A stretch of 64,000 bases of DNA. Source: a virus. The notes under the pieces were generated by a model. That model saw only the letters and a list, made by a program, of their open reading frames with translations, searched no databases and was not told the DNA's origin. The DNA lies in the IMG/VR virus record IMGVR_UViG_3300048855_000013, positions 1 to 64,000 of that record. One strand, given 5' to 3'. Of this stretch, positions 1 to 64,000 are shown in pieces. The translations under genes were made by a program, and so were the position numbers. How positions within the stretch are numbered: the stretch's first letter is position 1; every line of letters starts with the position of its first letter.

Positions 1-466
1 TCCCCGCAGGGGTTCCAGACAGGGCGCAGCGGTACGTGCTGCCAATCTCACGGAGGAGGATGGCCTGCCACGACTTTCCGTAGTTAGCCTGGCGGTGTGT
101 CTCGTCCGCGATCACCACGTCTGCGTACTGACCAGTGATGGCACCCGTCCGCATCATTTCCCAGGTGATCAGGTACCAACCAGGCATCTGCTTCTTGAGT
201 GCGCCGAACGACAGGGTGTTGACCTTCTTGTCGTTGGCAAGCTCGAACACGTTGGTGTCAGGCAGCTGCTCCTTGATGGTGGAAGTCCACGAGCGCTTGG
301 TGTTGCGGGGAAGCACAACGACAACGGTCTTCACGTTGTCCTTGCGCTTCACCCACTCAATCGCTGCGAGGGTCTTGCCCAGTCCAACTTCCCAGGCGAA
401 GAACACAGCGTCATGCTCAGCAAGACGCGCGACTTCAACCTCTTGGTAGTCGTACAGGGTTTTCAA
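1..466 (-). CDS. SNF2/DEAD-like helicase, N-terminal part (3' end lies outside the window)
   Basis: Minus-strand translation from a TTG at about 466 preceded by AGGAGG. Contains LYDYQ, a GLGKT Walker A, DETH (DExH box) and SGTP motif III. Not in the ORF track because it runs off the edge. Confidence 0.55.
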   Translation of the reverse strand, partial: MKTLYDYQEVEVARLAEHDAVFFAWEVGLGKTLAAIEWVKRKDNVKTVVVVLPRNTKRSWTSTIKEQLPDTNVFELANDKKVNTLSFGALKKQMPGWYLITWEMMRTGAITGQYADVVIADETHRQANYGKSWQAILLREIGSTYRCALSGTPAG

Positions 467-474
467 TTTACCTC

Positions 475-1209
475 CTAGTAGATGCCGTAGTTCCAGTAGC
501 CTTGGTGAACCTCGATGAGGAACTCATTGATCTTATCATAGTCGGGAAGGTCAGGTGCATGGGTGCCATCCAACTCACTTAGCAGCAGACTCTCAGTTTC
601 AGAGAGGAGTCGCATCACATCATCGTAGCTGTAGGCACCGGCCCGAATGTTCTTGGCGATGTCGAGTGACCGACCAACCAGGGGGATACCTACATCCCCA
701 TTAGCCATGTACCTACGACCCTGCACACCGAGGCGATACGCATGGTAGGCGAACTTGATGTCGTAGCCGTGCTCTGCCTCTAGGTCGGGTCGCTTCTGCC
801 CTCGCTTGCCCTGTAGAGCGGCGATCTGGCTGTGCAGGTACCCGAGGTAGGCTCGGCCTGCTTTCTTGCTCCAGAAGATGTCTCGTGACAGGATGAGAGC
901 CTCTCCTATCTCAGATGTCACCTCGTACGTAGGAAGGTGCAGAAGAGAGCCAACGGTAGGGTTACCAGCAGCAGCGAGAGAGGCAAACTTACGCAGGGAG
1001 TGGTACGTAGTGTCGGACTCTCCTGCCTTGGACTTCTCGCCTTGGGCTGCGTCACTGACGCGCTTGGTTTCGTACTTGCCAAGACCAATCACTTCCTCTT
1101 CTGTCTCTAGAACGATCCCCATGTAGTCATGGTCACTGCTCTCGGTGGCAGTGCCCTGTGCGGTGGACCCATACTCACCGAGCAGGATCAGTAGATTATC
1201 TTGCATCAT
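475..1209 (-). CDS. Pol-beta superfamily nucleotidyltransferase (minimal NTase fold plus C-terminal domain)
   Basis: GS-x9-DHD motif (GSTAQGTATESSDHDYMGIV). Strong RBS AGGAGGTGACC upstream. ATGA overlap with the next gene. Confidence 0.5.
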   Translation of the reverse strand: MMQDNLLILLGEYGSTAQGTATESSDHDYMGIVLETEEEVIGLGKYETKRVSDAAQGEKSKAGESDTTYHSLRKFASLAAAGNPTVGSLLHLPTYEVTSEIGEALILSRDIFWSKKAGRAYLGYLHSQIAALQGKRGQKRPDLEAEHGYDIKFAYHAYRLGVQGRRYMANGDVGIPLVGRSLDIAKNIRAGAYSYDDVMRLLSETESLLLSELDGTHAPDLPDYDKINEFLIEVHQGYWNYGIY

Positions 1210-2273
1210 CGGTCACCTCCTTTGGGCTCCACCATAGCCCACACCTTTTCCCTGACATCCTTGCCCTGGCGCAGTGAGAACATGAATCCTCGAAGCTCAA
1301 GAGGAATGTGGCGCTGCACAGCCAGGGCGAACGTCTTCTGGTCAGGGTCAGGGTGACCCGCGTTGTCCAGCTGACGACGAAGGAACACCCACTCCTTATC
1401 GATGCGCGAAAGGTGGTTGAACACCTCCTCGTGCAGTTCATCGTAGACTTCCTCGGCCCACTTGTACAGTTCGTCGGGCAGTTGCGCAAGCATTGCCTCG
1501 TACTTGCCATCCTTGATGGCACGCCAAATGCTCTTGCGGTTCAGCCCTGTGACCACACGGTGTAGCTCCACATAGTCAGCCTGCTTGATCTTCACACCCT
1601 TGAACTCACTCGTCCACACTACCCAGCCCTCCGAGTTGGGACGGCTGAGGTTCTGAACGATGTCCTCGAACCCGATGCCATTCTGGTTGGAGAACGCAGG
1701 CACAGGAAGGTAGGCACCCGATGCCACATGGATGTATCCGAGTGGCTGGAGGAACTCTTGGTCATCATAGTTCAGGACGATGCGGTTCTCCGGGTAGATG
1801 ATTTCGAACAGCGGAGTGTAGCCACTGTCGATCCACTCGTCTGCCATGTACGCCTTGCCCGAGGCATGGAGAATCGATGTGCCCTTGACGGCTTGCTCTG
1901 AGTTGAAGCTGCCTCGCGTAGCGATGGCAGGCGTTCCGTTCGGGGTGCGGTACAAGATACCGAGCGAGCCGTCAAACTTGTTGCCATAGGCATAGAGCGG
2001 TGCCTTCCAGTCGAGGATGGCTGGTGCCTCTGCCTCATCCCAGTTGTGCATCTTGGCGAACGGACGTGCGAGCACATCCATTGTCTCCATGTTCACAATG
2101 AGTCCACGGCACAGACGGGTCGCAGCGTTCCACCGACGAGAGAACTGTGCCTCCGGGGTGTAGTTGTAGATCACATAGTGATCGTACAGCGGGTGGTGTC
2201 GGGCAGAGATGAACCCTGCCTCCACCTCAGCTGCCAGCAGATCAACGTCCACAATTTCATTCAGTTTAGTCAC
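1206..2273 (-). CDS. ATP-dependent RNA ligase, T4 Rnl1-like
   Basis: Motif I KFDGSLGILY and a downstream TRGSFNSEQA resemble T4 RnlA KEDGSLVSTY...KSKGSIKSEQA. GTG start with GGAGGTG RBS. Confidence 0.6.
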   Translation of the reverse strand: MTKLNEIVDVDLLAAEVEAGFISARHHPLYDHYVIYNYTPEAQFSRRWNAATRLCRGLIVNMETMDVLARPFAKMHNWDEAEAPAILDWKAPLYAYGNKFDGSLGILYRTPNGTPAIATRGSFNSEQAVKGTSILHASGKAYMADEWIDSGYTPLFEIIYPENRIVLNYDDQEFLQPLGYIHVASGAYLPVPAFSNQNGIGFEDIVQNLSRPNSEGWVVWTSEFKGVKIKQADYVELHRVVTGLNRKSIWRAIKDGKYEAMLAQLPDELYKWAEEVYDELHEEVFNHLSRIDKEWVFLRRQLDNAGHPDPDQKTFALAVQRHIPLELRGFMFSLRQGKDVREKVWAMVEPKGGDR

Positions 2274-2590
2274 AGGTAAATCACCTCCGGTCCTTTAGCT
2301 TTGTTTTCTTTGATCCGCGCGTTCCGCTCATCAATTTCTGCCCATCGGTTTTCGCTGTTCTCCTTGACATAAGCAGCACTCTGCATGATGTAACTCTTTG
2401 AGCCAGCGTATCGAAGTTCTCGCAACAGTCGTGGATGACTGATGATTCCAATGAACTCATCAGGATCATCGGAAGATGGAGTAATGGTGAGCTTCCACTC
2501 ACTCCAGTCAGGATTCTCACTGGCGTCCACTACAACGGGCGGCTCCGGTGTGCCTGGTGCTGGGTGAAACAGTGCGCTTAGAAACTTCAT
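2270..2590 (-). CDS. hypothetical protein
   Basis: ORF with internal ATG at 2590 preceded by GGAGGATTG. Overlaps the stop of the CCA-enzyme gene. Confidence 0.4.
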   Translation of the reverse strand: MKFLSALFHPAPGTPEPPVVVDASENPDWSEWKLTITPSSDDPDEFIGIISHPRLLRELRYAGSKSYIMQSAAYVKENSENRWAEIDERNARIKENKAKGPEVIYL

Positions 2591-3279
2591 CAATCCTCCA
2601 TCGTGGGCTTGAGCCACATGCCACTGCCTTTGAAGGCATAGTCACGTAACTCAGGGTAGTAGTTGTCGAGTAAATGGGCAGTGTAGGTAGTGTCATGCTT
2701 GAAGCACTTGTACAACTCCTCACGTACCCTTTCTATACTGACATTGGGCAGGTTGTCAAGCACACTCAGAGTTCTCAAAGCTCGATGTAGCTCAGAGGTG
2801 AAGGCAAACTCTTTCGTCACACGGAATCGGATAGCTCGGTACATACGTAGAGCATCCTCAGTGAACACCTCTTTGGGGTCACGCACAGTGCGCAGAACCA
2901 GAGCGTAGAGGTCACGCCGCCCGCCGAACGGATCAATGATTCTGCCGATCTCATCCTCGGCCATCGCGTTGACGGTGAAGTCTCGTCGTAGCAAGTCATC
3001 CATGAGGGTGCCTGGCTCTGTGCTGTCAGGACGACGACCGTCAGAGTAGTAGCCATCCTTGCGTGCGAGAACAAAGTCCCCAGCCTCGCCCGAAGAAAGC
3101 CGAGCGCGGATGGTTCCGTACTCTGGCTTTTCCAGAAAAATTTGGCTGATTTTTCCGCGCGTGAGCCAGTCTTTCATCTCGTCGTAGCTGTCGGCAATGA
3201 CCACATAGTCGAGGTCTTTGGGGCGCAGCCCGAGCAGCTTGTCTCGGACTGCACCCCCTACGAGAAACATCTCAGGCAT
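2590..3279 (-). CDS. cca: tRNA nucleotidyltransferase (class II CCA-adding enzyme, head domain)
   Basis: FLVGGAVRD...DLDYVV...RRDFTVNA signature of class II CCA/poly(A) polymerase head domain. RBS AGGAGGAAAAG. Confidence 0.7.
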   Translation of the reverse strand: MPEMFLVGGAVRDKLLGLRPKDLDYVVIADSYDEMKDWLTRGKISQIFLEKPEYGTIRARLSSGEAGDFVLARKDGYYSDGRRPDSTEPGTLMDDLLRRDFTVNAMAEDEIGRIIDPFGGRRDLYALVLRTVRDPKEVFTEDALRMYRAIRFRVTKEFAFTSELHRALRTLSVLDNLPNVSIERVREELYKCFKHDTTYTAHLLDNYYPELRDYAFKGSGMWLKPTMED

Positions 3280-3457
3280 TCTTTTCCTCCTGCATCATAT
3301 TGATAGCTTCTCTGAGTGCGATGTACCGGTCAATCTCCCTGTCACCTATGTGCATAGGACCAAGAAACCGTAACACGCTCTGTGTTTCAGCCAATGTGAA
3401 TCCCTGGGCAGCGCATATCATCGCTGCTATATCCAAGAATGTTACGAAGATGGGCAT
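3272..3457 (-). CDS. hypothetical small protein
   Basis: 61-aa ORF in operon context with weak RBS. Confidence 0.35.
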   Translation of the reverse strand: MPIFVTFLDIAAMICAAQGFTLAETQSVLRFLGPMHIGDREIDRYIALREAINMMQEEKNA

Positions 3458-4356
3458 TAGAAGTCACCGTAGGCGACCTGAAAGGCTGAGATGCCCTTGG
3501 CTCGCCACATATCGATCACTCGGTTGCGGTCATCGAGAACGAAGTCCACATACCAGTTGTCCTTGATGTGGTTCTCGAAAATCTCATCCTTCACGATGGC
3601 ATCGTTGCGAGTATCCTTAGGAGTACGCATGAAGATGCGGTCAAAGATCACCTCGTGCTTCTTGAGCCACTGCTTGAGCACCTCACGGTAGGCTCCGTCG
3701 CGGCCCGACACAATGATGATCTGCACACCCAGGAAGGCCATCTTGTTCACCAGATCACGGACAACCCAGTCAATGCTGTCATCGATGTACTTACTGGTGT
3801 CGTAGGGACCACGATTGGTCATGTGAGCCAGGGTACCATCGATGTCTACGATAATAGCGTGTGGCAGACCAATGGTGGGCTTGTACGGCTTGAAGAGGTC
3901 GCCCTCCAGAAGTTCAGGCACAGGGGGGAAGGTTCCGTTCTTGCCGAGCTTCTTGTTGTAGAAGTCCTCGACCACCTGTGCACCCACCTGTGGAGTGCGG
4001 ATGGCATCACGACGCAGCGCCTCAGGGAGAGGTATGGGGAAGTCCTTGAACTCCACCTCTGCGCCCTCGTAGAACGCGATCACGAGAAGCTCACGGACGG
4101 ACTTGGCGTTCAGGTTGGTGTTGTCCACCACCACGTCGTAGCCCTTGCCCAGGAACTTCTTGATCTGCTCGTTCTGTAGCTCGGTGACGAGCTTCTCGGG
4201 GACACCATATCCCTTGCCGAAGTGACCCCATCGAATATTGTCACGGTTGACACGAGCGCGGTGCTGCCCCTCAGGGGCGTCGAGCACCCACCGGGTTGCC
4301 CAGGTGCTCTTTCCAGAGGCAGGAATGCCTCGGGTGATGATTAGCTTGCGAGCCAT
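3457..4356 (-). CDS. pnk: polynucleotide kinase / 3'-phosphatase (T4 Pnk-like, bifunctional)
   Basis: N-terminal P-loop GIPASGKST and C-terminal HAD phosphatase motif IVDIDGTL. Start reassigned to the ATG at 4356 with a GGAGGAACT RBS. Confidence 0.7.
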   Translation of the reverse strand: MARKLIITRGIPASGKSTWATRWVLDAPEGQHRARVNRDNIRWGHFGKGYGVPEKLVTELQNEQIKKFLGKGYDVVVDNTNLNAKSVRELLVIAFYEGAEVEFKDFPIPLPEALRRDAIRTPQVGAQVVEDFYNKKLGKNGTFPPVPELLEGDLFKPYKPTIGLPHAIIVDIDGTLAHMTNRGPYDTSKYIDDSIDWVVRDLVNKMAFLGVQIIIVSGRDGAYREVLKQWLKKHEVIFDRIFMRTPKDTRNDAIVKDEIFENHIKDNWYVDFVLDDRNRVIDMWRAKGISAFQVAYGDF

Positions 4357-4463
4357 AGTTCCTCCGCTTCGTCGTCTAGTGTAAATTCTGTTACGTTCCA
4401 CCACTCTTCATCTCCAGCGATGAGAGCCATGAGTCTTGCTTCTGCCCCGTACACGATGTACAT
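4341..4463 (-). CDS. hypothetical small protein (40 aa)
   Basis: ATG with strong AGGAGGTATC RBS. Overlaps the pnk start. Below the ORF-track size cutoff. Confidence 0.3.
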   Translation of the reverse strand: MYIVYGAEARLMALIAGDEEWWNVTEFTLDDEAEELWLAS

Positions 4464-4471
4464 GATACCTC

Positions 4472-4807
4472 CTAGTCTTTCAGCCATCCATCTCGGAGTG
4501 GCTGACCAGGCTTACGACTGCAACAGCCGTCGCAGCCGTGGATGTTCTGGTAGTTCTGCCCTACGCTATTCAAGAAGCGAGCAGAATCAGGGTCTGGGTG
4601 GCCCACACCGTGCTCACAGATACGCTCCATGATCCCTCGGTCTGTGCGCCAGTTGTGAGGCCAGTGCTCGACGTTCTCAATGGCTTCACGATCCGGGTTA
4701 TGGATCACGCAGCCATCAGCGCAGCCTGCGTTGATAGTGTGTGTCTTGAGAACGTACGCACCATCGAGCGACCGCAAATCGCCGTTTTTGTCTCTTTCGA
4801 GAAGCAT
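4472..4807 (-). CDS. Cys/His-rich hypothetical protein (putative metal-binding)
   Basis: Start reassigned to the ATG at 4807 (GGAGGTTCC RBS). CxxGC...H...HWPHNW...CEHGVGHPDPD...HGCDGCC. Confidence 0.4.
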   Translation of the reverse strand: MLLERDKNGDLRSLDGAYVLKTHTINAGCADGCVIHNPDREAIENVEHWPHNWRTDRGIMERICEHGVGHPDPDSARFLNSVGQNYQNIHGCDGCCSRKPGQPLRDGWLKD

Positions 4808-4899
4808 GGAACCTCCAAAAAATTTTTTCCATTTTCCGCGCATGGGCCTGCGCTAGTAAGACACTAACACAGGCCCACGCCGATTTTCGTTGTATTCAG

Positions 4900-6411
4900 T
4901 TATTTCCCAGCTAGAACGGCACGAATGTCGTCAAGCGACTGCCATCTGAGGAATTCACCATCTCGGTAGACATCCTTCATCAGGTCATCGTGATCGCTGA
5001 TCCACTCGTCGTACGATAGGTCATCTACAAGCACCAGATCGCCGGTAGGGCTGCTGCGCACAACGAGCCGTCCACGAGCGCTCTTCTTGGTTCCGCTGTC
5101 CGTGATGGGATTCTTGCTGATCGCCTTCTCTTCACCGTTGATCCGAACCCACGTCGCCTTGATGGCCGACGAGAAAGTGTCGCGGGTCTGGTACTGGTAG
5201 GTGTAGCTGCCGACACCGAACACGATATTGGTGGAGGCAAATCCCTTGGCTGCCAGTCGTCGGATGATTTCACGAGCGCGGTCGAAGGTGATCGAGTCAC
5301 CGTAGATCGCACCGATGTGAGGATCGAGCACCTTGTAGCCCTGTGCGTTGACCGTGCCGCCGAAGACATCCCACAGAAGCTCGATGACGCCCTTCTGCGC
5401 AGGAGTACGAGCCGACTCTACAGGATACCCGGCCTCATACACCGTGGGATTCTCACCTGTAATGATGAGCACCGGATCACCCGAGTCAGGGCGCACGACG
5501 AGCTTGCCGTCACGAGCCATGATTTCGTCCTTGAGGTCCGGGAGAATGTTCGTCAGAACGTTCCACAAATCCCAGGTGTCGGACACAACGGACACGATGC
5601 CAGCCGGGTAGAGCTTGAGCAGTCGGGCGAACGTTTCACGCTCATCCTCTTCACCGCCAGCGCACATCACCGAGTGCTCGGTGGCGGGCACAGAGCCAAG
5701 AAGCCAGCCCTCGTAGGGCTGCTCGTAGGCTGCTCCGTAGTGCTGGTCCACCCACTCCAGCGACACCAGGGAATCTGAACCCTGGAAGCTGAGAAGGTGA
5801 CCGGCACCAGAAGCCGCAGCTGCGGTGTTTCCGGCCATTCCACGGTACGAGAAGTCATGACCCTGGAACTGGACTCCTGCGAGGCCATCCTGGTCCGTAT
5901 CCTCGGCACCAGCGACCAGCAAAGTCTTGAAATGATCCGCTAGCGTAGCCGAAGTGCTCGGCTGCCAGACAGAGGCGCTGATCCACGTTTCGAGGTAATT
6001 CACCAGCCAGTAGAAGTCCGGGTGAGTGTTGCGAATCGTGAACGACGGCACCTTGATCGGCACTCGTGTGCCCTCAGGGAGGGAACCGAACGCCAGCGGC
6101 AGGTAGCCTAGTTTGTGCAGCGCACGGATGTGGTCTGAGCCGACCGTGTTCGGGCCGAGAATGGAGTTAACCCTGTTCTCGTATTCGAGAACGATGTCCT
6201 CGATGTCGCCTTCGAAGAAGTCATCGAACTGGTTGGTCAGATCGACCAGGAAGCCCTGGAGTCCGAAGTGAACAACGTGCTCGATACCCTCGATGCGCGA
6301 GCCTCGGTTCGTGTAGTTCGAGAACACCTGCTCGGTACCCTCAGGGTACTGACGACGATGGTCGAGCTTGTAGGCATCGGTCTGGAGAAGTGGTGCTACT
6401 GCCTTACTCAT
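4900..6411 (-). CDS. nicotinamide phosphoribosyltransferase-like enzyme (Nampt/NadV family; candidate Namat)
   Basis: 503 aa. N-terminus LLQTDAYKLDHRRQYPEGTE and C-terminal GTKKSARGRL are typical of Nampt. RBS GAAGGAGG. Confidence 0.7.
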   Translation of the reverse strand: MSKAVAPLLQTDAYKLDHRRQYPEGTEQVFSNYTNRGSRIEGIEHVVHFGLQGFLVDLTNQFDDFFEGDIEDIVLEYENRVNSILGPNTVGSDHIRALHKLGYLPLAFGSLPEGTRVPIKVPSFTIRNTHPDFYWLVNYLETWISASVWQPSTSATLADHFKTLLVAGAEDTDQDGLAGVQFQGHDFSYRGMAGNTAAAASGAGHLLSFQGSDSLVSLEWVDQHYGAAYEQPYEGWLLGSVPATEHSVMCAGGEEDERETFARLLKLYPAGIVSVVSDTWDLWNVLTNILPDLKDEIMARDGKLVVRPDSGDPVLIITGENPTVYEAGYPVESARTPAQKGVIELLWDVFGGTVNAQGYKVLDPHIGAIYGDSITFDRAREIIRRLAAKGFASTNIVFGVGSYTYQYQTRDTFSSAIKATWVRINGEEKAISKNPITDSGTKKSARGRLVVRSSPTGDLVLVDDLSYDEWISDHDDLMKDVYRDGEFLRWQSLDDIRAVLAGK

Positions 6412-6599
6412 CAGACCTCCTTCGTGTTGTACATGAAGCCTTCGAAGTCTGTATTGTATTCGATGGTGCCAATACCGGCTCCATCCTCGTCCTCCAAGAC
6501 GACCTTGCCGATGAACACCTCATCGACCTCGTTGAGCTTGGCGAATTCTTCCACCAACGTGCCGATACGGACCAGCTGATCGCTGCGAAGTAGTGTCAT
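6411..6599 (-). CDS. hypothetical small protein encoded between the Nampt-like and Prs-like genes
   Basis: 62-aa acidic ORF with strong AAGGAGGCAAA RBS. ATGA-type coupling on both sides. Confidence 0.4.
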   Translation of the reverse strand: MTLLRSDQLVRIGTLVEEFAKLNEVDEVFIGKVVLEDEDGAGIGTIEYNTDFEGFMYNTKEV

Positions 6600-7540
6600 T
6601 TTGCCTCCTTGATAGAAAGCTCCTCGTAAAAGTACGGGAGCAGTTTGGTGACCTTTGCACCCACAGCCTCATTGTAGGCTCCGGGATGCGAATCGGTCGT
6701 AAAGATGTTGCCGTATGCCTCAGTCAGCTGTCCAGCGTTACCCGAGAAGATACCATGTGTGACCCAGAGGTCGAGGTTCTCACGGGGAATTCCCAGCACA
6801 CCAGCAAGGCCCATAAAGGTACCTCCACCATCACAGATGTCATCCACCACTAGATAGCGACCTTCGGTAGGCGGATACTCCACCTCGACAACATCTCCGT
6901 TTCCAGCGTATTCCTGATGCGTCCACTGCGCGGGAGCAGTGAACTTGAGCAGCTTGCCACTGTCGAAGTCACGCTCTTTACCAGCGAAGTATGTGGGTAC
7001 TCCGAGCTTGTCTCCGACACGCTGTGCGCGCCTGTGAGCGCCTTTGTCAGGTGCGATGACCCCAGCATACCGGGAACCCGGTTCTGAGCCGCCCACGGCC
7101 CGCACAGTGACCCTCTCGACCGGGATGGGGTACCCCACTAGCGGAGAGATGTTCAGATAGCTGCCCCGGTCCCCTCTGTAAAGGTCGTCGGACACATCAC
7201 TGTGCGGATCGATGTACACAATGCTGTGCGCTGCGATGTTCTCGACCATGTTGCGGTAGATTTGAACTCCTGCTGGCTCTCCTCGGTCTGCACGTGCTGC
7301 TGGGAGGTAAGGCAAGAACAGGTGACGGCGAGCGTGGGTTGTAGCCATAAGCAAGTCAGCCCACATCGCTGCGACCATCAGGTCATCCGTGCTGGCACCA
7401 CGAACCACAGCGAAGTATTCGATGTATTCGATAATGTCTTCCTTGGTGATGTGCCACTCACCGCCTGGAAACTGGAACGGCTTGAAATTGGTACGGACCA
7501 GATGCCCGCTCGGGGCTCTGCCCCAGAATTCGATGCTCAT
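6596..7540 (-). CDS. ribose-phosphate pyrophosphokinase (PRPP synthetase)-like enzyme (candidate Adps)
   Basis: PRPP-binding loop YLVVDDICDGGGT plus a THGIFSGNA segment match Prs. Start set at the ATG at 7540, which overlaps the upstream stop. Confidence 0.6.
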   Translation of the reverse strand: MSIEFWGRAPSGHLVRTNFKPFQFPGGEWHITKEDIIEYIEYFAVVRGASTDDLMVAAMWADLLMATTHARRHLFLPYLPAARADRGEPAGVQIYRNMVENIAAHSIVYIDPHSDVSDDLYRGDRGSYLNISPLVGYPIPVERVTVRAVGGSEPGSRYAGVIAPDKGAHRRAQRVGDKLGVPTYFAGKERDFDSGKLLKFTAPAQWTHQEYAGNGDVVEVEYPPTEGRYLVVDDICDGGGTFMGLAGVLGIPRENLDLWVTHGIFSGNAGQLTEAYGNIFTTDSHPGAYNEAVGAKVTKLLPYFYEELSIKEAK

Positions 7541-7788
7541 TTCATCCGCCCATCTTTCTTTGCTCGTTCTGCGAATTTTTCCTGGTTGCGCTGCTCTACA
7601 TCCACCTTGCGCCACTTGCTTGTATATCCCGCATCGTAAGCCCATGCGAGCCACAAGTGGTGGGAGTTGTCGTAGCAATCGTAATCCTGATTATCGGTGC
7701 GTCCCTCGAAGAAGGTCACAGCCGCCCCAATCAGATAGACAAGTACCAGCACGAAGATAATGATCGCGATAGCTGCAATACCAGCCAT
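7537..7788 (-). CDS. small membrane protein
   Basis: N-terminal hydrophobic helix AAIAIIIFVLVLVYLIGAAV. Confidence 0.45.
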   Translation of the reverse strand: MAGIAAIAIIIFVLVLVYLIGAAVTFFEGRTDNQDYDCYDNSHHLWLAWAYDAGYTSKWRKVDVEQRNQEKFAERAKKDGRMK

Positions 7789-8462
7789 CAGAAAGCCGCC
7801 TTCTCGAAGAGGTCAACAGTCTTCACCTTGACGATGATGCGCTTACCTCGCTGATCGTACAGCGGAACGACCGGGCGTGCAACCACGCCCTCTGCCATCA
7901 CATCTGCACCCGTGTTAGTGGATGCCAGGCGGGACCAGAGGCCACGAGACACAGCCGCCACGATGTAGTCGAGGCTGACTGCTCCGATGGTAACCGGGCG
8001 CAGCACAGGGATGTTCAGCTTGTCGTAGACATCCTCTACGTTGTCTTGGGAGAGCCACGAACCGTTCACACGGATGTCGTAGCCCACAAACTCCTTGTTG
8101 GGGGAGTAGTGAGCACCCGACTGGATGCCAGCACCATAGCCTTCTCCGACGAAGATGACCTCCTTCTCACCGAACATCTCCTCGACCTCTTCTTCCACGC
8201 CGGGAGCGTTGAAGTAGCTGGCGATCTTCTCGATGAGATGACCATGCAGCTGTGCTCGGTCTGTGCGTCCCTCGATGGCGAAGTTGTGCCCATCCCAGAC
8301 AACACGGATGTTGGTGCCATCGATTTTCTCGGTAGCCGTCCAGATGTCAGAGTCTGCCAGAGCCTGCACAGTGGGGTCCACCCAGAGGGAGCGATCCACC
8401 TTCTTGATGTCCTCGGCAGAGCGCTTGAACGGCCCTGCGATCTTGTGGTATTCGTCAGCCAC
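7788..8462 (-). CDS. RNA ligase, Rnl2-like nucleotidyltransferase domain only
   Basis: Motif I EKIDGTNIRV (compare T4 Rnl2 EKIHGTNFS). 224 aa. RBS AGGAGGAAAAAG. Confidence 0.55.
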   Translation of the reverse strand: MADEYHKIAGPFKRSAEDIKKVDRSLWVDPTVQALADSDIWTATEKIDGTNIRVVWDGHNFAIEGRTDRAQLHGHLIEKIASYFNAPGVEEEVEEMFGEKEVIFVGEGYGAGIQSGAHYSPNKEFVGYDIRVNGSWLSQDNVEDVYDKLNIPVLRPVTIGAVSLDYIVAAVSRGLWSRLASTNTGADVMAEGVVARPVVPLYDQRGKRIIVKVKTVDLFEKAAF

Positions 8463-8814
8463 TTTTTCCTCCTAGTGTCTTGCGCTTCCGCGTCCAATAA
8501 CGCTGAGCGCGTAGCTCATGGTTTTTCTTGGGTGTGACAGGCTGTAGATGCTCTTTCCGAACACACGCCCGATTGTTGCACTTATGGTCGAGGTGGGGGT
8601 TGTCTTCTGGTATTTCCAGTTCAGTGTGTCGTAGATTACCACGCCGACTGATCCAGGACCAGCCGATTCGGTGTGCCTGACGCCACTGACCGCGAAACCA
8701 ATAGCGACCATATCCTCGGTGGCACTTCTTTCCTTGCCACTCGTAACATACCCACTTGCCGTTTTGTACAACATCGACGTACCCCATGAATCGAATATAC
8801 TCACTCTGATTCAC
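8455..8814 (-). CDS. HNH endonuclease
   Basis: CHRGYGRY...HRIGW...HLDHKCNNRACVRKEHL HNH/AP2-like motif. GTG start. Confidence 0.55.
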   Translation of the reverse strand: MNQSEYIRFMGYVDVVQNGKWVCYEWQGKKCHRGYGRYWFRGQWRQAHRIGWSWISRRGNLRHTELEIPEDNPHLDHKCNNRACVRKEHLQPVTPKKNHELRAQRYWTRKRKTLGGKSG

Positions 8815-8956
8815 GCAGCACTTCCCGTTCGAAACCTTGTAGGTAGATAATTTCGTTGGCTGCCTCGTTGAGGAGGTCAGCTACACCGTAACGCAGTCCT
8901 GCGTCATTGAACGCTGCGGCGCGATCACGCAGTCGGTCTACTAGATCGGTCACCAT
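8801..8956 (-). CDS. hypothetical small protein (51 aa)
   Basis: ATG with GAGGTGG RBS. Below the ORF-track cutoff. Confidence 0.3.
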   Translation of the reverse strand: MVTDLVDRLRDRAAAFNDAGLRYGVADLLNEAANEIIYLQGFEREVLRESE

Positions 8957-9212
8957 CCACCTCGATGATCCGCAGCCAAGGCCCGCTCATTCTGTCGCAG
9001 GTCTTCCTCCAGCACACGAACGCGCTCTAGCTGTGTTCGCACCAGTTCGTAGTCCTCCTGGATAGAATCATGCACACTCTCGTCTGTAGCATCCATGAGG
9101 TAGTCAGACATGCGCTCCAAGGCTTCGATAGCCATGATCAGCGGGTTGTCTTCGGCCCTCGGTGCCTGTCCTGGGTGGAAGGTTGCTTCCACTTTATCGT
9201 TTGCTCCCATGT
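8950..9212 (-). CDS. hypothetical protein
   Basis: Start reassigned to the ATG at 9212 with GAGGAGGAAG RBS. Confidence 0.4.
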
Positions 9213-9232
9213 GCTTCCTCCTCATATCTTGT

Positions 9233-9270
9233 TTGGCTCCGCGAGTGGGATTTGAACCCACCATTATCCA
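9233..9270 (-). other. tRNA 3'-half-like element (T-arm GTGGG/TTCAAAT/CCCAC, 7-nt acceptor 3' strand, G, CCA). The 5' half does not fold.
   Basis: Reverse complement reads GTGGGTTCAAATCCCACTCGCGGAGCCA. The complementary TCCGCGA lies about 117 nt upstream, too far for a normal tRNA. Confidence 0.35.
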
Positions 9271-9390
9271 TCAGTTTCATAAGGCGATCAACCCCTCCAC
9301 TGATTTCGGACGACTGTACACCTTCGTCCATGACCCTAGCATTCGCGGATCACAGCAGTTTACCCACATGCTTAGGTGCGTCCGTCAGGA

Positions 9391-9615
9391 CTAGAGGGTG
9401 ACGCCTGCCTCTTCGAGGACAGTGAGCGCCTTCTGGACAGCCGCAGCGTGTGCTGCGTCTACCTTGGCCTGCTCCGTGAGGTCGCCAGCCTGACGAATCA
9501 GGCTGTCAGCCGTGTCATTCTTGACCACTGCATTGCGGGCGAGCTTCTCGCCCTTCCCAACCAGCTGTGCTTGCACAGGTGGGATGGAGGACTTTCGAAC
9601 GAATCCGAGTACCAT
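9391..9615 (-). CDS. hypothetical protein
   Basis: ORF in operon. Confidence 0.4.
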   Translation of the reverse strand: MVLGFVRKSSIPPVQAQLVGKGEKLARNAVVKNDTADSLIRQAGDLTEQAKVDAAHAAAVQKALTVLEEAGVTL

Positions 9616-9632
9616 TTGTTACCTCCCCTCGA

Positions 9633-10550
9633 TTACTTCTGAACCTGGACGAACGGGGTAGCTCCCTCGGGAACCACAAACACCGTGCCATCCTTGTATG
9701 CGTCGATCAGCTTCTGCTGGAGCACCTGAGGAGTCAGGGACTCGGAGAGCAGACGGTTGGCATCAGCCGCAGCCTGTGCCTCCACGACCTGCGCCTGAGC
9801 GCTGATCTGGGTGGCGTTCAGGTTAGCCTGAGCCTCGGCTTCCTTCTGGTTCGCGACCTCAACGGCCTTGAGGCTGTTCTCCACGTCGTCGCTGTAGCGA
9901 ATCTCCTGGAGGTTGACGACCTCGATGTTCACACCGAACGGCTTGAGCTTGGCCTGGAGTGCATCCTGAATCTGGCCCTGAGCGGTGCCACGGTCAGCAC
10001 CACGGAAGTCCACAGCGCTGTACTGGCTCGGGACATCACGGGTTGCAGAACGGATTGCGTTCTCGATAACCTGCTTGGTGAACGCTTCCTGGGTGCGGTA
10101 CTTCTTGTAGAGGTCCGTCACCTTCTCAGGATCGATGGAGTAGACCACCGAGAGGTCGAGGTTCACCTGTGCACCGTTGGCGACTGCCGACGTGATCTGC
10201 GGTCCGGTCACTTTACCACCGGAGTAGTTCGTGTCACCGCCCGCCACGTAGGAAATCTCCTGTGCGAACAAGTCCCAGTCGCTGAACGACTGCCACGGTG
10301 CCTTGAGGTCCGACCCTGGGGTCAAGTCCTGACCAGCAATCGTGCCATCGAAGTTCAGGATGACCTTCGCTTCACCGACACTCTGCGTGTAGAAGGACGA
10401 GAAGAAGCCGATGACCAAGGCCAAGGCGATTGCACCTGCTCCTACGCCTCGCCATACCGTTCGCGGGAACGAATCTCGGAACTTGAACGAGAACAGAATT
10501 GCCCCCACAGCCACGACCGCCAGAATGACGATCACGATGATTTCAAACAT
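9633..10550 (-). CDS. SPFH/band-7 (stomatin/HflKC-like) membrane protein
   Basis: N-terminal TM helix followed by a band-7-like core and an Ala/Gln/Glu-rich coiled-coil tail. Confidence 0.55.
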   Translation of the reverse strand: MFEIIVIVILAVVAVGAILFSFKFRDSFPRTVWRGVGAGAIALALVIGFFSSFYTQSVGEAKVILNFDGTIAGQDLTPGSDLKAPWQSFSDWDLFAQEISYVAGGDTNYSGGKVTGPQITSAVANGAQVNLDLSVVYSIDPEKVTDLYKKYRTQEAFTKQVIENAIRSATRDVPSQYSAVDFRGADRGTAQGQIQDALQAKLKPFGVNIEVVNLQEIRYSDDVENSLKAVEVANQKEAEAQANLNATQISAQAQVVEAQAAADANRLLSESLTPQVLQQKLIDAYKDGTVFVVPEGATPFVQVQK

Positions 10551-10663
10551 TGTACCTCCGTTATCTTATACCTCCTTCGTCAGGAAGCGTTCGCTCCTGC
10601 CGTTGTCTCATGTACACTCTAGTGCACATGAATGCTAGCGCGTCAAGCGCTCACAGCACTCTC

Positions 10664-10918
10664 TCAGCGTTTGAGAGTGTCGCTCTTCTCAGGGAGTAAC
10701 CGTCGTGCTGTGTTGTAGTCCTTGGTCCCGAGAGCCGTAGCAATACGGCTAACTGGGATGAGAGCGTAATCAGCCCTTGCTACTACGGGTCGGAGTAGCT
10801 CGTTTTCGAGTGCTTCCTTTAGCTGCGCTGTTTCTCTTTCGAGGCGCTGCCGGAAGTTTCGGTTGGCGTGTGCTACGTCCAGCAGAATCTCCTCCTGCTC
10901 CTGCGTCAGGTTCGTCAT
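10664..10918 (-). CDS. hypothetical protein
   Basis: 84-aa ORF with balanced composition. Confidence 0.4.
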   Translation of the reverse strand: MTNLTQEQEEILLDVAHANRNFRQRLERETAQLKEALENELLRPVVARADYALIPVSRIATALGTKDYNTARRLLPEKSDTLKR

Positions 10919-11072
10919 CTATCCCCACAATCTCATTGAAAAATTTTTCCATTGTGGCCCACGCGGGGTCACCGTCCATCTTTTGCACAGCCTGGGCGAC
11001 AGCCCACCAGGCATGGCGACCCTTCGAACCTTGAAGAGCCACCATGCCTTCGACTGTCTCCTTGAATGTCAT
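10770..11072 (-). CDS. hypothetical protein. The low-complexity C-terminal third overlaps the previous gene in another frame, so its true extent is uncertain.
   Basis: The first 50 aa look real. The tail is R/K/A/P-rich. Confidence 0.3.
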   Translation of the reverse strand: MTFKETVEGMVALQGSKGRHAWWAVAQAVQKMDGDPAWATMEKFFNEIVGIDDEPDAGAGGDSAGRSTRQPKLPAAPRKRNSAAKGSTRKRATPTRSSKG

Positions 11073-11425
11073 GCCACCCTACCCCATGAACGGGAATCGT
11101 AGGGAATCATCTTCTCGTAGATGCCCGGTTCAAAGAACTGCGTATGCAGGACGATCTGAGCAGCGATGTGAATCTCTCGGTGGAGCTTGAGCATTTCTTC
11201 CTCAAGCTCTTCGAAAAACTCTCCGTCCTTGTCCTCATCCCAGTAGATACGCTTGCCATCCACGCTATTCAGGATTCCCCATATATCTTGGGCGATATCG
11301 GAGTTGCCGTAAGGACGCTTGGGATCAGTGGAAAATCCACCATCACCCGCGTAATCATCCTCGTTCGTCTCGACCCATACCTCACCGAGCAGCTTGAGGT
11401 GATCCTCTGTCAGTTTGAATCTCAC
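11069..11425 (-). CDS. hypothetical protein
   Basis: ORF in operon. Confidence 0.45.
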   Translation of the reverse strand: MRFKLTEDHLKLLGEVWVETNEDDYAGDGGFSTDPKRPYGNSDIAQDIWGILNSVDGKRIYWDEDKDGEFFEELEEEMLKLHREIHIAAQIVLHTQFFEPGIYEKMIPYDSRSWGRVA

Positions 11426-11652
11426 AGTCCATTCACCTTCCCTACCACGTAGACGCGAGGAGTCGATACTCGCAGCGCCTCGAACGTTTCCGGGTCAATC
11501 AGACCCATGTAATAGGCCCAGGCAAGTTCCACGCGGGCATCTGGGGCGTTTCTAGCGTACCAGAGGGGGAATCCTTGCCCAGCTGGAGAAAGTGCCTCAG
11601 ATCGCAGCTGGAGGTACTTCTCGGCTGTCTCGAATGCATCGAGGCTAGCCAT
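11422..11652 (-). CDS. hypothetical protein
   Basis: Start reassigned to the ATG at 11652 (GAGGAACAGC RBS). Confidence 0.4.
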   Translation of the reverse strand: MASLDAFETAEKYLQLRSEALSPAGQGFPLWYARNAPDARVELAWAYYMGLIDPETFEALRVSTPRVYVVGKVNGL

Positions 11653-11839
11653 GCTGTTCCTCGATGGTGATCTTGAAGATATCCCCTGCACTCAGTTCGA
11701 CTTCGATCACCGCACCACGGAACTCATCACTCGTAGTGCCGTTTGCTTCGTGGACCGTGTAGTGCTGTCCGATATAGCTGAGCATATCCATGACGAATTT
11801 TTGGTCGTCATCAAACAGTGCTGGCATTATTCCCTCCAT
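11645..11839 (-). CDS. hypothetical protein
   Basis: ORF in operon. Confidence 0.4.
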   Translation of the reverse strand: MEGIMPALFDDDQKFVMDMLSYIGQHYTVHEANGTTSDEFRGAVIEVELSAGDIFKITIEEQHG

Positions 11840-12090
11840 CCCGGTTCGAACTCATCGAACTCATTGGGTTCTGGCTCGTCCTCATCGAAATCGAACTCAT
11901 GCGGATCGAAATCCTCATAGAAATCCTCATCGAAGTCCTGGACGGCCTCATCTGGCTCTCCGTCAATGTTCTCAATGGAGAGGAACTTACCCTGCTTCCA
12001 CTTTCTCATCGCTTCGTCTTCGGTTGCTGCTTCGACCTCGTACCAGGCAATTGCACTGGTGACATCAATTTCGACCTCAAATAATGGCAC
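11827..12090 (-). CDS. highly acidic hypothetical protein
   Basis: D/E/F-rich repeats DFDEDFYEDFDPHEFDFDEDEPEP. Confidence 0.45.
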   Translation of the reverse strand: MPLFEVEIDVTSAIAWYEVEAATEDEAMRKWKQGKFLSIENIDGEPDEAVQDFDEDFYEDFDPHEFDFDEDEPEPNEFDEFEPGWRE

Positions 12091-12098
12091 ATTTCCTC

Positions 12099-12311
12099 CT
12101 AGCGTGCGTTGGCCCAGTCACAGCTGATGCTGTCACCGTCATAGCCGTCGTATACGACACAGGTTACAGCACCCGTAGGTGTCTGCACAACCTGCACCGA
12201 AAATCCATCGTCACTGTATCCAGCATTGCTCCCCGAGGAGCTACAGCCGGTCAGTGTGGCTGCTGCGATGATGAGTCCCAGCAGCCACAGAGCAAATCGA
12301 TTCCTACGCAT
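12099..12311 (-). CDS. lipoprotein
   Basis: Signal peptide MRRNRFALWLLGLIIAAATLTGC with lipobox. GAGGAGG RBS. Confidence 0.5.
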   Translation of the reverse strand: MRRNRFALWLLGLIIAAATLTGCSSSGSNAGYSDDGFSVQVVQTPTGAVTCVVYDGYDGDSISCDWANAR

Positions 12312-12371
12312 CAAGCGCCTCCTCGATTTTATCCAGCAGAGCATCTAGCTCTTCGTAGTCGTATTCGTTCA

Positions 12372-12677
12372 CTAATTGCCCTTGTGCTGTGCCTCTGCAC
12401 GGACTAGCAGAAGCTGCTCAGTCACCAAGACGAGAACATCAGACGGGATGGACTGGAGGAGAGCCAGAACCTCAGCCTGTGCTTGTGCTGCATCAGCGAT
12501 GTCACCCGCATAGAACAGGTGGAGCGCATTGTGCGACAGGGACGTGAGGTAGTCCATGACTCGCTCAGTGGCTTCCATGCGAGCAATTTCATTCTCGATT
12601 TCGTCGTCAGCCATCCCGAATGCGCTACCCAAAGCCTTGAGCATCGCCGTTTCTTCTTCCGTTGTTTCCTTTGACAT
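12372..12677 (-). CDS. hypothetical protein
   Basis: RBS AGGAGG. Confidence 0.45.
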   Translation of the reverse strand: MSKETTEEETAMLKALGSAFGMADDEIENEIARMEATERVMDYLTSLSHNALHLFYAGDIADAAQAQAEVLALLQSIPSDVLVLVTEQLLLVRAEAQHKGN

Positions 12678-12842
12678 GTTACATAACCTCCTATGGTTAC
12701 TCGTTTAGATATACTGGTATTGGCATATGCCAGTCATATTCGGGGCACAAAGGCGAATCTTTCTCGTCTAAGTATATGTCCCCGAAGGCATCCGTTCCTG
12801 CAAAGACTACCGCCTTTCCGCAGGCACCGCAATACCTAATTT

Positions 12843-13274
12843 TCACTGGACTGAGAGTTCGGCAGCCTTCTCCTGGGCCAGTATGAACGCCTCGGTCCAG
12901 AATCCGCCGCCATCCTGCTTGAACTGAGCAGCATTGAGCACCTCGATTGCCTCATCGGTGTACCCGAGTTCACGGAGCACCATGTTGTTGATACCATAGC
13001 CCTTTTCTTCGGCTTCCTGGCTACGCTCCAACTCGATGGGGACAAGCGAGATGTCCTCTTTCAGCTTGAGCAGCCCTTCGCGTCCCTCAGCACGGTAGAC
13101 CACCTGACCAACGATGCAAATCGGGTAGACATCCTCGCCCTCGGCGTAGCTCGGGTCCAGTCCCTCTTCACCGAGATTCGAGTAGTAGCAGTTCGCTCCG
13201 TGCTCACCCTTGTCCTCATCGTCCTCGATGACCTCGGCCAGCTGAGCGATGACTTCTGTAATTCCGTATGTCAT
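12843..13274 (-). CDS. hypothetical protein
   Basis: ORF. Confidence 0.45.
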   Translation of the reverse strand: MTYGITEVIAQLAEVIEDDEDKGEHGANCYYSNLGEEGLDPSYAEGEDVYPICIVGQVVYRAEGREGLLKLKEDISLVPIELERSQEAEEKGYGINNMVLRELGYTDEAIEVLNAAQFKQDGGGFWTEAFILAQEKAAELSVQ

Positions 13275-13282
13275 GATTCCTC

Positions 13283-13462
13283 CTATTCCCCGAGCCAGTT
13301 AGCGGCTCGCTGCGCTGCGTCTTTGATGGAAGTGGCTCCCATCGTGGTAGTGGAGTAATCTCCACCGAGTGTACTCGCCTCGACGTACACGAAGTAATCG
13401 TACGGGTCTTTGCGGGTGATCCTGATTTCTGCCAGGACTACAACATCCTCGTCATCTTCCAT
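13283..13462 (-). CDS. hypothetical small protein
   Basis: Internal ATG at 13462 with GGACGAGGAAG RBS. Confidence 0.35.
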   Translation of the reverse strand: MEDDEDVVVLAEIRITRKDPYDYFVYVEASTLGGDYSTTTMGATSIKDAAQRAANWLGE

Positions 13463-13685
13463 CTTCCTCGTCCTTCCAGTCGTATTTCTGGGGGAAGGTG
13501 TCGATGACCACCCCGCCAGCGATTCCCGAAGCGATGATTGGCAGCCATAGAATTCCACCAATACCAGCCAGTGTACCGCTCCCCACCACGATTGCACCGA
13601 TGAACAGTGCGATCGAGGCGACGAAGAGGAACACGGCGAGCACAACGAGATACCAGCCTAGCTGGCGCTTCTGCTTGTTCTTCAC
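13452..13685 (-). CDS. small membrane protein (2 TM)
   Basis: Two hydrophobic helices. Confidence 0.45.
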   Translation of the reverse strand: MKNKQKRQLGWYLVVLAVFLFVASIALFIGAIVVGSGTLAGIGGILWLPIIASGIAGGVVIDTFPQKYDWKDEEDGR

Positions 13686-14227
13686 TCGTCATCTCCCGTC
13701 AGATAAGCCGTGTAGCCATGGTAGGCGTCCGGGTACTGCGCGTCCACCGCATCGTGGAGCCAGTCAGGCCAGTCATCGTCATCCTCGCCTACAGCGACAA
13801 CAACGGTCACACCCTCCTCGGGCTCCCCGACCTGTACCGTCTGGAGTTCGTCACCGAACTCGACCTGGAACTCATTGGTTCCATCGGGGTACCAGACCAC
13901 AACAGGTGCATCGACCTCTCGCTGAATTTCCGGCGCAGTTTCTCCCGATGCGAGGTCAGCGATGCGCTCCCCGAGACTCTTTCGCTTGTCCTCCAGGAAG
14001 TTCATCATGGAACTCACCTGTGCGAACTGGAGTCCGTCGATGTGAATGCGCCGCGTCGGCACACCAGCGCTAGCAGCCTCGGCTACTGCAAGGCGGATCG
14101 GACCCTTGAGTGCCTCTTTCTTGGCCTCGAAGTCTGCTTCCAACTTGAGCAACTCCTTGTCAAAGCGCTGCTTGCTAGCCTTGACCGCATAGAGCTTACG
14201 CTCCTGGTCATCATTCAGTCGTACCAT
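13682..14227 (-). CDS. hypothetical protein
   Basis: Start reassigned to the ATG at 14227 with AAGGAGGGCAACG RBS. The upstream part of the ORF is S/T/R-rich junk. Confidence 0.45.
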   Translation of the reverse strand: MVRLNDDQERKLYAVKASKQRFDKELLKLEADFEAKKEALKGPIRLAVAEAASAGVPTRRIHIDGLQFAQVSSMMNFLEDKRKSLGERIADLASGETAPEIQREVDAPVVVWYPDGTNEFQVEFGDELQTVQVGEPEEGVTVVVAVGEDDDDWPDWLHDAVDAQYPDAYHGYTAYLTGDDE

Positions 14228-14600
14228 CGTTGCCCTCCTTGAGCCATTCGTTGAAGTGGTAGAGTGTGCTGTAGTGCTCCTGCACTGCCTTGTCCAGACG
14301 ATCGATCTGGTACTCCAGACTGCCGTATGCATTGTAGGTAGTGTACACCAACTCGTCGTTGACATGCACAGTGAAAGTGTAGTCCGTTTCCTGAGTGTAC
14401 TCGGAGTAGCCTCCTGACTCCTCCAGCTGAGTGAAGGAAACGATGCCCTCGGCTTTGCCAACCCGCGCTAGAACCTTATCTGCCAGGTCACCGACGATCA
14501 GGTACTTCCGGTACACATCGGGGTAAGGCCACTCGTCGGGGTCACCACTTCCCGTGCTCAGATCGACGTACTCGTACGCCAAGATGCTCTTCGTTTCCAT
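14211..14600 (-). CDS. hypothetical protein
   Basis: ATG at 14600 with AGGAGGAAAC RBS. Confidence 0.45.
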   Translation of the reverse strand: METKSILAYEYVDLSTGSGDPDEWPYPDVYRKYLIVGDLADKVLARVGKAEGIVSFTQLEESGGYSEYTQETDYTFTVHVNDELVYTTYNAYGSLEYQIDRLDKAVQEHYSTLYHFNEWLKEGNDGTTE

Positions 14601-14608
14601 GTTTCCTC

Positions 14609-14911
14609 CTAGATCGGGTAAACCTTCCAGCACTCTAGTGCCTTGCGGTTGCAGAACTTGCAGACTTTGCCAGAATGCTTGCTAACTTCAATGAGCATGG
14701 CAGCCTGAGTGCAGATGCGGATCGTAATCTTGCAATCCGTAGCGCGATGAGTGATCGTTTTGGTGCAGTTGGTACCTTTGTGAACGTATTCACACTTGAT
14801 GTCATCGAACTCACTCATCTCTTTGATGAACGCCTCGATGTCAGCCTCAGAAATTGGTGCCACATCCGTCTTCGTGGGTGCGGCTGGAGCAATGGGCTCT
14901 ACGATAGTCAT
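14609..14911 (-). CDS. Cys-rich zinc-ribbon-like hypothetical protein
   Basis: ATG at 14911 (AAGAGG RBS). Several CxxC-like pairs. Confidence 0.4.
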   Translation of the reverse strand: MTIVEPIAPAAPTKTDVAPISEADIEAFIKEMSEFDDIKCEYVHKGTNCTKTITHRATDCKITIRICTQAAMLIEVSKHSGKVCKFCNRKALECWKVYPI

Positions 14912-15342
14912 ATTTTCATACCTCTTTTCAGCTTTTCTCCGATCCGAGCAGCAATTTTGTTCTTGCTCGGCGTGATCCCTGTACCATACTTGGGTGCATG
15001 TCCAACATGCCATCCAGTACAGTATATGCATATGTAGGGCGAAAGTTCCTGGGCTCCCGGCATACTCACAGCTTGCAATGCGTCGGCTTCCGTGATGTGC
15101 AGAGCTTTCCGCAGGCAGACGTACCACTCGACGCCCCACTCATAGCCACGGTCGTTCAGGATTCTCATCCCGCGATCAAACCATGCCTGTGTGTCCCGCT
15201 GTGAGTTCGCTGACGCGACTACAGCCTGGTACTGACGCTCCGTGTGCTCGAACCGTTTCCGAGCCTTCTTGAGGGCAGCTGTGGCCTGCTCGAAGTCCGT
15301 ACGAGCCTCGTTTCGCTCCTTACGGGCTTCTGCGGGCTTCAC
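14908..15342 (-). CDS. hypothetical protein
   Basis: ORF. CIYCTGWHVGH motif. Confidence 0.45.
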   Translation of the reverse strand: MKPAEARKERNEARTDFEQATAALKKARKRFEHTERQYQAVVASANSQRDTQAWFDRGMRILNDRGYEWGVEWYVCLRKALHITEADALQAVSMPGAQELSPYICIYCTGWHVGHAPKYGTGITPSKNKIAARIGEKLKRGMKI

Positions 15343-15728
15343 GGGCGCGTCAGATATTCTTCGCCGTCGAAGTCAACCAGTGAGTAGTCCATCCGAACGT
15401 TCTCGCTGGTAGCCTCCCAGTCGATTTCAATGTAGCCAGGAATATCGCTCGGTAGGTCACCGATTTCCACGACCAACCCCTGCACGTACTCCTCGAAGTA
15501 GTTGACGTGAATGAATATCTGTCCATAGTCCCACTCGCCGCTGTCCTTGTTCTCGTCCCGGAATCCAACGAGTGACTGGAGTTCTTCGTGCAAGTCCTCG
15601 TAGTCATCTGCCTGGGCGTAGTCCCAGGGGGATTCGTCCTTGAGGTCTTCCATCTCCTGCTCAATTTCCAGGATTCGCTCGTCCACATCCCGTGAATCGA
15701 TGATGTCTTGTCCGCGTTCGATGCTCAT
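15339..15728 (-). CDS. hypothetical acidic protein
   Basis: ORF. Confidence 0.45.
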   Translation of the reverse strand: MSIERGQDIIDSRDVDERILEIEQEMEDLKDESPWDYAQADDYEDLHEELQSLVGFRDENKDSGEWDYGQIFIHVNYFEEYVQGLVVEIGDLPSDIPGYIEIDWEATSENVRMDYSLVDFDGEEYLTRP

Positions 15729-16129
15729 AGACGTTCTCCTTCTGGTGTGTGAATGATGTTGTACTCCAGGTCAACCTCAGCGTCCCGTAGCACAGATACC
15801 ATTTTGCTGCGCTGTGTGTCCCCGCCACCGACGCGAACCCAGGAATTCTCCTCGATCTTGACAACTCCCTTGTCCTTCGCTGAAATCGAAACAGCACGAG
15901 AAAACAGCGGGTAATCCTTGGCTGTTTTCGGCTCCTCCCAGACTTCCAGCTTGAAAGTTCCGGGGTAAGGAATGCGAATCGGCGCAGCCACCACGTCCTC
16001 GATGGTGTAAATCGAATCATCGTCGTTGATCCGCAGAATTCCCACGATTTGTGTCTCACCCTTGGTGAGTCGTACTTTCTTGTTCTGGGCGTAGCTCCAG
16101 CTACCGCTTCTCCATTTACCGTTACTCAC
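15725..16129 (-). CDS. hypothetical protein
   Basis: ORF. Confidence 0.45.
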   Translation of the reverse strand: MSNGKWRSGSWSYAQNKKVRLTKGETQIVGILRINDDDSIYTIEDVVAAPIRIPYPGTFKLEVWEEPKTAKDYPLFSRAVSISAKDKGVVKIEENSWVRVGGGDTQRSKMVSVLRDAEVDLEYNIIHTPEGERL

Positions 16130-16626
16130 AGGTTGCCCTCCTCATCGAATTCCCAGTCGTTTGCTTCCGCAGTCTCACGGAAAGCCTCGTCGGAAGAAAT
16201 GTACTCGTCTTCCGCAATGAATGCCTCGTACATCTTGCGAGAGAGGTTCACAATGAACTGCTCCGCCGCAACCTGTGCACCCACGGGTACATCGTCCCGC
16301 CATTCATCGTCCGGGTAGAAGAGTTCGATGTCCCCTCCCCAACGGCTCGTGTTTGTCACCAGCTTGTAGGTCACTCCACCGTACTCGAATGGTCCCGTGG
16401 TAGCGAACTTCGGGTAACCTCCCTGAGTGTACAGGCTGTAAGTAAGATCGCTTGCCATACTCAGTCCCGCGTCCTCTAGGATGCCGTCAGCGATGAGTTG
16501 CATGGATTCCTGCATCCATCCCGACTCCCACTCGAACTGGTTGTGCTTGGCCCGAGCGTTCTCCTGCGCCGACTCACTGAGTTCGTCGTAGGTGTACCAC
16601 ACCTTCTCGTATGTCTCCGTGCGCAT
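16126..16626 (-). CDS. hypothetical protein
   Basis: ORF with ACCTCC RBS complement. Confidence 0.45.
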   Translation of the reverse strand: MRTETYEKVWYTYDELSESAQENARAKHNQFEWESGWMQESMQLIADGILEDAGLSMASDLTYSLYTQGGYPKFATTGPFEYGGVTYKLVTNTSRWGGDIELFYPDDEWRDDVPVGAQVAAEQFIVNLSRKMYEAFIAEDEYISSDEAFRETAEANDWEFDEEGNL

Positions 16627-16652
16627 AGCTACCTCCTTGGTTGGTTTTGGAT

Positions 16653-16738
16653 TGGCGGCGATAGATGGAGTTGAACCACCTTACATGGGGAGCGCTCCCC
16701 GCTCAGCTCATTTCTGGGCTGTTGCACCGTGCATCGCC
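16653..16738 (-). other. tRNA-like element (86 nt). Possible degenerate type II tRNA.
   Basis: Reverse complement has a 7-bp acceptor pairing GGCGATG/TATCGCC with G plus CCA, a T-arm GGTGG/TTCAACT/CCATC, and a perfect GGGGAGCGCTCCCC hairpin as a variable-arm candidate. The D and anticodon arms do not resolve. Confidence 0.3.
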
Positions 16739-17126
16739 TGTCCCGTTTTTGTGAGTAGCTAGCTCGCAGGGTACAGGATCGGACCCAATTTTCAAGTTTA
16801 CCTCTAACATATGTGTGTCCGGTTCACCACTCCCGGTTCGTACTGTGCATTACATCGTACCCACCTTCTCAGTTAGCTATATCTTATGCATGTTTTCTAT
16901 TCATTCACAAACAAATTCAGTAAATTACCAGCTTGGGCGGCGCTCTGGCTCCCATACTGACCTCCCTAGAATTCGGTGTCGGTGTAGCTCCCTCGTCCCA
17001 CTCGTGGCTCGACCGGGGGAACTACTGGCTGACTTCTCACATACTCGATGAAGTTGAGAGTCAGTACCACAATCAGGATTACGAATAGTCCCGAAAGTAG
17101 GATTCCGTTGAAGAGTGCTAAATCTG

Positions 17127-17480
17127 TCACCAGTTCTTCGCCACCCAGTCATTGACCGGCTTGATGGCCACTTCGAGCGAGATGTTGTAGTCCGCAATGG
17201 TTTCCCACTCTTCGCCCATGACGACGAACACGTACGCTCCCGACTCCGTGTACAGGTACGCCTCATCGAGATTGAAGACCTGTTCGTAGACCTCCCAGAG
17301 GGTGCTCACGTCATTTTCTTCTTCTGAGTCATCCACCATGATGATCGGATTGTCTGCGGCCTCTAGAGCCTCGTACAGCCGCTTGATGATTTCGGCTTCG
17401 ACGTGGTGTCGATCCACTGCATCCTGAATGTAGCGCTGGAACCGCGCCTTGTTCGCGTCTTCTTGTGATTGAAACGTCAT
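17127..17480 (-). CDS. hypothetical protein
   Basis: ORF. Confidence 0.45.
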   Translation of the reverse strand: MTFQSQEDANKARFQRYIQDAVDRHHVEAEIIKRLYEALEAADNPIIMVDDSEEENDVSTLWEVYEQVFNLDEAYLYTESGAYVFVVMGEEWETIADYNISLEVAIKPVNDWVAKNW

Positions 17481-17481
17481 G

Positions 17482-17619
17482 CTAAACCTCCAACATTTCT
17501 TGGAGAATTTCTACCACGATGCTCGCGGCAGACCTCCAGTCGCCTTGTTCCTTCTCGACCTGAACAGCAGCTTCCAGAGCCTCATTCAGCTTATCTTCGT
17601 TGACTCGTACCAGAGTCAT
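17482..17619 (-). CDS. hypothetical small protein (45 aa)
   Basis: ATGA overlap with the upstream gene. Below the track cutoff. Confidence 0.3.
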   Translation of the reverse strand: MTLVRVNEDKLNEALEAAVQVEKEQGDWRSAASIVVEILQEMLEV

Positions 17620-17987
17620 GCCGTCCAGCCGAATCGCTGGTTAATTGTGTCGTACTTGGTTTCGTATCCGATTCCTGCACGAACCATGCTCTGATGGCGT
17701 CCCGTCGTGTTACTGAATTTTACTGTTGTAAGCACCCATCCCTCAGCCTCAGTCCACACTGCGATGGGCTCCCGGTAGCTGTACACCACGAATTCACGAG
17801 TATGCACTGCCGCAGCACCTGGCACTCCCGTCGAGTAAGTGGAGTTCACGCCCCAGAGGGAACCGTTCGTGACGAAATCCTCCCGGTTCTTGATGGCCTT
17901 GCGGGTCACTCCCACAAGATCACCGTGTTGACTTGCACCCTTGACTGCTCCCGGCATCATGTGGCCGGTCACTGGATTGCGTGGCAT
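17616..17987 (-). CDS. hypothetical protein
   Basis: ORF. Confidence 0.45.
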   Translation of the reverse strand: MPRNPVTGHMMPGAVKGASQHGDLVGVTRKAIKNREDFVTNGSLWGVNSTYSTGVPGAAAVHTREFVVYSYREPIAVWTEAEGWVLTTVKFSNTTGRHQSMVRAGIGYETKYDTINQRFGWTA

Positions 17988-18139
17988 TACTCTGCCTCCT
18001 CGATTTCGATGCTGACGAAATTGCCAGCCCTAAGTTGCTTAACCGCTTCTCCCGTTTTCAGAAAGACATCGATGGTCACGATGATGTTTGACAATGTACT
18101 GGTCTGTACCAGCTTGCCCTGAATCCAGAGATTCAGCAT
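17987..18139 (-). CDS. hypothetical small protein (50 aa)
   Basis: Tightly coupled ORF (TGATG and TAATG overlaps). Confidence 0.3.
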   Translation of the reverse strand: MLNLWIQGKLVQTSTLSNIIVTIDVFLKTGEAVKQLRAGNFVSIEIEEAE

Positions 18140-18639
18140 CAGTCCTCACCTTCTCCGTAGAATCCGCTGTACTTCTTGACCTGATTGCCGCCCCAGAGCC
18201 TGTCGTAGCGCTCGCTAGCCACGAATCCGTGCATGAGTTCCCACTCCCACATGGCGAACTCAGCAAGTCCCGTGTTGTGCCGACCCTTGAGTCGATCCGA
18301 AGGGTACCCGAATTTGCCGTCACTGAATGCGTTCTCGATTGCTCGATCTACGTCGAATTCGAGGTCGTACTCCCCCTTGTGTCCCGAATCGAAAGGCTCC
18401 TGGGGAAGGTCAGTGCTCAAATTGAACATATAGTCCTCCGGCACAATGATGGGTTGGAACTTCGGGGTAGCTACGCCACTCTGAGTGAACACGATGTACG
18501 TACCACCAGACACCGGAGTCGCGCTGAGAACCGGAGCGTACCAATCGTACGCCCATGCCCGGTTTTGATCGGATAAACCGGGAACTCCCAGCAATTCGAT
18601 GACATGACCCACCTTGAGGTCAGCTGCACGGATGGGCAT
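18139..18639 (-). CDS. hypothetical protein
   Basis: ORF. Confidence 0.45.
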   Translation of the reverse strand: MPIRAADLKVGHVIELLGVPGLSDQNRAWAYDWYAPVLSATPVSGGTYIVFTQSGVATPKFQPIIVPEDYMFNLSTDLPQEPFDSGHKGEYDLEFDVDRAIENAFSDGKFGYPSDRLKGRHNTGLAEFAMWEWELMHGFVASERYDRLWGGNQVKKYSGFYGEGED

Positions 18640-18642
18640 CAG

Positions 18643-19062
18643 TTACAGACGCCCCTCAATGCGGTCAGCCGTACGGTGAGCATCTTTCAGGGCATTGCCC
18701 CACGTATCTCCCGCGTCCTGTACATGCTGTGCTGTACGCAGGATTTCGATGGCCTCATGGTCTTCGAATTCGAAGCCATCCTGTCCCAGAATCTCCTGCA
18801 CCGCTTCGGCAGTCACGGAGAATCCTCCCCCGCTGTAGCTCGTGCCCTGGTCCATCAGGCCGATGGCTTCGTGGCTCACTCCCAGCTTGTCGAAGACAAC
18901 TCCCACGATGCATCCCGGTTTGTCCTCTACGAGATAGAGGCAGCCTCCCAAATAGTGGTTGGGCAGGTTTTGCTGGTAGACGTAATCCTCTCCCCGCTCT
19001 TCGACTGCCGCTTCCAGCAAGTCGAGCACGATGGATGTGGTGATGAGTTTGGTCATTGTCAT
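18643..19062 (-). CDS. hypothetical protein
   Basis: ORF. Confidence 0.45.
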   Translation of the reverse strand: MTMTKLITTSIVLDLLEAAVEERGEDYVYQQNLPNHYLGGCLYLVEDKPGCIVGVVFDKLGVSHEAIGLMDQGTSYSGGGFSVTAEAVQEILGQDGFEFEDHEAIEILRTAQHVQDAGDTWGNALKDAHRTADRIEGRL

Positions 19063-19460
19063 ACCTCCTGGTATTCCGACGCCGGGGCGTCAAGTATCTC
19101 TACATTGTCTGTGGTGTGGAACAAATCAAGCGTTGCTCCCCATGAACGTGTGTGGTGTCCAAATACTATCCACACTTGTCCCATCGTGTCAACAACTTTA
19201 TTGGCACGACGTTTCCGCTGGTCGTACCCGGCTGCATAGCCAAGCATGTAGGCGTCACGGTAGAACTCTACCGAATCGTGGTCAGGCGTCGCTGCCTGAC
19301 CGTTCAATCCGGCGTGATGTCCCAGCTTGTATTGGATCGTCTTCTCCGGCGCTTGCACAATGGTCACAGCACCTACCGGAGCACCCTGCAACATTTGATG
19401 CATGCTCACGAGAAAAGCACCTCCTCTTGCTGCATGTAGGCCACCATATCGCTGTACCAT
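19059..19460 (-). CDS. hypothetical protein
   Basis: ORF. Confidence 0.4.
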   Translation of the reverse strand: MVQRYGGLHAARGGAFLVSMHQMLQGAPVGAVTIVQAPEKTIQYKLGHHAGLNGQAATPDHDSVEFYRDAYMLGYAAGYDQRKRRANKVVDTMGQVWIVFGHHTRSWGATLDLFHTTDNVEILDAPASEYQEV

Positions 19461-19472
19461 CTCCAGAACATC

Positions 19473-19700
19473 TCAGTACCCTCCTTGGGTGCAGTAGTCA
19501 TTTGCGTGGTCACATCCGGCATGTCCGTACCGATATGAGTTGTTATGAGCTTCCCGCTTTTCGGGAGTATCGAGCATCCTTGCCCAGTCCTCCCGCATCC
19601 ACTCGTGGAAGGCATCTTGACTTTCAAATCCGTTGTACATGACGTTTACTCCCAGCATTCTATCAGATTGAGTGATGCTCACTAAACTACCACTTTCCAT
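19473..19700 (-). CDS. hypothetical protein (first gene downstream of the 19.7 kb regulatory region)
   Basis: ORF. The start sits inside an inverted repeat. Confidence 0.4.
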   Translation of the reverse strand: MESGSLVSITQSDRMLGVNVMYNGFESQDAFHEWMREDWARMLDTPEKREAHNNSYRYGHAGCDHANDYCTQGGY

Positions 19701-19795
19701 GTATTTGTGCTAGGCGGCAAGTATGTCGTGCCTAGTACAAATACATCGAAATTGGTGGCTACAGATGTTGAATTGAGGCGAGATTTGGGCGAAAT

Positions 19796-19936
19796 GGTAC
19801 GTTATCCCTCCTTTTTTGTCCCAAATCTGACCCCCCTCTTATAAAAGAATATATAATATATAGATAATTCATACCTTTATATCACTATTCTAAGAGGGGG
19901 GTCAAAATCGACCCTTTTTGGTAGGGATAACGTACC
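19796..19936. promoter_or_regulatory. AT-rich palindromic region. Two 14-bp inverted-repeat pairs (GGTACGTTATCCCT/AGGGATAACGTACC and TGACCCCCCTCTTA/TAAGAGGGGGGTCA) flank a 49-bp AT-rich core that contains TATAAT-like elements.
   Basis: Read directly. Candidate origin or divergent regulatory element. Confidence 0.45.
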
Positions 19937-20145
19937 ACTTTTTCAAAACCCCATATTGACTTATACTCAGGACTTGATAGAAAGTTAGGGCTACCTAACC
20001 TCCCGATTGGCCTGCACCTTGATGGAGTGGAGAACCTTCTCCACACTCCGCTCAGCAAAGACCTCCCGAGTTTCGGTGGAACCTTTGGTAGCTCGACGGG
20101 CTGACTTGATGGCCTGTCGGGCTCCCTTACTGATCCGAATCCCGC

Positions 20146-20505
20146 TCACAGCACGATCACCTCCCGCTTTGCGTTGTCGTAGATTGCGATTTGCTTGTGG
20201 TAGTCCCCGAGTTCGATAGCTCTGGCTCGGCTACCAATGTTCATGGTCAGGTCGATGAAGAGCATTCCTTCGAATTTCCAGCTACCAAGGTAGTAGGTTT
20301 CAAGGTTGTCCTTGTTCTGCTCCATCCACTCCCAGAGTTCATCGATGGTCAGACTGTACCGAATCAAGGTGTCCCGAGTTGACACCATATAGCCGGTAGT
20401 GAGTTCCATCTGGTAGAACTCGATGTTACCGTGACTGTCCCACTGAACATCGAACGTCCCACCTTCGATGGTGGTGACGTAGTTCACGAACTCCCGGATG
20501 TTCAT
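20146..20505 (-). CDS. hypothetical protein
   Basis: ATG at 20505 with GGAGAGG RBS. Confidence 0.45.
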   Translation of the reverse strand: MNIREFVNYVTTIEGGTFDVQWDSHGNIEFYQMELTTGYMVSTRDTLIRYSLTIDELWEWMEQNKDNLETYYLGSWKFEGMLFIDLTMNIGSRARAIELGDYHKQIAIYDNAKREVIVL

Positions 20506-20663
20506 GCCACTACCTCTCCTGAGACTGAGTTGATGAACCGCCACCGGTAGCTGGTCTGGTTCTGCAATTGCAGTTCCGTGGCCCTCCGCTTAGCCAGCTT
20601 GAGATTGAACGCTTCTGCCAGAGTCACCCAGTTGAATCCGTTCCAAACTTGAGCCCAAATCAT
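20502..20663 (-). CDS. hypothetical small protein (53 aa)
   Basis: AGGGAGTAATC RBS. ATGA coupling. Confidence 0.35.
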   Translation of the reverse strand: MIWAQVWNGFNWVTLAEAFNLKLAKRRATELQLQNQTSYRWRFINSVSGEVVA

Positions 20664-20775
20664 GATTACTCCCTAGTTGATGATCGTGTTGACGATGCTA
20701 CTGATAGCAGCGAAGAACTGCCATGTCAGAAACGCTACCACAATTATGGCAACGACTACCAGAACTTTGTCAGTC

Positions 20776-21069
20776 CTAGTTGGCATAGTAAACCGTGCCG
20801 TTCAGGACCACGAATGACTGACCCTGCCCGTTACCCATGTTCGCTGCATCCCAGTAGCAGTTTTCGGTCGAATCTTCGGTACTGCAAGCCGGTAGCTGGT
20901 ACACAGGGTAATCCTGTGCAGGTTCGATGATGGGTGCCGGTTCCGTCACTGGCTCGACAATGGGTGCCGGTGCAGGTACCTGCTCATCCGGGATACATGC
21001 TGCCATCCCGAACACTGCCGATACACCCATAGCCGCCCCTGCAAGGGTAGCGATAATTGTCTTCTTCAC
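20776..21069 (-). CDS. secreted protein or lipoprotein
   Basis: Signal peptide MKKTIIATLAGAAMGVSAVFGMAAC followed by a Pro/Ala-rich repeat. Confidence 0.5.
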   Translation of the reverse strand: MKKTIIATLAGAAMGVSAVFGMAACIPDEQVPAPAPIVEPVTEPAPIIEPAQDYPVYQLPACSTEDSTENCYWDAANMGNGQGQSFVVLNGTVYYAN

Positions 21070-21947
21070 TGTGCTCTCCTATCTAGTGGATGACTGGCAT
21101 CCGACACCTAAGGTATACCCACCTAGGTACCGGATACCACACAACCCTATATAGCAGCCTAGTGTTTCTAGTGCCCTATGAGCGCTCGCCCTCGTGTTCA
21201 TCGTGTGTGATTGGCTTTTCAGCTATCATGGGTGCTGTGTTGTATGTGTAGCATGTGTGTCTATGACAGTGACAATGCATTTGTATGCAGCTTGTGTGAG
21301 TCGAAGCTCACTTGCCCATGTAGCCGAAAGTCAAATCTTTGTTTGTTCGGCCTGTTCTCTGTGTAGTTAGTGGCGAGTCGCACGCCGCAGCTGTTAGTGA
21401 CCTGCACTAGGGGATTTCGTCCGGCGAGCCTATGTGTATAGGCCATTCCGCCCTAGCGGGGTAGCTGTGTTCCTGTTGTTGGTATCAACTTAGCATGTGT
21501 GTTTCTGTGTGTCAAGTCTAAATGTTTGTGTGTCTAGGTGACTGGGCAGAGCCCCTTAGGGGATGTCCTACAGCAGAGATACACATAGAGACTATGACAC
21601 TCACACACGCTATGTAGTTGATATAGATACATACAAGCACAATCACAATGGATATGCAAGCGGTGTAGCTGCCTGCGTTTCGTGTGTCTGTGTTGCTATA
21701 TGTATAGCTAATCACACTGGGGTAGGAATCGCAAGCTTTTTCTTTGAAGCTGTGAATTTGATTTCAATGTTGACTTTTCAGTTGCGAAAGATTTCCACAT
21801 GCTGTACTATGCAACGACAGCGGAGTCGATTCTACTCATGTGTGTATTTGCCCACTTTCCTACATGAGTGCGAATACCCACATTTCGCTGGCTGGAAATT
21901 TGCTGGGTGATTTCTCACGCATGGACTTCTTCTGCTAGACTGCATGC
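21070..21947. repeat. Roughly 900 bp non-coding region with degenerate repeats (CATGTGTGT, TGTGTGTCT, CTATGACA, AGGGGAT). The ORFs listed here look spurious.
   Basis: Read directly. No plausible CDS. Lies at the strand-switch between the left and right arms. Confidence 0.4.
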
Positions 21948-22075
21948 ATGAGAGAATATATTGGTGATCGCCTACGCGCTCGGGCACAGTACGCTGGACC
22001 GGAGCTAGCAGAATTGCTGCTCGATGCCGCAGATGCTGTTGACTGGCTAAACGAAGTGATTGAGGAGTTGCGACT

Positions 22076-22218
22076 ATGACAGACTATAAGCTAGAGAACG
22101 AAATCAGGCGCACGCTTATGGCTGCTGGCCTGGAGCCCAATGAGGGCAACGTGAATATCGTGCTCGCACTGATGAGCCAGGGCTTCTTCAATTACCCTAC
22201 TGAGGGGGCGATAGATTC
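22076..22218 (+). CDS. hypothetical small protein (47 aa)
   Basis: GAGGAG RBS 9 nt upstream. Overlaps a 43-aa ORF (21948..22079) via ATGA. Confidence 0.3.
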
Positions 22219-22268
22219 GTGAGCTATAACTTCTAGCTGAGAAAACGCACTGAAAGTAATACTAGAGC

Positions 22269-22297
22269 TTGACAACATGCGCGCACGCATGTAAACT
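22269..22297 (+). promoter_or_regulatory. sigma70-like promoter TTGACA-N17-TAAACT. A near-palindrome ACATGCG...CGCATGT sits in the spacer.
   Basis: Read directly. Followed by GGAGGAGG and the ATG at 22328. Confidence 0.45.
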
Positions 22298-22327
22298 AAG
22301 AACATCAGTTCGGAGGAGGAATAGATT

Positions 22328-22513
22328 ATGAAGACAACACTAGCGGTAACGAACTACAACGACGAGGTGATCGCGAAGTTCGATGACGTGGACGCGGTGG
22401 AGATTCAGAACGGCGGAGTGCTCGCGGTACTGACTTCTTACAACGGCAAGCCGCGCGCGGACTACTTCGCCCCTAACACCTGGGATCGTGCACATGCGAA
22501 AGAGGCCGAGTGA
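22328..22513 (+). CDS. hypothetical protein
   Basis: Strong RBS. Confidence 0.5.
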   Translation: MKTTLAVTNYNDEVIAKFDDVDAVEIQNGGVLAVLTSYNGKPRADYFAPNTWDRAHAKEAE

Positions 22514-22776
22514 TGCAGACACTAGAGCAGACACTTCTGGATGCAGGAGTGCGGGAAGCGGATGTAGAGAGCATCGCTCGACAGGTCCGTCAGTCGGACT
22601 GGCTGGACTATGTTACCCAGATTGCCCGTGACGAGGGTGAAGAGTATGGCTACGAAATCGGGTACGACAGCGGTTTCGATACTGGCGAGAGCCAGGGTTA
22701 CTACACTGGCTATCGCGATGGTCAGTCCGATGGGCGCGAAGAGGGCTACAACGACGCAATGGAGGAACGCGACTAA
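22510..22776 (+). CDS. hypothetical protein (Gly/Tyr/Asp-rich C-terminus)
   Basis: ORF. Confidence 0.45.
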   Translation: MMQTLEQTLLDAGVREADVESIARQVRQSDWLDYVTQIARDEGEEYGYEIGYDSGFDTGESQGYYTGYRDGQSDGREEGYNDAMEERD

Positions 22777-23177
22777 TGGGAACGACTTACGCAACGACAG
22801 TGAGCTTCGGCTCGGTCATCCCGGATAAGGCCATCGAAGCCTTCAACGCGAAGCAGGCTGACCTGGAGGAGGCTGGTGAGGACTACTATGAGGACATCAC
22901 AGACTTCTTCTGGGAGGCTGCAAGCGCCAGTAAGTACCCGCTGCTGGAAATTGAGCAGAGCGGCAATTACAACTGGGACGAGCGGGACTACGCGGTCACC
23001 TTCAAGGGCAAGAGCAAGACGGTCTACGACCTTACCTTTGTAAGGGGTTTGGATTCCCTCGCTCTCTACGAGGATGAATACGACGACTTCGTTATCCAGC
23101 TGAACAGCTTCTTCCTCGATGTACTGGCAATCGATCCTGTGCAGCCTGAGTGGCTCGTTGGAACGACGGTGGGCTGA
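22776..23177 (+). CDS. hypothetical protein
   Basis: ORF. Confidence 0.45.
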   Translation: MGTTYATTVSFGSVIPDKAIEAFNAKQADLEEAGEDYYEDITDFFWEAASASKYPLLEIEQSGNYNWDERDYAVTFKGKSKTVYDLTFVRGLDSLALYEDEYDDFVIQLNSFFLDVLAIDPVQPEWLVGTTVG

Positions 23178-23563
23178 TGAGCGATTACGTCAAGGTAACA
23201 GCTAAGCACAAGGACGGCAAGCAGTACCTGGAGGGATACACTCATTCGGCTGATCTAATCAATCATGCCCCGCTCGTTTTCTGGAGCGATGCAAATGCCG
23301 ATGTGGTTTCTGTTTTCATCTATGCTCAGAACCGCGAGGACTGGACCATCGAGAAGGTAGAGCCAACCTCCACAGAAATTGTGCACCGGCTCAAGCCAGG
23401 CAGTGTCTTCGAGGAGTGGGGCAAGAGCAGTCACTCCTACAACAACACATGGTTCGTGCAGAATAATGACAAGATCATCGATCTGGATGGTAACATGATT
23501 CGTCGGCACGCTACTGACACTTGGGACAACTATATCATCGTGATCAAGGAAGAGGTGCTCTAA
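23177..23563 (+). CDS. hypothetical protein
   Basis: ATG overlaps the upstream TGA. Confidence 0.45.
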   Translation: MSDYVKVTAKHKDGKQYLEGYTHSADLINHAPLVFWSDANADVVSVFIYAQNREDWTIEKVEPTSTEIVHRLKPGSVFEEWGKSSHSYNNTWFVQNNDKIIDLDGNMIRRHATDTWDNYIIVIKEEVL

Positions 23564-23565
23564 TT

Positions 23566-23736
23566 GGGAAACAAGGCACGATCACCCTTATGGTTTCCCA
23601 AGATGAAGGTGCGAGGAGCGGGACGACGTAACCGCGCGAGATGGGATCGAGCAGCACGGGCATTCATGCTCGCAGGGCAGGGCGTAGAGCGTAGTGCCTA
23701 CTCGATGGACAATCTAGTCAAGATTCTAGGAGGTAA
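23566..23736 (+). CDS. hypothetical small Arg-rich protein (TTG start)
   Basis: AAGAGGTG RBS then TTG. TGATG overlap with the next gene. Confidence 0.3.
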
Positions 23737-23739
23737 TTG

Positions 23740-24054
23740 ATGGGCTACTACTCAACGTTCAAGATTACTCTGAAAGATGAGAGCTTCTCTGATGCGTTCA
23801 TCCTGGCGCTCACTGAGCTAGAGGCGGTCAAGGGTTACGCACAATACCTGGAGTCGGGTTACAGCACAACATTCACGATGGGGGAGGGTACCAAGTGGTA
23901 TGACTTCAATCGTGACATGGACGCGGTGGCTGCGGCTCTGCCTCAGGTGGACTTCGACACGGAGCGGCTGGGTGAAGATGGAGAGGGCGAGCGCCGGTAT
24001 TACCGAAATGGCATCGTAACACACGAGCAAAAGAGAAGCTGGGGGACTGTCTGA
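23740..24054 (+). CDS. hypothetical protein
   Basis: RBS TAGGAGG. Confidence 0.45.
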   Translation: MGYYSTFKITLKDESFSDAFILALTELEAVKGYAQYLESGYSTTFTMGEGTKWYDFNRDMDAVAAALPQVDFDTERLGEDGEGERRYYRNGIVTHEQKRSWGTV

Positions 24055-24386
24055 TGGGAATACACCCAACGACATATGTGGGATTCGGTGCGCTGCTGAG
24101 CTATGAAAAGCTCCGTGTAACCAACGAGAATCTCTGGGATGACATCGAGAAGCTATATGAGACACATCCTAACGTGGAGGTCTTCACGGGAGAGGGCGAT
24201 CCGGTCTTCGTGACCTATGATGGTCACTACTTCCAGACGGACTACTACACCGAGAGCGGAGCGTTCGAGGTCAACAACATCACCGGCAGCACACGTCAGG
24301 TAGCCGATGAGCTACGATCTGCCGTCCGTGCCATTGGTGGAGGAGAGCCAATGCTCAAGACCTACTACGCAGTGATCTGGAGCTAG
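24054..24386 (+). CDS. hypothetical protein
   Basis: ORF. Confidence 0.45.
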   Translation: MGIHPTTYVGFGALLSYEKLRVTNENLWDDIEKLYETHPNVEVFTGEGDPVFVTYDGHYFQTDYYTESGAFEVNNITGSTRQVADELRSAVRAIGGGEPMLKTYYAVIWS

Positions 24387-24387
24387 C

Positions 24388-24603
24388 ATGCCCAACAACA
24401 CAGGCGGGGCATCTACGTTCTTCCGTGTGCGATATATTGATCGAGGCGACGAAGAGCGCTTCGTCGGTCCCTATGCACAGCTGGGATGGGCTAGACGGGC
24501 TGTCGAAGACCTTCAGATTCCTGTGTCCTACAGGGCACGTCCCAAGGAAATCAAGATTCAGAAGCTCACGGGCGAATGGGAAGACGTAGAGGAAATTGAG
24601 TAG
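24388..24603 (+). CDS. hypothetical protein
   Basis: ORF. Confidence 0.45.
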   Translation: MPNNTGGASTFFRVRYIDRGDEERFVGPYAQLGWARRAVEDLQIPVSYRARPKEIKIQKLTGEWEDVEEIE

Positions 24604-24761
24604 CATCACCAACTTGAGCTTGCAACAGTATCTCGATGCTCATCAGCGCTTGGTAGATATCCTGGATGAGAGCTACAACGACGAACAGCGAGCAGAGAAC
24701 CTGCTCAAAAAGGGAATGATCGATTTGAGGAGCCCCTTTTTCAACAACATAGGAGGAAACA

Positions 24762-25058
24762 ATGACTGACGATTCAACTGAGGTTGTCAAAGAACAACAG
24801 GAGTTCACTATCGCGTGGGGTGCGCCGCTAGGAGGTCTGTTCCCCTTCTCGCTATCGAGTCTGCCAGCCGCTCTGGACAAGGCCCGTAGCCTTGTGGAAG
24901 AACTCAAGAACACTTACGGCTTCGAGTCTGTGCCTTACAGCATCCTGACGCGTCGTAGCGTCCTTACACGCACGGGATGGGCAAATGCCTATGGGCTTGA
25001 TCCTGACGCCCCAGAAGAGCCCACAGAGGCTCCTGAGGAGGTTCCTGATGAGCTTTGA
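24762..25058 (+). CDS. hypothetical protein
   Basis: RBS AGGAGGAAAC. Confidence 0.45.
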   Translation: MTDDSTEVVKEQQEFTIAWGAPLGGLFPFSLSSLPAALDKARSLVEELKNTYGFESVPYSILTRRSVLTRTGWANAYGLDPDAPEEPTEAPEEVPDEL

Positions 25059-25299
25059 GGTCACTGATTTGCTCGGAAAGCCGATTGCGAAGGGCGATAC
25101 CATCGCTGCGGCCTTCCGAACAGGCAATAAGGCCGAACTTCGCGTTGGAACTGTCATGGGATTCGGTGAGAGGGGCAATAACGTCACTGTCGCGGTCTGG
25201 TGGTACAAATCGAGCGGTTTTGGGCGGAATTCTGCCGATATCGACATCAATGGGGCTATTGAAGCCGATTTGCACCGATTTATCCGTCTGGAGGCGTGA
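25048..25299 (+). CDS. hypothetical protein
   Basis: ATG at 25048 with GAGGAGG RBS. Confidence 0.4.
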   Translation: MSFEVTDLLGKPIAKGDTIAAAFRTGNKAELRVGTVMGFGERGNNVTVAVWWYKSSGFGRNSADIDINGAIEADLHRFIRLEA

Positions 25300-25452
25300 T
25301 TTTGCCGATTTCACTCGAATTTGACGAAAATCCGTTCGTTTTGGTCGTTTTCGACCGAAAAACGCATGAAATGGTGCTAGACTATAACATTGGCGAAGAA
25401 GAGGCCGAATTGCTTGTACGGCAGGCTGCTATGGCCTTTGTGAAGGAGCAAA

Positions 25453-25695
25453 ATGGATCGGGAGATTAGAGATGTGATCATTGGAACCAGTGTGATGCTC
25501 TTCGGAGCATTTGCTCCACTCACGGTGGTTACTTTGCTCGGAATTCAGGTCTGGATCGGCCTTTTGCTCGCCGTTATCGTCACCGGAGTCGGTGTATGGA
25601 TGGTGGTAGACGCCTTTTTGCGCTATCGCTGGGTAGAGTTCAAGGAATTTGCACGGACTGCCATTGATGTATTTATGCCTAAGGGGGCCAATTGA
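25453..25695 (+). CDS. small membrane protein (2 TM)
   Basis: Hydrophobic helices. Confidence 0.45.
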   Translation: MDREIRDVIIGTSVMLFGAFAPLTVVTLLGIQVWIGLLLAVIVTGVGVWMVVDAFLRYRWVEFKEFARTAIDVFMPKGAN

Positions 25696-26249
25696 CAACT
25701 ATCGTCGCAGCTGAAATTGACGGTGAAGTGGTATGGGCTTGGGATTCCCAAGTGACGATGGGCGGCGAAGGCTCGGAACTGGAGTATGACAAGGTGTTCC
25801 ACAACGGCAGTGTCGTTGTGGGGCTCGCTGGGGCCATTGTGGACTCACAGACCTTCCGCTACACCGATCTTCCCGAGCTTGATACGTGGGATATCGACCG
25901 CTGGGTGACTGAGAAGCTCGCTAAGCGTGTCAAAAAGAAGACCAAGTACCACGGTGCTATCCTCGCGGAGGTTGGTGGCCGTGTCTACATCATCGGTCAG
26001 GAAGGCTCGTGGGTGCGTAACACCTCGGGAATCTATGCCATTGGCTCGGGAGCGGACTACGCTATGGGAGCTATGCTCAGTGGCGCTAGCCCCGGCCAGG
26101 CTGTGCTCGTTGCAGCGCAGCTGGACCTCGGCACAGGGGGCACTATCGTCATGGCGACCTCTAAGGAGATTCGCTCAGGGCATATTGCCTTCGATGAGGA
26201 GGAAGAGCCGAAGAAGGCCAAGAAGAAAAAGAAGGACAAGAAAAAGTGA
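25692..26249 (+). CDS. HslV-like Ntn-hydrolase (proteasome beta-type peptidase) with a C-terminal poly-Lys tail
   Basis: N-terminus MTTIVAAEIDGEVV (compare HslV MTTIVSVRRNGHVV, Thr1 nucleophile), YDKVF lysine, and YAIGSGADYA (compare IAIGSGGPYA). Tail KKAKKKKKDKKK. Confidence 0.6.
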   Translation: MTTIVAAEIDGEVVWAWDSQVTMGGEGSELEYDKVFHNGSVVVGLAGAIVDSQTFRYTDLPELDTWDIDRWVTEKLAKRVKKKTKYHGAILAEVGGRVYIIGQEGSWVRNTSGIYAIGSGADYAMGAMLSGASPGQAVLVAAQLDLGTGGTIVMATSKEIRSGHIAFDEEEEPKKAKKKKKDKKK

Positions 26250-26470
26250 ACGTCGCTATTGAGGTCACGCCTGAGGAAGAAGAGGCGTGGCTGGAGAAGT
26301 ATGCTGACAAGTATCCTGGTTTGGTGATCGTGGATGAGGCAGGTCCGCTGGTGTTCAACATCGAGAAGCAGCGTATCCTGCTTATCGGCAGTTCTGATGA
26401 TCCGATTTCGAGCTTTCCCATCTGGAAAGATGAGGAATTCGAGGACGATCTGCCCCCCTTTCGGGACTAA
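26246..26470 (+). CDS. hypothetical protein
   Basis: ORF. Confidence 0.45.
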   Translation: MNVAIEVTPEEEEAWLEKYADKYPGLVIVDEAGPLVFNIEKQRILLIGSSDDPISSFPIWKDEEFEDDLPPFRD

Positions 26471-26492
26471 CCTGAAAGAATCCTGAGTCGGC

Positions 26493-26521
26493 TTGACAAA
26501 CCACTCAGAAGCTGCAATACT
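26493..26521 (+). promoter_or_regulatory. putative promoter TTGACA-N17-AATACT upstream of the tRNA array
   Basis: Read directly. Confidence 0.35.
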
Positions 26522-26595
26522 TTACTTATTGATCCCAAGGCAGAGCTTTGGCGGCTATGATGAAAACCTTCGCCGTGAGGAAGGTTACCAACTAT

Positions 26596-26667
26596 TCCCC
26601 CGTAGCTCATTGGCAGAGCGGCAGGCCGTTAACCTGCGCGTACTTGGTTCGATCCCAGGCGGGGGAG
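26596..26667 (+). tRNA. tRNA-Asn (anticodon GTT) with unusual C33
   Basis: Manual cloverleaf: acceptor TCCCCCG/CGGGGGA, D GCTC/GAGC, AC GCAGG-CCGTTAA-CCTGC, T CTTGG-TTCGATC-CCAGG. Confidence 0.6.
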
Positions 26668-26732
26668 CGTTTGCTGGTTGCAGAGAAACCAGCTGGTTGT
26701 GGTTGTGAGTGATTCCCTTGTAAACTCTCGAT

Positions 26733-26809
26733 ACCGATTGTGTTCCCGTTGGACGGGAGGCGGCTTCCAAACCCGCTAAGCTATAGGGGTTCGATTCCTC
26801 CAGTCGGTG
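26733..26809 (+). tRNA. tRNA-like. Possible tRNA-Trp (CCA) with an irregular connector and variable region.
   Basis: Acceptor ACCGATT/AGTCGGT, T-arm AGGGG-TTCGATT-CCTCC, loop TTCCAAA. 77 nt. Confidence 0.3.
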
Positions 26810-27045
26810 CGACTTAGTGGCTACTAGTCACCAAAGGAGATGGCAGCGGGGCGCGACCAGTACCCAATAACGGGGCCACTAAGTTTTACTTGACAAAACC
26901 CAGTTCGTCTGGGAGAATGGTTACATGATGTTTGAACTTGATCTACACCTGGCGGCTTACCCCGCTTAGTAGTCGAGCCTACGCAAAATGTAGCCTTTGA
27001 CTCTCAGAGTCGGGGGCATTTTTTATAACTACACAGAGTACACAT

Positions 27046-27117
27046 GGGCCTGTGGCTTGATAGGGAAGCAGCACCTTTGCAAGGTGTTATATGGGGGTTC
27101 GAATCCCCTCGGGTCCA
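27046..27117 (+). tRNA. tRNA-Ala (TGC)
   Basis: Acceptor GGGCCTG/CGGGTCC, D GCTT/AAGC, AC GCACC-TTTGCAA-GGTGT, T GGGGG-TTCGAAT-CCCCT. Confidence 0.6.
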
Positions 27118-27188
27118 CGTAAGGTTCCGCTCAGATGGAGTAGCGGACGAAAGTAGCGGCAGATGGAGTTCGCTAGCCTCACTTACAT

Positions 27189-27262
27189 TGCGGGTTAGAC
27201 TGGAGGCGGTTCCAGCCAAGTCTCATAAGCTTAGGAGAGAGGTTCGATTCCTCTACCCGCAA
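27189..27262 (+). tRNA. tRNA-Met/fMet-like (CAT) with an atypical D region
   Basis: Acceptor TGCGGGT/ACCCGCA, AC CAAGT-CTCATAA-GCTTA, T AGAGG-TTCGATT-CCTCT. Confidence 0.4.
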
Positions 27263-27338
27263 CTACAGGTAGCCTACTATCCTCTGGCCTCGGGCCAGTC
27301 TGACCGCAGAAGCGGAAGGGAACAAATCAGTAGGATGA

Positions 27339-27413
27339 CTGGGTGTGGGGCAGTTGGTCAGCCTGCTTGATTTGGAATCAAGAGTATCGTGGGTTCGAAT
27401 CCCACCACCCAGA
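27339..27413 (+). tRNA. tRNA-Pro (TGG)
   Basis: Acceptor CTGGGTG/CACCCAG, AC CTTGA-TTTGGAA-TCAAG, T GTGGG-TTCGAAT-CCCAC. Confidence 0.65.
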
Positions 27414-27444
27414 CGGCGGGTGCCGCAATGGTAGACGGTGAGCG

Positions 27445-27537
27445 TAGTAAAGCACAGGGCAGATGTCCTAGGAAACCCCTCGTGCTTAGGGCGCGAAAAG
27501 TGACGACTAAGTACAGGTTCGAATCCTGTCCTGCTAA
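27445..27537 (+). tRNA. tRNA-like with a clear T-arm (ACAGG-TTCGAAT-CCTGT). The 5' half does not resolve. Possibly degenerate or type II.
   Basis: T-arm read directly. The best acceptor pairing is poor. Confidence 0.25.
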
Positions 27538-27554
27538 CGAAACAACTGAATATG

Positions 27555-27629
27555 GTGGCCGTAGCCCAAGCAGGTAGAGGCGGTGGACTGTGAATCCACT
27601 CAGTGCGAGTTCGATTCTCGTCGGTCACC
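27555..27629 (+). tRNA. tRNA-His (GTG) with encoded G-1 and C73
   Basis: Acceptor GTGGCCG/CGGTCAC, AC GTGGA-CTGTGAA-TCCAC, T GCGAG-TTCGATT-CTCGT. A G precedes the acceptor. Confidence 0.65.
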
Positions 27630-27652
27630 CGAAACAACTAAATAGAGAACTT

Positions 27653-27721
27653 GTGGTGGTAGGTGATACTGATACCTTGAAACTCAACCCTGTGGGATTC
27701 AATTCCTAAAAGGCCACCACA
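27653..27721 (+). tRNA. tRNA-like (69 nt). Perfect 7-bp acceptor GTGGTGG/CCACCAC but no canonical T-loop. Probably degenerate.
   Basis: Read directly. Confidence 0.3.
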
Positions 27722-27727
27722 ACATAT

Positions 27728-27799
27728 GCTCATGAAGCTGAATGGTTAAGCAGCACCCTGTCACGGTGTGTGTCGCCGGTTCGATCCCGGTCATGGGCG
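27728..27799 (+). tRNA. tRNA-Asp (GTC)
   Basis: Acceptor GCTCATG/CATGGGC, AC GCACC-CTGTCAC-GGTGT, T GCCGG-TTCGATC-CCGGT. Confidence 0.65.
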
Positions 27800-27803
27800 C
27801 TCT

Positions 27804-27876
27804 GGTCCCGTAGAGTAGCGGTTATCTCCCCTGATTCTCAATCAGGAAAACGTCGGTTCGAATCCGACCGGGATCA
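27804..27876 (+). tRNA. tRNA-Glu (CTC)
   Basis: Acceptor GGTCCCG/CGGGATC, AC CCTGA-TTCTCAA-TCAGG, T GTCGG-TTCGAAT-CCGAC. Confidence 0.65.
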
Positions 27877-27879
27877 CGC

Positions 27880-27907
27880 TTGACAAAAGTGTAAACTCGT
27901 GTAAACT
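27880..27907 (+). promoter_or_regulatory. promoter TTGACA-N16-TAAACT (same -10 as the 22.27 kb promoter)
   Basis: Read directly. Immediately upstream of the HNH gene. Confidence 0.45.
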
Positions 27908-27913
27908 AGAGGA

Positions 27914-28192
27914 ATGGTTTACACACGAGAGCAGCGCAAGGTCTATCAGGCAGAGTATCGTCGGAAGCGGCGAGATGAAGCCGTAGAGTATCTAGGCGGC
28001 ACGTGCGTCGTCTGCGGTACAACAGACCGGCTAGAAATCAACCATATTGATCCGCGCGAGAAGGCATTCAACCCTTCCCGTTTCTGGGGAAAGCTGGCAG
28101 ATTACTGGACAGAGATTGACAAGTGCAACCTTCTGTGCAAAGATCATCATGTAGAAGAAACAAGACGGCAGTACCGCGAGGGACTGCTATAA
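27914..28192 (+). CDS. HNH endonuclease embedded in the tRNA array
   Basis: CVVCG...EINHIDP...CNLLCKDHH. Confidence 0.6.
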   Translation: MVYTREQRKVYQAEYRRKRRDEAVEYLGGTCVVCGTTDRLEINHIDPREKAFNPSRFWGKLADYWTEIDKCNLLCKDHHVEETRRQYREGLL

Positions 28193-28264
28193 CTCTCCGT
28201 TGGGTAGGTTACCTGGCGCTGGCCGTAACCCAGTAGCCTGAGACTTCGAGTGTTTCCGGGGAGA
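28193..28264 (+). tRNA. tRNA with probable anticodon GTA (Tyr-type, class I length) and a short D-loop
   Basis: Acceptor CTCTCCG/CGGGGAG, AC GCTGG-CCGTAAC-CCAGT, T GAGAC-TTCGAGT-GTTTC. Confidence 0.4.
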
Positions 28265-28396
28265 CGCAACACAAGAGGGACTCAGCGCCTACGACCAGCT
28301 GAATACAGGATCACGACCCCACCGTGCGGCCTACGCTCTAGCAGCGTAAGCTGAACACATTGTTCCCCACCCTCCTCCGGGATTGGTGGGGCATTT

Positions 28397-28468
28397 GCCC
28401 TCAGAGCTTTGCAGGTAAAGCGCCTGGCTGAAACCCAGGAGTCATCGGTTCAAAACCGGTTGAGGGCA
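28397..28468 (+). tRNA. tRNA-Phe (GAA)
   Basis: Acceptor GCCCTCA/TGAGGGC, D GCTT/AAGC, AC CCTGG-CTGAAAC-CCAGG, T ATCGG-TTCAAAA-CCGGT. Confidence 0.7.
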
Positions 28469-28530
28469 CAGGGAATCATAACCTTGTCAGTTCAAAACAA
28501 CCCTACAAAAGATTCAGGGAACTGTCGTAT

Positions 28531-28616
28531 GGCCTAGTGGTGAAATTTGGTATACGCACTGCGCTTAGAACGCAGCGCCTTCGGGCATGTCGGTTCGATC
28601 CCGACCTGGGCTACCA
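28531..28616 (+). tRNA. tRNA-Leu (TAG), type II, CCA encoded
   Basis: Acceptor GGCCTAG/CTGGGCT-A-CCA, AC CTGCG-CTTAGAA-CGCAG, variable-arm hairpin GCC-TTCG-GGC, T GTCGG-TTCGATC-CCGAC. Confidence 0.7.
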
Positions 28617-28618
28617 TT

Positions 28619-28776
28619 TGACAAACAAGAAAAAGTATGGGAAGATTGATTCATGAACGTAACGCAGGGAACCACAAGTAAGCGAGGCCAGTCGGTCATC
28701 GTGTCCTTTGTGGTCCTCTAATAACAGTTCCTGTTATCACACCGACCCTCTTGACACCGCCAGGAGGGTCTTTTTT
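28619..28776 (+). other. promoter-like TTGACA, then a 22-codon mini-ORF, then a rho-independent terminator (GACCCTC...GAGGGTC + T6). The cassette sits inside the tRNA array.
   Basis: Read directly. Terminator stem at 28744..28770 with T-run to 28776. Confidence 0.35.
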
Positions 28777-28778
28777 AT

Positions 28779-28863
28779 GGCGTGTAAAGCTCTAATGGTT
28801 GGGCACTAGTCTTGAAAACTAGGGGTCGGGAAACCGGCAGGGGTTCGATTCCTCTGCGCGCCG
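28779..28863 (+). tRNA. tRNA-Ser (TGA), type II
   Basis: Acceptor GGCGTGT/GCGCGCC, AC CTAGT-CTTGAAA-ACTAG, variable-arm hairpin GTCGG-GAAA-CCGGC, T AGGGG-TTCGATT-CCTCT. Confidence 0.65.
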
Positions 28864-28902
28864 CTTGTTCAGGAACACTGAACTGAACGAAAAACTGAAC
28901 AT

Positions 28903-28987
28903 GGCTAGTAAACCGTGAAGGTCACGGACCTCCCTGCTAAGGAGCGTGCTCGGGAAACCGGGTGGGAATCGTTCTCTCTGCTAGCCG
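28903..28987 (+). tRNA. tRNA-Ser (GCT)-like, type II, with a truncated T-loop (GGGAA-TCG-TTCTC). Possible pseudogene.
   Basis: Acceptor GGCTAGT/GCTAGCC perfect. AC loop CTGCTAA. Confidence 0.35.
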
Positions 28988-29000
28988 CGCAACACACTAA

Positions 29001-29072
29001 CCCCTTGTAGCTCAGAAGCAGAGCAGGCGGCTCTTACCCGTCGGGCCGGGATGGCAGAATTCCCCAGGGGGA
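29001..29072 (+). tRNA. tRNA-Lys (CTT)-like with a non-canonical T-loop (GGCAGAA)
   Basis: Acceptor CCCCTTG/CAGGGGG, D GCTC/GAGC, AC GGCGG-CTCTTAC-CCGTC. Confidence 0.4.
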
Positions 29073-29088
29073 CGTAACAACTAAATAT

Positions 29089-29162
29089 GGGACATATGCC
29101 GATATGGTGCGGCGTCAGGCTTCCACCCTGAAATAGAGCGAGTTCGAGCCTCGCATGTCTCT
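29089..29162 (+). tRNA. tRNA-Gly (TCC)
   Basis: Acceptor GGGACAT/ATGTCTC, D GCCG/CGGC, AC TCAGG-CTTCCAC-CCTGA, T GCGAG-TTCGAGC-CTCGC. Confidence 0.65.
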
Positions 29163-29166
29163 CTTT

Positions 29167-29235
29167 CGTCCTCGCATCGGCATGCAACCGAACTTTACAC
29201 GTTTGGTCTACAGGGTTCGACACCCTGGGGGACGA
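29167..29235 (+). tRNA. tRNA-Val (TAC)-like, 69 nt with a shortened D-arm
   Basis: Acceptor CGTCCTC/GGGGACG, AC CGAAC-TTTACAC-GTTTG, T CAGGG-TTCGACA-CCCTG. Confidence 0.4.
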
Positions 29236-29267
29236 CAATGGTATTACGTCCATTCAAAACGTAGTTG

Positions 29268-29340
29268 TGCCCCTATAGCTTAATGGGCAAAGCATGTGTC
29301 TTGTAAACACAAGTCAGGAGTTCGAATCTCCGTGGGGGCT
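29268..29340 (+). tRNA. tRNA-Thr (TGT)
   Basis: Acceptor GCCCCTA/TGGGGGC, D GCTT/AAGC, AC TGTGT-CTTGTAA-ACACA, T AGGAG-TTCGAAT-CTCCG. Confidence 0.65.
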
Positions 29341-29386
29341 CTGTGCAACTTTTATGGTAACACCGATTACAACAATAACTAAACAT

Positions 29387-29460
29387 GCCGCTATAGCTCA
29401 GCAGGACAGAGCAGATGCCTACGAAGCATCGTGTCGGGGGTTCGAATCCCTCTAGCGGCA
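29387..29460 (+). tRNA. tRNA-Arg (ACG)
   Basis: Acceptor GCCGCTA/TAGCGGC perfect, D GCTC/GAGC, AC GATGC-CTACGAA-GCATC, T GGGGG-TTCGAAT-CCCTC. Confidence 0.7.
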
Positions 29461-29521
29461 CAATAGAGAGTGTGCAGCCCGGTAGGATGGACGCATAAGA
29501 TGAAACCGCACTCCTAGATTT

Positions 29522-29592
29522 ACCCGATTAGTGTAACGGCAACACGTCTGACTCTGAATCAGATAGTCTTGGTTCGAATCCAGGATCGGGTG
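29522..29592 (+). tRNA. tRNA-Gln (CTG)
   Basis: Acceptor ACCCGAT/ATCGGGT perfect, D GTGT/ACAC, AC TCTGA-CTCTGAA-TCAGA, T CTTGG-TTCGAAT-CCAGG. Confidence 0.7.
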
Positions 29593-29637
29593 CGTTAGAA
29601 TAGACTTATCGAGCGATAAGTCAAGTGTAATGTACAT

Positions 29638-29708
29638 ACCGGGTAAAGACACTGGCCGTCTAGCGCTCTTTTAAAGCGTGAGAAGGAGTTCGATTCTCCT
29701 ATCCGGTA
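29638..29708 (+). tRNA. tRNA-Lys (TTT)
   Basis: Acceptor ACCGGGT/ATCCGGT, D AGAC/GTCT, AC GCGCT-CTTTTAA-AGCGT, T AGGAG-TTCGATT-CTCCT. Confidence 0.7.
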
Positions 29709-29712
29709 CTGT

Positions 29713-29784
29713 GCCGATGTGGCTGAATGGTTCAGGCAGCGGATTGCAAACCCGCGTACTCCGGTTCGATCCCGGACTTCGGCT
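29713..29784 (+). tRNA. tRNA-Cys (GCA)
   Basis: Acceptor GCCGATG/CTTCGGC (one T-T mismatch), AC GCGGA-TTGCAAA-CCCGC, T TCCGG-TTCGATC-CCGGA. Confidence 0.55.
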
Positions 29785-29788
29785 CTTT

Positions 29789-29855
29789 CCCGCTAGTCGT
29801 GGATGCACGAGGGTGTTCTAAGCCTAGAGTCTCGGTTCGATTCCGAGTAGTGGGA
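29789..29855 (+). tRNA. tRNA-Arg (TCT)-like, 67 nt with a 4-nt D-loop
   Basis: Acceptor CCCGCTA/TAGTGGG, D CGTG-GATG-CACG, AC AGGGT-GTTCTAA-GCCTA, T CTCGG-TTCGATT-CCGAG. Confidence 0.35.
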
Positions 29856-29871
29856 CTCATATTGGAGGAAT

Positions 29872-30561
29872 ATGACGAACGTTATGGTGGCTACCCCTGC
29901 TTATGGGGGCCAAGTCACAGAGCCTTACCTACAGTCGATGCTGAATCTGGTCTTCGAGTCTCACCGACTCGGCTTCAAGATCAACGTTCACACGCTGACA
30001 GGTGAGTCCCTCATCACGAGGGCACGCAACAACATGCTCCACACCTTCCTATCGCAGCCTGAGTACGATCAGCTACTGTGGATTGACTCGGATATCGGGT
30101 TTGCTCCACTCAATGCTCTTCGACTCATCCATAGTGAGCACGAGGTCACAGCAACACCTTACCCTCTCAAAGCTATCTGGTGGGATGCAGTGGCAGGTAG
30201 CACTGCTGCGGAGAAGCAACTCAGTGGCAAGCACTATGTGGTCAATCGGATCGGTGACGAGAAGGATGAAAACGGCTTCTCTGAGGTCATGGATGCTGGC
30301 ACCGGGTTCATGTGCATCAAGCGATCAGCCCTAGAGAAGATGATTGATGCTTATCCTGAGCTACAGTACACGTCAGATGGCAACAATCACAACGAAGACG
30401 AAGACCGTAAGCGCTACCTGTTCTTCGACACTATGGTAGACGATGGGCGTTATCTCTCCGAGGACTACGCCTTCTGCCGTCGCTGGCAGAGAATCGGTGG
30501 TAAGGTCATGCTGGACATGAGTGCACCGCCGCTCCGACACTTCGGAAACTACGCCTACTAG
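29872..30561 (+). CDS. putative GT-A fold glycosyltransferase (DxD-type) embedded in the tRNA array
   Basis: LWIDSDIGF DxD-like motif. N-terminal MVATPAYGG. RBS GGAGGAAT. Confidence 0.4.
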   Translation: MTNVMVATPAYGGQVTEPYLQSMLNLVFESHRLGFKINVHTLTGESLITRARNNMLHTFLSQPEYDQLLWIDSDIGFAPLNALRLIHSEHEVTATPYPLKAIWWDAVAGSTAAEKQLSGKHYVVNRIGDEKDENGFSEVMDAGTGFMCIKRSALEKMIDAYPELQYTSDGNNHNEDEDRKRYLFFDTMVDDGRYLSEDYAFCRRWQRIGGKVMLDMSAPPLRHFGNYAY

Positions 30562-30568
30562 GCGTTAT

Positions 30569-30642
30569 TGGCAATAGCTCAGCTGGTTGCTGAGGGCAAC
30601 CTGATAAGCTGCTTGAGGTGGGTTCGATCCCCGCATTGCCAA
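30569..30642 (+). tRNA. tRNA-Ile (GAT)
   Basis: Acceptor TGGCAAT/ATTGCCA perfect, D CTCA/TGAG, AC GCAAC-CTGATAA-GCTGC, T GTGGG-TTCGATC-CCCGC. Confidence 0.65.
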
Positions 30643-30654
30643 CTCTCTGTGAAT

Positions 30655-30686
30655 CCCCTGCGTGCGTTTGACGCAGGGGATTTTTG
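30655..30686 (+). terminator. rho-independent terminator (CCCCTGCGT-GCGTTTG-ACGCAGGGG plus T-run) after the tRNA array
   Basis: Read directly. Confidence 0.55.
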
Positions 30687-30705
30687 GGTCTAAGATGGAG
30701 TCTCT

Positions 30706-30927
30706 ATGGAAAAAATTACACTCTACAGCAAGCCCAACTGTGTCCAGTGCACAGCCACCAAGACTTACCTCGACAGGAACGAAATCCCGTATGAGCCAGT
30801 CGATGTTACCCAGGATGAATCCGCTTACAACCACATCGTAGGACTCGGATACCAGCAGGTTCCAGTGATCGAGGTGGGAGGACGCCACTGGTCAGGATTC
30901 GACCCTAACCAGCTTGCAACTCTGTAA
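30706..30927 (+). CDS. nrdH: NrdH-like glutaredoxin
   Basis: YSKPNCVQCTATK with CVQC active site. 73 aa. Confidence 0.65.
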   Translation: MEKITLYSKPNCVQCTATKTYLDRNEIPYEPVDVTQDESAYNHIVGLGYQQVPVIEVGGRHWSGFDPNQLATL

Positions 30928-31008
30928 CTGATACTGTATACTGGTATGTACGTGAACTCCTCCGTCACGCCATAGACTCGCCGTGTGAACATGGCTTGAG
31001 TCCGAAAA

Positions 31009-31039
31009 GCCCCCAGGCTCCTCCTCCTGGGGGCTTTTT
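31009..31039 (+). terminator. rho-independent terminator (GCCCCCAGG-CTCCTCCT-CCTGGGGGC-TTTTT)
   Basis: Read directly. Confidence 0.6.
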
Positions 31040-31045
31040 GTATAT

Positions 31046-31075
31046 TTGACACATGATCAATACCCATGATATCAT
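31046..31075 (+). promoter_or_regulatory. promoter TTGACA-N18-TATCAT. It would give a leaderless or near-leaderless terS transcript.
   Basis: Read directly. No SD before any candidate start at 31053, 31074 or 31083. Confidence 0.4.
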
Positions 31076-31598
31076 GTCGTCTATGGCTGAAAACGACGGA
31101 CTAGTACAAAAACTCCTCGATGAGCGCGTCAAAGGCCGCTCCTACGTGGAGATTGGTAACAAGCATGGCATCCCGCCCGAGGAAGTCCACGCCCTTGTGC
31201 GTGAGGCTCTGTCTTCGCATACCATCACCGACCCTCTGGAGTTCCGCACGCTTGTGCAACTCCGTATCGAGAAGGTCATCGAGAATATGTGGACGGGGCT
31301 GGAGAAGGGTGAGTGGAAGCAGGCCGAGGTCATTCTCAAGGCTGTTGAACGTCTCCAGGAACTGTACGACCTCAACGAGCAGCGTATGACGACAGATCGT
31401 CATGAGCTAAGTGCTCGTGAGGTGCAGATCATTCTCACAGTGATGGAGCAGCAGTCTGAGCGACTGTTTGAGTGGGTGACCTCTTTGCCTCTGGGCAAGA
31501 AGGCCAATCAGCTAGTTCTTGAGTCGTGGTCCGAGCAGGCAGCCGAGGTAGCCACAGGGGTTATCGAAGAAGTAGTGTATGCCGAGGTGGAGGAGTAA
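31053..31598 (+). CDS. terS: terminase small subunit (putative). The true start is probably 31074 or 31083.
   Basis: N-terminal HTH (RSYVEIGNKHGIPPEEVHALVREAL). Lies immediately upstream of terL. Confidence 0.45.
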   Translation: MINTHDIMSSMAENDGLVQKLLDERVKGRSYVEIGNKHGIPPEEVHALVREALSSHTITDPLEFRTLVQLRIEKVIENMWTGLEKGEWKQAEVILKAVERLQELYDLNEQRMTTDRHELSAREVQIILTVMEQQSERLFEWVTSLPLGKKANQLVLESWSEQAAEVATGVIEEVVYAEVEE

Positions 31599-31599
31599 G

Positions 31600-31764
31600 A
31601 TGCTGAGCGACATCGCACAGGGATTGATCGAACTGACGGAGGATGTGTCTCATGATCCCGATGAGGCTGACTGGTACGACGTAGACGAGTACCTGTCCAA
31701 TATCCCCAATTCGTCACGAGTCCTCAAGGAACTCGTACGATACATCCATTCTGAATACCTGTAA
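31600..31764 (+). CDS. hypothetical small protein
   Basis: ATG with GAGGTGGAGGAG RBS. Confidence 0.4.
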   Translation: MLSDIAQGLIELTEDVSHDPDEADWYDVDEYLSNIPNSSRVLKELVRYIHSEYL

Positions 31765-31776
31765 GGAGTCACCAGC

Positions 31777-33387
31777 GTGACGACTACGTTCAACTCTTCA
31801 CTGCTCGATGCAGCGAAGCTCATGAAGCGCAATGCCCGAGCGAAGCGCTACGCTGTTGACCCTGTGATGTGGGCCGAAGATGTTCTCGGTATCCAGCTGT
31901 GGAGCAAGCAGAAGGAAATTCTGCGGTCGCTGGTGACTAACAAGCGCACCGCTGTCAAGTCCTGCCACTCCATCGGTAAGACCATCATCTGTGCTGTAGC
32001 TTCTGCGTGGTGGGTATCGACCCGTTATGACGCAATGGTGCAGTCCACAGCGCCGACGTACCAGCAGGTACACGAGCAGCTGTGGGAGGCGATTCGCAAG
32101 TTCCACCTGGAGAGCGACCTAACTGGCCGCGTCACTCTGGGTGACGAGTGGTTGATCCCTATCCATAAGGATGGGCGTCAGAAGGACATCCTGGTCGGCG
32201 TGGGTAAGAAGCCCGCTGACTCAAACATCCACGGCTTCCACGGTACTCACCGCCCCGGCGGTGTGCTTGCTATCCTCGATGAGGGCTGCGGTCTGCACGT
32301 ATCAATCTTCACGGGTGCTGAGGCCATCACCACGGCTCCACAGGACCGCATTCTGACTACGGGAAACCCTGACGATCCGAACACTGAGTTTGGGCGCATC
32401 TTCCGCGAAGCTGACAGCGAGTGGAACCTGATCACTGTGTCAGCGTATGACACCCCTCACTTCACTGGTGAAGATGAGCAGATCATGGAGCTTGCACGTC
32501 AACTGGACGCGGCTATCCCTGAGGCTGATCGCGACCCCGAGAACCCTAACCCGAACACCAAGGCAGCCGAAGCTCTTCTAGAGGGTATGCCTAACCCCGA
32601 GTGGATCGCCTCTCGTGCCCGAGACTGGGGTGAGGAGTCTCCGCGATTCATCTCGAAGGTTCTCGCCCAGTTCCCGCTTACGTCAATCGATAGCCTCTTC
32701 ACTGCGGCAGAGATTGAAACAGGCCGTAATTCAGTCATCGAGCCCACTCCGAGCGCCTTCAAGACACTCGGCGTTGACGTTGCCCGTTACGGATCGGACA
32801 AAAGTGTGGTAGTATTGAACGTTGAGGGACATATAGAAGTTCTTGCAGCGTTCTCTACAATGGACACCATGCAGGTTGCCGCTCAGGTTCACAAGCTTGC
32901 TCTAGAGCACAAGGTGGATCAGGTTCGCGTCGATGGTATTGGTGTCGGTGGTGGTGTGGTTGACCGCCTCGTGTCACTTTCACGCTCTGTAGACGAACCA
33001 TACATCGTGGTCGAAATGATCGCGAACGCCAGCCCGCCTGACCGTACACTCCACCGTAACTCTCGTGCCTACTGGTATGACTCGGTGAAGTACCAGCTGG
33101 CTAATGACCTCATCGATTTGCCGGATGGACCTCTCGGTAGTGATGCAGCTAAGCTGCTCCAGGAGATGACCGGCATCAAGTATTCATACCCTAACGGTAT
33201 CATGCAGATCGAGTCTAAGGAAGACATTCGCCGTCGCGGCGACAAGTCTCCTGACTACGTTGATGCTCTCGTACTAGCCTGTGCGCCGATCAATTATCTC
33301 CAGAACGACCCTCTAGCCAATATGCGACCAGGGCAGATGGTGGAGATTGACGTTCTCAGTCAGGTAGAAGAAGTCAGCCCGTACTAA
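31777..33387 (+). CDS. terL: terminase large subunit
   Basis: Walker A-like KSCHSIGKT, Walker B LAILDEG, C-terminal nuclease region. 536 aa. Confidence 0.8.
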   Translation: MTTTFNSSLLDAAKLMKRNARAKRYAVDPVMWAEDVLGIQLWSKQKEILRSLVTNKRTAVKSCHSIGKTIICAVASAWWVSTRYDAMVQSTAPTYQQVHEQLWEAIRKFHLESDLTGRVTLGDEWLIPIHKDGRQKDILVGVGKKPADSNIHGFHGTHRPGGVLAILDEGCGLHVSIFTGAEAITTAPQDRILTTGNPDDPNTEFGRIFREADSEWNLITVSAYDTPHFTGEDEQIMELARQLDAAIPEADRDPENPNPNTKAAEALLEGMPNPEWIASRARDWGEESPRFISKVLAQFPLTSIDSLFTAAEIETGRNSVIEPTPSAFKTLGVDVARYGSDKSVVVLNVEGHIEVLAAFSTMDTMQVAAQVHKLALEHKVDQVRVDGIGVGGGVVDRLVSLSRSVDEPYIVVEMIANASPPDRTLHRNSRAYWYDSVKYQLANDLIDLPDGPLGSDAAKLLQEMTGIKYSYPNGIMQIESKEDIRRRGDKSPDYVDALVLACAPINYLQNDPLANMRPGQMVEIDVLSQVEEVSPY

Positions 33388-33398
33388 GAAAGGCCCGC

Positions 33399-34931
33399 AT
33401 GGCTAACGCACTACAGCGTATGTTCCGTCCGAACTACGTGGAGAAGCTCGAAGAGAGCCAGGCTACTGTAACGACCCTGCGTCATGAAGTTCTGGCCCTT
33501 GACTCTGAGCGTATGACGCTGCGTGAGTCTCTCACTGACCTTATGCGTTTTGTTGAGGATGTGGGCTGGGAGAAGATCGAGGGGTTCGAGCAGGACAAGG
33601 GTATGACCCTTGATGCTATCAAGAAGAACTCTGAGGTTCTACGCTCGATGCTGACTGCTAACCCTACCATCAAGAAGGCAATCAACGCTCGCGTTGGTTA
33701 CATCTGGGGACGCGGTGTCACATTCAAGGGATCGGGAACGAAGCAGTTCACCGAGAACCCATGGAATGAGCGCGTCCTGTTTGATGACTCTGCGCACTGG
33801 CGCATCGAGGCACAGCTAGCCACAGACGGAAACATCTGGGCTGCCAAGAGCGGTGGCGAGGTCACTATGATCCCCATTGAGCAGATTGCTGGCTGGGTAA
33901 CCGACCCGAACAATCCCACTCGTGTGCATTACTGGCTGCGCTCCTACACCGTTATCGAGAAGAACTTCTCCAACGGTGTTGAGGCTGCTAAGCACATCGA
34001 GGTCTTCTACCCTGCTTCTGACTACACCGGCAACAAGGTGGGGTCCATCGACGGCATCAAGGTAGACCGCAGCACGACGATGGTACATCTAGCTGCCAAT
34101 CGTCAGGAGGGTTGGCTCCTTGGTGTGCCAGACCTGTTCGCTGCGATGTTCTGGACAAAGGCTCACAAGGAGCTATTCGAGGCCGGTACGCAGTACGTAA
34201 AGGCTCAGGGTAAGTTCGCCTCGAAGGTCATCTCAAAGACCGCCAACGGGGCTACAAACGCCGCTGCGCGTATCGCTGACGTTGCTCGCCGCGACCCCGT
34301 GACCGGCGAGGTTATGGACGCTGCCGGTACTGCCGTCATGTCTGGTGGTCTTGACTATCAGCTGATGGGCAAGATGTCGAGTGGCGTGGACTTCTCCGCG
34401 TTCGATCCGGTAGCTGGACTCATCGCCGCTGGCCTGGGGGTCCCTGTGCGCGTCCTACTGGGCGACTCCGACACCGAGGAGAAGAGCCTAGAGCAGAGCA
34501 CAGTCGATGAGATGGTGCTGCGTCAGAAGCTCTGGAGCTACTTCTTCAAGAGCCTCATGGGACCGGCCAAGATCGAGGTGCTATTCCCCAAGCTCAAGAC
34601 TGAGCCTGAGTACCGTCGTATGCAGTCCGTTGAGATTGCCAACAAGACCAACGTCCTGCACCGCGAGGAGCTTCGACAGCTGACTCTTGATGGCTTCGGT
34701 ATCATCGGTGATCCTAACGACCTGCCTGAGATTGAAGAGCAGCCTGATGTTGCTATCGCTAAGGCGAAGGGCGACGACGCATTCGAGCACGCAGAGGTAC
34801 TAGCCGACAAGGCAGCCGCTGCGCAGTCCACACCCGAGCAGGGCAAGGACGCTGGAGTGGGCAAGCTGAGCACCGGCAAGGACCGAAACGCGGCTCGTGA
34901 CGACAAGGGCGACAAAACTGTAAAGCGCTAA
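33399..34931 (+). CDS. portal protein
   Basis: 510 aa, directly after terL. Acidic C-terminus. Confidence 0.65.
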   Translation: MANALQRMFRPNYVEKLEESQATVTTLRHEVLALDSERMTLRESLTDLMRFVEDVGWEKIEGFEQDKGMTLDAIKKNSEVLRSMLTANPTIKKAINARVGYIWGRGVTFKGSGTKQFTENPWNERVLFDDSAHWRIEAQLATDGNIWAAKSGGEVTMIPIEQIAGWVTDPNNPTRVHYWLRSYTVIEKNFSNGVEAAKHIEVFYPASDYTGNKVGSIDGIKVDRSTTMVHLAANRQEGWLLGVPDLFAAMFWTKAHKELFEAGTQYVKAQGKFASKVISKTANGATNAAARIADVARRDPVTGEVMDAAGTAVMSGGLDYQLMGKMSSGVDFSAFDPVAGLIAAGLGVPVRVLLGDSDTEEKSLEQSTVDEMVLRQKLWSYFFKSLMGPAKIEVLFPKLKTEPEYRRMQSVEIANKTNVLHREELRQLTLDGFGIIGDPNDLPEIEEQPDVAIAKAKGDDAFEHAEVLADKAAAAQSTPEQGKDAGVGKLSTGKDRNAARDDKGDKTVKR

Positions 34932-34983
34932 CATTTGCACACCTAACAATATGTGTGCTATACTTCTCTACGAAGGATTTTGA

Positions 34984-35964
34984 ATGACAACACAGATCAA
35001 GCTACACGAATCAGTAGCCTCTTCTGCCGAGACTAAGAAGATCGGTAAGAAGTTTCGCTCGCTGATTGTCGCAGCAGACCGTTGGGGAAGCTCAGCTTAC
35101 TATCCAGCCGAAGTGCTGGAGCGTGACGGCTCTCGCGTCTTCCACGCTGGTGTCCAGATGTACGCGGACCACCAGAAGGAATCTGAGAAGTGGGACCAGC
35201 CTGAGCGTTCTATTGACCGCCTGGTAGGCTCTCTTGCATCCGATGCCGTATTTGAGGCAAATGGTGAAGAGGGTCCGGGTCTATACGCAGACGTTGAGTT
35301 CCACGAGAGCTTCGTCAATCGCATCAATGAACTCAAGAAGGACGTTGGGCTGTCGATCAATGCGACTGGCCTAACTGAGGATGCCGAGATGGACGGGCGC
35401 TACGGCCCCGTCCTGGTCGGACTACTCGCAGCTGACAGCGTAGATGTTGTCACTCGTGCTGGAGCAGGCGGAAAGCTTGTCAGCATCATCGAATCGGATC
35501 GTGGCCTAGCTGGTCGCGAACTAACCGAAAGTGGAAAGGATCAGTCAGTGACTGACGTAACTAAGGAAGACTTCGAGGCGCTGTCTAAGACGCTCATCGA
35601 GGCTATCAATGCGATTCCTGGCGCACTGGCTGAGTCACTCAAGCCTGCTGCGGAGGTGCAGCCTACCGCTGAGGAGCTAGCCGCAAAGGCAGCTGCTGAG
35701 GGTAAGCCAGAGGACAAGGACGAGGTGACTGTGGACGCGACTGAGGTTGCTACTGCTGTCATTGAGGCAAAGCTTCCCGCTTCTGCCATCGCTCCTGTGG
35801 CCGCAGCTGTCAAGGAGGGCAAGACCCTTGAAGAGGCAGTGAAGATTCAGACCGACTATCGTGACTCTCTCATCGAGGCCACAGAGGTCGGGACCGTCAC
35901 TCGTATCAACGAGAGCGACAAGCCTAAGGGGCTTGCATACGCTGTAGCAAAGCTCAACAGCTAA
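34984..35964 (+). CDS. capsid maturation protease / scaffolding protein
   Basis: Position between portal and capsid. Ala/Glu-rich coiled-coil C-terminal half. Confidence 0.45.
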   Translation: MTTQIKLHESVASSAETKKIGKKFRSLIVAADRWGSSAYYPAEVLERDGSRVFHAGVQMYADHQKESEKWDQPERSIDRLVGSLASDAVFEANGEEGPGLYADVEFHESFVNRINELKKDVGLSINATGLTEDAEMDGRYGPVLVGLLAADSVDVVTRAGAGGKLVSIIESDRGLAGRELTESGKDQSVTDVTKEDFEALSKTLIEAINAIPGALAESLKPAAEVQPTAEELAAKAAAEGKPEDKDEVTVDATEVATAVIEAKLPASAIAPVAAAVKEGKTLEEAVKIQTDYRDSLIEATEVGTVTRINESDKPKGLAYAVAKLNS

Positions 35965-35974
35965 GGAATAGGCA

Positions 35975-36358
35975 ATGGCAAATAACGTAGTTTTCTCAGC
36001 TGATGACTACATCAGCGTAAACGTCGGACTTGAGAAGAAGTCCGGTGACATCTTCGTTGTTGGTGACCTCGTGGGCGTGCTCACTACAGGTTCCGGCAGC
36101 GCAACTACTCCTACCCCCGAGGGCATGGAGCTTGGTGTTGGTAACAAGCCAGGGTGGGCTTCCGTAGCCCTGTACGGTGGTGTGCGTGTAAACGTCGCTG
36201 CTGGTACTGCATATGCCGTGGGTGATCGCGTGTACGTGACCGCTGGCGGAACGGTTACCAAGACCGCATCTGGAAACAAGAACCTCGGCGTGGTAACACA
36301 CGAGCCCAAGACATCCACGACTGGTGCAGGCCAGATCGTTGTGAAGCTAGGATACTAA
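35975..36358 (+). CDS. putative head decoration protein
   Basis: 127-aa Gly/Val-rich beta protein between the scaffold and the major capsid gene. Confidence 0.35.
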   Translation: MANNVVFSADDYISVNVGLEKKSGDIFVVGDLVGVLTTGSGSATTPTPEGMELGVGNKPGWASVALYGGVRVNVAAGTAYAVGDRVYVTAGGTVTKTASGNKNLGVVTHEPKTSTTGAGQIVVKLGY

Positions 36359-36360
36359 GC

Positions 36361-37521
36361 ATGAATCAGGACCAGTACGACGCTCTGATCGAGAAGTACA
36401 CTGACCTTCTCGAAGGTGCAAGCAAGGGTGACTGGATCGCTCGTGCCCACCTAAAGGAGGCTGCTCTCAGCACCTCTGACTTCCCCTTCGCGTTCACCGA
36501 CATCAAGACTGCTCAGCTACAGGCTAAGTATGCGCTTGAGGATGAGCAGCAGGTCTGGCGCAAGATTGCCCGCAAGGTCACTGTGCCGAACTTCCTACCG
36601 CAGTCGTTCATCGACCTCGGTTGGGATGACAGCGCCTTCGACAACATCCTAGCCACCAACGGTGGTTATGATACTGTTCCTGGCACTCTGCCTAACGTCC
36701 CTGAGGGTACCGAGTACCCTACAGCCTTCAAGCTGTACAGCAGCGCAGAGCAGCTAGAGATTCGTAAGGCCGGTATGCGTATCGCCTTCACGTTCGAGGC
36801 TATCATCAACGACCAGTGGAACGTTGTGGACGACCTTCCGGGCTGGCTGCTACGCACCGCTCTCAACTCCGAGGACGCAGAGGTTGCTAAGCTTCTCTCT
36901 GACGGCGACGGACCGAACAGCACCTACTTCAACGCAGGCAACAACAACCTGCTTGAGTACGGTACCAACACCGATGGTCAGGCTGCCCTGACTCGCGAGA
37001 CTCTCAAGGTCGCGCTCAAGCAGGCTAACTCCCACAAGGCAGGACCGAACAACAACCGTCCTGTGCGCTTCAACCGCTTCGCGCTGGTTGTGCCGCCGAG
37101 CCTGGAAGACCTAGCCAACGAGCTAAAGGATGTTCCTACTCAGTTCATCGTTCACGATGGCAACCTGGAGTACCCGGCAACCTTCACCTATGGTGTTGCG
37201 TTCGAGGTAGTCGTTCTCGACTGGCTTGAGGCTGTGGACAAGACTCACGGTGCTACTGCGTGGTACGTGGTTCCTTTCGCTGGCGATGGTATCCGTACCT
37301 CGCTCGGCCTGGGATTCCTCCAGAACTACGACCGTCCCGAGCTTCGCCTCCACAACGACCAGGGTGTATACCTTGGTGGTGGAGATGTCCCGGCTCGCCA
37401 GGGATCGTTCCTGAACGACACATGGCAGCTACGTCTGCGTCACATCTTCGGCGGTGTCGCCCTGAACGGCGGAATCGGAACCGTGGCCTCTTCGGGCCAG
37501 GCTGCTCCGGTACTAGCCTAA
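36361..37521 (+). CDS. major capsid protein
   Basis: 386 aa in the HK97-type position. Followed by a strong hairpin. Confidence 0.6.
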   Translation: MNQDQYDALIEKYTDLLEGASKGDWIARAHLKEAALSTSDFPFAFTDIKTAQLQAKYALEDEQQVWRKIARKVTVPNFLPQSFIDLGWDDSAFDNILATNGGYDTVPGTLPNVPEGTEYPTAFKLYSSAEQLEIRKAGMRIAFTFEAIINDQWNVVDDLPGWLLRTALNSEDAEVAKLLSDGDGPNSTYFNAGNNNLLEYGTNTDGQAALTRETLKVALKQANSHKAGPNNNRPVRFNRFALVVPPSLEDLANELKDVPTQFIVHDGNLEYPATFTYGVAFEVVVLDWLEAVDKTHGATAWYVVPFAGDGIRTSLGLGFLQNYDRPELRLHNDQGVYLGGGDVPARQGSFLNDTWQLRLRHIFGGVALNGGIGTVASSGQAAPVLA

Positions 37522-37527
37522 TTGAGA

Positions 37528-37551
37528 GAGGAGGGCAGTGATGCCCTCCTC
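37528..37551 (+). other. 10-bp stem-loop (GAGGAGGGCA-GTGA-TGCCCTCCTC) after the capsid gene, with no T-run
   Basis: Read directly. Confidence 0.4.
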
Positions 37552-37571
37552 ACTCACTAGAAAGGATTCAC

Positions 37572-37874
37572 ATGCCACAGATTGACAACCGCTCTCTCTT
37601 CAACCAGCCACCGCGTCCGCTGGCCCTCGTTGTTCAGCAGCCTGCTGCTGGAACCTCTGAGTACGTCACCGATGCAGGTCAGACTGTTGATCCGGTTCCG
37701 GTCTACTTCCCCGGTGGAGTTCCTGGAACTGCCGCTGCAACTACGACAGTCAACGGTACGGTAAAGCGCGCTGCGGCTCAGGCCAACAGCACAGCAACCG
37801 ACGTAGCAGGCATCGTAGCTGACTTCAACGCTCTGCTAGCAAAGCTCCGCACTGCGGGCATCCTAGCTCCGTAA
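37572..37874 (+). CDS. hypothetical protein (head-associated)
   Basis: ORF. Confidence 0.4.
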   Translation: MPQIDNRSLFNQPPRPLALVVQQPAAGTSEYVTDAGQTVDPVPVYFPGGVPGTAAATTTVNGTVKRAAAQANSTATDVAGIVADFNALLAKLRTAGILAP

Positions 37875-37954
37875 CCCCTAAGCTGCTACCTTAGGAACTG
37901 AAAGCCCTTGGCCCTCACACAGGGGTCAAGGGCTTTCTTACATTAGGAGAGAAC

Positions 37955-38419
37955 ATGGCAAATGTCTACCCAGTAGACTACACGTCCGATGTCGGTCGTG
38001 TTCGTAAGTTTATTCCAGATGTCACTCTGCTAGGCGACCCGGCTAACCCGTTCGCTGAGCCAGATTACATCTGGTCTGATGAAGCACTACAGTCATTTAT
38101 TGATGACGAGCTACCCGTAGCTTGGGTGTCTGGCGCAGCCGCACCTCGCGTGACCATCTGGCGCGCAGCTGCTATGGCAATGATCGCTACAGCGAATGAT
38201 GTCAACCTTACACTCAAGAAGCTCGTTACAGAAGACCTTGAAACTGACGGTCCAGCTGTTGCAGACAAGCTCATCAAGGCAGCACACGAACTGCTTGGTA
38301 AGGCTCTGATCGAAGAGAACGGCGCAGCTAGCGAAGAGATTTTCTTGACTGTATTCCCTGAGCCCACTACCCGTCACCCCGAGGGTACCGAATGGGTCAA
38401 CTTCTGGAGCACTCACTAA
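37955..38419 (+). CDS. head-tail connector (putative)
   Basis: Synteny. Confidence 0.35.
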   Translation: MANVYPVDYTSDVGRVRKFIPDVTLLGDPANPFAEPDYIWSDEALQSFIDDELPVAWVSGAAAPRVTIWRAAAMAMIATANDVNLTLKKLVTEDLETDGPAVADKLIKAAHELLGKALIEENGAASEEIFLTVFPEPTTRHPEGTEWVNFWSTH

Positions 38420-38916
38420 TGGCACTGCGTGGTAATGGGGTGTTCCACCCGAACTTCTTCTACATGCCTCGACCTACTGTCGAGAGCGCGATGATTACTG
38501 CGGTGAGAGTTTCTAAGCCCACAGGTAACGTAGCTAAGTGGACACCAGGTACCGGCATGTCATCAGGAATCTATGTGCCTGTCTGGGAGGGACGCGCTCG
38601 TATCCAGCCTAATAAGGACTGGCGAGCCCGCCCGCGTGAGCAGGTCGGAGAGTTCGATGCTGTTCACGCCATCCGTGTGCAGCTACCCATCGGCAAGAAT
38701 GAATACGGTGGAACCTACGACGACGAGGCCAACCTAGTTGCCTATGGACCTGACCCTGAGTTTTATAAGGATTACATGGTCGAGGTAGTGGATACCACTG
38801 TCATTGGTGCTGAGCAGCTGGAGGGCGACGTGTACTACATCCGCAACGCTAAGACCAGCGCAAACCTCTGGCTCTACAACCTTCTATGTGATACAGGAAC
38901 TCGCTCCAGTGGCTGA
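38419..38916 (+). CDS. head-tail joining protein (putative)
   Basis: Synteny. TAATG overlap. Confidence 0.35.
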   Translation: MALRGNGVFHPNFFYMPRPTVESAMITAVRVSKPTGNVAKWTPGTGMSSGIYVPVWEGRARIQPNKDWRARPREQVGEFDAVHAIRVQLPIGKNEYGGTYDDEANLVAYGPDPEFYKDYMVEVVDTTVIGAEQLEGDVYYIRNAKTSANLWLYNLLCDTGTRSSG

Positions 38917-39325
38917 TGGACTCAACTTCTTCACCGATCTGAATAAGCTCGCGCAGAGTGTCTCTGCCGCGCCTGACAAGATCGATGACAATGTTGCTGA
39001 AATCGTTGAGACTGCTCTAAAGCATGCAGCCGATTCTGTTCGAGACATCGTGAATGATCCCGGTGGGCGGGGCACCAAGAAGGGTGGCCCTCGTGTGCTA
39101 TCCGGTGAGATGCTTGAATCCGTGGGATACGACATGGGCATGAACCGTCGTGGTCGCATCCAGGGTAAGTATGGATTCGTGCACGGAGCACCGTTCTGGA
39201 CTAAGTATCAGGAGCGTGGTACTAGCCGTATCCCTGCCATGATGGCGCTCGCAACTACTAACCAGAGCTTTGTAGATGAACTAGAAGATCAGCTACAGAG
39301 CGGACGATGGATGGACGTGATCTAA
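38906..39325 (+). CDS. tail completion or neck protein (putative, GTG start)
   Basis: Synteny. Confidence 0.3.
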   Translation, partial: PVADGLNFFTDLNKLAQSVSAAPDKIDDNVAEIVETALKHAADSVRDIVNDPGGRGTKKGGPRVLSGEMLESVGYDMGMNRRGRIQGKYGFVHGAPFWTKYQERGTSRIPAMMALATTNQSFVDELEDQLQSGRWMDVI

Positions 39326-39762
39326 TGGCAGACTTTGAAACTGTACAAGACGCTCTTCTAACCCGTCTTCGAACCTCGCAAATTCCGAACGTGTTCGAGA
39401 CTTCCGTACCTCCCGGATTCCTTCTGCCCAAGCAGAACGGTGTCCACCTTCCCTACGCTCTTATCACCTTCGGTGGTAAGTCGCCTATGGCGAACCGCTA
39501 TAAGAACCTCCAGAGTACCAAGCTGGATGCCAAGTGGACGAGTGTAGCTGTTGAATGCGTTGGTGACAGCCAGCGTGATTGCCGTACAGTGAGCAAGATT
39601 GTGCGTAACCTCTTCGAGGGGTACTCACCTGACATCACTTGGGGCGAACTAGAGGAGCAGCTGAGCGGTGACTACACCGTGAAGGTTCCTGAGTACGAAC
39701 TGTGGCCTGTCCGATACGCCACAGGGATCGTCTTCAATACTGTGGTAGACACAGCAAGTTAG
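39307..39762 (+). CDS. tail terminator (putative)
   Basis: Synteny. Confidence 0.35.
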   Translation: MDGRDLMADFETVQDALLTRLRTSQIPNVFETSVPPGFLLPKQNGVHLPYALITFGGKSPMANRYKNLQSTKLDAKWTSVAVECVGDSQRDCRTVSKIVRNLFEGYSPDITWGELEEQLSGDYTVKVPEYELWPVRYATGIVFNTVVDTAS

Positions 39763-39789
39763 ACGGATATACATATATCATGCTATAAT
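39759..39789 (+). promoter_or_regulatory. internal promoter with extended -10 (TGcTATAAT) ahead of the major tail genes
   Basis: Read directly. Confidence 0.35.
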
Positions 39790-39841
39790 TGAGCAGGACA
39801 AATTCGCTCTGCCTGACTTCCTCTAAGGAGGGGAACCTTAC

Positions 39842-40354
39842 ATGCCAACCAAGATGCTCAACCCGAACACTACGCTAATCGTGGTGCCCGAGTCTTTCAT
39901 CACGAACCCGGCTGCTCCGAGTGCGGCAGTGCTGAATGGTGTCAACGCCATCAACATCTCGTGCGCAGTTACTCGTGGGTATACTCTGAACCCAACCGAC
40001 TCTGACACAGACGACACTGCGTCGATCTGCGACACCGGAAACGTTCAGACTCGCCTCTTCGATAACTACGAGGGCGAAGTGACCATGTTCCGCGATGCGA
40101 ACATTGCCGACAACACTTCTATCTTCAACATCGCGTTCAACTACTTCAAGAATGTTGACCAGCGCTACTACGTCTTCCGCCGCCTTGGCAAGAAGAGCAC
40201 CGTAGCTATCGCAGTTGGTGACCTGCTTGAAGGCTTCCTATTCACCAACGACCGCACACGTAGTGTGGATGGTGGAGACTCCGGTCCCATCCAGTTCACT
40301 GTGCCTATGCTTCCTCAGGGAATCTACACTGGCTACGTCGCAGCTGTTGCCTAA
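39842..40354 (+). CDS. major tail protein (short form)
   Basis: 170 aa. Same N-terminus MPTKMLNPNTTL as the next gene. Strong RBS AAGGAGGGG. Confidence 0.6.
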   Translation: MPTKMLNPNTTLIVVPESFITNPAAPSAAVLNGVNAINISCAVTRGYTLNPTDSDTDDTASICDTGNVQTRLFDNYEGEVTMFRDANIADNTSIFNIAFNYFKNVDQRYYVFRRLGKKSTVAIAVGDLLEGFLFTNDRTRSVDGGDSGPIQFTVPMLPQGIYTGYVAAVA

Positions 40355-40364
40355 GGAGTAATCT

Positions 40365-41135
40365 ATGCCTACCAAGATGCTCAACCCCAACACTACCCTG
40401 TGGGTAGTGCCTGTGGCGAACGTGGTGAACCCACTAGCGCCTACAGCTGCCGAGCTAAACAACGCTCCGGCTATCAACATCTCGTGTGCCGTGACCCGTG
40501 GCTACACGCTGAACCCTACAGACTCAGACACTGACGACACCGCCAGCATCTGTGACACTGGTAACGTCCAGACCCGTCTGTTTGACAACTACGAGGGAGA
40601 GCTTACACTCTTCCGTGAGGGTAACCTCGCTGACGCTGCCTCTGTGTATGCGACATCGTTTGCTTACTTCCGTGACCCGGACAAGCAGTTCTACATCTAC
40701 CGTCGTCTAGGCAAGAAGAGCACGCTCGCTGCCGCTGATGGCGATATCGTTGAGGGCTTCCTGTTCACCAATGACCGCGTTCGCTCGGTCGATGGTGGCG
40801 ACTCTGGCCCTATCCAGTTCACCGTGCCACTCCTTGCACAGGGATCGTACCTTGGGTACACCTACGTGGGTACTGTGGTCGCTCCGACTGTGACTGCCGT
40901 CAGCCCCACAACCGGTGGAACCGCTGGTGGATTCGCCGTCACTGCAACAGGTACTGGCTTCGGCTCAGCATACTCTGTACAGGTCGGAACCACTGTCGTT
41001 CCTGCCACTGTGGTGAACGCCACTACCATCACGTTCATCTCCCCGGCACAGACCTCGGGAGTCAAGAACGTGCGTGTCACCAACCCGGCTGGTATCTCGG
41101 CAACTGCCACAGGTAACCAGATTACATACTCGTAA
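40365..41135 (+). CDS. major tail protein paralogue with C-terminal Ig-like domain
   Basis: About 170 aa collinear and highly similar to the previous gene, plus about 85 aa of Ig-like extension (VTAVSPTTGGTAGGFAVTATGTGFG...VRVTNPAG). Confidence 0.6.
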   Translation: MPTKMLNPNTTLWVVPVANVVNPLAPTAAELNNAPAINISCAVTRGYTLNPTDSDTDDTASICDTGNVQTRLFDNYEGELTLFREGNLADAASVYATSFAYFRDPDKQFYIYRRLGKKSTLAAADGDIVEGFLFTNDRVRSVDGGDSGPIQFTVPLLAQGSYLGYTYVGTVVAPTVTAVSPTTGGTAGGFAVTATGTGFGSAYSVQVGTTVVPATVVNATTITFISPAQTSGVKNVRVTNPAGISATATGNQITYS

Positions 41136-41221
41136 TAGTAGGTTTGACAACAGCAATATAAATTGCTACAATGAGGGAGTCGTCATCATGACGACTCCCT
41201 TATTCGTTTCTGGAGGAAACA

Positions 41222-41815
41222 TTGTCTTTTGAAATCGCTGCCCCTGACATCGCCGTAGTTGATGAGGCTCTCAACTCAGAAGAGTTCGATGTCCTGGCAT
41301 TCGTTCGTGGGGCCAATCTTCCTACCGACACTGAGACTATCTTCACCGATGCTGATGCAGCTGTTCGTATGGCTGCCTTGCTCGAAGAGGAAGAACACGC
41401 CGAGAACGACCCGTACAGCATCACTGACGGAAACGACGCTATCGATGATGAGCTTACTGAGCTTCACGAGCGTCTGGTGGAGAGCGCCCTGGAGTTCACG
41501 CTACAGGGACTTGCTCCTCGTGCTCGTGTAGCGCTGGAGAATCACCTCAAGGCTACCCTTCCCTACAAGGAGGGCGACCTCAACCCTGAGTATTACGAGG
41601 CACTGACCAACGAGGTTGTTGCTCGCAGCATCAAGAGCGTCACCAACGCAGCGTCTGGTAAGACCAGCACCGCCGCCTGGGACGCCACAAAGGTAGCTGA
41701 CTTCTTCGTAGACCTTTATCCCACCGAGCAGGCTAAGCTTTACAACAAGGCAATGGGTCTGACTTACATCCAGGCTGAGGTGTTCGACCGAGCGGTCAAC
41801 GCGGATTTCTCGTAG
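41222..41815 (+). CDS. tail assembly chaperone (TTG start)
   Basis: Acidic protein between the major tail and tape-measure genes. Confidence 0.45.
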   Translation: MSFEIAAPDIAVVDEALNSEEFDVLAFVRGANLPTDTETIFTDADAAVRMAALLEEEEHAENDPYSITDGNDAIDDELTELHERLVESALEFTLQGLAPRARVALENHLKATLPYKEGDLNPEYYEALTNEVVARSIKSVTNAASGKTSTAAWDATKVADFFVDLYPTEQAKLYNKAMGLTYIQAEVFDRAVNADFS

Positions 41816-41820
41816 AGGCG

Positions 41821-42234
41821 TTGACGTGGGATCAGAACCTTCGCTATCTAACTAGATTGCAGTCGGCTGTTGACCACGGACAGCGCCCTACTGCCGCTCT
41901 CCTCGAAGAGGATGACCCGCATAAGGGTTGGACATCTCACGATTACAGACTCCAAGAAGCCGTAGACATTCTCAGTCGCGACAAGTGCCAGTCATGCGGT
42001 AATCCGGTGTGGCTATGTCACTCAACACATGCCGGTATCGAATTCGATATCCGTGTTGGTGCCTGCTACGCAAAGGCCGAACTCGATGACTTCGAGAAGG
42101 CACACCCTGGCACCGAGGATACCCTCGAATCTGGTGAATATCGTTATGCCGTAGCAGTGGGCATTCTGAACGAGGATGGCACTCGCGATCCTCTTCCCTC
42201 CCGAGCAGAAGCCCTAGCTGTGCTCAAGTCCTAA
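41821..42234 (+). CDS. second tail assembly chaperone-like protein (TTG start, -1 frame relative to the previous gene)
   Basis: Frames overlap over 41779..41815, but no canonical slippery heptamer was seen. Confidence 0.35.
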   Translation: MTWDQNLRYLTRLQSAVDHGQRPTAALLEEDDPHKGWTSHDYRLQEAVDILSRDKCQSCGNPVWLCHSTHAGIEFDIRVGACYAKAELDDFEKAHPGTEDTLESGEYRYAVAVGILNEDGTRDPLPSRAEALAVLKS

Positions 42235-42245
42235 GAAAGTAGTGT

Positions 42246-45200
42246 ATGGCTGACGATCTAAACATCAGAGGCTCTGTCGATATTCAGACGAGCGCCGCAC
42301 GACGAGCGATGAACGCGCTTGCTCGTGAGATTGAGTCATACAACAAGCTTACCGATAAGAGCAGCGCATCGGCTCGTGCCCAGCGCGCAGGTATCAAGCA
42401 GCTATCTGATACCGTCAACATGCTCACGCAGAACCTCGCTAAGGCTGAGGCTGCACAGAAGAAGCTCAACGCTACTTCAACTGGAAGCACCGTTCGTGCG
42501 CCACAGACAAGCACTCCTGTTGCCGATGCAGGTCTGAACGTATCAGACCGCGCAATGTCACAGGCGGCTAAGTACCGTGTAGATCAGCAGACAGAACTCA
42601 ACGCTAAGAAGCAGCAGGAAGCTGCTATCAATCAGCGCCTGGAAACTGAGTCTCGTGCTGCCCTGAACAATGCTCGCGCAGCGACAGAGAGTGTCAAGCA
42701 GCGCGTAGCTCTGGAGAATGCAGCCGCTGCCGCTGCCCGTCGTTCAGCCGATGCAGCTGAGAAGCACACGCAGCAGCTGAATGGAATGCGCTATGCGCTA
42801 TATGACGTGTCGCGCACCGCGACCGTCAGCTTCGCCGCGCTTACTGCGCTAGCTGTTGCCCCATTCGCTATTGCTGTACAGTGGGAGCGAGACTTCGCTA
42901 ACGTCCAGCGAACTGTTGGTGGCACCTCTGAGGAAATCAAGGCGCTCAAGCAGGACTTCGTAGGACTAGCTCAGACTATTCCTGAGAGTTGGGAAGAGCT
43001 AACCAACATCGGTACTCTGGCGGGACAGCTGGGTATCGCTCGTGAGCAGGTCACTGCGTTCACTGGCGTGGTGGCTAAGTTCTCGGCTACTACAGATGTG
43101 TCTACAAACGACGCTGCTACAGCGTTTGGTCGCCTTGACAACATCCTGCTTGACAGCAGTGGTAACTTCGAGGGACTTGCGTCCTCCGTGCTCCGCGTGG
43201 GTGTGAACTCGGTTGCTACTGAGTCTCAGATTCTCAAGATCAGCACACAGATCGCTTCAACCGCTAAGCTAGCGGGCTTTACTGCTGATGAAGTTATCGG
43301 TCTATCAGGTGCGCTTGCCTCTCTCGGTGTGCCTCCTGAGCTATCGCGTGGTGTTATCACCCGTGTCTTCGGACAGATCAGCCGCGCCATCTCTGAGGGT
43401 GGAACAAACCTCCAGCGCTTTGGTCAGCTGGCGGGCACCTCGGGAACAGAGTTTGCTGCTGCCTGGAATGCAGATGCCGCTGGCACCTTCCAGCAGCTGC
43501 TTGCGGGTATCAAGAGCGAGGGTCCAGCCGCTGAGGCTGCCATCCGTAGCCTGGGCATCACCTCTGTGCGTGACGTTCCTGTTCTTCTTCGTCTGGCTAA
43601 CTCGGGAACCGTTGTTGCTGACGCCTTCCGTGACGCTGCTATTGGTATGAAAGATGCTAGCGAACTGGGTGACCAGTACGCTATCATCGCTTCAACCATT
43701 GACAGCAAGATCAAGATTCTGGGCAACAGCCTACAGGCTCTTGGGGACGCTGTAGGTAGCGGTGGACTGCCCATCATCGGTAGCCTGCTTGACGCTATCA
43801 ATGAGCGCCTTGCACAGTTCACCGACTTCGCTAACACGGATGCTGGACGTTGGGTTACAAGCATCGGCCTTATCGTCGTTGCTGTGGGTGCCCTGCTGTC
43901 TGCTGTTGTTGCTATCGGTTCTATCAGTCTTGCTGGATACGCCGCTCTCATCACAGCGATGGTCGGACTCCAGACCAGTGCCGGTGGTGCGGCTATCAGC
44001 TTTGGTAGCATGAATGCTATGCTTGCAGCTACTGGACCTCTTGGGGCCAAGGCTGCAACAGCCATTCGCTTGCTGGGTACTGCTCTCAAGGCAGCCTCGG
44101 TTATCGGACTGGTGCTGGCCTTCCCTGACGTTGTAGGCTGGGCTCGTGAGGGTCTAGACACGCTCAAGGGCTGGGAGAATACCTACGCTGCTACGATGAA
44201 GCGTGTCACCGAGGTCAACAGTGACTACGCCAGCGGACTATCGAACATCAACGCTGATGCTCCTATCGCTGCCGTAGCCAAGATGAACGACTTCCTTCGT
44301 GGCTCTAGCCGTCTCTTCGCTAATGCTAACCTCAGCTGGGATGCCAGCATCAACGAGGTCAAGAAGCTCGATGATCAGCTAGCCCAGCTAGCCGCCAACG
44401 GCTCTGTGCAGGATCTTCGCGACAAGTTCCAGGAACTGCGTGATGCTACTCCTGAGCTTACATTCAAGCAGCTAATGGATACCCTTCCTGCCCTGCGCGA
44501 CTCAATGACCGCTGCTGGTCTGAGCTTTGGCACAGGTGCTGATGGAGCGGTTACCCTAACTGGTGCTGCTACCGGAACAACCGCAGCTGTCGAGCAGCTG
44601 ACCGAGGCCGAGGAAGAGGCCAACCAGGCTACCCAGGATTTGCTGGATACGTTCGCTAGCGCGGATGCCTCATTCATTGACATTGGTACGATCTACGACA
44701 GCATGATCGAGGCCAACAAGAAGCTGGCTCAGGATACAGCTGACGACACCCTTGAGAATGCTTCGGACTCGTGGCAGGACTACTTCGACGGATTCACTAT
44801 CAATGTCGATGAGTACCTAGCTAACCTACAGAAGATGGTAGACGCCCAGAATAACTGGGAGAAGAACCTACTCACACTCAAGGCAGCCGGTGCTTCTGAT
44901 GAGGTACTGTCTGAGCTATCCAAGCTCGGTGTCGAGGGTGCTCCTCTCGTACAGCAGTTCGTGGATGGACTGGTCAACGGTACTGGGCAGCTGGATACCT
45001 TCACCGAAATTCTCGGCCAAAAGGGTACAGACGCAACAACTGCGTTTGCCACAGCTCTCCAGACAGCTGGGCCTGCGTTCTGGGCCGAGGCTGGTAAGCT
45101 GGGTGACGGTGCCGTACAGGAAATCATCGCCAAGCTTGCTAGCGGCCAGTCTACTGTCGAGCAGATCGTCAAGGACTACAACCTCGACCTAGAGTTCGGG

Positions 45201-45992
45201 ATCAGTCCAGTTGTCGATCCTGCAAAGCAGCAGATTGCCCAGCAGACGCTGATCGATCTTGCCAAGGAACAGGGCGTAGACTACAACCCGTCTGTGCTTG
45301 AGGTTCCGAGCGCAACAGTACAGGCTGCCCTTGACGCACTGGCTAAGGCTCGTGACGCTAAGTACAGCCCCCAGACGGTAGAGACTGCTAAGGCTGCTGT
45401 GGCAGCCGCGCTCGCTGAGCTAGCAGCTACACGTAACCCACTCATCAACCCTGTCGGTAGCAGTAGCTTCTCGGTTATCGAGAACGCGCTCAACGACCTA
45501 GCTCGTGACCGCTATACATCGGTCATTGCCAGCTTCCGTGTTGATGGAGCTATCCCGCCTGGGATCGCTCGACCACCAGGAACCTACAACGGTGGGCTAG
45601 TCGGGGAAGTCCACGGCCTACCAGGATTTGCTGGCGGTGGGTTGGTGGGCGGTGCTCGTGCAGCACAGCGCTATCAGGACACACTGGTGGCGACCCTACG
45701 TCCGCGTGAGTTTGTCGTACAGGAAGATGCCGTGGACCACTATGGTAAGGGCTTCTTCAACGCACTCAACAATCGAGCGCTCGATACGAGCGACTTCATG
45801 CGCCCTGTGCCTGTGGCTCAGCGCCGCAGCAACGGTGGCGGGCCACAGCTGGTTGAACTTGTCGCCAGCGACAAGGCTCTGCTCGCATCGCGCGCCGGGT
45901 CTGGCGTGGCTGTTGTCACATTCGCACCGAGCGAAGCCGCTGCGGCAGCTAGCAAGGGCAACACATCGAACTTCAAGAAGGGTGGGAACTAA
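42246..45992 (+). CDS. tape measure protein
   Basis: 1248 aa, Ala-rich coiled coils and TM segments. Confidence 0.8.
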   Translation: MADDLNIRGSVDIQTSAARRAMNALAREIESYNKLTDKSSASARAQRAGIKQLSDTVNMLTQNLAKAEAAQKKLNATSTGSTVRAPQTSTPVADAGLNVSDRAMSQAAKYRVDQQTELNAKKQQEAAINQRLETESRAALNNARAATESVKQRVALENAAAAAARRSADAAEKHTQQLNGMRYALYDVSRTATVSFAALTALAVAPFAIAVQWERDFANVQRTVGGTSEEIKALKQDFVGLAQTIPESWEELTNIGTLAGQLGIAREQVTAFTGVVAKFSATTDVSTNDAATAFGRLDNILLDSSGNFEGLASSVLRVGVNSVATESQILKISTQIASTAKLAGFTADEVIGLSGALASLGVPPELSRGVITRVFGQISRAISEGGTNLQRFGQLAGTSGTEFAAAWNADAAGTFQQLLAGIKSEGPAAEAAIRSLGITSVRDVPVLLRLANSGTVVADAFRDAAIGMKDASELGDQYAIIASTIDSKIKILGNSLQALGDAVGSGGLPIIGSLLDAINERLAQFTDFANTDAGRWVTSIGLIVVAVGALLSAVVAIGSISLAGYAALITAMVGLQTSAGGAAISFGSMNAMLAATGPLGAKAATAIRLLGTALKAASVIGLVLAFPDVVGWAREGLDTLKGWENTYAATMKRVTEVNSDYASGLSNINADAPIAAVAKMNDFLRGSSRLFANANLSWDASINEVKKLDDQLAQLAANGSVQDLRDKFQELRDATPELTFKQLMDTLPALRDSMTAAGLSFGTGADGAVTLTGAATGTTAAVEQLTEAEEEANQATQDLLDTFASADASFIDIGTIYDSMIEANKKLAQDTADDTLENASDSWQDYFDGFTINVDEYLANLQKMVDAQNNWEKNLLTLKAAGASDEVLSELSKLGVEGAPLVQQFVDGLVNGTGQLDTFTEILGQKGTDATTAFATALQTAGPAFWAEAGKLGDGAVQEIIAKLASGQSTVEQIVKDYNLDLEFGISPVVDPAKQQIAQQTLIDLAKEQGVDYNPSVLEVPSATVQAALDALAKARDAKYSPQTVETAKAAVAAALAELAATRNPLINPVGSSSFSVIENALNDLARDRYTSVIASFRVDGAIPPGIARPPGTYNGGLVGEVHGLPGFAGGGLVGGARAAQRYQDTLVATLRPREFVVQEDAVDHYGKGFFNALNNRALDTSDFMRPVPVAQRRSNGGGPQLVELVASDKALLASRAGSGVAVVTFAPSEAAAAASKGNTSNFKKGGN

Positions 45993-46843
45993 TGGTACAC
46001 GAACGTGAAATGTACATCGGTACTCGCGAGCGTGGCGTGTGGGTTCCTGCCCCGAAGATCAGCAACTACGAGAACTCAGCGGTGGGGTGGCAGACACGGC
46101 AGGACTTCCTCAATGGAGGTGTTCGTGTCCGTCGCTCCATCGCTTCTCACCGCAAGTATTCCTTCACTTGGGACTACATCAGCCGTGAGAATGCTCGTAA
46201 GATCACTGACCTCTATGGTGGGCTGTCAGGCACTGGGCCGATTTACTTCCTCGACCCGTTCGCTATCGATCAGAACCTGGCACCCGCACACTGGGCTGCT
46301 CCAATGCAGGGAGCGTACGATGCTCCGCTGCTCATCAAGGGAGCCAAGCCTACGCTGTCTGACACGTCAGCTGTAAACAACCTGGGGTATCCGCTCAAGA
46401 CAGCGACTTACCCTAGCAGTTCGGGCGAGAAGCGCAAGCTCTTCGTTCCGCTGCCTGATGGGTTCACACTGTGGGCTGGTGTTCACGGACCTGTGACTGG
46501 CGGCACTGTCACCGCAGCCCCTGTGCTAACCGGTAACTCGGTCGGTACAGCTGTAGGGCTCACTGCCCTAGGAACAGACTCTACGACCCGCGTCAACACA
46601 TCGTGGGCGCAGTCATCTGGGTACTCTGGAGTCGAGTTTTCGGTCCAGGATGCTGTTAGCTACACTGGCCTCATCATCCAGGTGCTCCCCACAGGGGCTA
46701 CACCGGCCACTGGCGGGTTTATTTCGGGTCAGGGGCACTCGGGGTCGGACTTCACATCTACGCCCCACCAGGAGCCGTACAGCGCCGCTCGTGACTATGT
46801 GGGTGTGACGGTCGAACTAGAAGAAACGAATGATTGGCTCTAA
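45992..46843 (+). CDS. distal tail protein (Dit-like minor tail protein)
   Basis: Synteny directly after the tape-measure gene. Confidence 0.45.
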   Translation: MVHEREMYIGTRERGVWVPAPKISNYENSAVGWQTRQDFLNGGVRVRRSIASHRKYSFTWDYISRENARKITDLYGGLSGTGPIYFLDPFAIDQNLAPAHWAAPMQGAYDAPLLIKGAKPTLSDTSAVNNLGYPLKTATYPSSSGEKRKLFVPLPDGFTLWAGVHGPVTGGTVTAAPVLTGNSVGTAVGLTALGTDSTTRVNTSWAQSSGYSGVEFSVQDAVSYTGLIIQVLPTGATPATGGFISGQGHSGSDFTSTPHQEPYSAARDYVGVTVELEETNDWL

Positions 46844-49593
46844 TGGCTATTGAGATTGAGGTTCTCGCTGGTAAGGGTGGCTGGGAAGGTTCCAAGGGGA
46901 ACCTGACCGGCTACACCTACAAGGAGGCAGCGACCCCACTCGCAGCTGACGACTCGTCAGGTGCAACACCTTCCTTCACAGCCGGGGTGTCCGAGGATGA
47001 CGACATCAACGGTACCTTTGCGCTGCTCGAAAGTAAGATCAAGCTGACGGACGACCTCGCTGGTAACACTGTTGGTGTGGTTCGTGCAATTAGTTCGACG
47101 GACGGAGCAGCTGGGCTAGAGATTGAATCGATCCTCTCAGCGCTGAACGCAGATGTATCCGTAGCTCCGTACAACGGAACTCTGTCAGGAGCCGTCACCT
47201 TCTACATGACCGTGGCTGGCATTGCCGGGAGCGACTACTCTGTAGACCCCGACATCGCAACGCGCAACGTTACCTTCCCCGGTTGGTATGGCCCTATCTG
47301 GGATAACCTCAAGCGCATGTGCATCGCCCAGCAGATTGAGATTGCAGCAGTCAACGGTCGTATCATCTTCCGTGCTGTGCGCAAGCTGACGGGTAATGAC
47401 GAGCGCAACATGAGCGTACGTTTCGATGTGGATAACCAGACTATTGCCAAGGCTGTCGAGGTCTACTACTACAACAATGAGTATCGTGCCAATGGCCTGT
47501 TCTACCCGCTCAGCGGAGCAGAGGCTACCCCCTTCCAAGTTGGTGCAGGCGAGGTAACCGTCACTTCTGTGCCGATCAACGCCTACATCTCAACTATCGC
47601 GCAGCCGATCCCTGCCATCTCTGTGCCGCTGGAAGCTACGACAGCGAGTATCTACACCGTCATCGACAAGGACGGTGCTATTGTTGACCCTGCCGTCTGG
47701 GCTGGCTCTGGTGGATCGATTACAGCTGCGGCTGGCAACGACCCTGACGAGCTTATCATCACCGTCACAGGTGCTGCTATCGATGCGCGTGCTCCGTTCC
47801 GTATCGCTATGCCGATGAACCCTCTCGACAAGGAGAACAAGGATACCTTTCCGTCGCTTCGTATTGCAGGCTCGGGTGTCTTCTTCAACAAGAAGCTATT
47901 CACCATTCCCACAGGAGCAGACCCTAAGCTAGCCATCGCTGCTGTGGGTCAGACTATCGACAACCCCTTCATCAGCACAGTAGACCAGGCATCCAAGGCT
48001 GGTGTGCTTGCTGCTAAGAACTGGTCTGGGCGCAACAAGACGCTTTCGATCAAGGCTACTAGTGTGGCTAACATCGGGCTCAATGGCTCAATTGTCTTCT
48101 ACCCATACAGCCAGTTCCAGGTGGATGAGGTAGGTCACACCTACGCGCAGTTCCAGACCGCATGGTCGGGCAAGACTTACAGTGACTTCGTGGCGTACGC
48201 ACGACAGAAGAGCGTAGATCAGAAGCTTGTTCAGGCGTTCGGTAACATCGTTGGTGCCCGCATTCCCTTCCGTGATTCTATGTATCGTATCCGCGATGTG
48301 CAGTATAGTGAAGAGGGATTGAATTATACGGCAGAGTCTGATACAATTGCGAAAGACTTCGCCTCTCGATTTTCTGGTGTTTCATACGACCAGTATGCTA
48401 CTACCGTTGCTGGACGAACATATAACGATTTCGCCCTAGCGCCGCTCTACCGTGCACCTATCTTTGACACAATGCGTAAGAATGTGCACTGGAATCCCAA
48501 GGCTCAGAACAATGCTACTGGGTTCCAGGGAGCTAATGGTTCTGTTGTTAGTCGTGTGGCTAACACCGTTCTCGGAACAGCGTTTGCAATGAAGACGGAG
48601 TTTCCAACCGGAGGTGTAACAGACACCGGCATCAACATGACTACTAGTATGAATTTCAACAACAGTAGCATTCTGCCGAATACCACATACACGATGTCAT
48701 TCGATATTGTGGCTACCTTTACTGGCCCACTGCGCTTCTCGCGACAGGGTAACGGCCAGGCAACTGGACAGTCGCTACATCTAGCATTCAATGTGGTAGC
48801 TAATGTTCCCCAGCGAGTGAGTTTTCAGTTCACTACAGGGTCAACACCCGGTGGCGGGTTCTCACTATATGTACTGCGTGGTACGGCTAATCAGACCGGA
48901 ACCTTCTACACCAGTAAGTTCATGATCACGGAGGGCACCTACAACGGTGTGTTCAGCGATGGTGATACACCAGGGTGGCGTTGGCTTGGGTCGAGTGGTA
49001 ACAGTGCTAGCTCTGGATTTGAGTACACTCTTGAAAGAGCAGCGGGCCAGAGTATTTGGCTGGATGTCGAGGGTGTGGGTAATGCCACAGATACTGTCAA
49101 GCTGGCAGCCAATGAGGATCGTACTGCCTTTGCCGTGTACGATATTCTGGGAATGACTATGTACCCTACCCTCATCAATCTCCGCGATACTGCTGATGCA
49201 AACCGTAGCACTCGTCTGTATGCTCACAACACCATCGACAGTCGTGTCTTTGCTCGTGTGCAGCTGAGCAGCACTGTCGGACAGTACCAGGACATTTCAC
49301 TGAACGCTACTGGACTTCGAACCAATGGTCGTCGTCTGGGCGGTTTCCGTACTACTAACAATATGTCGAGTGCTTCCGCCTTTGCTGTAACACCGGCTGG
49401 ATTCCTGGCTTCATTTAGTCAGGGCTTCTCCTCTACTATTCAGCACCAGGCGAATATGATTCAGGCTGCGAACACAGCCGATCATAACATCATTCGCACC
49501 ATCGCGTTCAAGGGCTCTGTAACCGATACTCAGCTTACTAATGTTGCCAAGTGGCTTGCTAACAAGTACAACGTATATGTCACTGGCATCTAA
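46834..49593 (+). CDS. minor tail protein (Tal-like tip/hub, 919 aa)
   Basis: Synteny and size. Confidence 0.5.
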   Translation: MALMAIEIEVLAGKGGWEGSKGNLTGYTYKEAATPLAADDSSGATPSFTAGVSEDDDINGTFALLESKIKLTDDLAGNTVGVVRAISSTDGAAGLEIESILSALNADVSVAPYNGTLSGAVTFYMTVAGIAGSDYSVDPDIATRNVTFPGWYGPIWDNLKRMCIAQQIEIAAVNGRIIFRAVRKLTGNDERNMSVRFDVDNQTIAKAVEVYYYNNEYRANGLFYPLSGAEATPFQVGAGEVTVTSVPINAYISTIAQPIPAISVPLEATTASIYTVIDKDGAIVDPAVWAGSGGSITAAAGNDPDELIITVTGAAIDARAPFRIAMPMNPLDKENKDTFPSLRIAGSGVFFNKKLFTIPTGADPKLAIAAVGQTIDNPFISTVDQASKAGVLAAKNWSGRNKTLSIKATSVANIGLNGSIVFYPYSQFQVDEVGHTYAQFQTAWSGKTYSDFVAYARQKSVDQKLVQAFGNIVGARIPFRDSMYRIRDVQYSEEGLNYTAESDTIAKDFASRFSGVSYDQYATTVAGRTYNDFALAPLYRAPIFDTMRKNVHWNPKAQNNATGFQGANGSVVSRVANTVLGTAFAMKTEFPTGGVTDTGINMTTSMNFNNSSILPNTTYTMSFDIVATFTGPLRFSRQGNGQATGQSLHLAFNVVANVPQRVSFQFTTGSTPGGGFSLYVLRGTANQTGTFYTSKFMITEGTYNGVFSDGDTPGWRWLGSSGNSASSGFEYTLERAAGQSIWLDVEGVGNATDTVKLAANEDRTAFAVYDILGMTMYPTLINLRDTADANRSTRLYAHNTIDSRVFARVQLSSTVGQYQDISLNATGLRTNGRRLGGFRTTNNMSSASAFAVTPAGFLASFSQGFSSTIQHQANMIQAANTADHNIIRTIAFKGSVTDTQLTNVAKWLANKYNVYVTGI

Positions 49594-49601
49594 GGAGACA
49601 A

Positions 49602-51911
49602 ATGGTAGACACACTACCTCCAATCAATCTGCCTGATGCGGCTCTGCCGTGGGCAAAGGAAGTGGAACGCCGTCTACGCCAGACCTCTACGCGAGTTCGT
49701 CAGACAGCAGATCAGCAGCAGGCAACCGCCTCTGCTGTTTCTGCTGCTAACGACTCAGCTACACACGCTGCCGTTCAGATCAACGACGACCGTCGTGTGC
49801 CTGCGCAGACTGGTGGTGTCGCTGCTGTAGGGGATGGCTACTACGACAACGACGGTGTGTCCCGTGGATACGTCACCGTTACCTGGGATGTGGCGCTACT
49901 TGGTGCTGATGGCGCGGAGATGACAGGCGTTCAGTATGAGGTCTGGTATCGTAACTCCAGTGAGCCTGAGTCGGCTATGCGCCGCTCAACTACGACTGCT
50001 GACATCAGCACTCGTATCAACAACCTAGAGACTGCCAAGGTCTACTACATCCAGGTCCGTACGCTTTCTGCCACAGGAGTTCCCGGAGCATTCTCACCTA
50101 TCGTCACTGCGACGACTGCTGTACCCTCCACTGTGCCTCCAGCGCCCACAGCGCCTCAGCTGGCGTCTTCGCTCGGTACTGTGGCAGCTACGTGGGATGG
50201 ACTAGACTCTACAGCAGCACCTATGCCCAAGTGGGTGAACAAGGTTCAGCTGTATGTGTCTACTACTGCGGGAGGAACCTACACAGCAACAGGTCCGCAG
50301 CTGCTCAAGGCTGGTACGGTCACCATCACAGGACTCACTGTCGGATCGACCTACTACTTCAAGTGGGCTGGTGTAGCCTACACGGGCACTGTTGGCACGC
50401 TGTCGGCCTCAAATTCCACAACCGTCCAGGGTATCGCCCCCGTTGATATTAGTGGCCTGACGGCTAACCTGGCGACGATGAACGCCAACACAGCTAACGC
50501 ATTCGCCAATGCTAACGCTGCATTTGCGCAGGCTAATACTGCATCTGCGTATGCATCTTCAATCGTAGCGTCATCCCCCGATATGTTCAGCAACCCTGGA
50601 TTTGAGGATGACTCCTTCTGGACGCTGACTGGTAGTTCAATCTACAGCACTGCACAGTCACACACTGGGCTGCGTAACGTTATCACTGGTGGAGCACTAG
50701 GTGAGATTCTGTCTCCGCTGTTTCCCACTATTGCAGGAACAGCGTATCGTGTCACCTACTGGGTGTACTCGGGTTCTGTGCCTGCGGGTGGGATTCGAGT
50801 AGCTAACTCTGCTGGTGCAACTATCGGCGGACTACAGCTAGCCCTCACCAACACAGGCAACACCTGGCAGAAGGTCGTTTACGAGTTCGTAATCCCTGCT
50901 GGGGTAACGCAGTTCAGGATTCGGTGGGCATCCTCATCAGGGACATGGCGTCTAGATGATGTATCGCTGCTAGACATCACAGATATCTATTACGCATCTC
51001 TCAACTCTGAGGCTGCGTATGACCAGGCCAATACTGCTACAAGCGATGCGGCAAACGCCGCTGCTAACGCAGCAACAGCCCAGTCCACAGCTAATGGTAA
51101 GAGCACCACCTATCGCAGCGCCGACGCTGCACCTACAACAGGTCTACCCGGCATCTATCGCGAGGGTGACCTGTGGTTTCAGTATGTTGGTGGTGTCATT
51201 GTCGGGCAGTGGCGCTTTACCTCAGGATCGTTCTCGTCACAGCCTATCGACAACGCAGTCATTGCGAACCTCGATGCGGGTAAGATCAACACTGGACTAC
51301 TGAGTGCTGATCGTATTGGAGTAGGCTCGCTTGATGCTAAGGTACTTACGGCCAACACTGCTTATGCCTATGAACTCATCGTGCCTGGTAGCATCGTTGC
51401 TAACCTTATGGATGTGGGATCGGTCACAGCGGGAGCTATTGCTGTAGGAGCCATCCAGGCTATTCACATGGATGTAGACTCGGTGACATCCAACGCTATT
51501 GCGTCGGGCAACATTCTAACCAACCACATTGGTGCCGGTCAGGTTGTCACCTCGCATCTTGCAGCTGACGTAGGTGGACAGCTGGACATCAGTGCCAACG
51601 ACTCGGTGAACATCATCGTGGGTCAGATCGGTGCCGTGTCCAACACTGCCACAGCTACGGCAGATAGCCTAGATGACATGCAGACCTTCTATCAGTTCGG
51701 TCCAACCGGAGCCGTTATTTCTAGCCCCGACTCACTGACTGCTCTTGCTCTCCGCAATGACCGTATCGAAATTCTCCAGTCAGGTGCTGTGGTGTCGTAC
51801 TGGAACGCCGGTCAGATGTTCGTCAAGTCGTTCGTTGGTGAAGAGGTTATCCTCGGTAACCACAAGATTGAAAAGTATGGTACTGGTACCGTAGTAAGGA
51901 GCCTTAGCTAA
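49602..51911 (+). CDS. minor tail protein with fibronectin-III-like domain(s)
   Basis: YEVWYRN...YYIQVRTLSATGVPGAFSP FN3-like segment. 769 aa. Confidence 0.5.
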   Translation: MVDTLPPINLPDAALPWAKEVERRLRQTSTRVRQTADQQQATASAVSAANDSATHAAVQINDDRRVPAQTGGVAAVGDGYYDNDGVSRGYVTVTWDVALLGADGAEMTGVQYEVWYRNSSEPESAMRRSTTTADISTRINNLETAKVYYIQVRTLSATGVPGAFSPIVTATTAVPSTVPPAPTAPQLASSLGTVAATWDGLDSTAAPMPKWVNKVQLYVSTTAGGTYTATGPQLLKAGTVTITGLTVGSTYYFKWAGVAYTGTVGTLSASNSTTVQGIAPVDISGLTANLATMNANTANAFANANAAFAQANTASAYASSIVASSPDMFSNPGFEDDSFWTLTGSSIYSTAQSHTGLRNVITGGALGEILSPLFPTIAGTAYRVTYWVYSGSVPAGGIRVANSAGATIGGLQLALTNTGNTWQKVVYEFVIPAGVTQFRIRWASSSGTWRLDDVSLLDITDIYYASLNSEAAYDQANTATSDAANAAANAATAQSTANGKSTTYRSADAAPTTGLPGIYREGDLWFQYVGGVIVGQWRFTSGSFSSQPIDNAVIANLDAGKINTGLLSADRIGVGSLDAKVLTANTAYAYELIVPGSIVANLMDVGSVTAGAIAVGAIQAIHMDVDSVTSNAIASGNILTNHIGAGQVVTSHLAADVGGQLDISANDSVNIIVGQIGAVSNTATATADSLDDMQTFYQFGPTGAVISSPDSLTALALRNDRIEILQSGAVVSYWNAGQMFVKSFVGEEVILGNHKIEKYGTGTVVRSLS

Positions 51912-53893
51912 TGGCTAACTGGGATGCCGGTCTAAACAATGGTGCGTTCCTGCGCCTCGGTGTAGACCAGATCAATCAGAGTGTCAATGACAATGCTTCT
52001 GCTGACTCATGGATTCTTGTTATGGCACGAGGCTCTAACACAGCTTCGTGGACGGGATCGCCTATTGCGTGGAACGTCAACATCAATGGTACGCCTTACA
52101 GCGGAACATTCACCTTCGACTTCCGTAGCTCAGACTCCGTAGTCATCGCCTCCAGCACCATCGTAGTTCCCCACAACTCTGATGGAACCAAGACCATCGC
52201 TGTGTCTGCCTCAATTGGCCCTACAGGCACAGCGGTGGGTGGACCTGCTTCGGTCAGCGGTAACTTCACGCAGACTACGATCCCTCGTGCTTCCAACATC
52301 ACCCTGAGCAACGGAGACTTCGTTGCTGCTGGTGGGAACATGACGGTCTTCACCAACCGTGCCTCGACTAGCTTTACCCACGACGTTGACTACACCTTCG
52401 CTGCTGCATCGGGTCGTGCGCTAACCAACATCACCGACTCTGGTGTGTGGACCGCGCCGCTATCGTTGATGAATCAGATTCCAAACGCTACAGTTGGCTA
52501 TGGAACCTTCATCACCAAGACCTACTCGACTGGGGGCTCTTACGTCGGCCAGTCCAACAAGGTCTTCGGCGTTACTGTTCCGTCTAACATCGTTCCTACG
52601 GTCACGGGCATCACTCTCTCCGAAGCAACGACTACGCCCAACGTATCTGGGCTCGTAGGTGCCTACGTCAAGGGAATCTCTAAGCTCAACTTCTCGATGA
52701 CAGGTGTAAGCGGTGTCTATGGCTCAACCATCACAGCCCGCAAGCTGGAGGTTGCGGGACAGACCATCAGCACACAGTCAGGAGCTACACCAGCCCCGAT
52801 CAATGCCTCAGGCACTGTGCCGGTCAAGGCTACGGTTACTGACTCGCGTGGTCGTACTGCATCGTACACACAGAACATCACCGTTCTCAACTACGCCCCT
52901 CCAGTCATCAACTCTATCGGATTCCAGCGCGCTCTGAGTGATGGTACTCCCAACAATGAGGGCACCTACATCCGTATCAACATGAACCTCACGGCTTCAT
53001 CGCTGATGAACGGCACTGAAAAGAACAGCCTCACATATCGCATCTCCACACGTCAGCGTGGTACGACAACTTGGATTCCTAAGACCCCCGTCACCGTTAC
53101 GGGACTGAACTTCACCAACTACGCCGTGATTGGTACTTACCCTATCACACAGGCGTTCGAAGTCATGGTCGAGGTCTACGACATCTTCGCCACCTCCACT
53201 GTGCAGAGCACTGTGTCCACCTCTGCTGTGTTCATGGACTGGCAGAGCGTAGGTATGGGAATCGGGAAGTTCTGGGAGAAGGGAACGCTCGACATCGCGG
53301 GTAACGTGTATGTCGAGGGACGCCTGTTCGGTACTCCTGCTATCCCTACGTCGGCTCGCGCAGCTATGTTCCCCAGCCCCGTTGCTGGTGATCGCTACTA
53401 TGACCTCACACTAATGTGTGAGATGACGTACTTTACTGTGGCTACAGGCGTGGTTCGTGTAGCTGGCTGGTACCCTGTAACTGGAGCACTGCCCAGCTGG
53501 AACCTTACCCGCAGTTCGGCGCAGAGCATGCCATCAGGTGTGCTAACTAACGTCGCATGGAACGGGTGGGATCAGCAGCCAGCAGCAGCGTGGGGTGGTG
53601 GAGGTATCTTCGCTTCGCCTTCCGTTACCATTCCCCAGGCGGGTAAGTACATGGTGTCGTTCTCGGCATCCATTGCACTGTCCACGCCTGTACGACTTAT
53701 CTCCCGCATCACCGTGAACAGTACATTCTATGAGTCCGGTATGCAGTCCGGGGCAGGCACCTCTGTGCACAAGCAGGAGGAGATTCTCAACCTAGCATCT
53801 GGTGATGTGGTCACCCTGTCGTTCCGTCAGGATGACTCTACACGCAACCTGGATAGTGCGCGATTCAACTTCGCATACTTGATGCCCGCCTAA
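51911..53893 (+). CDS. minor tail protein or tail fibre (660 aa)
   Basis: Ser/Thr/Gly-rich beta protein. Synteny. Confidence 0.45.
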   Translation: MANWDAGLNNGAFLRLGVDQINQSVNDNASADSWILVMARGSNTASWTGSPIAWNVNINGTPYSGTFTFDFRSSDSVVIASSTIVVPHNSDGTKTIAVSASIGPTGTAVGGPASVSGNFTQTTIPRASNITLSNGDFVAAGGNMTVFTNRASTSFTHDVDYTFAAASGRALTNITDSGVWTAPLSLMNQIPNATVGYGTFITKTYSTGGSYVGQSNKVFGVTVPSNIVPTVTGITLSEATTTPNVSGLVGAYVKGISKLNFSMTGVSGVYGSTITARKLEVAGQTISTQSGATPAPINASGTVPVKATVTDSRGRTASYTQNITVLNYAPPVINSIGFQRALSDGTPNNEGTYIRINMNLTASSLMNGTEKNSLTYRISTRQRGTTTWIPKTPVTVTGLNFTNYAVIGTYPITQAFEVMVEVYDIFATSTVQSTVSTSAVFMDWQSVGMGIGKFWEKGTLDIAGNVYVEGRLFGTPAIPTSARAAMFPSPVAGDRYYDLTLMCEMTYFTVATGVVRVAGWYPVTGALPSWNLTRSSAQSMPSGVLTNVAWNGWDQQPAAAWGGGGIFASPSVTIPQAGKYMVSFSASIALSTPVRLISRITVNSTFYESGMQSGAGTSVHKQEEILNLASGDVVTLSFRQDDSTRNLDSARFNFAYLMPA

Positions 53894-53925
53894 CACTATT
53901 TTCGAGAAAGTGATACAATAGATAA

Positions 53926-54660
53926 ATGGTTACTACATCCCCCGACGCACTATGGTCGCCTGACGGCAGCGACGGTATCGATGATATCGTTGCAGACCTT
54001 GCGCAGATGCAGAGCACCGCACAGACAGCGCTCAACGGCCTACGTGCCTCTATCGTAGCACCTACGGTAGCCAGTGCAGCTGCCCGTGACGCACTCTATC
54101 CAGCACCCGTACAGGGTAACCGTGTGTTCCGTTCGGACGGCGGCTGGGAAGAGGCATACTACGGACTATATAACGCTAGCACTAACCCTGCTGGTATGAC
54201 TCCTGCCGGATGGTACCCTATTGCGGGTTCCATGCCGAAGTACGCCGCTTGGCGTAACATTTCATCCAACCTAGCCGCTGGTGCGTGGACAACGTGGCAG
54301 TGGATCGCCGGTACGGTTATCGAAAACCGTGGAGGATTCTCCGTCGTTGCAGGTACCCCGACAAACATCGTGGTTCCTTATCGCGGATGGTACGACGTGA
54401 CCTTCAAGCAGGAATGGGTAGCTGGCGCTGCTGGTGACCGATTCCTTCGCGTTGACAGCAACGGTGTCGCACCTTTCAACAGCTTCCAGGGAATCGATCG
54501 ACAGACTGCTTACGCAGATGCCGCTGTAACCAGCATCATGACTGTTCAGATTCACGCAGCGAGCTACATCACTGTGGGAGCCTGGAACACTAACTCTGGT
54601 GGTCTGAATGGTATGAACCCTCAGGTCAACATTACCTTCCGCCAGCCAAGTTCTATCTAA
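53926..54660 (+). CDS. minor tail protein (244 aa)
   Basis: Synteny. Confidence 0.4.
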   Translation: MVTTSPDALWSPDGSDGIDDIVADLAQMQSTAQTALNGLRASIVAPTVASAAARDALYPAPVQGNRVFRSDGGWEEAYYGLYNASTNPAGMTPAGWYPIAGSMPKYAAWRNISSNLAAGAWTTWQWIAGTVIENRGGFSVVAGTPTNIVVPYRGWYDVTFKQEWVAGAAGDRFLRVDSNGVAPFNSFQGIDRQTAYADAAVTSIMTVQIHAASYITVGAWNTNSGGLNGMNPQVNITFRQPSSI

Positions 54661-54673
54661 CCGGAGGCTACAC

Positions 54674-55495
54674 ATGGCGCAATACGCCAACGGTCGCGCT
54701 CCACGTTCCGCACTCGTATCTTATCGAGGCGTCCTAGCTTCTCCTGACATGGCTCGCCGTGTCGCCTGGGCCGAGCGTGAGTACATGCGACGCAACCCAG
54801 GGGGCTTCATCACCCCCAATGAAATCTACCGCACTTACGACGATCAGGTGTACTGGAAGAAGTATTGGTCTGATCGCGGCCTTCCCGGCAATGCCTCTAC
54901 TCCCGGCTACTCCAACCACGGAGACTGGGACATCGGAGCTATCGACTGGAATGCTGACAACATCGGACTACGTGATCAGGTCGCCGCACAGGTTGGCCTT
55001 GTCCGTACTGTGCCGAGTGAAACATGGCACTACGCAGTACGTGGTGCACCTACTGTAGACCTATCCGCATTCGCGGGAGGTAACTACACATCTATCGAAG
55101 AGGACGACATGTACGACGAAAATGCTCGTGTCGAGGTTGTCGGGCGCATGGATCAGAAGATCATCCCGGCCCTCAACACTATCATCGCTATGCTGGGCAA
55201 CGACGACGCTCAGGTGGACCGCATCCTTGATGCCCTTCGCCGCGAGAACCGCCCTCGTGTGTACCAGATCAACCAGCCAGGTAGCAAGCGTCACTCGCTA
55301 GCTGCTGCAATCGACGTAGACCAGGGCTACTACCGCAGCTACGGCTCAGCGGCAGAGCTTGCCAACGATCAGCGCCTCAGCCTTGTTGCACCGGAAACAC
55401 TCCAGGTGACAGAGGCTGAGTTCAATGACCTCTACGCTCGTGCACAGAAGCGCCTAGTGCAGCTGACTACACCGGCAGTAGCTCCGGCTTCCTAA
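54674..55495 (+). CDS. endolysin: M15-family peptidase (VanY-like) plus shared C-terminal module
   Basis: SNHGDWDIGAIDW (SxHxxGxAxD-type M15 motif). C-terminal RENRPRVYQINQPGSKRHSLAAAIDVDQGYY is repeated in the next gene. Confidence 0.55.
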   Translation: MAQYANGRAPRSALVSYRGVLASPDMARRVAWAEREYMRRNPGGFITPNEIYRTYDDQVYWKKYWSDRGLPGNASTPGYSNHGDWDIGAIDWNADNIGLRDQVAAQVGLVRTVPSETWHYAVRGAPTVDLSAFAGGNYTSIEEDDMYDENARVEVVGRMDQKIIPALNTIIAMLGNDDAQVDRILDALRRENRPRVYQINQPGSKRHSLAAAIDVDQGYYRSYGSAAELANDQRLSLVAPETLQVTEAEFNDLYARAQKRLVQLTTPAVAPAS

Positions 55496-56340
55496 TGGTA
55501 TACCCCGGAGCATACCGCGTCGGGAATTCACCTAACCAGTCCCCTCGCCAGCGTTCAGTATCCCAGGTCATCCTCCACCACACCGCCAACGCGGGTAATG
55601 TGGAGGATGTCTGGAATATGTTCATGCAGCCCAACAGCCGCGACGTATCTGCCAACTTCCTTGTTGCGCAGGATGGCCGCGTGTTTGAGGCAGTCAACCC
55701 GGACTCGGGTCGAGCATGGACCTCTGGCTCTGGACCAAATGGTTCGATTAGTCCCGACCACTCAGCCATCACCTTCGAGGTGATGGATGAAGTAGGCGCA
55801 CCGTACTGGACTATCAGCGCTAAGGCAGCAGAGGCTGTCGCTCAGGTCATGGCCTGGGCAGCCAAGCGCTATGGCTTCCAGCTAGTTCGTGGGTCCACTG
55901 TGCGTGGGCACCGTGAGCTACCCGGTCAGTCCACAGCTTGCCCTGGGGCAATGCCAATGGATGACATCACCAACCGGGCCAACGAAATTCTCGCTGGCCC
56001 TAAGCCTCTAACAGAGGAAGAAGAATTGGGACAGGTACTAGATCAGGTTCTCCAGCGCATCGCTGCTGCGGAATCCAAGATCGTCAATGCGGTACAGCGT
56101 GAGAATCGTCCGCGCGTGTACCAGATCAACAAGCCCGGCGATAGCCGACACACAATGGCAGCGGCTATCGATGTTGACCAGGGATACTGGCACACCTATG
56201 GCTCAGCAGCCGAGCTAGAGCGAGACAAGGCACAGAGCCGCGTGGCACCCGAGCTTCTACAGGTATCACCTGAGGAGTTCGATGACCTGCTGGCTGATGC
56301 CAAGGCTCGACTGGCTCAACTAACCAACGACAAGGAGTAA
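55495..56340 (+). CDS. endolysin: N-acetylmuramoyl-L-alanine amidase (amidase_2/PGRP) plus the same C-terminal module
   Basis: ILHHTA...HRELPGQSTACPG. C-terminal RENRPRVYQINKPGDSRHTMAAAIDVDQGYW. Confidence 0.65.
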   Translation: MVYPGAYRVGNSPNQSPRQRSVSQVILHHTANAGNVEDVWNMFMQPNSRDVSANFLVAQDGRVFEAVNPDSGRAWTSGSGPNGSISPDHSAITFEVMDEVGAPYWTISAKAAEAVAQVMAWAAKRYGFQLVRGSTVRGHRELPGQSTACPGAMPMDDITNRANEILAGPKPLTEEEELGQVLDQVLQRIAAAESKIVNAVQRENRPRVYQINKPGDSRHTMAAAIDVDQGYWHTYGSAAELERDKAQSRVAPELLQVSPEEFDDLLADAKARLAQLTNDKE

Positions 56341-56342
56341 CT

Positions 56343-56645
56343 ATGTCACACGTAGCAGTAGAAAGCGTGCAGGACATCTGGTTCAAGGCCCAGCGTGTCC
56401 TGCGCACCGTTGTGCAGGTAGGCATTCCGGCCTTCCTAGCATTCGCAGTGGTGCTCCCTCAGATCATTGAGGCTGCTGGTCTTCCGGTAGACTCTGGACT
56501 GTACATTTGGCTGGTCGCAGTCGCAGCTGGTATCACCGCTGTTGCTGGTGGCCTTGCCCGCATCATGGCGATTCCTCAGGTGAACGCATGGCTAGTCCGC
56601 ATCGGGCTTGGCTCTGTGCCAAAGAGTGCAGTAGAAGCCAGCTAA
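56343..56645 (+). CDS. holin (putative, 2-3 TM)
   Basis: Small protein with hydrophobic helices directly after the lysins. Confidence 0.5.
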   Translation: MSHVAVESVQDIWFKAQRVLRTVVQVGIPAFLAFAVVLPQIIEAAGLPVDSGLYIWLVAVAAGITAVAGGLARIMAIPQVNAWLVRIGLGSVPKSAVEAS

Positions 56646-56650
56646 GCGCC

Positions 56651-57064
56651 ATGATGAATCGTGGCCTACTAGCCGGGGTGTATAGCGTGTCTATACTCCT
56701 CGGCCTAGCCACGCTCTTTTTCCCCTCACCTTCTGTCGAAGGTGCCATCGGATTGACTCTCTCCTACACCTACGGTGCGTTCATCCTAATTGGGGCAATC
56801 GCAGCGTTGGTGGGAGTGATCCTCCCTAACTATAAGATCGAACTAACCGCTCTCTGGGCAGTAGCCGGTGGTTATTTCATCTATGATATTGCTCTCTGGG
56901 CGCTCTTCGCTGAGCGTATCGGGGTGCGTGATGGGCTGCCGCCTCCCTACGGTCCAGCCCTCGCTGTTCTTGTTCTTTCGATCTTCCTGTGCGCAAAGAT
57001 TGCTTTGCTCATCAAGAAGAATCACCAACTGGTAAAGGCTTCCGATAATGGAATTTTGGGTTGA
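56651..57064 (+). CDS. membrane protein (4 TM; second holin or antiholin candidate)
   Basis: ATGATG start after the holin stop. Confidence 0.4.
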   Translation: MMNRGLLAGVYSVSILLGLATLFFPSPSVEGAIGLTLSYTYGAFILIGAIAALVGVILPNYKIELTALWAVAGGYFIYDIALWALFAERIGVRDGLPPPYGPALAVLVLSIFLCAKIALLIKKNHQLVKASDNGILG

Positions 57065-57467
57065 GCTTCTTGCCAGCGGTAATCTTCCTAACCTGCTCAT
57101 CATCGTTGCGATTGCTATTGTAACTGGTGGAACTGGTGCTGCTATCGTTAGTGGCGTCGTTGCCAGTCGTCGTGGCATCAAGGGTGATGCGCTGGTGAAA
57201 GAACAGAATGCTATCAATGGCCTTGGTACACTAACAGAAGGGCAGCAGGGATTCATTACACAGATTACCGCACAGCTAGCTACGGTTGAAGCGAAGGCTG
57301 AGAATCGCATCAAGGAACTCAAGAAGGAACTTGAAGCGAAGAACCTAGTTCTAAGCCACCGCATCGACTCTGAACTACAATACTCTAACTCGCTGATCGT
57401 GCTACTCGCACAGCACGGTATCCCAGCACCACCGCGACCTCTAGTATTGGAGATTGATGACGAATAA
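57048..57467 (+). CDS. membrane-anchored coiled-coil protein (lysis-associated candidate)
   Basis: N-terminal TM helix then coiled coil. Confidence 0.35.
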   Translation: MEFWVELLASGNLPNLLIIVAIAIVTGGTGAAIVSGVVASRRGIKGDALVKEQNAINGLGTLTEGQQGFITQITAQLATVEAKAENRIKELKKELEAKNLVLSHRIDSELQYSNSLIVLLAQHGIPAPPRPLVLEIDDE

Positions 57468-57515
57468 CTTCCCACCGTCTAACGACTAAGTGAGGTGATC
57501 CGGTATCTACAAAGA

Positions 57516-57546
57516 AAGCCCCTGACTTGTAATAAGTCAGGGGCTT
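57516..57546. terminator. bidirectional rho-independent terminator (13-bp stem AAGCCCCTGACTT/AAGTCAGGGGCTT, A-run upstream, T-run downstream) between convergent operons
   Basis: Read directly. Confidence 0.6.
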
Positions 57547-57566
57547 CTTTGTTGCCATATAAGGGT

Positions 57567-57665
57567 TTACCCGAATGGATCATCGTCATCGAAGAACCCA
57601 AGTCCTGCTGCGATGATAAGCATAAGAGCGATGATCGAAGCCATGTAGATTAGTGCAGCAATCAT
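57567..57665 (-). CDS. hypothetical 32-aa hydrophobic peptide
   Basis: ATGA overlap with the upstream phosphoesterase gene. Below the track cutoff. Confidence 0.25.
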   Translation of the reverse strand: MIAALIYMASIIALMLIIAAGLGFFDDDDPFG

Positions 57666-58966
57666 AGGATGCTCAGCGTGTCAAGGATCAGACCGTTGTC
57701 ATCCACCTGGAAGACCAGGAGGCCGGGGCTGGAGTCATTGCCCCACTTGTTGCGCACCCAGCTAGAACCGTTGTCCATCGTTGGTGCCTGAATCCAGAAG
57801 CGAGGCTTGTCGAGCCCGTCCTTGCCAGCGTTGACCTCCTCCATACGGAAGTGGTGGAAGTGACCAGTCAGGAGGATGTCTGCGTCAGCGCTAGCCTGTC
57901 GGCCAAACGCCTGCTTCTTCCACCAGTCCACGATGTTGTTAGGACCATTGACCTGATGACCATGAGCCATCGCGATCTTAGTGCCAGCCACGGTAACTGC
58001 GTTTGTCTCATCCCAGTCGTCAGGGTAGACGAAGGTGACGTGATCGAACGAGGAGTTGAGGCGCATAGCCCTCTCCAGCGTGCGCTTGAGATACAGGCCG
58101 TAGTCATCGCTAGGCTTACCCAGGATGTCCTTGCCCTTACGCCACGCACAGTGGTTGCTGCTGGTGCCTGCGACTAGAACGTCCTCGTGTGCAGCGGCTA
58201 GGACTCGGATGAAGTCGAGTTCGAAGGTGAGTTCGAGGTCAAGCTGCTGGGGGAAGGAGAGGTCGTTGAGGAACTGCTGGGAAGGAACATTCTCGAAAGA
58301 CTCGACTTCATCACCGACAGAAAGGAACGCCGCTTCGGGGGCGGGGTGGGATTCGAGCCAATGAACCAACGCATCTTTTGCTCCACCCATTCGTTCGATG
58401 AGTTCGGGAGTTCCGCCTCGGCTGTCTCGCTTGCCTGTCTGTGGGTCGGCCCAGACAACCACGTTAGCTCGCCCTGATGCAGGTCGCGTAGCCACAGGTC
58501 GAAGCTCTCTTGCTCTGACCTCGGAGAAGAGGAGAGGGAGGTCTTCGACGGTGAGTTCTTCGTTGGTGATGTACTCCGTCTTGAACTTCCAGCTGTGCTT
58601 CCAGCCAGCCTCATCCGACCCCCAGTGACTTTCACTGAGGACGCCAACGATCCGATACTTCTCGGGGTCGCGCCCGAACTTACGGAGGATGTCAGCTGGG
58701 CTGAGGTCTTCAAAGACCTGTGCAGTGATTGTTCCTTCGTCACCTGACTTATCCTCCTTGAAGAACTCGCCCTCTTCGCGTCCGCGTTCGGGTGTTGGCG
58801 TGGTGTAGTTGTATGGGAGTCGGCCACCATTATCTCGTGCAATAGCACGAGCGTCCGTGATCGTAGTCTTACCAACGCCTAGGACTTCGCCCGCTTCGCG
58901 GGACGATAGTCCTGCTACGCTGTTTAGCTGCTCCTGAGTGATGCTGGTGGTCTTACTCTTCGTCAT
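57662..58966 (-). CDS. calcineurin-like metallophosphoesterase
   Basis: GDEVE...GTSSNHC...MAHGHQ...LLTGHFHHF phosphoesterase motifs. Confidence 0.55.
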   Translation of the reverse strand: MTKSKTTSITQEQLNSVAGLSSREAGEVLGVGKTTITDARAIARDNGGRLPYNYTTPTPERGREEGEFFKEDKSGDEGTITAQVFEDLSPADILRKFGRDPEKYRIVGVLSESHWGSDEAGWKHSWKFKTEYITNEELTVEDLPLLFSEVRARELRPVATRPASGRANVVVWADPQTGKRDSRGGTPELIERMGGAKDALVHWLESHPAPEAAFLSVGDEVESFENVPSQQFLNDLSFPQQLDLELTFELDFIRVLAAAHEDVLVAGTSSNHCAWRKGKDILGKPSDDYGLYLKRTLERAMRLNSSFDHVTFVYPDDWDETNAVTVAGTKIAMAHGHQVNGPNNIVDWWKKQAFGRQASADADILLTGHFHHFRMEEVNAGKDGLDKPRFWIQAPTMDNGSSWVRNKWGNDSSPGLLVFQVDDNGLILDTLSIL

Positions 58967-59450
58967 CTGTTTCCTTTGGTTTCGGCCAACCCCGTAGGAT
59001 GGTCGGCATGTGCTTGAAGTTGTGCACTACGTAAGCGATTGCGTGCCTCTGTGCGTCGTTGGCATGTCCGTTTGACACGAGATACCACCCGAAGCGTTTT
59101 AGAGCGTCAGGCACCCCTCTACGGGCCGGAGAGACTAGGGTTTTAGCCATGTCTGGAATCTGCCATACAATTTTGAACCCAGTGATGTTGTTTTGGATGT
59201 CTCGATTGATGAATTTCGGTGTGAAATCCGGTCGCACGACACCGGGTCGCTGGTCGAACTGCTCAGCTACGAGTACAACCTCTTCGCCGGGGTACTTCTC
59301 CTCGTAGAACACGAGGGTGTCTCTGATCTTCCGCCACACATAGTCAGGGTCACCCCACTGTGCGTAAGCTAGACGCTCTGACGCATCCTCTGTGAAACGG
59401 AAGACAGCAACACCCGTCGTGACACCGGGGTCTACAGCCACAACGATCAC
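58953..59450 (-). CDS. RuvC-like Holliday junction resolvase
   Basis: VAVDPGVTTGVAV motif. Confidence 0.6.
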   Translation of the reverse strand: MIVVAVDPGVTTGVAVFRFTEDASERLAYAQWGDPDYVWRKIRDTLVFYEEKYPGEEVVLVAEQFDQRPGVVRPDFTPKFINRDIQNNITGFKIVWQIPDMAKTLVSPARRGVPDALKRFGWYLVSNGHANDAQRHAIAYVVHNFKHMPTILRGWPKPKETDDEE

Positions 59451-59707
59451 TCGTCTGGCCCTTCCTCAACGCCATCGACATCCTCGATACTCACGATGGG
59501 GGTGGTGCGGGTGATCCAATACTCGGGGTGGGTGGTGCTCAAGCTGGCACCCACCTCAAGTCCCTCGATATCCCAGTACCGGTACCACTGGTTGTTCTCC
59601 AGGAACCACCACGGGTTGTCGCGTGCTGGAATCTTGAGCCACAGATGACGTTCCTCATCGATGTAGTAGCGTGAGCCACTCTCAGTTGTCACTTTCTTCA
59701 TCGTCAT
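59447..59707 (-). CDS. hypothetical protein
   Basis: ORF. Confidence 0.4.
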   Translation of the reverse strand: MTMKKVTTESGSRYYIDEERHLWLKIPARDNPWWFLENNQWYRYWDIEGLEVGASLSTTHPEYWITRTTPIVSIEDVDGVEEGPDE

Positions 59708-59906
59708 CCTCCCAAGGCCACGGACCTGTGTATAGGTCCATCTCTGCGGTTAGCAAACGCATGTCTGCTTCATCGCACCAGACACACGGCCCTGCTTCTG
59801 GACGCTCGTCTGTATCGATGTAGTGTTGGATCATCTCACGCTGACGTGAGGTGAGTGTCCGTCCGAAGATGAGTTCGACCTCATCTACATTACTAAAGCT
59901 GCTCAT
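59682..59906 (-). CDS. hypothetical protein
   Basis: ORF. Confidence 0.4.
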   Translation of the reverse strand: MSSFSNVDEVELIFGRTLTSRQREMIQHYIDTDERPEAGPCVWCDEADMRLLTAEMDLYTGPWPWEDDDEESDN

Positions 59907-60166
59907 TTTTGTAGTAGACCAATCTCCTGCTGCATTTTGTGGATACGTTGGTCACTCATAATGAAATGCCCTAGCTTCCCAGCCTCACTCAGCGACCATC
60001 CCATGTTGGGATACTTCTCGCGGAGCGTGGTACGAGGAATGCCCAACGTACGACAGACTTCACGGTATGAAAGTCCCTCAACAAGCATATCATATGCGCG
60101 CGTGAATTGCTCGGGAGTTACACTCGGTGGCCGTCCTGTAGGACGACCAGTTCTCTTACCACCCAT
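59903..60166 (-). CDS. HTH DNA-binding protein
   Basis: LSYREVCRTLGIPRTTLREK helix-turn-helix. Confidence 0.45.
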   Translation of the reverse strand: MGGKRTGRPTGRPPSVTPEQFTRAYDMLVEGLSYREVCRTLGIPRTTLREKYPNMGWSLSEAGKLGHFIMSDQRIHKMQQEIGLLQK

Positions 60167-62301
60167 TAGATTCCCTTCCAGGATTCACCCATCGTAGCCT
60201 CTGTTGCAAAAGGCACTACTCCATTGAATACATAGTCACCCGAAGCGATCATTCGGCCCTGGGTGAAGTCAGCTACCTCTTGTGCGATGTCCGCTCTCAC
60301 GTCCATCAAGATAGCGTCATGGATGGTGGCGATAATCACCGCGTCATCCTGATACATCGTGGTCAGATGATCGTGTACCTCCATAGCAGCCACTACGCAC
60401 AGGTCGCTGGCTGTGGACTGGGGCAGGAACGCCAGACCTGAGTTGATCACGTTCTGACGGTTACGCCCTGTGATCAGTTCGCTCTGGAATGTGCGCCCGA
60501 ACGGGGTGATCAGATCACCCTGGAGGTCTAGCACCTTGGCGGTGACAGTCTGTCGCCACTCGTAGAACTCGGGTGCCGCGTTGAAGTAGTTCGTGATGAT
60601 GCGCTGGGCATCTCGCGTTGGCATCTTCAACTCCTGGCCGATGGCAAATGCCTGGCGACCGTAGGACAGGCCGTAGATCACAGCCTTGAGCTTGGCTCGC
60701 AGATTCTTCTTCGTGCCCTTATCGATCTTGTCGAAGTCCACGTTGGGGTAAGCAACAGGCATCAGCGAGTCGAAGAAGTCAGGCATCCCCGGTTGGAACA
60801 GACTGATGAGGTACTCATCCTCAGAGAGACAGGCCATCACACGAAGCTCAGCCTGACTGTAGTCCACTGACACCAGCACTCGATCCTCTGCACGAGGGAT
60901 GAAGGTGCGGCGGATGCTCATCATCTCAGTGTTGTCATCGTCAGGATCACGAGGTTGGTTCTGAATGTTCGGCTTGCTGCTGGACAGACGCCCGGTGTTA
61001 GTGCCCTGTACGTGGAACGTCGGGTACACCATGTTGCCGTTGCGGATGTGCTTCTTCAAGCCGTAAGCGTAGGTACCATCCATCTTGACGAATCCACGGA
61101 CATCGAGCAAGTTGTCGATGAACGACTGCACAGTGCCGGTGACCTGAGGTCGAAGCTCTTCGAGCACCTTCTCTGCTGTGGACTCTACCTTGATCCCGGC
61201 AGAGAGCAACGCTTCCTTGACCTGCTTTGGAGAGTTCGGATTGAACGTGTCGCTTCTCGTGATCTTCTGTAGCTCAGCAAGACTCTCTGCCTTCTTGCTC
61301 GAAAAGAATTCGTGTAGGACTTCAATGTACTCCAAATCAACAGCCGCACCATTCATCTCGATGTCCTGAAACAGATTCACCATCTTGAATTCGTGGAGGG
61401 CTAGCTTAGTTGTGCGCTCATCTACTAGCTTGGATAGGTACTGTAGCAGATGCCATGTCCAGTATACGTCGTAGGCGTTGTACTTGTACAGTACGTCACG
61501 GGGAATCTGAGCGAAGTCAGGGTTGCCCTTCTTGAGGTACTTCTTCTGATCCTTCTCCCACTCAGGTGCCCCTAGAAAGTGGCGGCAGGACTCCTTGAGC
61601 TTGAACTCGCCTAGTCCTGGGAACAGAGTGTGCAACAGAATCATGGTATCGAGGTGACCGTAGACATTGATACCTAGCAACGCGCCGAGCGAACGAAAGT
61701 CAAACTTCATGTTATGAGCAATGAGCTTGCGCCCACTCTTGAGGATGCGAATGATCTGCTCGATAGTCTCGGCAGTCTGTAGGCTCTCCTCACAGAACAC
61801 ATAGATATTCTTCCCGTCATTGATACCGATGCTTAGCAGCGGCTTCTCTTCGGGGTTGAGGGAGTCGTAATCCTTGCCGTTCGAAGACGTTTCGATATCG
61901 ATTACGATGTGCTGGCCTAGAGCCCGCTCCTGTGCAGGAGAGAGCAGACTCACCACCGTGTATTCCATCGGCGCATAGACTGGGGGATGGTACAGCAGTT
62001 CAAGCGCTGCTCGGACCTCTGTCATCGGTGATGCCTTGGTCATGATCTGACCCTGACTGATCGTGGTGACGTAGTTCCAGCCCTGTAGCTCTTCGGTGTG
62101 CTCGTGCTTGTGGCCGAAGGCCAGCACCCGTGTGCTTCTAGGAAGCTTCGGGTGCCAGACCACGACCTCGGTCTTCATGAACTCATCCCACTGCTCATCG
62201 TTCATACCGTTGTCGTAGAACTGGCGCAGCAAGTTGTAGAAGAACTGCTGGACAAGCGGACGAAACTTCGCCTCTTCGAAGTAGAGCGCTAGCTCAGGCA
62301 T
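60166..62301 (-). CDS. polA: DNA polymerase I (family A)
   Basis: Motif A DYSQAELRVMA plus C-terminal motifs. 711 aa. Confidence 0.85.
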   Translation of the reverse strand: MPELALYFEEAKFRPLVQQFFYNLLRQFYDNGMNDEQWDEFMKTEVVVWHPKLPRSTRVLAFGHKHEHTEELQGWNYVTTISQGQIMTKASPMTEVRAALELLYHPPVYAPMEYTVVSLLSPAQERALGQHIVIDIETSSNGKDYDSLNPEEKPLLSIGINDGKNIYVFCEESLQTAETIEQIIRILKSGRKLIAHNMKFDFRSLGALLGINVYGHLDTMILLHTLFPGLGEFKLKESCRHFLGAPEWEKDQKKYLKKGNPDFAQIPRDVLYKYNAYDVYWTWHLLQYLSKLVDERTTKLALHEFKMVNLFQDIEMNGAAVDLEYIEVLHEFFSSKKAESLAELQKITRSDTFNPNSPKQVKEALLSAGIKVESTAEKVLEELRPQVTGTVQSFIDNLLDVRGFVKMDGTYAYGLKKHIRNGNMVYPTFHVQGTNTGRLSSSKPNIQNQPRDPDDDNTEMMSIRRTFIPRAEDRVLVSVDYSQAELRVMACLSEDEYLISLFQPGMPDFFDSLMPVAYPNVDFDKIDKGTKKNLRAKLKAVIYGLSYGRQAFAIGQELKMPTRDAQRIITNYFNAAPEFYEWRQTVTAKVLDLQGDLITPFGRTFQSELITGRNRQNVINSGLAFLPQSTASDLCVVAAMEVHDHLTTMYQDDAVIIATIHDAILMDVRADIAQEVADFTQGRMIASGDYVFNGVVPFATEATMGESWKGI

Positions 62302-62689
62302 TCAGCCTCCTATAGATAGTGGTGCGTGACATCAGAGTGAGGTCAGCAATAGTGTTGACGCTGGTGCCATGCTCCACCATGTCCTTGAGCCACTCCGTTG
62401 CTGCCTTGCGTGAGCCAGTCAGCAGGTAAGTGAGGTAGTCCAAGTGTGCCGGGTTTAGCTTTCCCCGAGCCTCCGGTCGGTTTGGGCCAACAGCTTTACG
62501 TACGCGGCTCTTCGTGGTGCCCACGACTGCCGCGATGGCTGCGATACTAAGCACTCCAAAGGAGTTTAGCTTTCGTATCGCAGCCACCTGGAGGGACTTA
62601 TCGAGTTCATTGAAGAGCCTATTTTGATAGGCAGACTTTGCTGCCATGAGCAGCCGTAGCCGCTCTTCAATCAGATCATCTGGAGACAT
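62294..62689 (-). CDS. HTH DNA-binding protein
   Basis: C-terminal VNTIADLTLMSRTTIYRRL HTH. Confidence 0.4.
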   Translation of the reverse strand: MSPDDLIEERLRLLMAAKSAYQNRLFNELDKSLQVAAIRKLNSFGVLSIAAIAAVVGTTKSRVRKAVGPNRPEARGKLNPAHLDYLTYLLTGSRKAATEWLKDMVEHGTSVNTIADLTLMSRTTIYRRLNA

Positions 62690-64000
62690 AGGTTCCCATC
62701 TGTATCCTTACCAACAATGATACGCTCGCCATCCTTGAGGATGTCGAATAGTGCCAGGTACTCGTGACGCTGCTTGCCGTGCTTGACAGCCCAGTTCACA
62801 GCATCTTTCTGGTAGACAGTGCCACCATTGAGTTCTAGGAACGTCAGGAACATATCGATGTCGCGCTGGATAGCATTCGATGCGACACCCTCAACCATGA
62901 TGATGAGGTCTTCCGTCCACTGTGTGCCGTAGTAGATAGCGGTGAGTGCGTCATTGAGACTCACTTCGTCGCGCTGGTCTGCCATTGCCAACAGGGCTGC
63001 GGTCTTCTTGAGGTTCCAGCCTAGACGCTCGATGCCCGAATCAAGTACCTCAGCACGGGGGTGCTTCTTGATGTAGTCTTCGAGCAGGTCTGCGTAGTCC
63101 TCCAGCCGATCCCATGCCTCTTCTGAGAAGTCGATCATGGCTGGCATGAACCCTCCCTTGACATCGGACGGGAATTCACCCACCTTAGCCTTCCAGAAGT
63201 CGCGAGAACGCATGAGTTCCAGAGCCAGCTTGCGCTTCGTGGTGTCGGCCTGGCCGTTACCACGACGCAAGTTGCGACGACGCTTACCAGACTGGTTGGG
63301 TACTTCACCACGAACAAAGATGTTACGTGGTCCCCAGCCCGAGGCGAAGTCGGATAGCTCTAGGTTCTCCTGAATCTGTGAACGGATTCCGAGGAAGAAC
63401 TGCACGAAGACGACCGGAGTCTCCTCCGTGGCGTTCCCCTTACGGTGCCGAGCGTGAGCCCAGCCATCATAGAGTTCGTTCAACGTCGTGAACAGACCCT
63501 TGAGGTAACCCTTACCACCCTTGATACCCTCGATCAAGTCCTGCACCTCGTCACGGTCGAACATAGATGCTCGGTACGGACGCTTGGCAAGCTCATCAAT
63601 CAGAGTTTCAGGGGTGATGTCGCTGGTGAAGAGGTACTGGTAGTTTCCGATCTGAGTTGCACGAAGCATCTCTTTTACGTAGTCACGAGCGGTACTCTTA
63701 CGAGTCTTGGTAGTCTCACCAGCTAGCACAAAGAACAGGCCGAGCCCGAAGGAATCACTGAACTCTGTTTGAGTTCGTCCCCACTCTCCGAAGATGCACG
63801 AGAGGATCGCTAGGGCACCTGCGATGTGGTATCCACGAGCAGAGTCAGGTGACTTGCTCATGGCCCACTCGGTGTAGCGAGAGATGAAGGTGGACTCTAG
63901 TCCATCAAGCTCTCCCTCACGGAAGAACCTATCCTGCAACTCCTGTGCTGTACCGATTGCAGATGGGCGGAATGTAGCCGGTGCCTTGTGGGCTGGCGTA
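62671..64000 (-). CDS. replication-associated protein of unknown function (primase/helicase-region gene; 5' end lies outside the window)
   Basis: The ORF stays open upstream of the TTG at 63939 to the window edge. Lies upstream of polA. Confidence 0.35.
   Translation of the reverse strand, partial: TPAHKAPATFRPSAIGTAQELQDRFFREGELDGLESTFISRYTEWAMSKSPDSARGYHIAGALAILSCIFGEWGRTQTEFSDSFGLGLFFVLAGETTKTRKSTARDYVKEMLRATQIGNYQYLFTSDITPETLIDELAKRPYRASMFDRDEVQDLIEGIKGGKGYLKGLFTTLNELYDGWAHARHRKGNATEETPVVFVQFFLGIRSQIQENLELSDFASGWGPRNIFVRGEVPNQSGKRRRNLRRGNGQADTTKRKLALELMRSRDFWKAKVGEFPSDVKGGFMPAMIDFSEEAWDRLEDYADLLEDYIKKHPRAEVLDSGIERLGWNLKKTAALLAMADQRDEVSLNDALTAIYYGTQWTEDLIIMVEGVASNAIQRDIDMFLTFLELNGGTVYQKDAVNWAVKHGKQRHEYLALFDILKDGERIIVGKDTDGNLCLQMI

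What the first reader, a model, noticed from the sequence alone, without database searches (positions are those of the whole stretch)
39759..41135. Tandemly duplicated major tail protein genes, the second with an Ig-like extension, behind their own extended -10 promoter
Two consecutive genes begin MPTKMLNPNTTL and are collinear for about 170 aa. The second adds about 85 aa of an Ig/Big-like domain. Other siphoviruses achieve the same two-form tail tube (with or without an Ig domain) by programmed frameshifting. Here it appears hard-wired by gene duplication, which may fix the ratio transcriptionally. TGcTATAAT upstream suggests boosted expression.
Basis: seen in the sequence. Interest (0 to 1): 0.6.

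Follow-up and report, generated by a model that had tools for sequence, protein, structure and literature searches.

The report
Paired tail-tube genes, one Ig-decorated
This phage carries two neighbouring copies of its tail-tube gene, the second ending in an antibody-like surface domain, an arrangement already seen in a few cultured soil-bacterium phages, so it is a real but only moderately unusual feature.

Summary
ORF A (39842-40354, 170 aa) and ORF B (40365-41135, 256 aa) are 74% identical over 165 aa. Both are Pfam Phage_TTP_16 tail tube proteins, and B adds an IPT/TIG domain (residues 174-255). They sit between the head-tail connector genes and the tail chaperone and tape-measure genes.

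All nine related metagenomic loci with enough flanking sequence keep the pair. dN/dS is 0.04-0.11 and synonymous sites are saturated, so the duplication is old and both copies are functional.

The two tube cores are nearly equivalent. The N-terminal arm and the long assembly loop are identical, which fits co-assembly into one tube with TIG on only some subunits.

The idea of transcriptional control of the ratio is not supported. The genes are 10 nt apart in one unit, and B's ribosome-binding site overlaps A's stop codon. The extended -10 box is conserved in position in relatives, and a conserved hairpin terminator follows B.

The arrangement has precedents. Clavibacter phages CMP1 (both products in virions by MALDI-TOF) and CN1A, and Stenotrophomonas phage Jojan60, have a short copy plus a Big_2-extended copy. 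Several actinobacteriophage clusters have annotated duplicated major tail proteins.

The window's pair is an independent, younger duplication with a different Ig-like domain. Interest is moderate.

The parts
39760..39789 (+). Promoter-like site: TAGACG (-35-like, 4 of 6), an 18-nt spacer, then the extended -10 TGcTATAAT (39781-39789).
   Evidence: scores it 10 of 12 with TG present. One search finds a single TGNTATAAT in the window. Extended -10 boxes lie at the equivalent position in L006, L007, L125, L009 and L010, and ahead of the small ORF in L126-128 and Yappy. Function is inferred, not shown.
39825..39831 (+). Shine-Dalgarno AAGGAGG of gene A, 10 nt before the ATG.
   Evidence: Read from the sequence. 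The same tcctc-AAGGAGGgg block is conserved in L125-L128.
39842..40354 (+). Gene A: tail tube (major tail) protein, 170 aa, tube domain only.
   Evidence: PF25595 E = 7.9e-32; PHROG 2491 E = 7.6e-38. Orthologs of 170 aa sit next to the long form in every related locus with enough flank. dN/dS among orthologs is 0.12.
40353..40358 (+). Shine-Dalgarno AAGGAG of gene B. It overlaps the TAA stop of gene A, and the intergenic spacer is 10 nt.
   Evidence: The TAAGGAG or TAAGGAT junction is conserved in all eight paired loci, which suggests translational coupling (inference).
40365..41135 (+). Gene B: tail tube protein with a C-terminal IPT/TIG Ig-like domain, 256 aa. The tube domain is residues 1 to about 168 and TIG is 174-255.
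   Evidence: PF25595 E = 4.7e-32 and PF01833 E = 2.8e-11. The AF2 model has pLDDT 79. Foldseek matches lambda gpV 7t4f_A over the whole length (E = 1.1e-5) and EBF1 TIG 3mqi_C (TM 0.82 on the target). There are 53 close long-form clusters of 66-100% identity.
41144..41172 (+). Second promoter-like box, TTGACA-17-(TG)cTACAAT, directly after gene B.
   Evidence: scores it 11 of 12 with TG present. It is conserved in L005, L006, L009, L010 and L124-L128.
41170..41214 (+). GC-rich hairpin (16-bp stem around GGGAGTCGTC/GACGACTCCC) with a U-rich tail. It is the likely intrinsic terminator that closes the A-B transcription unit.
   Evidence: For 41136-41225, dG is -34.3 kcal/mol, z = -6.1, and 0 of 200 shuffles fold as well. 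Every relative has a 10-16-bp hairpin plus a T-run at the same place, with different stem sequences. The generic terminator scan did not call it.
41222..42234 (+). Tail assembly chaperone pair: ORF1 41222-41815, and ORF2 41821-42234 in the -1 frame. This is downstream context.
   Evidence: PHROG 15960 and 20192. The single 357-position profile 20192 spans both ORFs.
42246..45992 (+). Tape measure protein, 1248 aa (context). It implies a tail of about 190 nm.
   Evidence: PF10145 is found in orthologs. The length estimate of 0.15 nm per residue is a rule of thumb.

Best explanation
Genes A and B are two functional paralogs of the tail tube protein. They are transcribed together as a short, highly expressed unit (promoter 39760-39789, terminator hairpin about 41170-41214) and translated in a coupled way.

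Both polymerise around the tape measure protein into the same tail tube. A supplies bare subunits. B supplies subunits that display one IPT/TIG Ig-like domain on the outside of the tube. The tube is therefore only partly decorated, probably near half.

This matches the outcome that SPP1 reaches by frameshifting (gp17.1 and gp17.1*). It also matches the domain budget of T5 pb6, which has two tube domains per Ig domain. The TIG domain most likely gives weak, accessory binding to cell-surface carbohydrate.

Shown: paralogy, domain content, conservation of the pair, purifying selection on both copies, operon layout, and near-equivalence of the tube cores. Inferred: that both are in the virion, that they co-assemble, the ratio, and the role of TIG.
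For: Identity and family:
- 74% identity, E = 5e-89.
- Both are Phage_TTP_16, and B also has TIG.
- The position is canonical: after the connector genes and before the chaperones and tape measure.

Both copies are kept and functional:
- All nine loci of this clade with enough flank carry both (window, L005, L006, L007, L124-L128).
- Many short and long clusters share contigs.
- Within-genome dN/dS is 0.04-0.11 and pS is about 0.70, which is saturated.
- Identical residues use the same codon no more often than chance (57 observed against 52-60 expected).

The tube cores are interchangeable:
- Residues 1-12 are 100% identical and residues 38-82 are 96% identical between A and B.
- Differences cluster in residues 13-37 and 83-129.
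- Residues 44-76 are the low-confidence long loop of the model. In other tail tube proteins this loop orders on assembly and is needed for tube formation (PMC5717097).
- Only 2 positions are fixed differently between 49 short and 53 long forms.

Operon:
- 10-nt spacer, with B's Shine-Dalgarno sequence overlapping A's stop.
- Conserved promoter box upstream and a conserved hairpin downstream.

Precedent in the same Pfam family:
- CN1A gp45 and gp44 ('contains Big_2'), and Jojan60.
- Fused two-domain relatives show that two such domains can work within one tube.
Against: - There is no protein-level evidence for this phage or its close relatives. It is known only from metagenome contigs.
- Sister lineages manage with a single gene. 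Some have only the long TIG form (L009, L010, L017) and some only the short form (Yappy, L016, L022). Neither form is structurally indispensable, and the benefit of having both is unexplained.
- The CMP1 precedent comes from a GenBank note. The paper itself could not be read.
- CMP1's paralogs are far more diverged (about 22% identity), so its assembly logic may differ.
- The promoter and terminator are consensus-level predictions. The tool's own terminator scan did not flag the hairpin.
Confidence: 0.72

Rival explanations
1. Ordered hetero-hexamer. A and B alternate within each ring (A3B3), giving a three-fold tube with three TIG domains per ring. This would be an unfused counterpart of T5 pb6. 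It is a sharper version of the best explanation, not a contradiction of it.
For: - The gene content equals pb6's domain budget of two tube domains plus one Ig-like domain (PMC5717097).
- The tight A-B junction points to roughly 1:1 synthesis.
- In the same Pfam family, a large set of 358-362-aa proteins fuses a 'copy 1' and a 'copy 2' domain through a linker of about 13 aa. The halves group with the respective copies at 99-100% bootstrap.
- The best whole-length fold matches of the fused protein are T5 pb6 chains.
Against: - In the window's clade the two cores are almost the same. Only two sites are fixed differently, and neither is an obvious interface signature. Nothing in the sequence would enforce alternation.
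- The fused proteins descend from the older CMP1/L059-type duplication, not from this one.
- The fused-protein model is poor (pLDDT 65) and its pb6 matches are weak (E about 1e-3, TM 0.33-0.38).
Confidence: 0.28
2. Division of labour. One paralog builds the bulk of the tube. The other is a minor, position-specific component, for example the first or last rings or an interface to the tail tip or terminator.
For: - Older paralog pairs in the family are strongly diverged (31-36% in L059 and Jojan60, about 22% in CMP1), which is compatible with distinct roles.
- A 2026 survey says of Rhodococcus phages with 2-3 major tail genes that it is not known whether all are present in virions (PMC13313380).
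Against: - Here the cores are 74-83% identical, with identical assembly loop and N-terminus and the same pattern of variable sites in both copies. This points to the same lattice environment.
- Both genes have strong Shine-Dalgarno sequences and share one transcript, which does not suit a minor component.
Confidence: 0.12
3. Alternative tails. Individual virions use either A or B, giving a mixed population with and without Ig decoration as a form of bet-hedging for adsorption.
For: Single-form relatives show that pure A-type and pure B-type tubes are both viable in this family.
Against: There is no switch, invertible segment or separate promoter between the genes. They are co-transcribed and coupled, so both proteins would be present in every infected cell. 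Their near-identical cores would then be expected to mix.
Confidence: 0.05
4. One copy is a decaying, redundant duplicate with no function.
For: None beyond the fact of the duplication.
Against: dN/dS is 0.04-0.12 for both copies. Both reading frames are intact in all nine loci. Synonymous sites are saturated, so the pair has persisted for a long time.
Confidence: 0.02

Closest known systems
Clavibacter phages CMP1 (gp27 and gp28) and CN1A (gp45 and gp44), and Stenotrophomonas phage Jojan60: a tandem short tail tube gene plus a tail tube gene with a C-terminal Big_2 domain
   Same: - Same Pfam family (Phage_TTP_16) for both genes.
- Same order: short copy first, Ig-extended copy second.
- Tiny spacer.
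- Same place in the tail module.
- Both CMP1 products are noted as found in virions by MALDI-TOF.
   Different: - The Ig-like domain is TIG here and Big_2 there, with no detectable homology (hhalign probability 0.8%).
- Paralogs are 74% identical here against 22-36% there.
- Both window copies resemble 'copy 1' of those pairs (42-48% against 27-34%), so this is a separate, younger duplication.
Duplicated major tail protein genes of actinobacteriophage clusters AM, AU, AW, BI, CC, DJ and EL (for example Arthrobacter phages Amigo and Molivia)
   Same: - Two major tail protein genes, which are adjacent in cluster AM.
- The AM copies belong to the same family and are 45-55% identical to the window's proteins.
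- The trait is stated in PMC11080557, PMC10652937 and bioRxiv 10.1101/2020.01.10.891226.
   Different: - Neither AM copy has an Ig-like extension (166 and 164 aa).
- The AM first and second copies form separate old groups.
- In AU and EL the two genes are not adjacent (Giantsbane 18 and 23; Damascus 17 and 19).
- The window has separate protease and capsid genes rather than the fused capsid-protease of those clusters.
Bacillus phage SPP1 gp17.1 and gp17.1*
   Same: Two tail tube forms share a tube domain, one with a C-terminal Ig-fold (FN3) domain. They co-assemble in one tube, and the decoration is dispensable (PMC8718954).
   Different: SPP1 makes both from one gene by translational frameshift, at 3:1, with identical cores. 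Here there are two genes with 74% identical cores and no frameshift.
Phage T5 pb6 (and DT57C): a duplicated-and-fused tail tube protein with one Big_2 domain, forming trimeric pseudo-hexameric rings
   Same: Two tube domains per Ig-like domain. It arose by duplication of the tube domain (PMC5717097).
   Different: pb6 is one polypeptide, whereas here there are two. There is no sequence relationship to pb6. A three-fold ring is untested here. Fused forms exist in this family, but in another lineage.
Phage lambda gpV
   Same: Tube domain plus C-terminal Ig-like domain. It is the best whole-length structural match of gene B (7t4f_A, E = 1.1e-5).
   Different: Lambda has a single gene, so every subunit is decorated. 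That resembles the single-long relatives L009 and L010, not the window.

Membership tests
Pfam PF25595 Phage_TTP_16 / PHROG 2491 (siphophage tail tube / major tail protein) | Profile match above the curated cut-off over the whole domain. | tested here: met
   A scores 110.9 bits and B scores 111.6 bits against a cut-off of 27, covering profile positions 8-166 of 167. PHROG 2491 gives E about 8e-38 for both.
Pfam PF25595 Phage_TTP_16 / PHROG 2491 (siphophage tail tube / major tail protein) | Gene position between the head-tail connector genes and the tail assembly chaperones and tape measure. | tested here: met
   DUF6093 and connector-like ORFs lie upstream. The chaperone pair is at 41222-42234 and the 1248-aa tape measure at 42246. 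The order is the same in Yappy, Amigo and CMP1.
Pfam PF25595 Phage_TTP_16 / PHROG 2491 (siphophage tail tube / major tail protein) | Tail-tube fold: a beta-sandwich flanked by a helix, plus a long loop. | tested here: met
   The AF2 model has pLDDT 79, with strands, one helix (94-102) and a disordered loop at 44-76. Foldseek matches lambda gpV chains 7t4f_A, 8iyk_D and 8iyd_A at E = 1e-5 to 3e-4. The TM score is only about 0.31 because the domain placement differs.
IPT/TIG Ig-like domain (PF01833) | Profile match above the cut-off, and an Ig-like fold. | tested here: met
   43.7 bits against a cut-off of 20.9, at residues 174-255. pLDDT is 89-98 over the domain. EBF1 IPT/TIG 3mqi_C gives rmsd 2.3 Å and TM 0.82 on the target.
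SPP1-type two-form tail tube | Two forms made from one gene by programmed translational frameshift. | tested here: not met
   There are two complete ORFs, each with its own Shine-Dalgarno sequence and ATG, and cores 74% identical with saturated synonymous differences.
SPP1-type two-form tail tube | Both forms present in one tail tube at a set ratio. | not testable with these tools
   This needs virion proteomics or cryo-EM.
T5 pb6-type pseudo-hexameric tube | Two tube domains in one polypeptide. | tested here: not met
   In the window they are separate genes. The feature is met only in distant relatives (L118 and P0121-P0240).
T5 pb6-type pseudo-hexameric tube | Rings of three-fold symmetry with alternating non-identical tube domains. 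| not testable with these tools
   No multimer modelling or experiment is available. Paralog-specific sites are too few to argue for it.
CMP1/CN1A-type tandem tail tube paralogs (short copy plus Ig-extended copy) | Two adjacent Phage_TTP_16 genes, with the second carrying a C-terminal Ig-like domain. | tested here: met
   Searches show the same architecture. The Ig-like domain here is TIG rather than Big_2.
CMP1/CN1A-type tandem tail tube paralogs (short copy plus Ig-extended copy) | Orthology of each copy to the corresponding CMP1-type copy, meaning one shared ancient duplication. | tested here: not met
   Both window copies are closer to 'copy 1' of L059, L107, Jojan60 and CMP1 than to 'copy 2'. 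The crown group containing both window copies, Yappy and the single-long forms has 100% bootstrap support and excludes those pairs.
CMP1/CN1A-type tandem tail tube paralogs (short copy plus Ig-extended copy) | Both products present in virions. | not testable with these tools
   This is known only for CMP1, from the GenBank note 'shown by Maldi-TOF'. The source paper is not held.

The most novel reading that the evidence does not exclude
The Phage_TTP_16 family may record repeated, independent runs of one evolutionary path: a single tail tube gene, then tandem near-identical paralogs, then strongly diverged paralogs with one Ig-decorated, then a fused two-domain protein of the T5 pb6 type. On this reading the window's clade is the youngest stage. 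Its A and B proteins would already assemble as ordered A3B3 rings, so the tube is three-fold and matches the three-fold tape measure and tail tip. That would make the origin of pseudo-hexameric tail tubes testable with living intermediates.
Probability: 0.25. Interest if true: 0.65.

Novelty: new variant of a known kind. Interest (0 to 1): 0.38.

Why it matters
Tail tubes are normally built from one protein. How phages set the density of Ig-like adhesion domains on the tube is known mainly from SPP1 frameshifting and from lambda and T5.

This locus shows a gene-duplication route to a partly decorated tube that has been stable across a large uncultured clade of soil and rhizosphere phages. Together with its relatives, it shows that duplication of this tube gene happened more than once. 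Two unrelated Ig-like domains (TIG and Big_2) ended up on the second copy each time.

It also gives a concrete target for an open point stated in the literature (PMC13313380): whether all copies of duplicated major tail proteins are in virions, and how they are arranged. The practical value is modest. It helps correct annotation of both genes as tail tube proteins, and the family is a good candidate for cryo-EM of a two-protein tube.

Tried and rejected
- **Near-identical DNA in cultured phages.** A megablast of 39300-42300 found nothing. The phage is known only from metagenomes.
- **Exact-protein look-up of P0001.** The 100% identical JGI protein, from a 70.5-kb contig, is not on record, so the source sample could not be named.
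- **Recent gene conversion as the cause of the identical central block.** Rejected. pS is 0.8-0.9 in that block, and same-codon use equals chance.
- **Selection against nucleotide identity between the tandem copies.** No signal beyond saturation: 427 same codons observed against 468 expected from the genes' own usage, and at or slightly above the expectation from other structural genes.
- **Paralog-specific interface residues that would argue for obligate alternation.** Only S27/T27 and V166/T166 were found.
- **Homology between the TIG and Big_2 extensions.** None.
- **Known RNA families in 38000-43000.** None at E ≤ 0.1.
- **Prophage or host assignment through genome contigs.** The only hit was a distant one in an Actinomyces MAG.
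- **A frameshift route in relatives.** None was seen. The apparent 206-aa extension in L019 is an ORF that runs out of frame into a second copy at a contig end.
- **Consensus folding of the terminator on a MAFFT alignment.** It gave a weak consensus (-2.7 kcal/mol) because the stems are out of register. Single-sequence folds were used instead.
- **The CMP1 paper.** It could not be retrieved.
Full report
**1. What is there**

The window carries two adjacent + strand ORFs. Gene A is 39842-40354 (170 aa) and gene B is 40365-41135 (256 aa). Both start MPTKMLNPNTTL and align without gaps over 165 residues at 74% identity (E = 5e-89).

Both match Pfam PF25595 Phage_TTP_16 (about 111 bits, cut-off 27) and PHROG 2491 'major tail protein'. 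B also matches PF01833 IPT/TIG at residues 174-255.

An AlphaFold2 model of B, built on 121 sequences, has mean pLDDT 79. The TIG domain is very confident, and there is a disordered loop at residues 44-76. The model matches lambda tube protein gpV over its whole length (7t4f_A, E = 1.1e-5). Its C-terminal part matches the EBF1 IPT/TIG domain (rmsd 2.3 Å).

The context is a normal siphophage tail module:
- terminase, portal, protease and capsid at 31.8-37.5 kb;
- connector-like ORFs;
- A and B;
- a chaperone pair, with the second ORF in the -1 frame;
- a 1248-aa tape measure and tail-tip proteins.

**2. The pair is conserved and both copies are under selection**

A protein search found 53 clusters of the 254-257-aa TIG form at 66-100% identity. 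It also found about 50 clusters of a roughly 170-aa form. Many of these lie on contigs of matching length, 61-70 kb.

Every fetched locus of this clade with enough upstream sequence has both genes in the same order. These are the window, L005, L006, L007/L008, L124 (where A is cut by the contig end, 90% identical to the window's A) and L125-L128.

Selection measures:
- Within genomes, A against B gives pS of about 0.70 (saturated) and dN/dS of 0.04-0.11.
- Among orthologs, dN/dS is 0.12 for A, 0.11 for the B tube domain and 0.30 for TIG.
- At residues identical in A and B, the same codon is used as often as chance predicts: 57 observed against 52-60 expected in the window.

There is therefore no recent gene conversion. 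The duplication is old, and neither copy is decaying.

**3. The two tube cores are nearly equivalent**

| Residues | Identity between A and B |
|---|---|
| 1-12 | 100% |
| 13-37 | 52% |
| 38-82 | 96% |
| 83-129 | 49% |
| 130-165 | 86% |

The invariant 38-82 block is acidic and contains DSDTDD. It coincides with the low-confidence long loop of the model. In T5, lambda and SPP1, the corresponding loops order on polymerisation and are required for tube formation (PMC5717097).

Across 49 short and 53 long forms, only two positions are fixed differently (S27/T27 and V166/T166). The same positions vary in both groups.

By inference, both proteins see the same lattice environment. This supports co-assembly in one tube. 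It argues against a specialised minor role for either copy.

**4. Regulation**

The 79-nt gap upstream of A holds TAGACG-18-TGcTATAAT (39760-39789). The bare pattern is not significant (0.6 expected per window). However, extended -10 boxes sit at the equivalent place in relatives:
- L006: TGGTAAACT;
- L125 and L007: TGGTATACT;
- the single-gene relatives L009 and L010: TTGACT-17-TGCTATAAT;
- L126-128 and phage Yappy, where the box lies ahead of an extra 60-65-aa ORF that precedes gene A.

A and B are 10 nt apart. B's AAGGAG overlaps A's TAA, and the junction TAAGGAG or TAAGGAT is conserved in all eight pairs. There is no room for separate transcriptional control, so any fixed ratio is translational.

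Directly after B comes TTGACA-17-TGcTACAAT (11 of 12 matches). It abuts a 16-bp hairpin with a U-rich tail (dG -34.3 kcal/mol, z = -6.1). The same sequence of box, hairpin and T-run occurs in 10 of 11 relatives with different stem sequences.

I read the hairpin as the terminator of a short A-B transcript. A start about 7 nt after the -10 would fall inside the 5' arm. Transcripts born at the second box would then lack a complete terminator and could run into the chaperone and tape-measure genes. This is inference only.

**5. Relatives show several architectures**

An HMM scan of all loci held at that point (L001-L123; later fetches are covered by their own calls), with follow-up, found these architectures:
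- a single short gene (Curtobacterium phage Yappy, several soil contigs, and an oral 181-aa group);
- a single long TIG gene (L009-L011, L017, L018);
- short plus short tandems (Arthrobacter cluster AM phages Amigo and Molivia, and many contigs);
- short plus long TIG (the window's clade);
- short plus long Big_2, with strongly diverged copies (L059, L061, L078, L085, L107, and the cultured phages CMP1, CN1A and Jojan60);
- a fused protein of about 360 aa with two Phage_TTP_16 domains (L118).

The fused form is a large family, with at least 120 clusters at 71-99% identity. Its N half groups with the first copies and its C half with the second copies of the Big_2-type pairs (99-100% bootstrap). 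Its low-confidence model (pLDDT 65) finds T5 pb6 chains as best whole-length matches (E about 1e-3).

Within-genome paralog identity forms a gradient:

| Pair | Identity between the two copies |
|---|---|
| Window's clade | 73-83% |
| Amigo | 62% |
| L047 | 54% |
| L049 | 48% |
| L059 | 36% |
| Jojan60 | 31% |
| CMP1 | about 22% |

**6. The window's duplication is independent**

Both window copies are closer to 'copy 1' than to 'copy 2' of the Big_2-type pairs (42-48% against 27-34%). They also fall in a crown group with Yappy and the single-TIG forms that has 100% bootstrap support.

TIG and Big_2 extensions show no detectable homology (hhalign probability 0.8%). The 'short first, Ig-extended second' layout therefore arose at least twice, with unrelated Ig-like domains.

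Resolution inside the crown group is poor (bootstraps of 5-55%). I cannot say whether the single-TIG lineage lost a short copy or the short copy lost TIG after duplication. One lineage (L007) has A and B as sisters (89%), which hints at local homogenisation or re-duplication.

**7. Comparison with what is known**

'Two' or 'duplicated' major tail proteins are reported as a trait of clusters AM, AU, AW, BI, CC, DJ and EL (PMC11080557; PMC10652937; bioRxiv 10.1101/2020.01.10.891226). A 2026 survey of Rhodococcus phages notes that it is unknown whether all copies are in virions (PMC13313380).

GenBank annotates CMP1 gp27 and gp28 both as 'major tail protein ... shown by Maldi-TOF'. It annotates CN1A gp44 as a major tail protein that 'contains Big_2'.

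Functionally, the nearest well-studied analogues are:
- SPP1 gp17.1 and gp17.1*, made by frameshift at 3:1, with a dispensable FN3 domain (PMC8718954);
- T5 pb6, with two fused tube domains plus one Big_2 domain, forming trimeric rings (PMC5717097);
- lambda gpV.

The window fails the defining frameshift feature of the SPP1 system and the single-polypeptide feature of pb6. It works like them in outcome but is not a member of either. It shares the architecture of the CMP1/CN1A kind but not its orthology.

**8. Verdict**

This is a real, conserved, functional pair of tail tube genes. They most likely build one tube with TIG on only part of the subunits (confidence about 0.7).
- The promoter reading is reasonable.
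- The 'transcriptional ratio' reading is wrong.
- The claim of an unusual hard-wired alternative to frameshifting is fair as a description, but it has cultured precedents.

Novelty: a new variant of a known kind. Interest: moderate (0.38). It would rise to about 0.65 if the ordered A3B3 reading and the series from single gene to tandem pair to fused protein hold.

**9. Limits**
- There are no protein-level data.
- Trees are neighbour-joining on about 167 columns.
- Promoter and terminator are sequence predictions.
- Multimer modelling was not available.
- The source sample and the host are not identified. The closest cultured relatives infect Micrococcales, close metagenomic relatives come from what appear, from my reading of the JGI sample numbers, to be rhizosphere or soil samples, and the window's G+C is 54.6%.

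Noticed in passing
window 41144-41214: A near-consensus promoter box (TTGACA-17-TGcTACAAT) sits immediately in front of the terminator hairpin that follows gene B, and overlaps it. The same order of box, hairpin and T-run is kept in 10 of 11 relatives, with different stem sequences. A transcript started there would begin inside the 5' arm and so might escape termination.
   Followed up: partly
L118 2501-3583 (IMGVR_UViG_3300031269_000071); proteins P0121-P0240: A large family of 358-362-aa proteins has two Phage_TTP_16 domains joined by a linker of about 13 aa. It is a fusion of the two paralogs of the CMP1/L059-type pair. The best whole-length fold matches are T5 pb6 chains, but the model is of low confidence.
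   Followed up: partly
L059, L061, L078, L085, L107; CMP1 (L130 2047-3410), CN1A (L131 1989-3292), Jojan60 (L129 1980-3250): This is a second, older lineage of 'short tube gene plus Ig-extended tube gene'. The extension is Big_2, unrelated to TIG, so the layout arose convergently. Both CMP1 products are noted as found in virions by MALDI-TOF.
   Followed up: yes
L009 4001-4765, L010 4001-4768, L017, L018: Sister phages of about 54-60 kb carry only one tube gene, the TIG-bearing form (50-59% identical to gene B). It has the same upstream promoter box and the same downstream box plus hairpin.
   Followed up: partly
window 39763-39841; L126 3274-3471, L127 3291-3476, L128 2870-3052, Yappy L001 3816-3995: Relatives have a 60-65-aa ORF ending ...NSSKEGK between the promoter and gene A. 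The window lacks it and keeps only the Shine-Dalgarno-coding 'SSKEG' stretch (39822-39836).
   Followed up: no
window 26596-30643: A cluster of 18 tRNA genes lies on the + strand, upstream of the structural module.
   Followed up: no
window 1206-2273 (-), 3457-4404 (-), 4900-6411 (-): These ORFs are an RNA ligase (RNA_lig_T4_1), a polynucleotide kinase-phosphatase (a tRNA-repair pair), and a nicotinamide/nicotinate phosphoribosyltransferase (NAD salvage).
   Followed up: no
window 41222-42234: The second chaperone ORF (41821-42234) is in the -1 frame of the first, and one PHROG profile (20192) spans both. This is the usual G/GT-type frameshift layout. No slippery site was identified in 41779-41815.
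   Followed up: no
L007/L008 3480-4768: In this lineage the short and long copies group with each other (89% bootstrap) rather than with their orthologs. This hints at a local gene conversion or a re-duplication.
   Followed up: no
window 49602-51911 and L125 1-1520: Further Ig-like or fibronectin-type decoration occurs elsewhere in the virion module of relatives (fn3 in a 694-aa protein upstream of the connectors in L125). Phage_cement_2-like decoration genes lie next to the capsid gene in L006, L009, L010 and L126.
   Followed up: no
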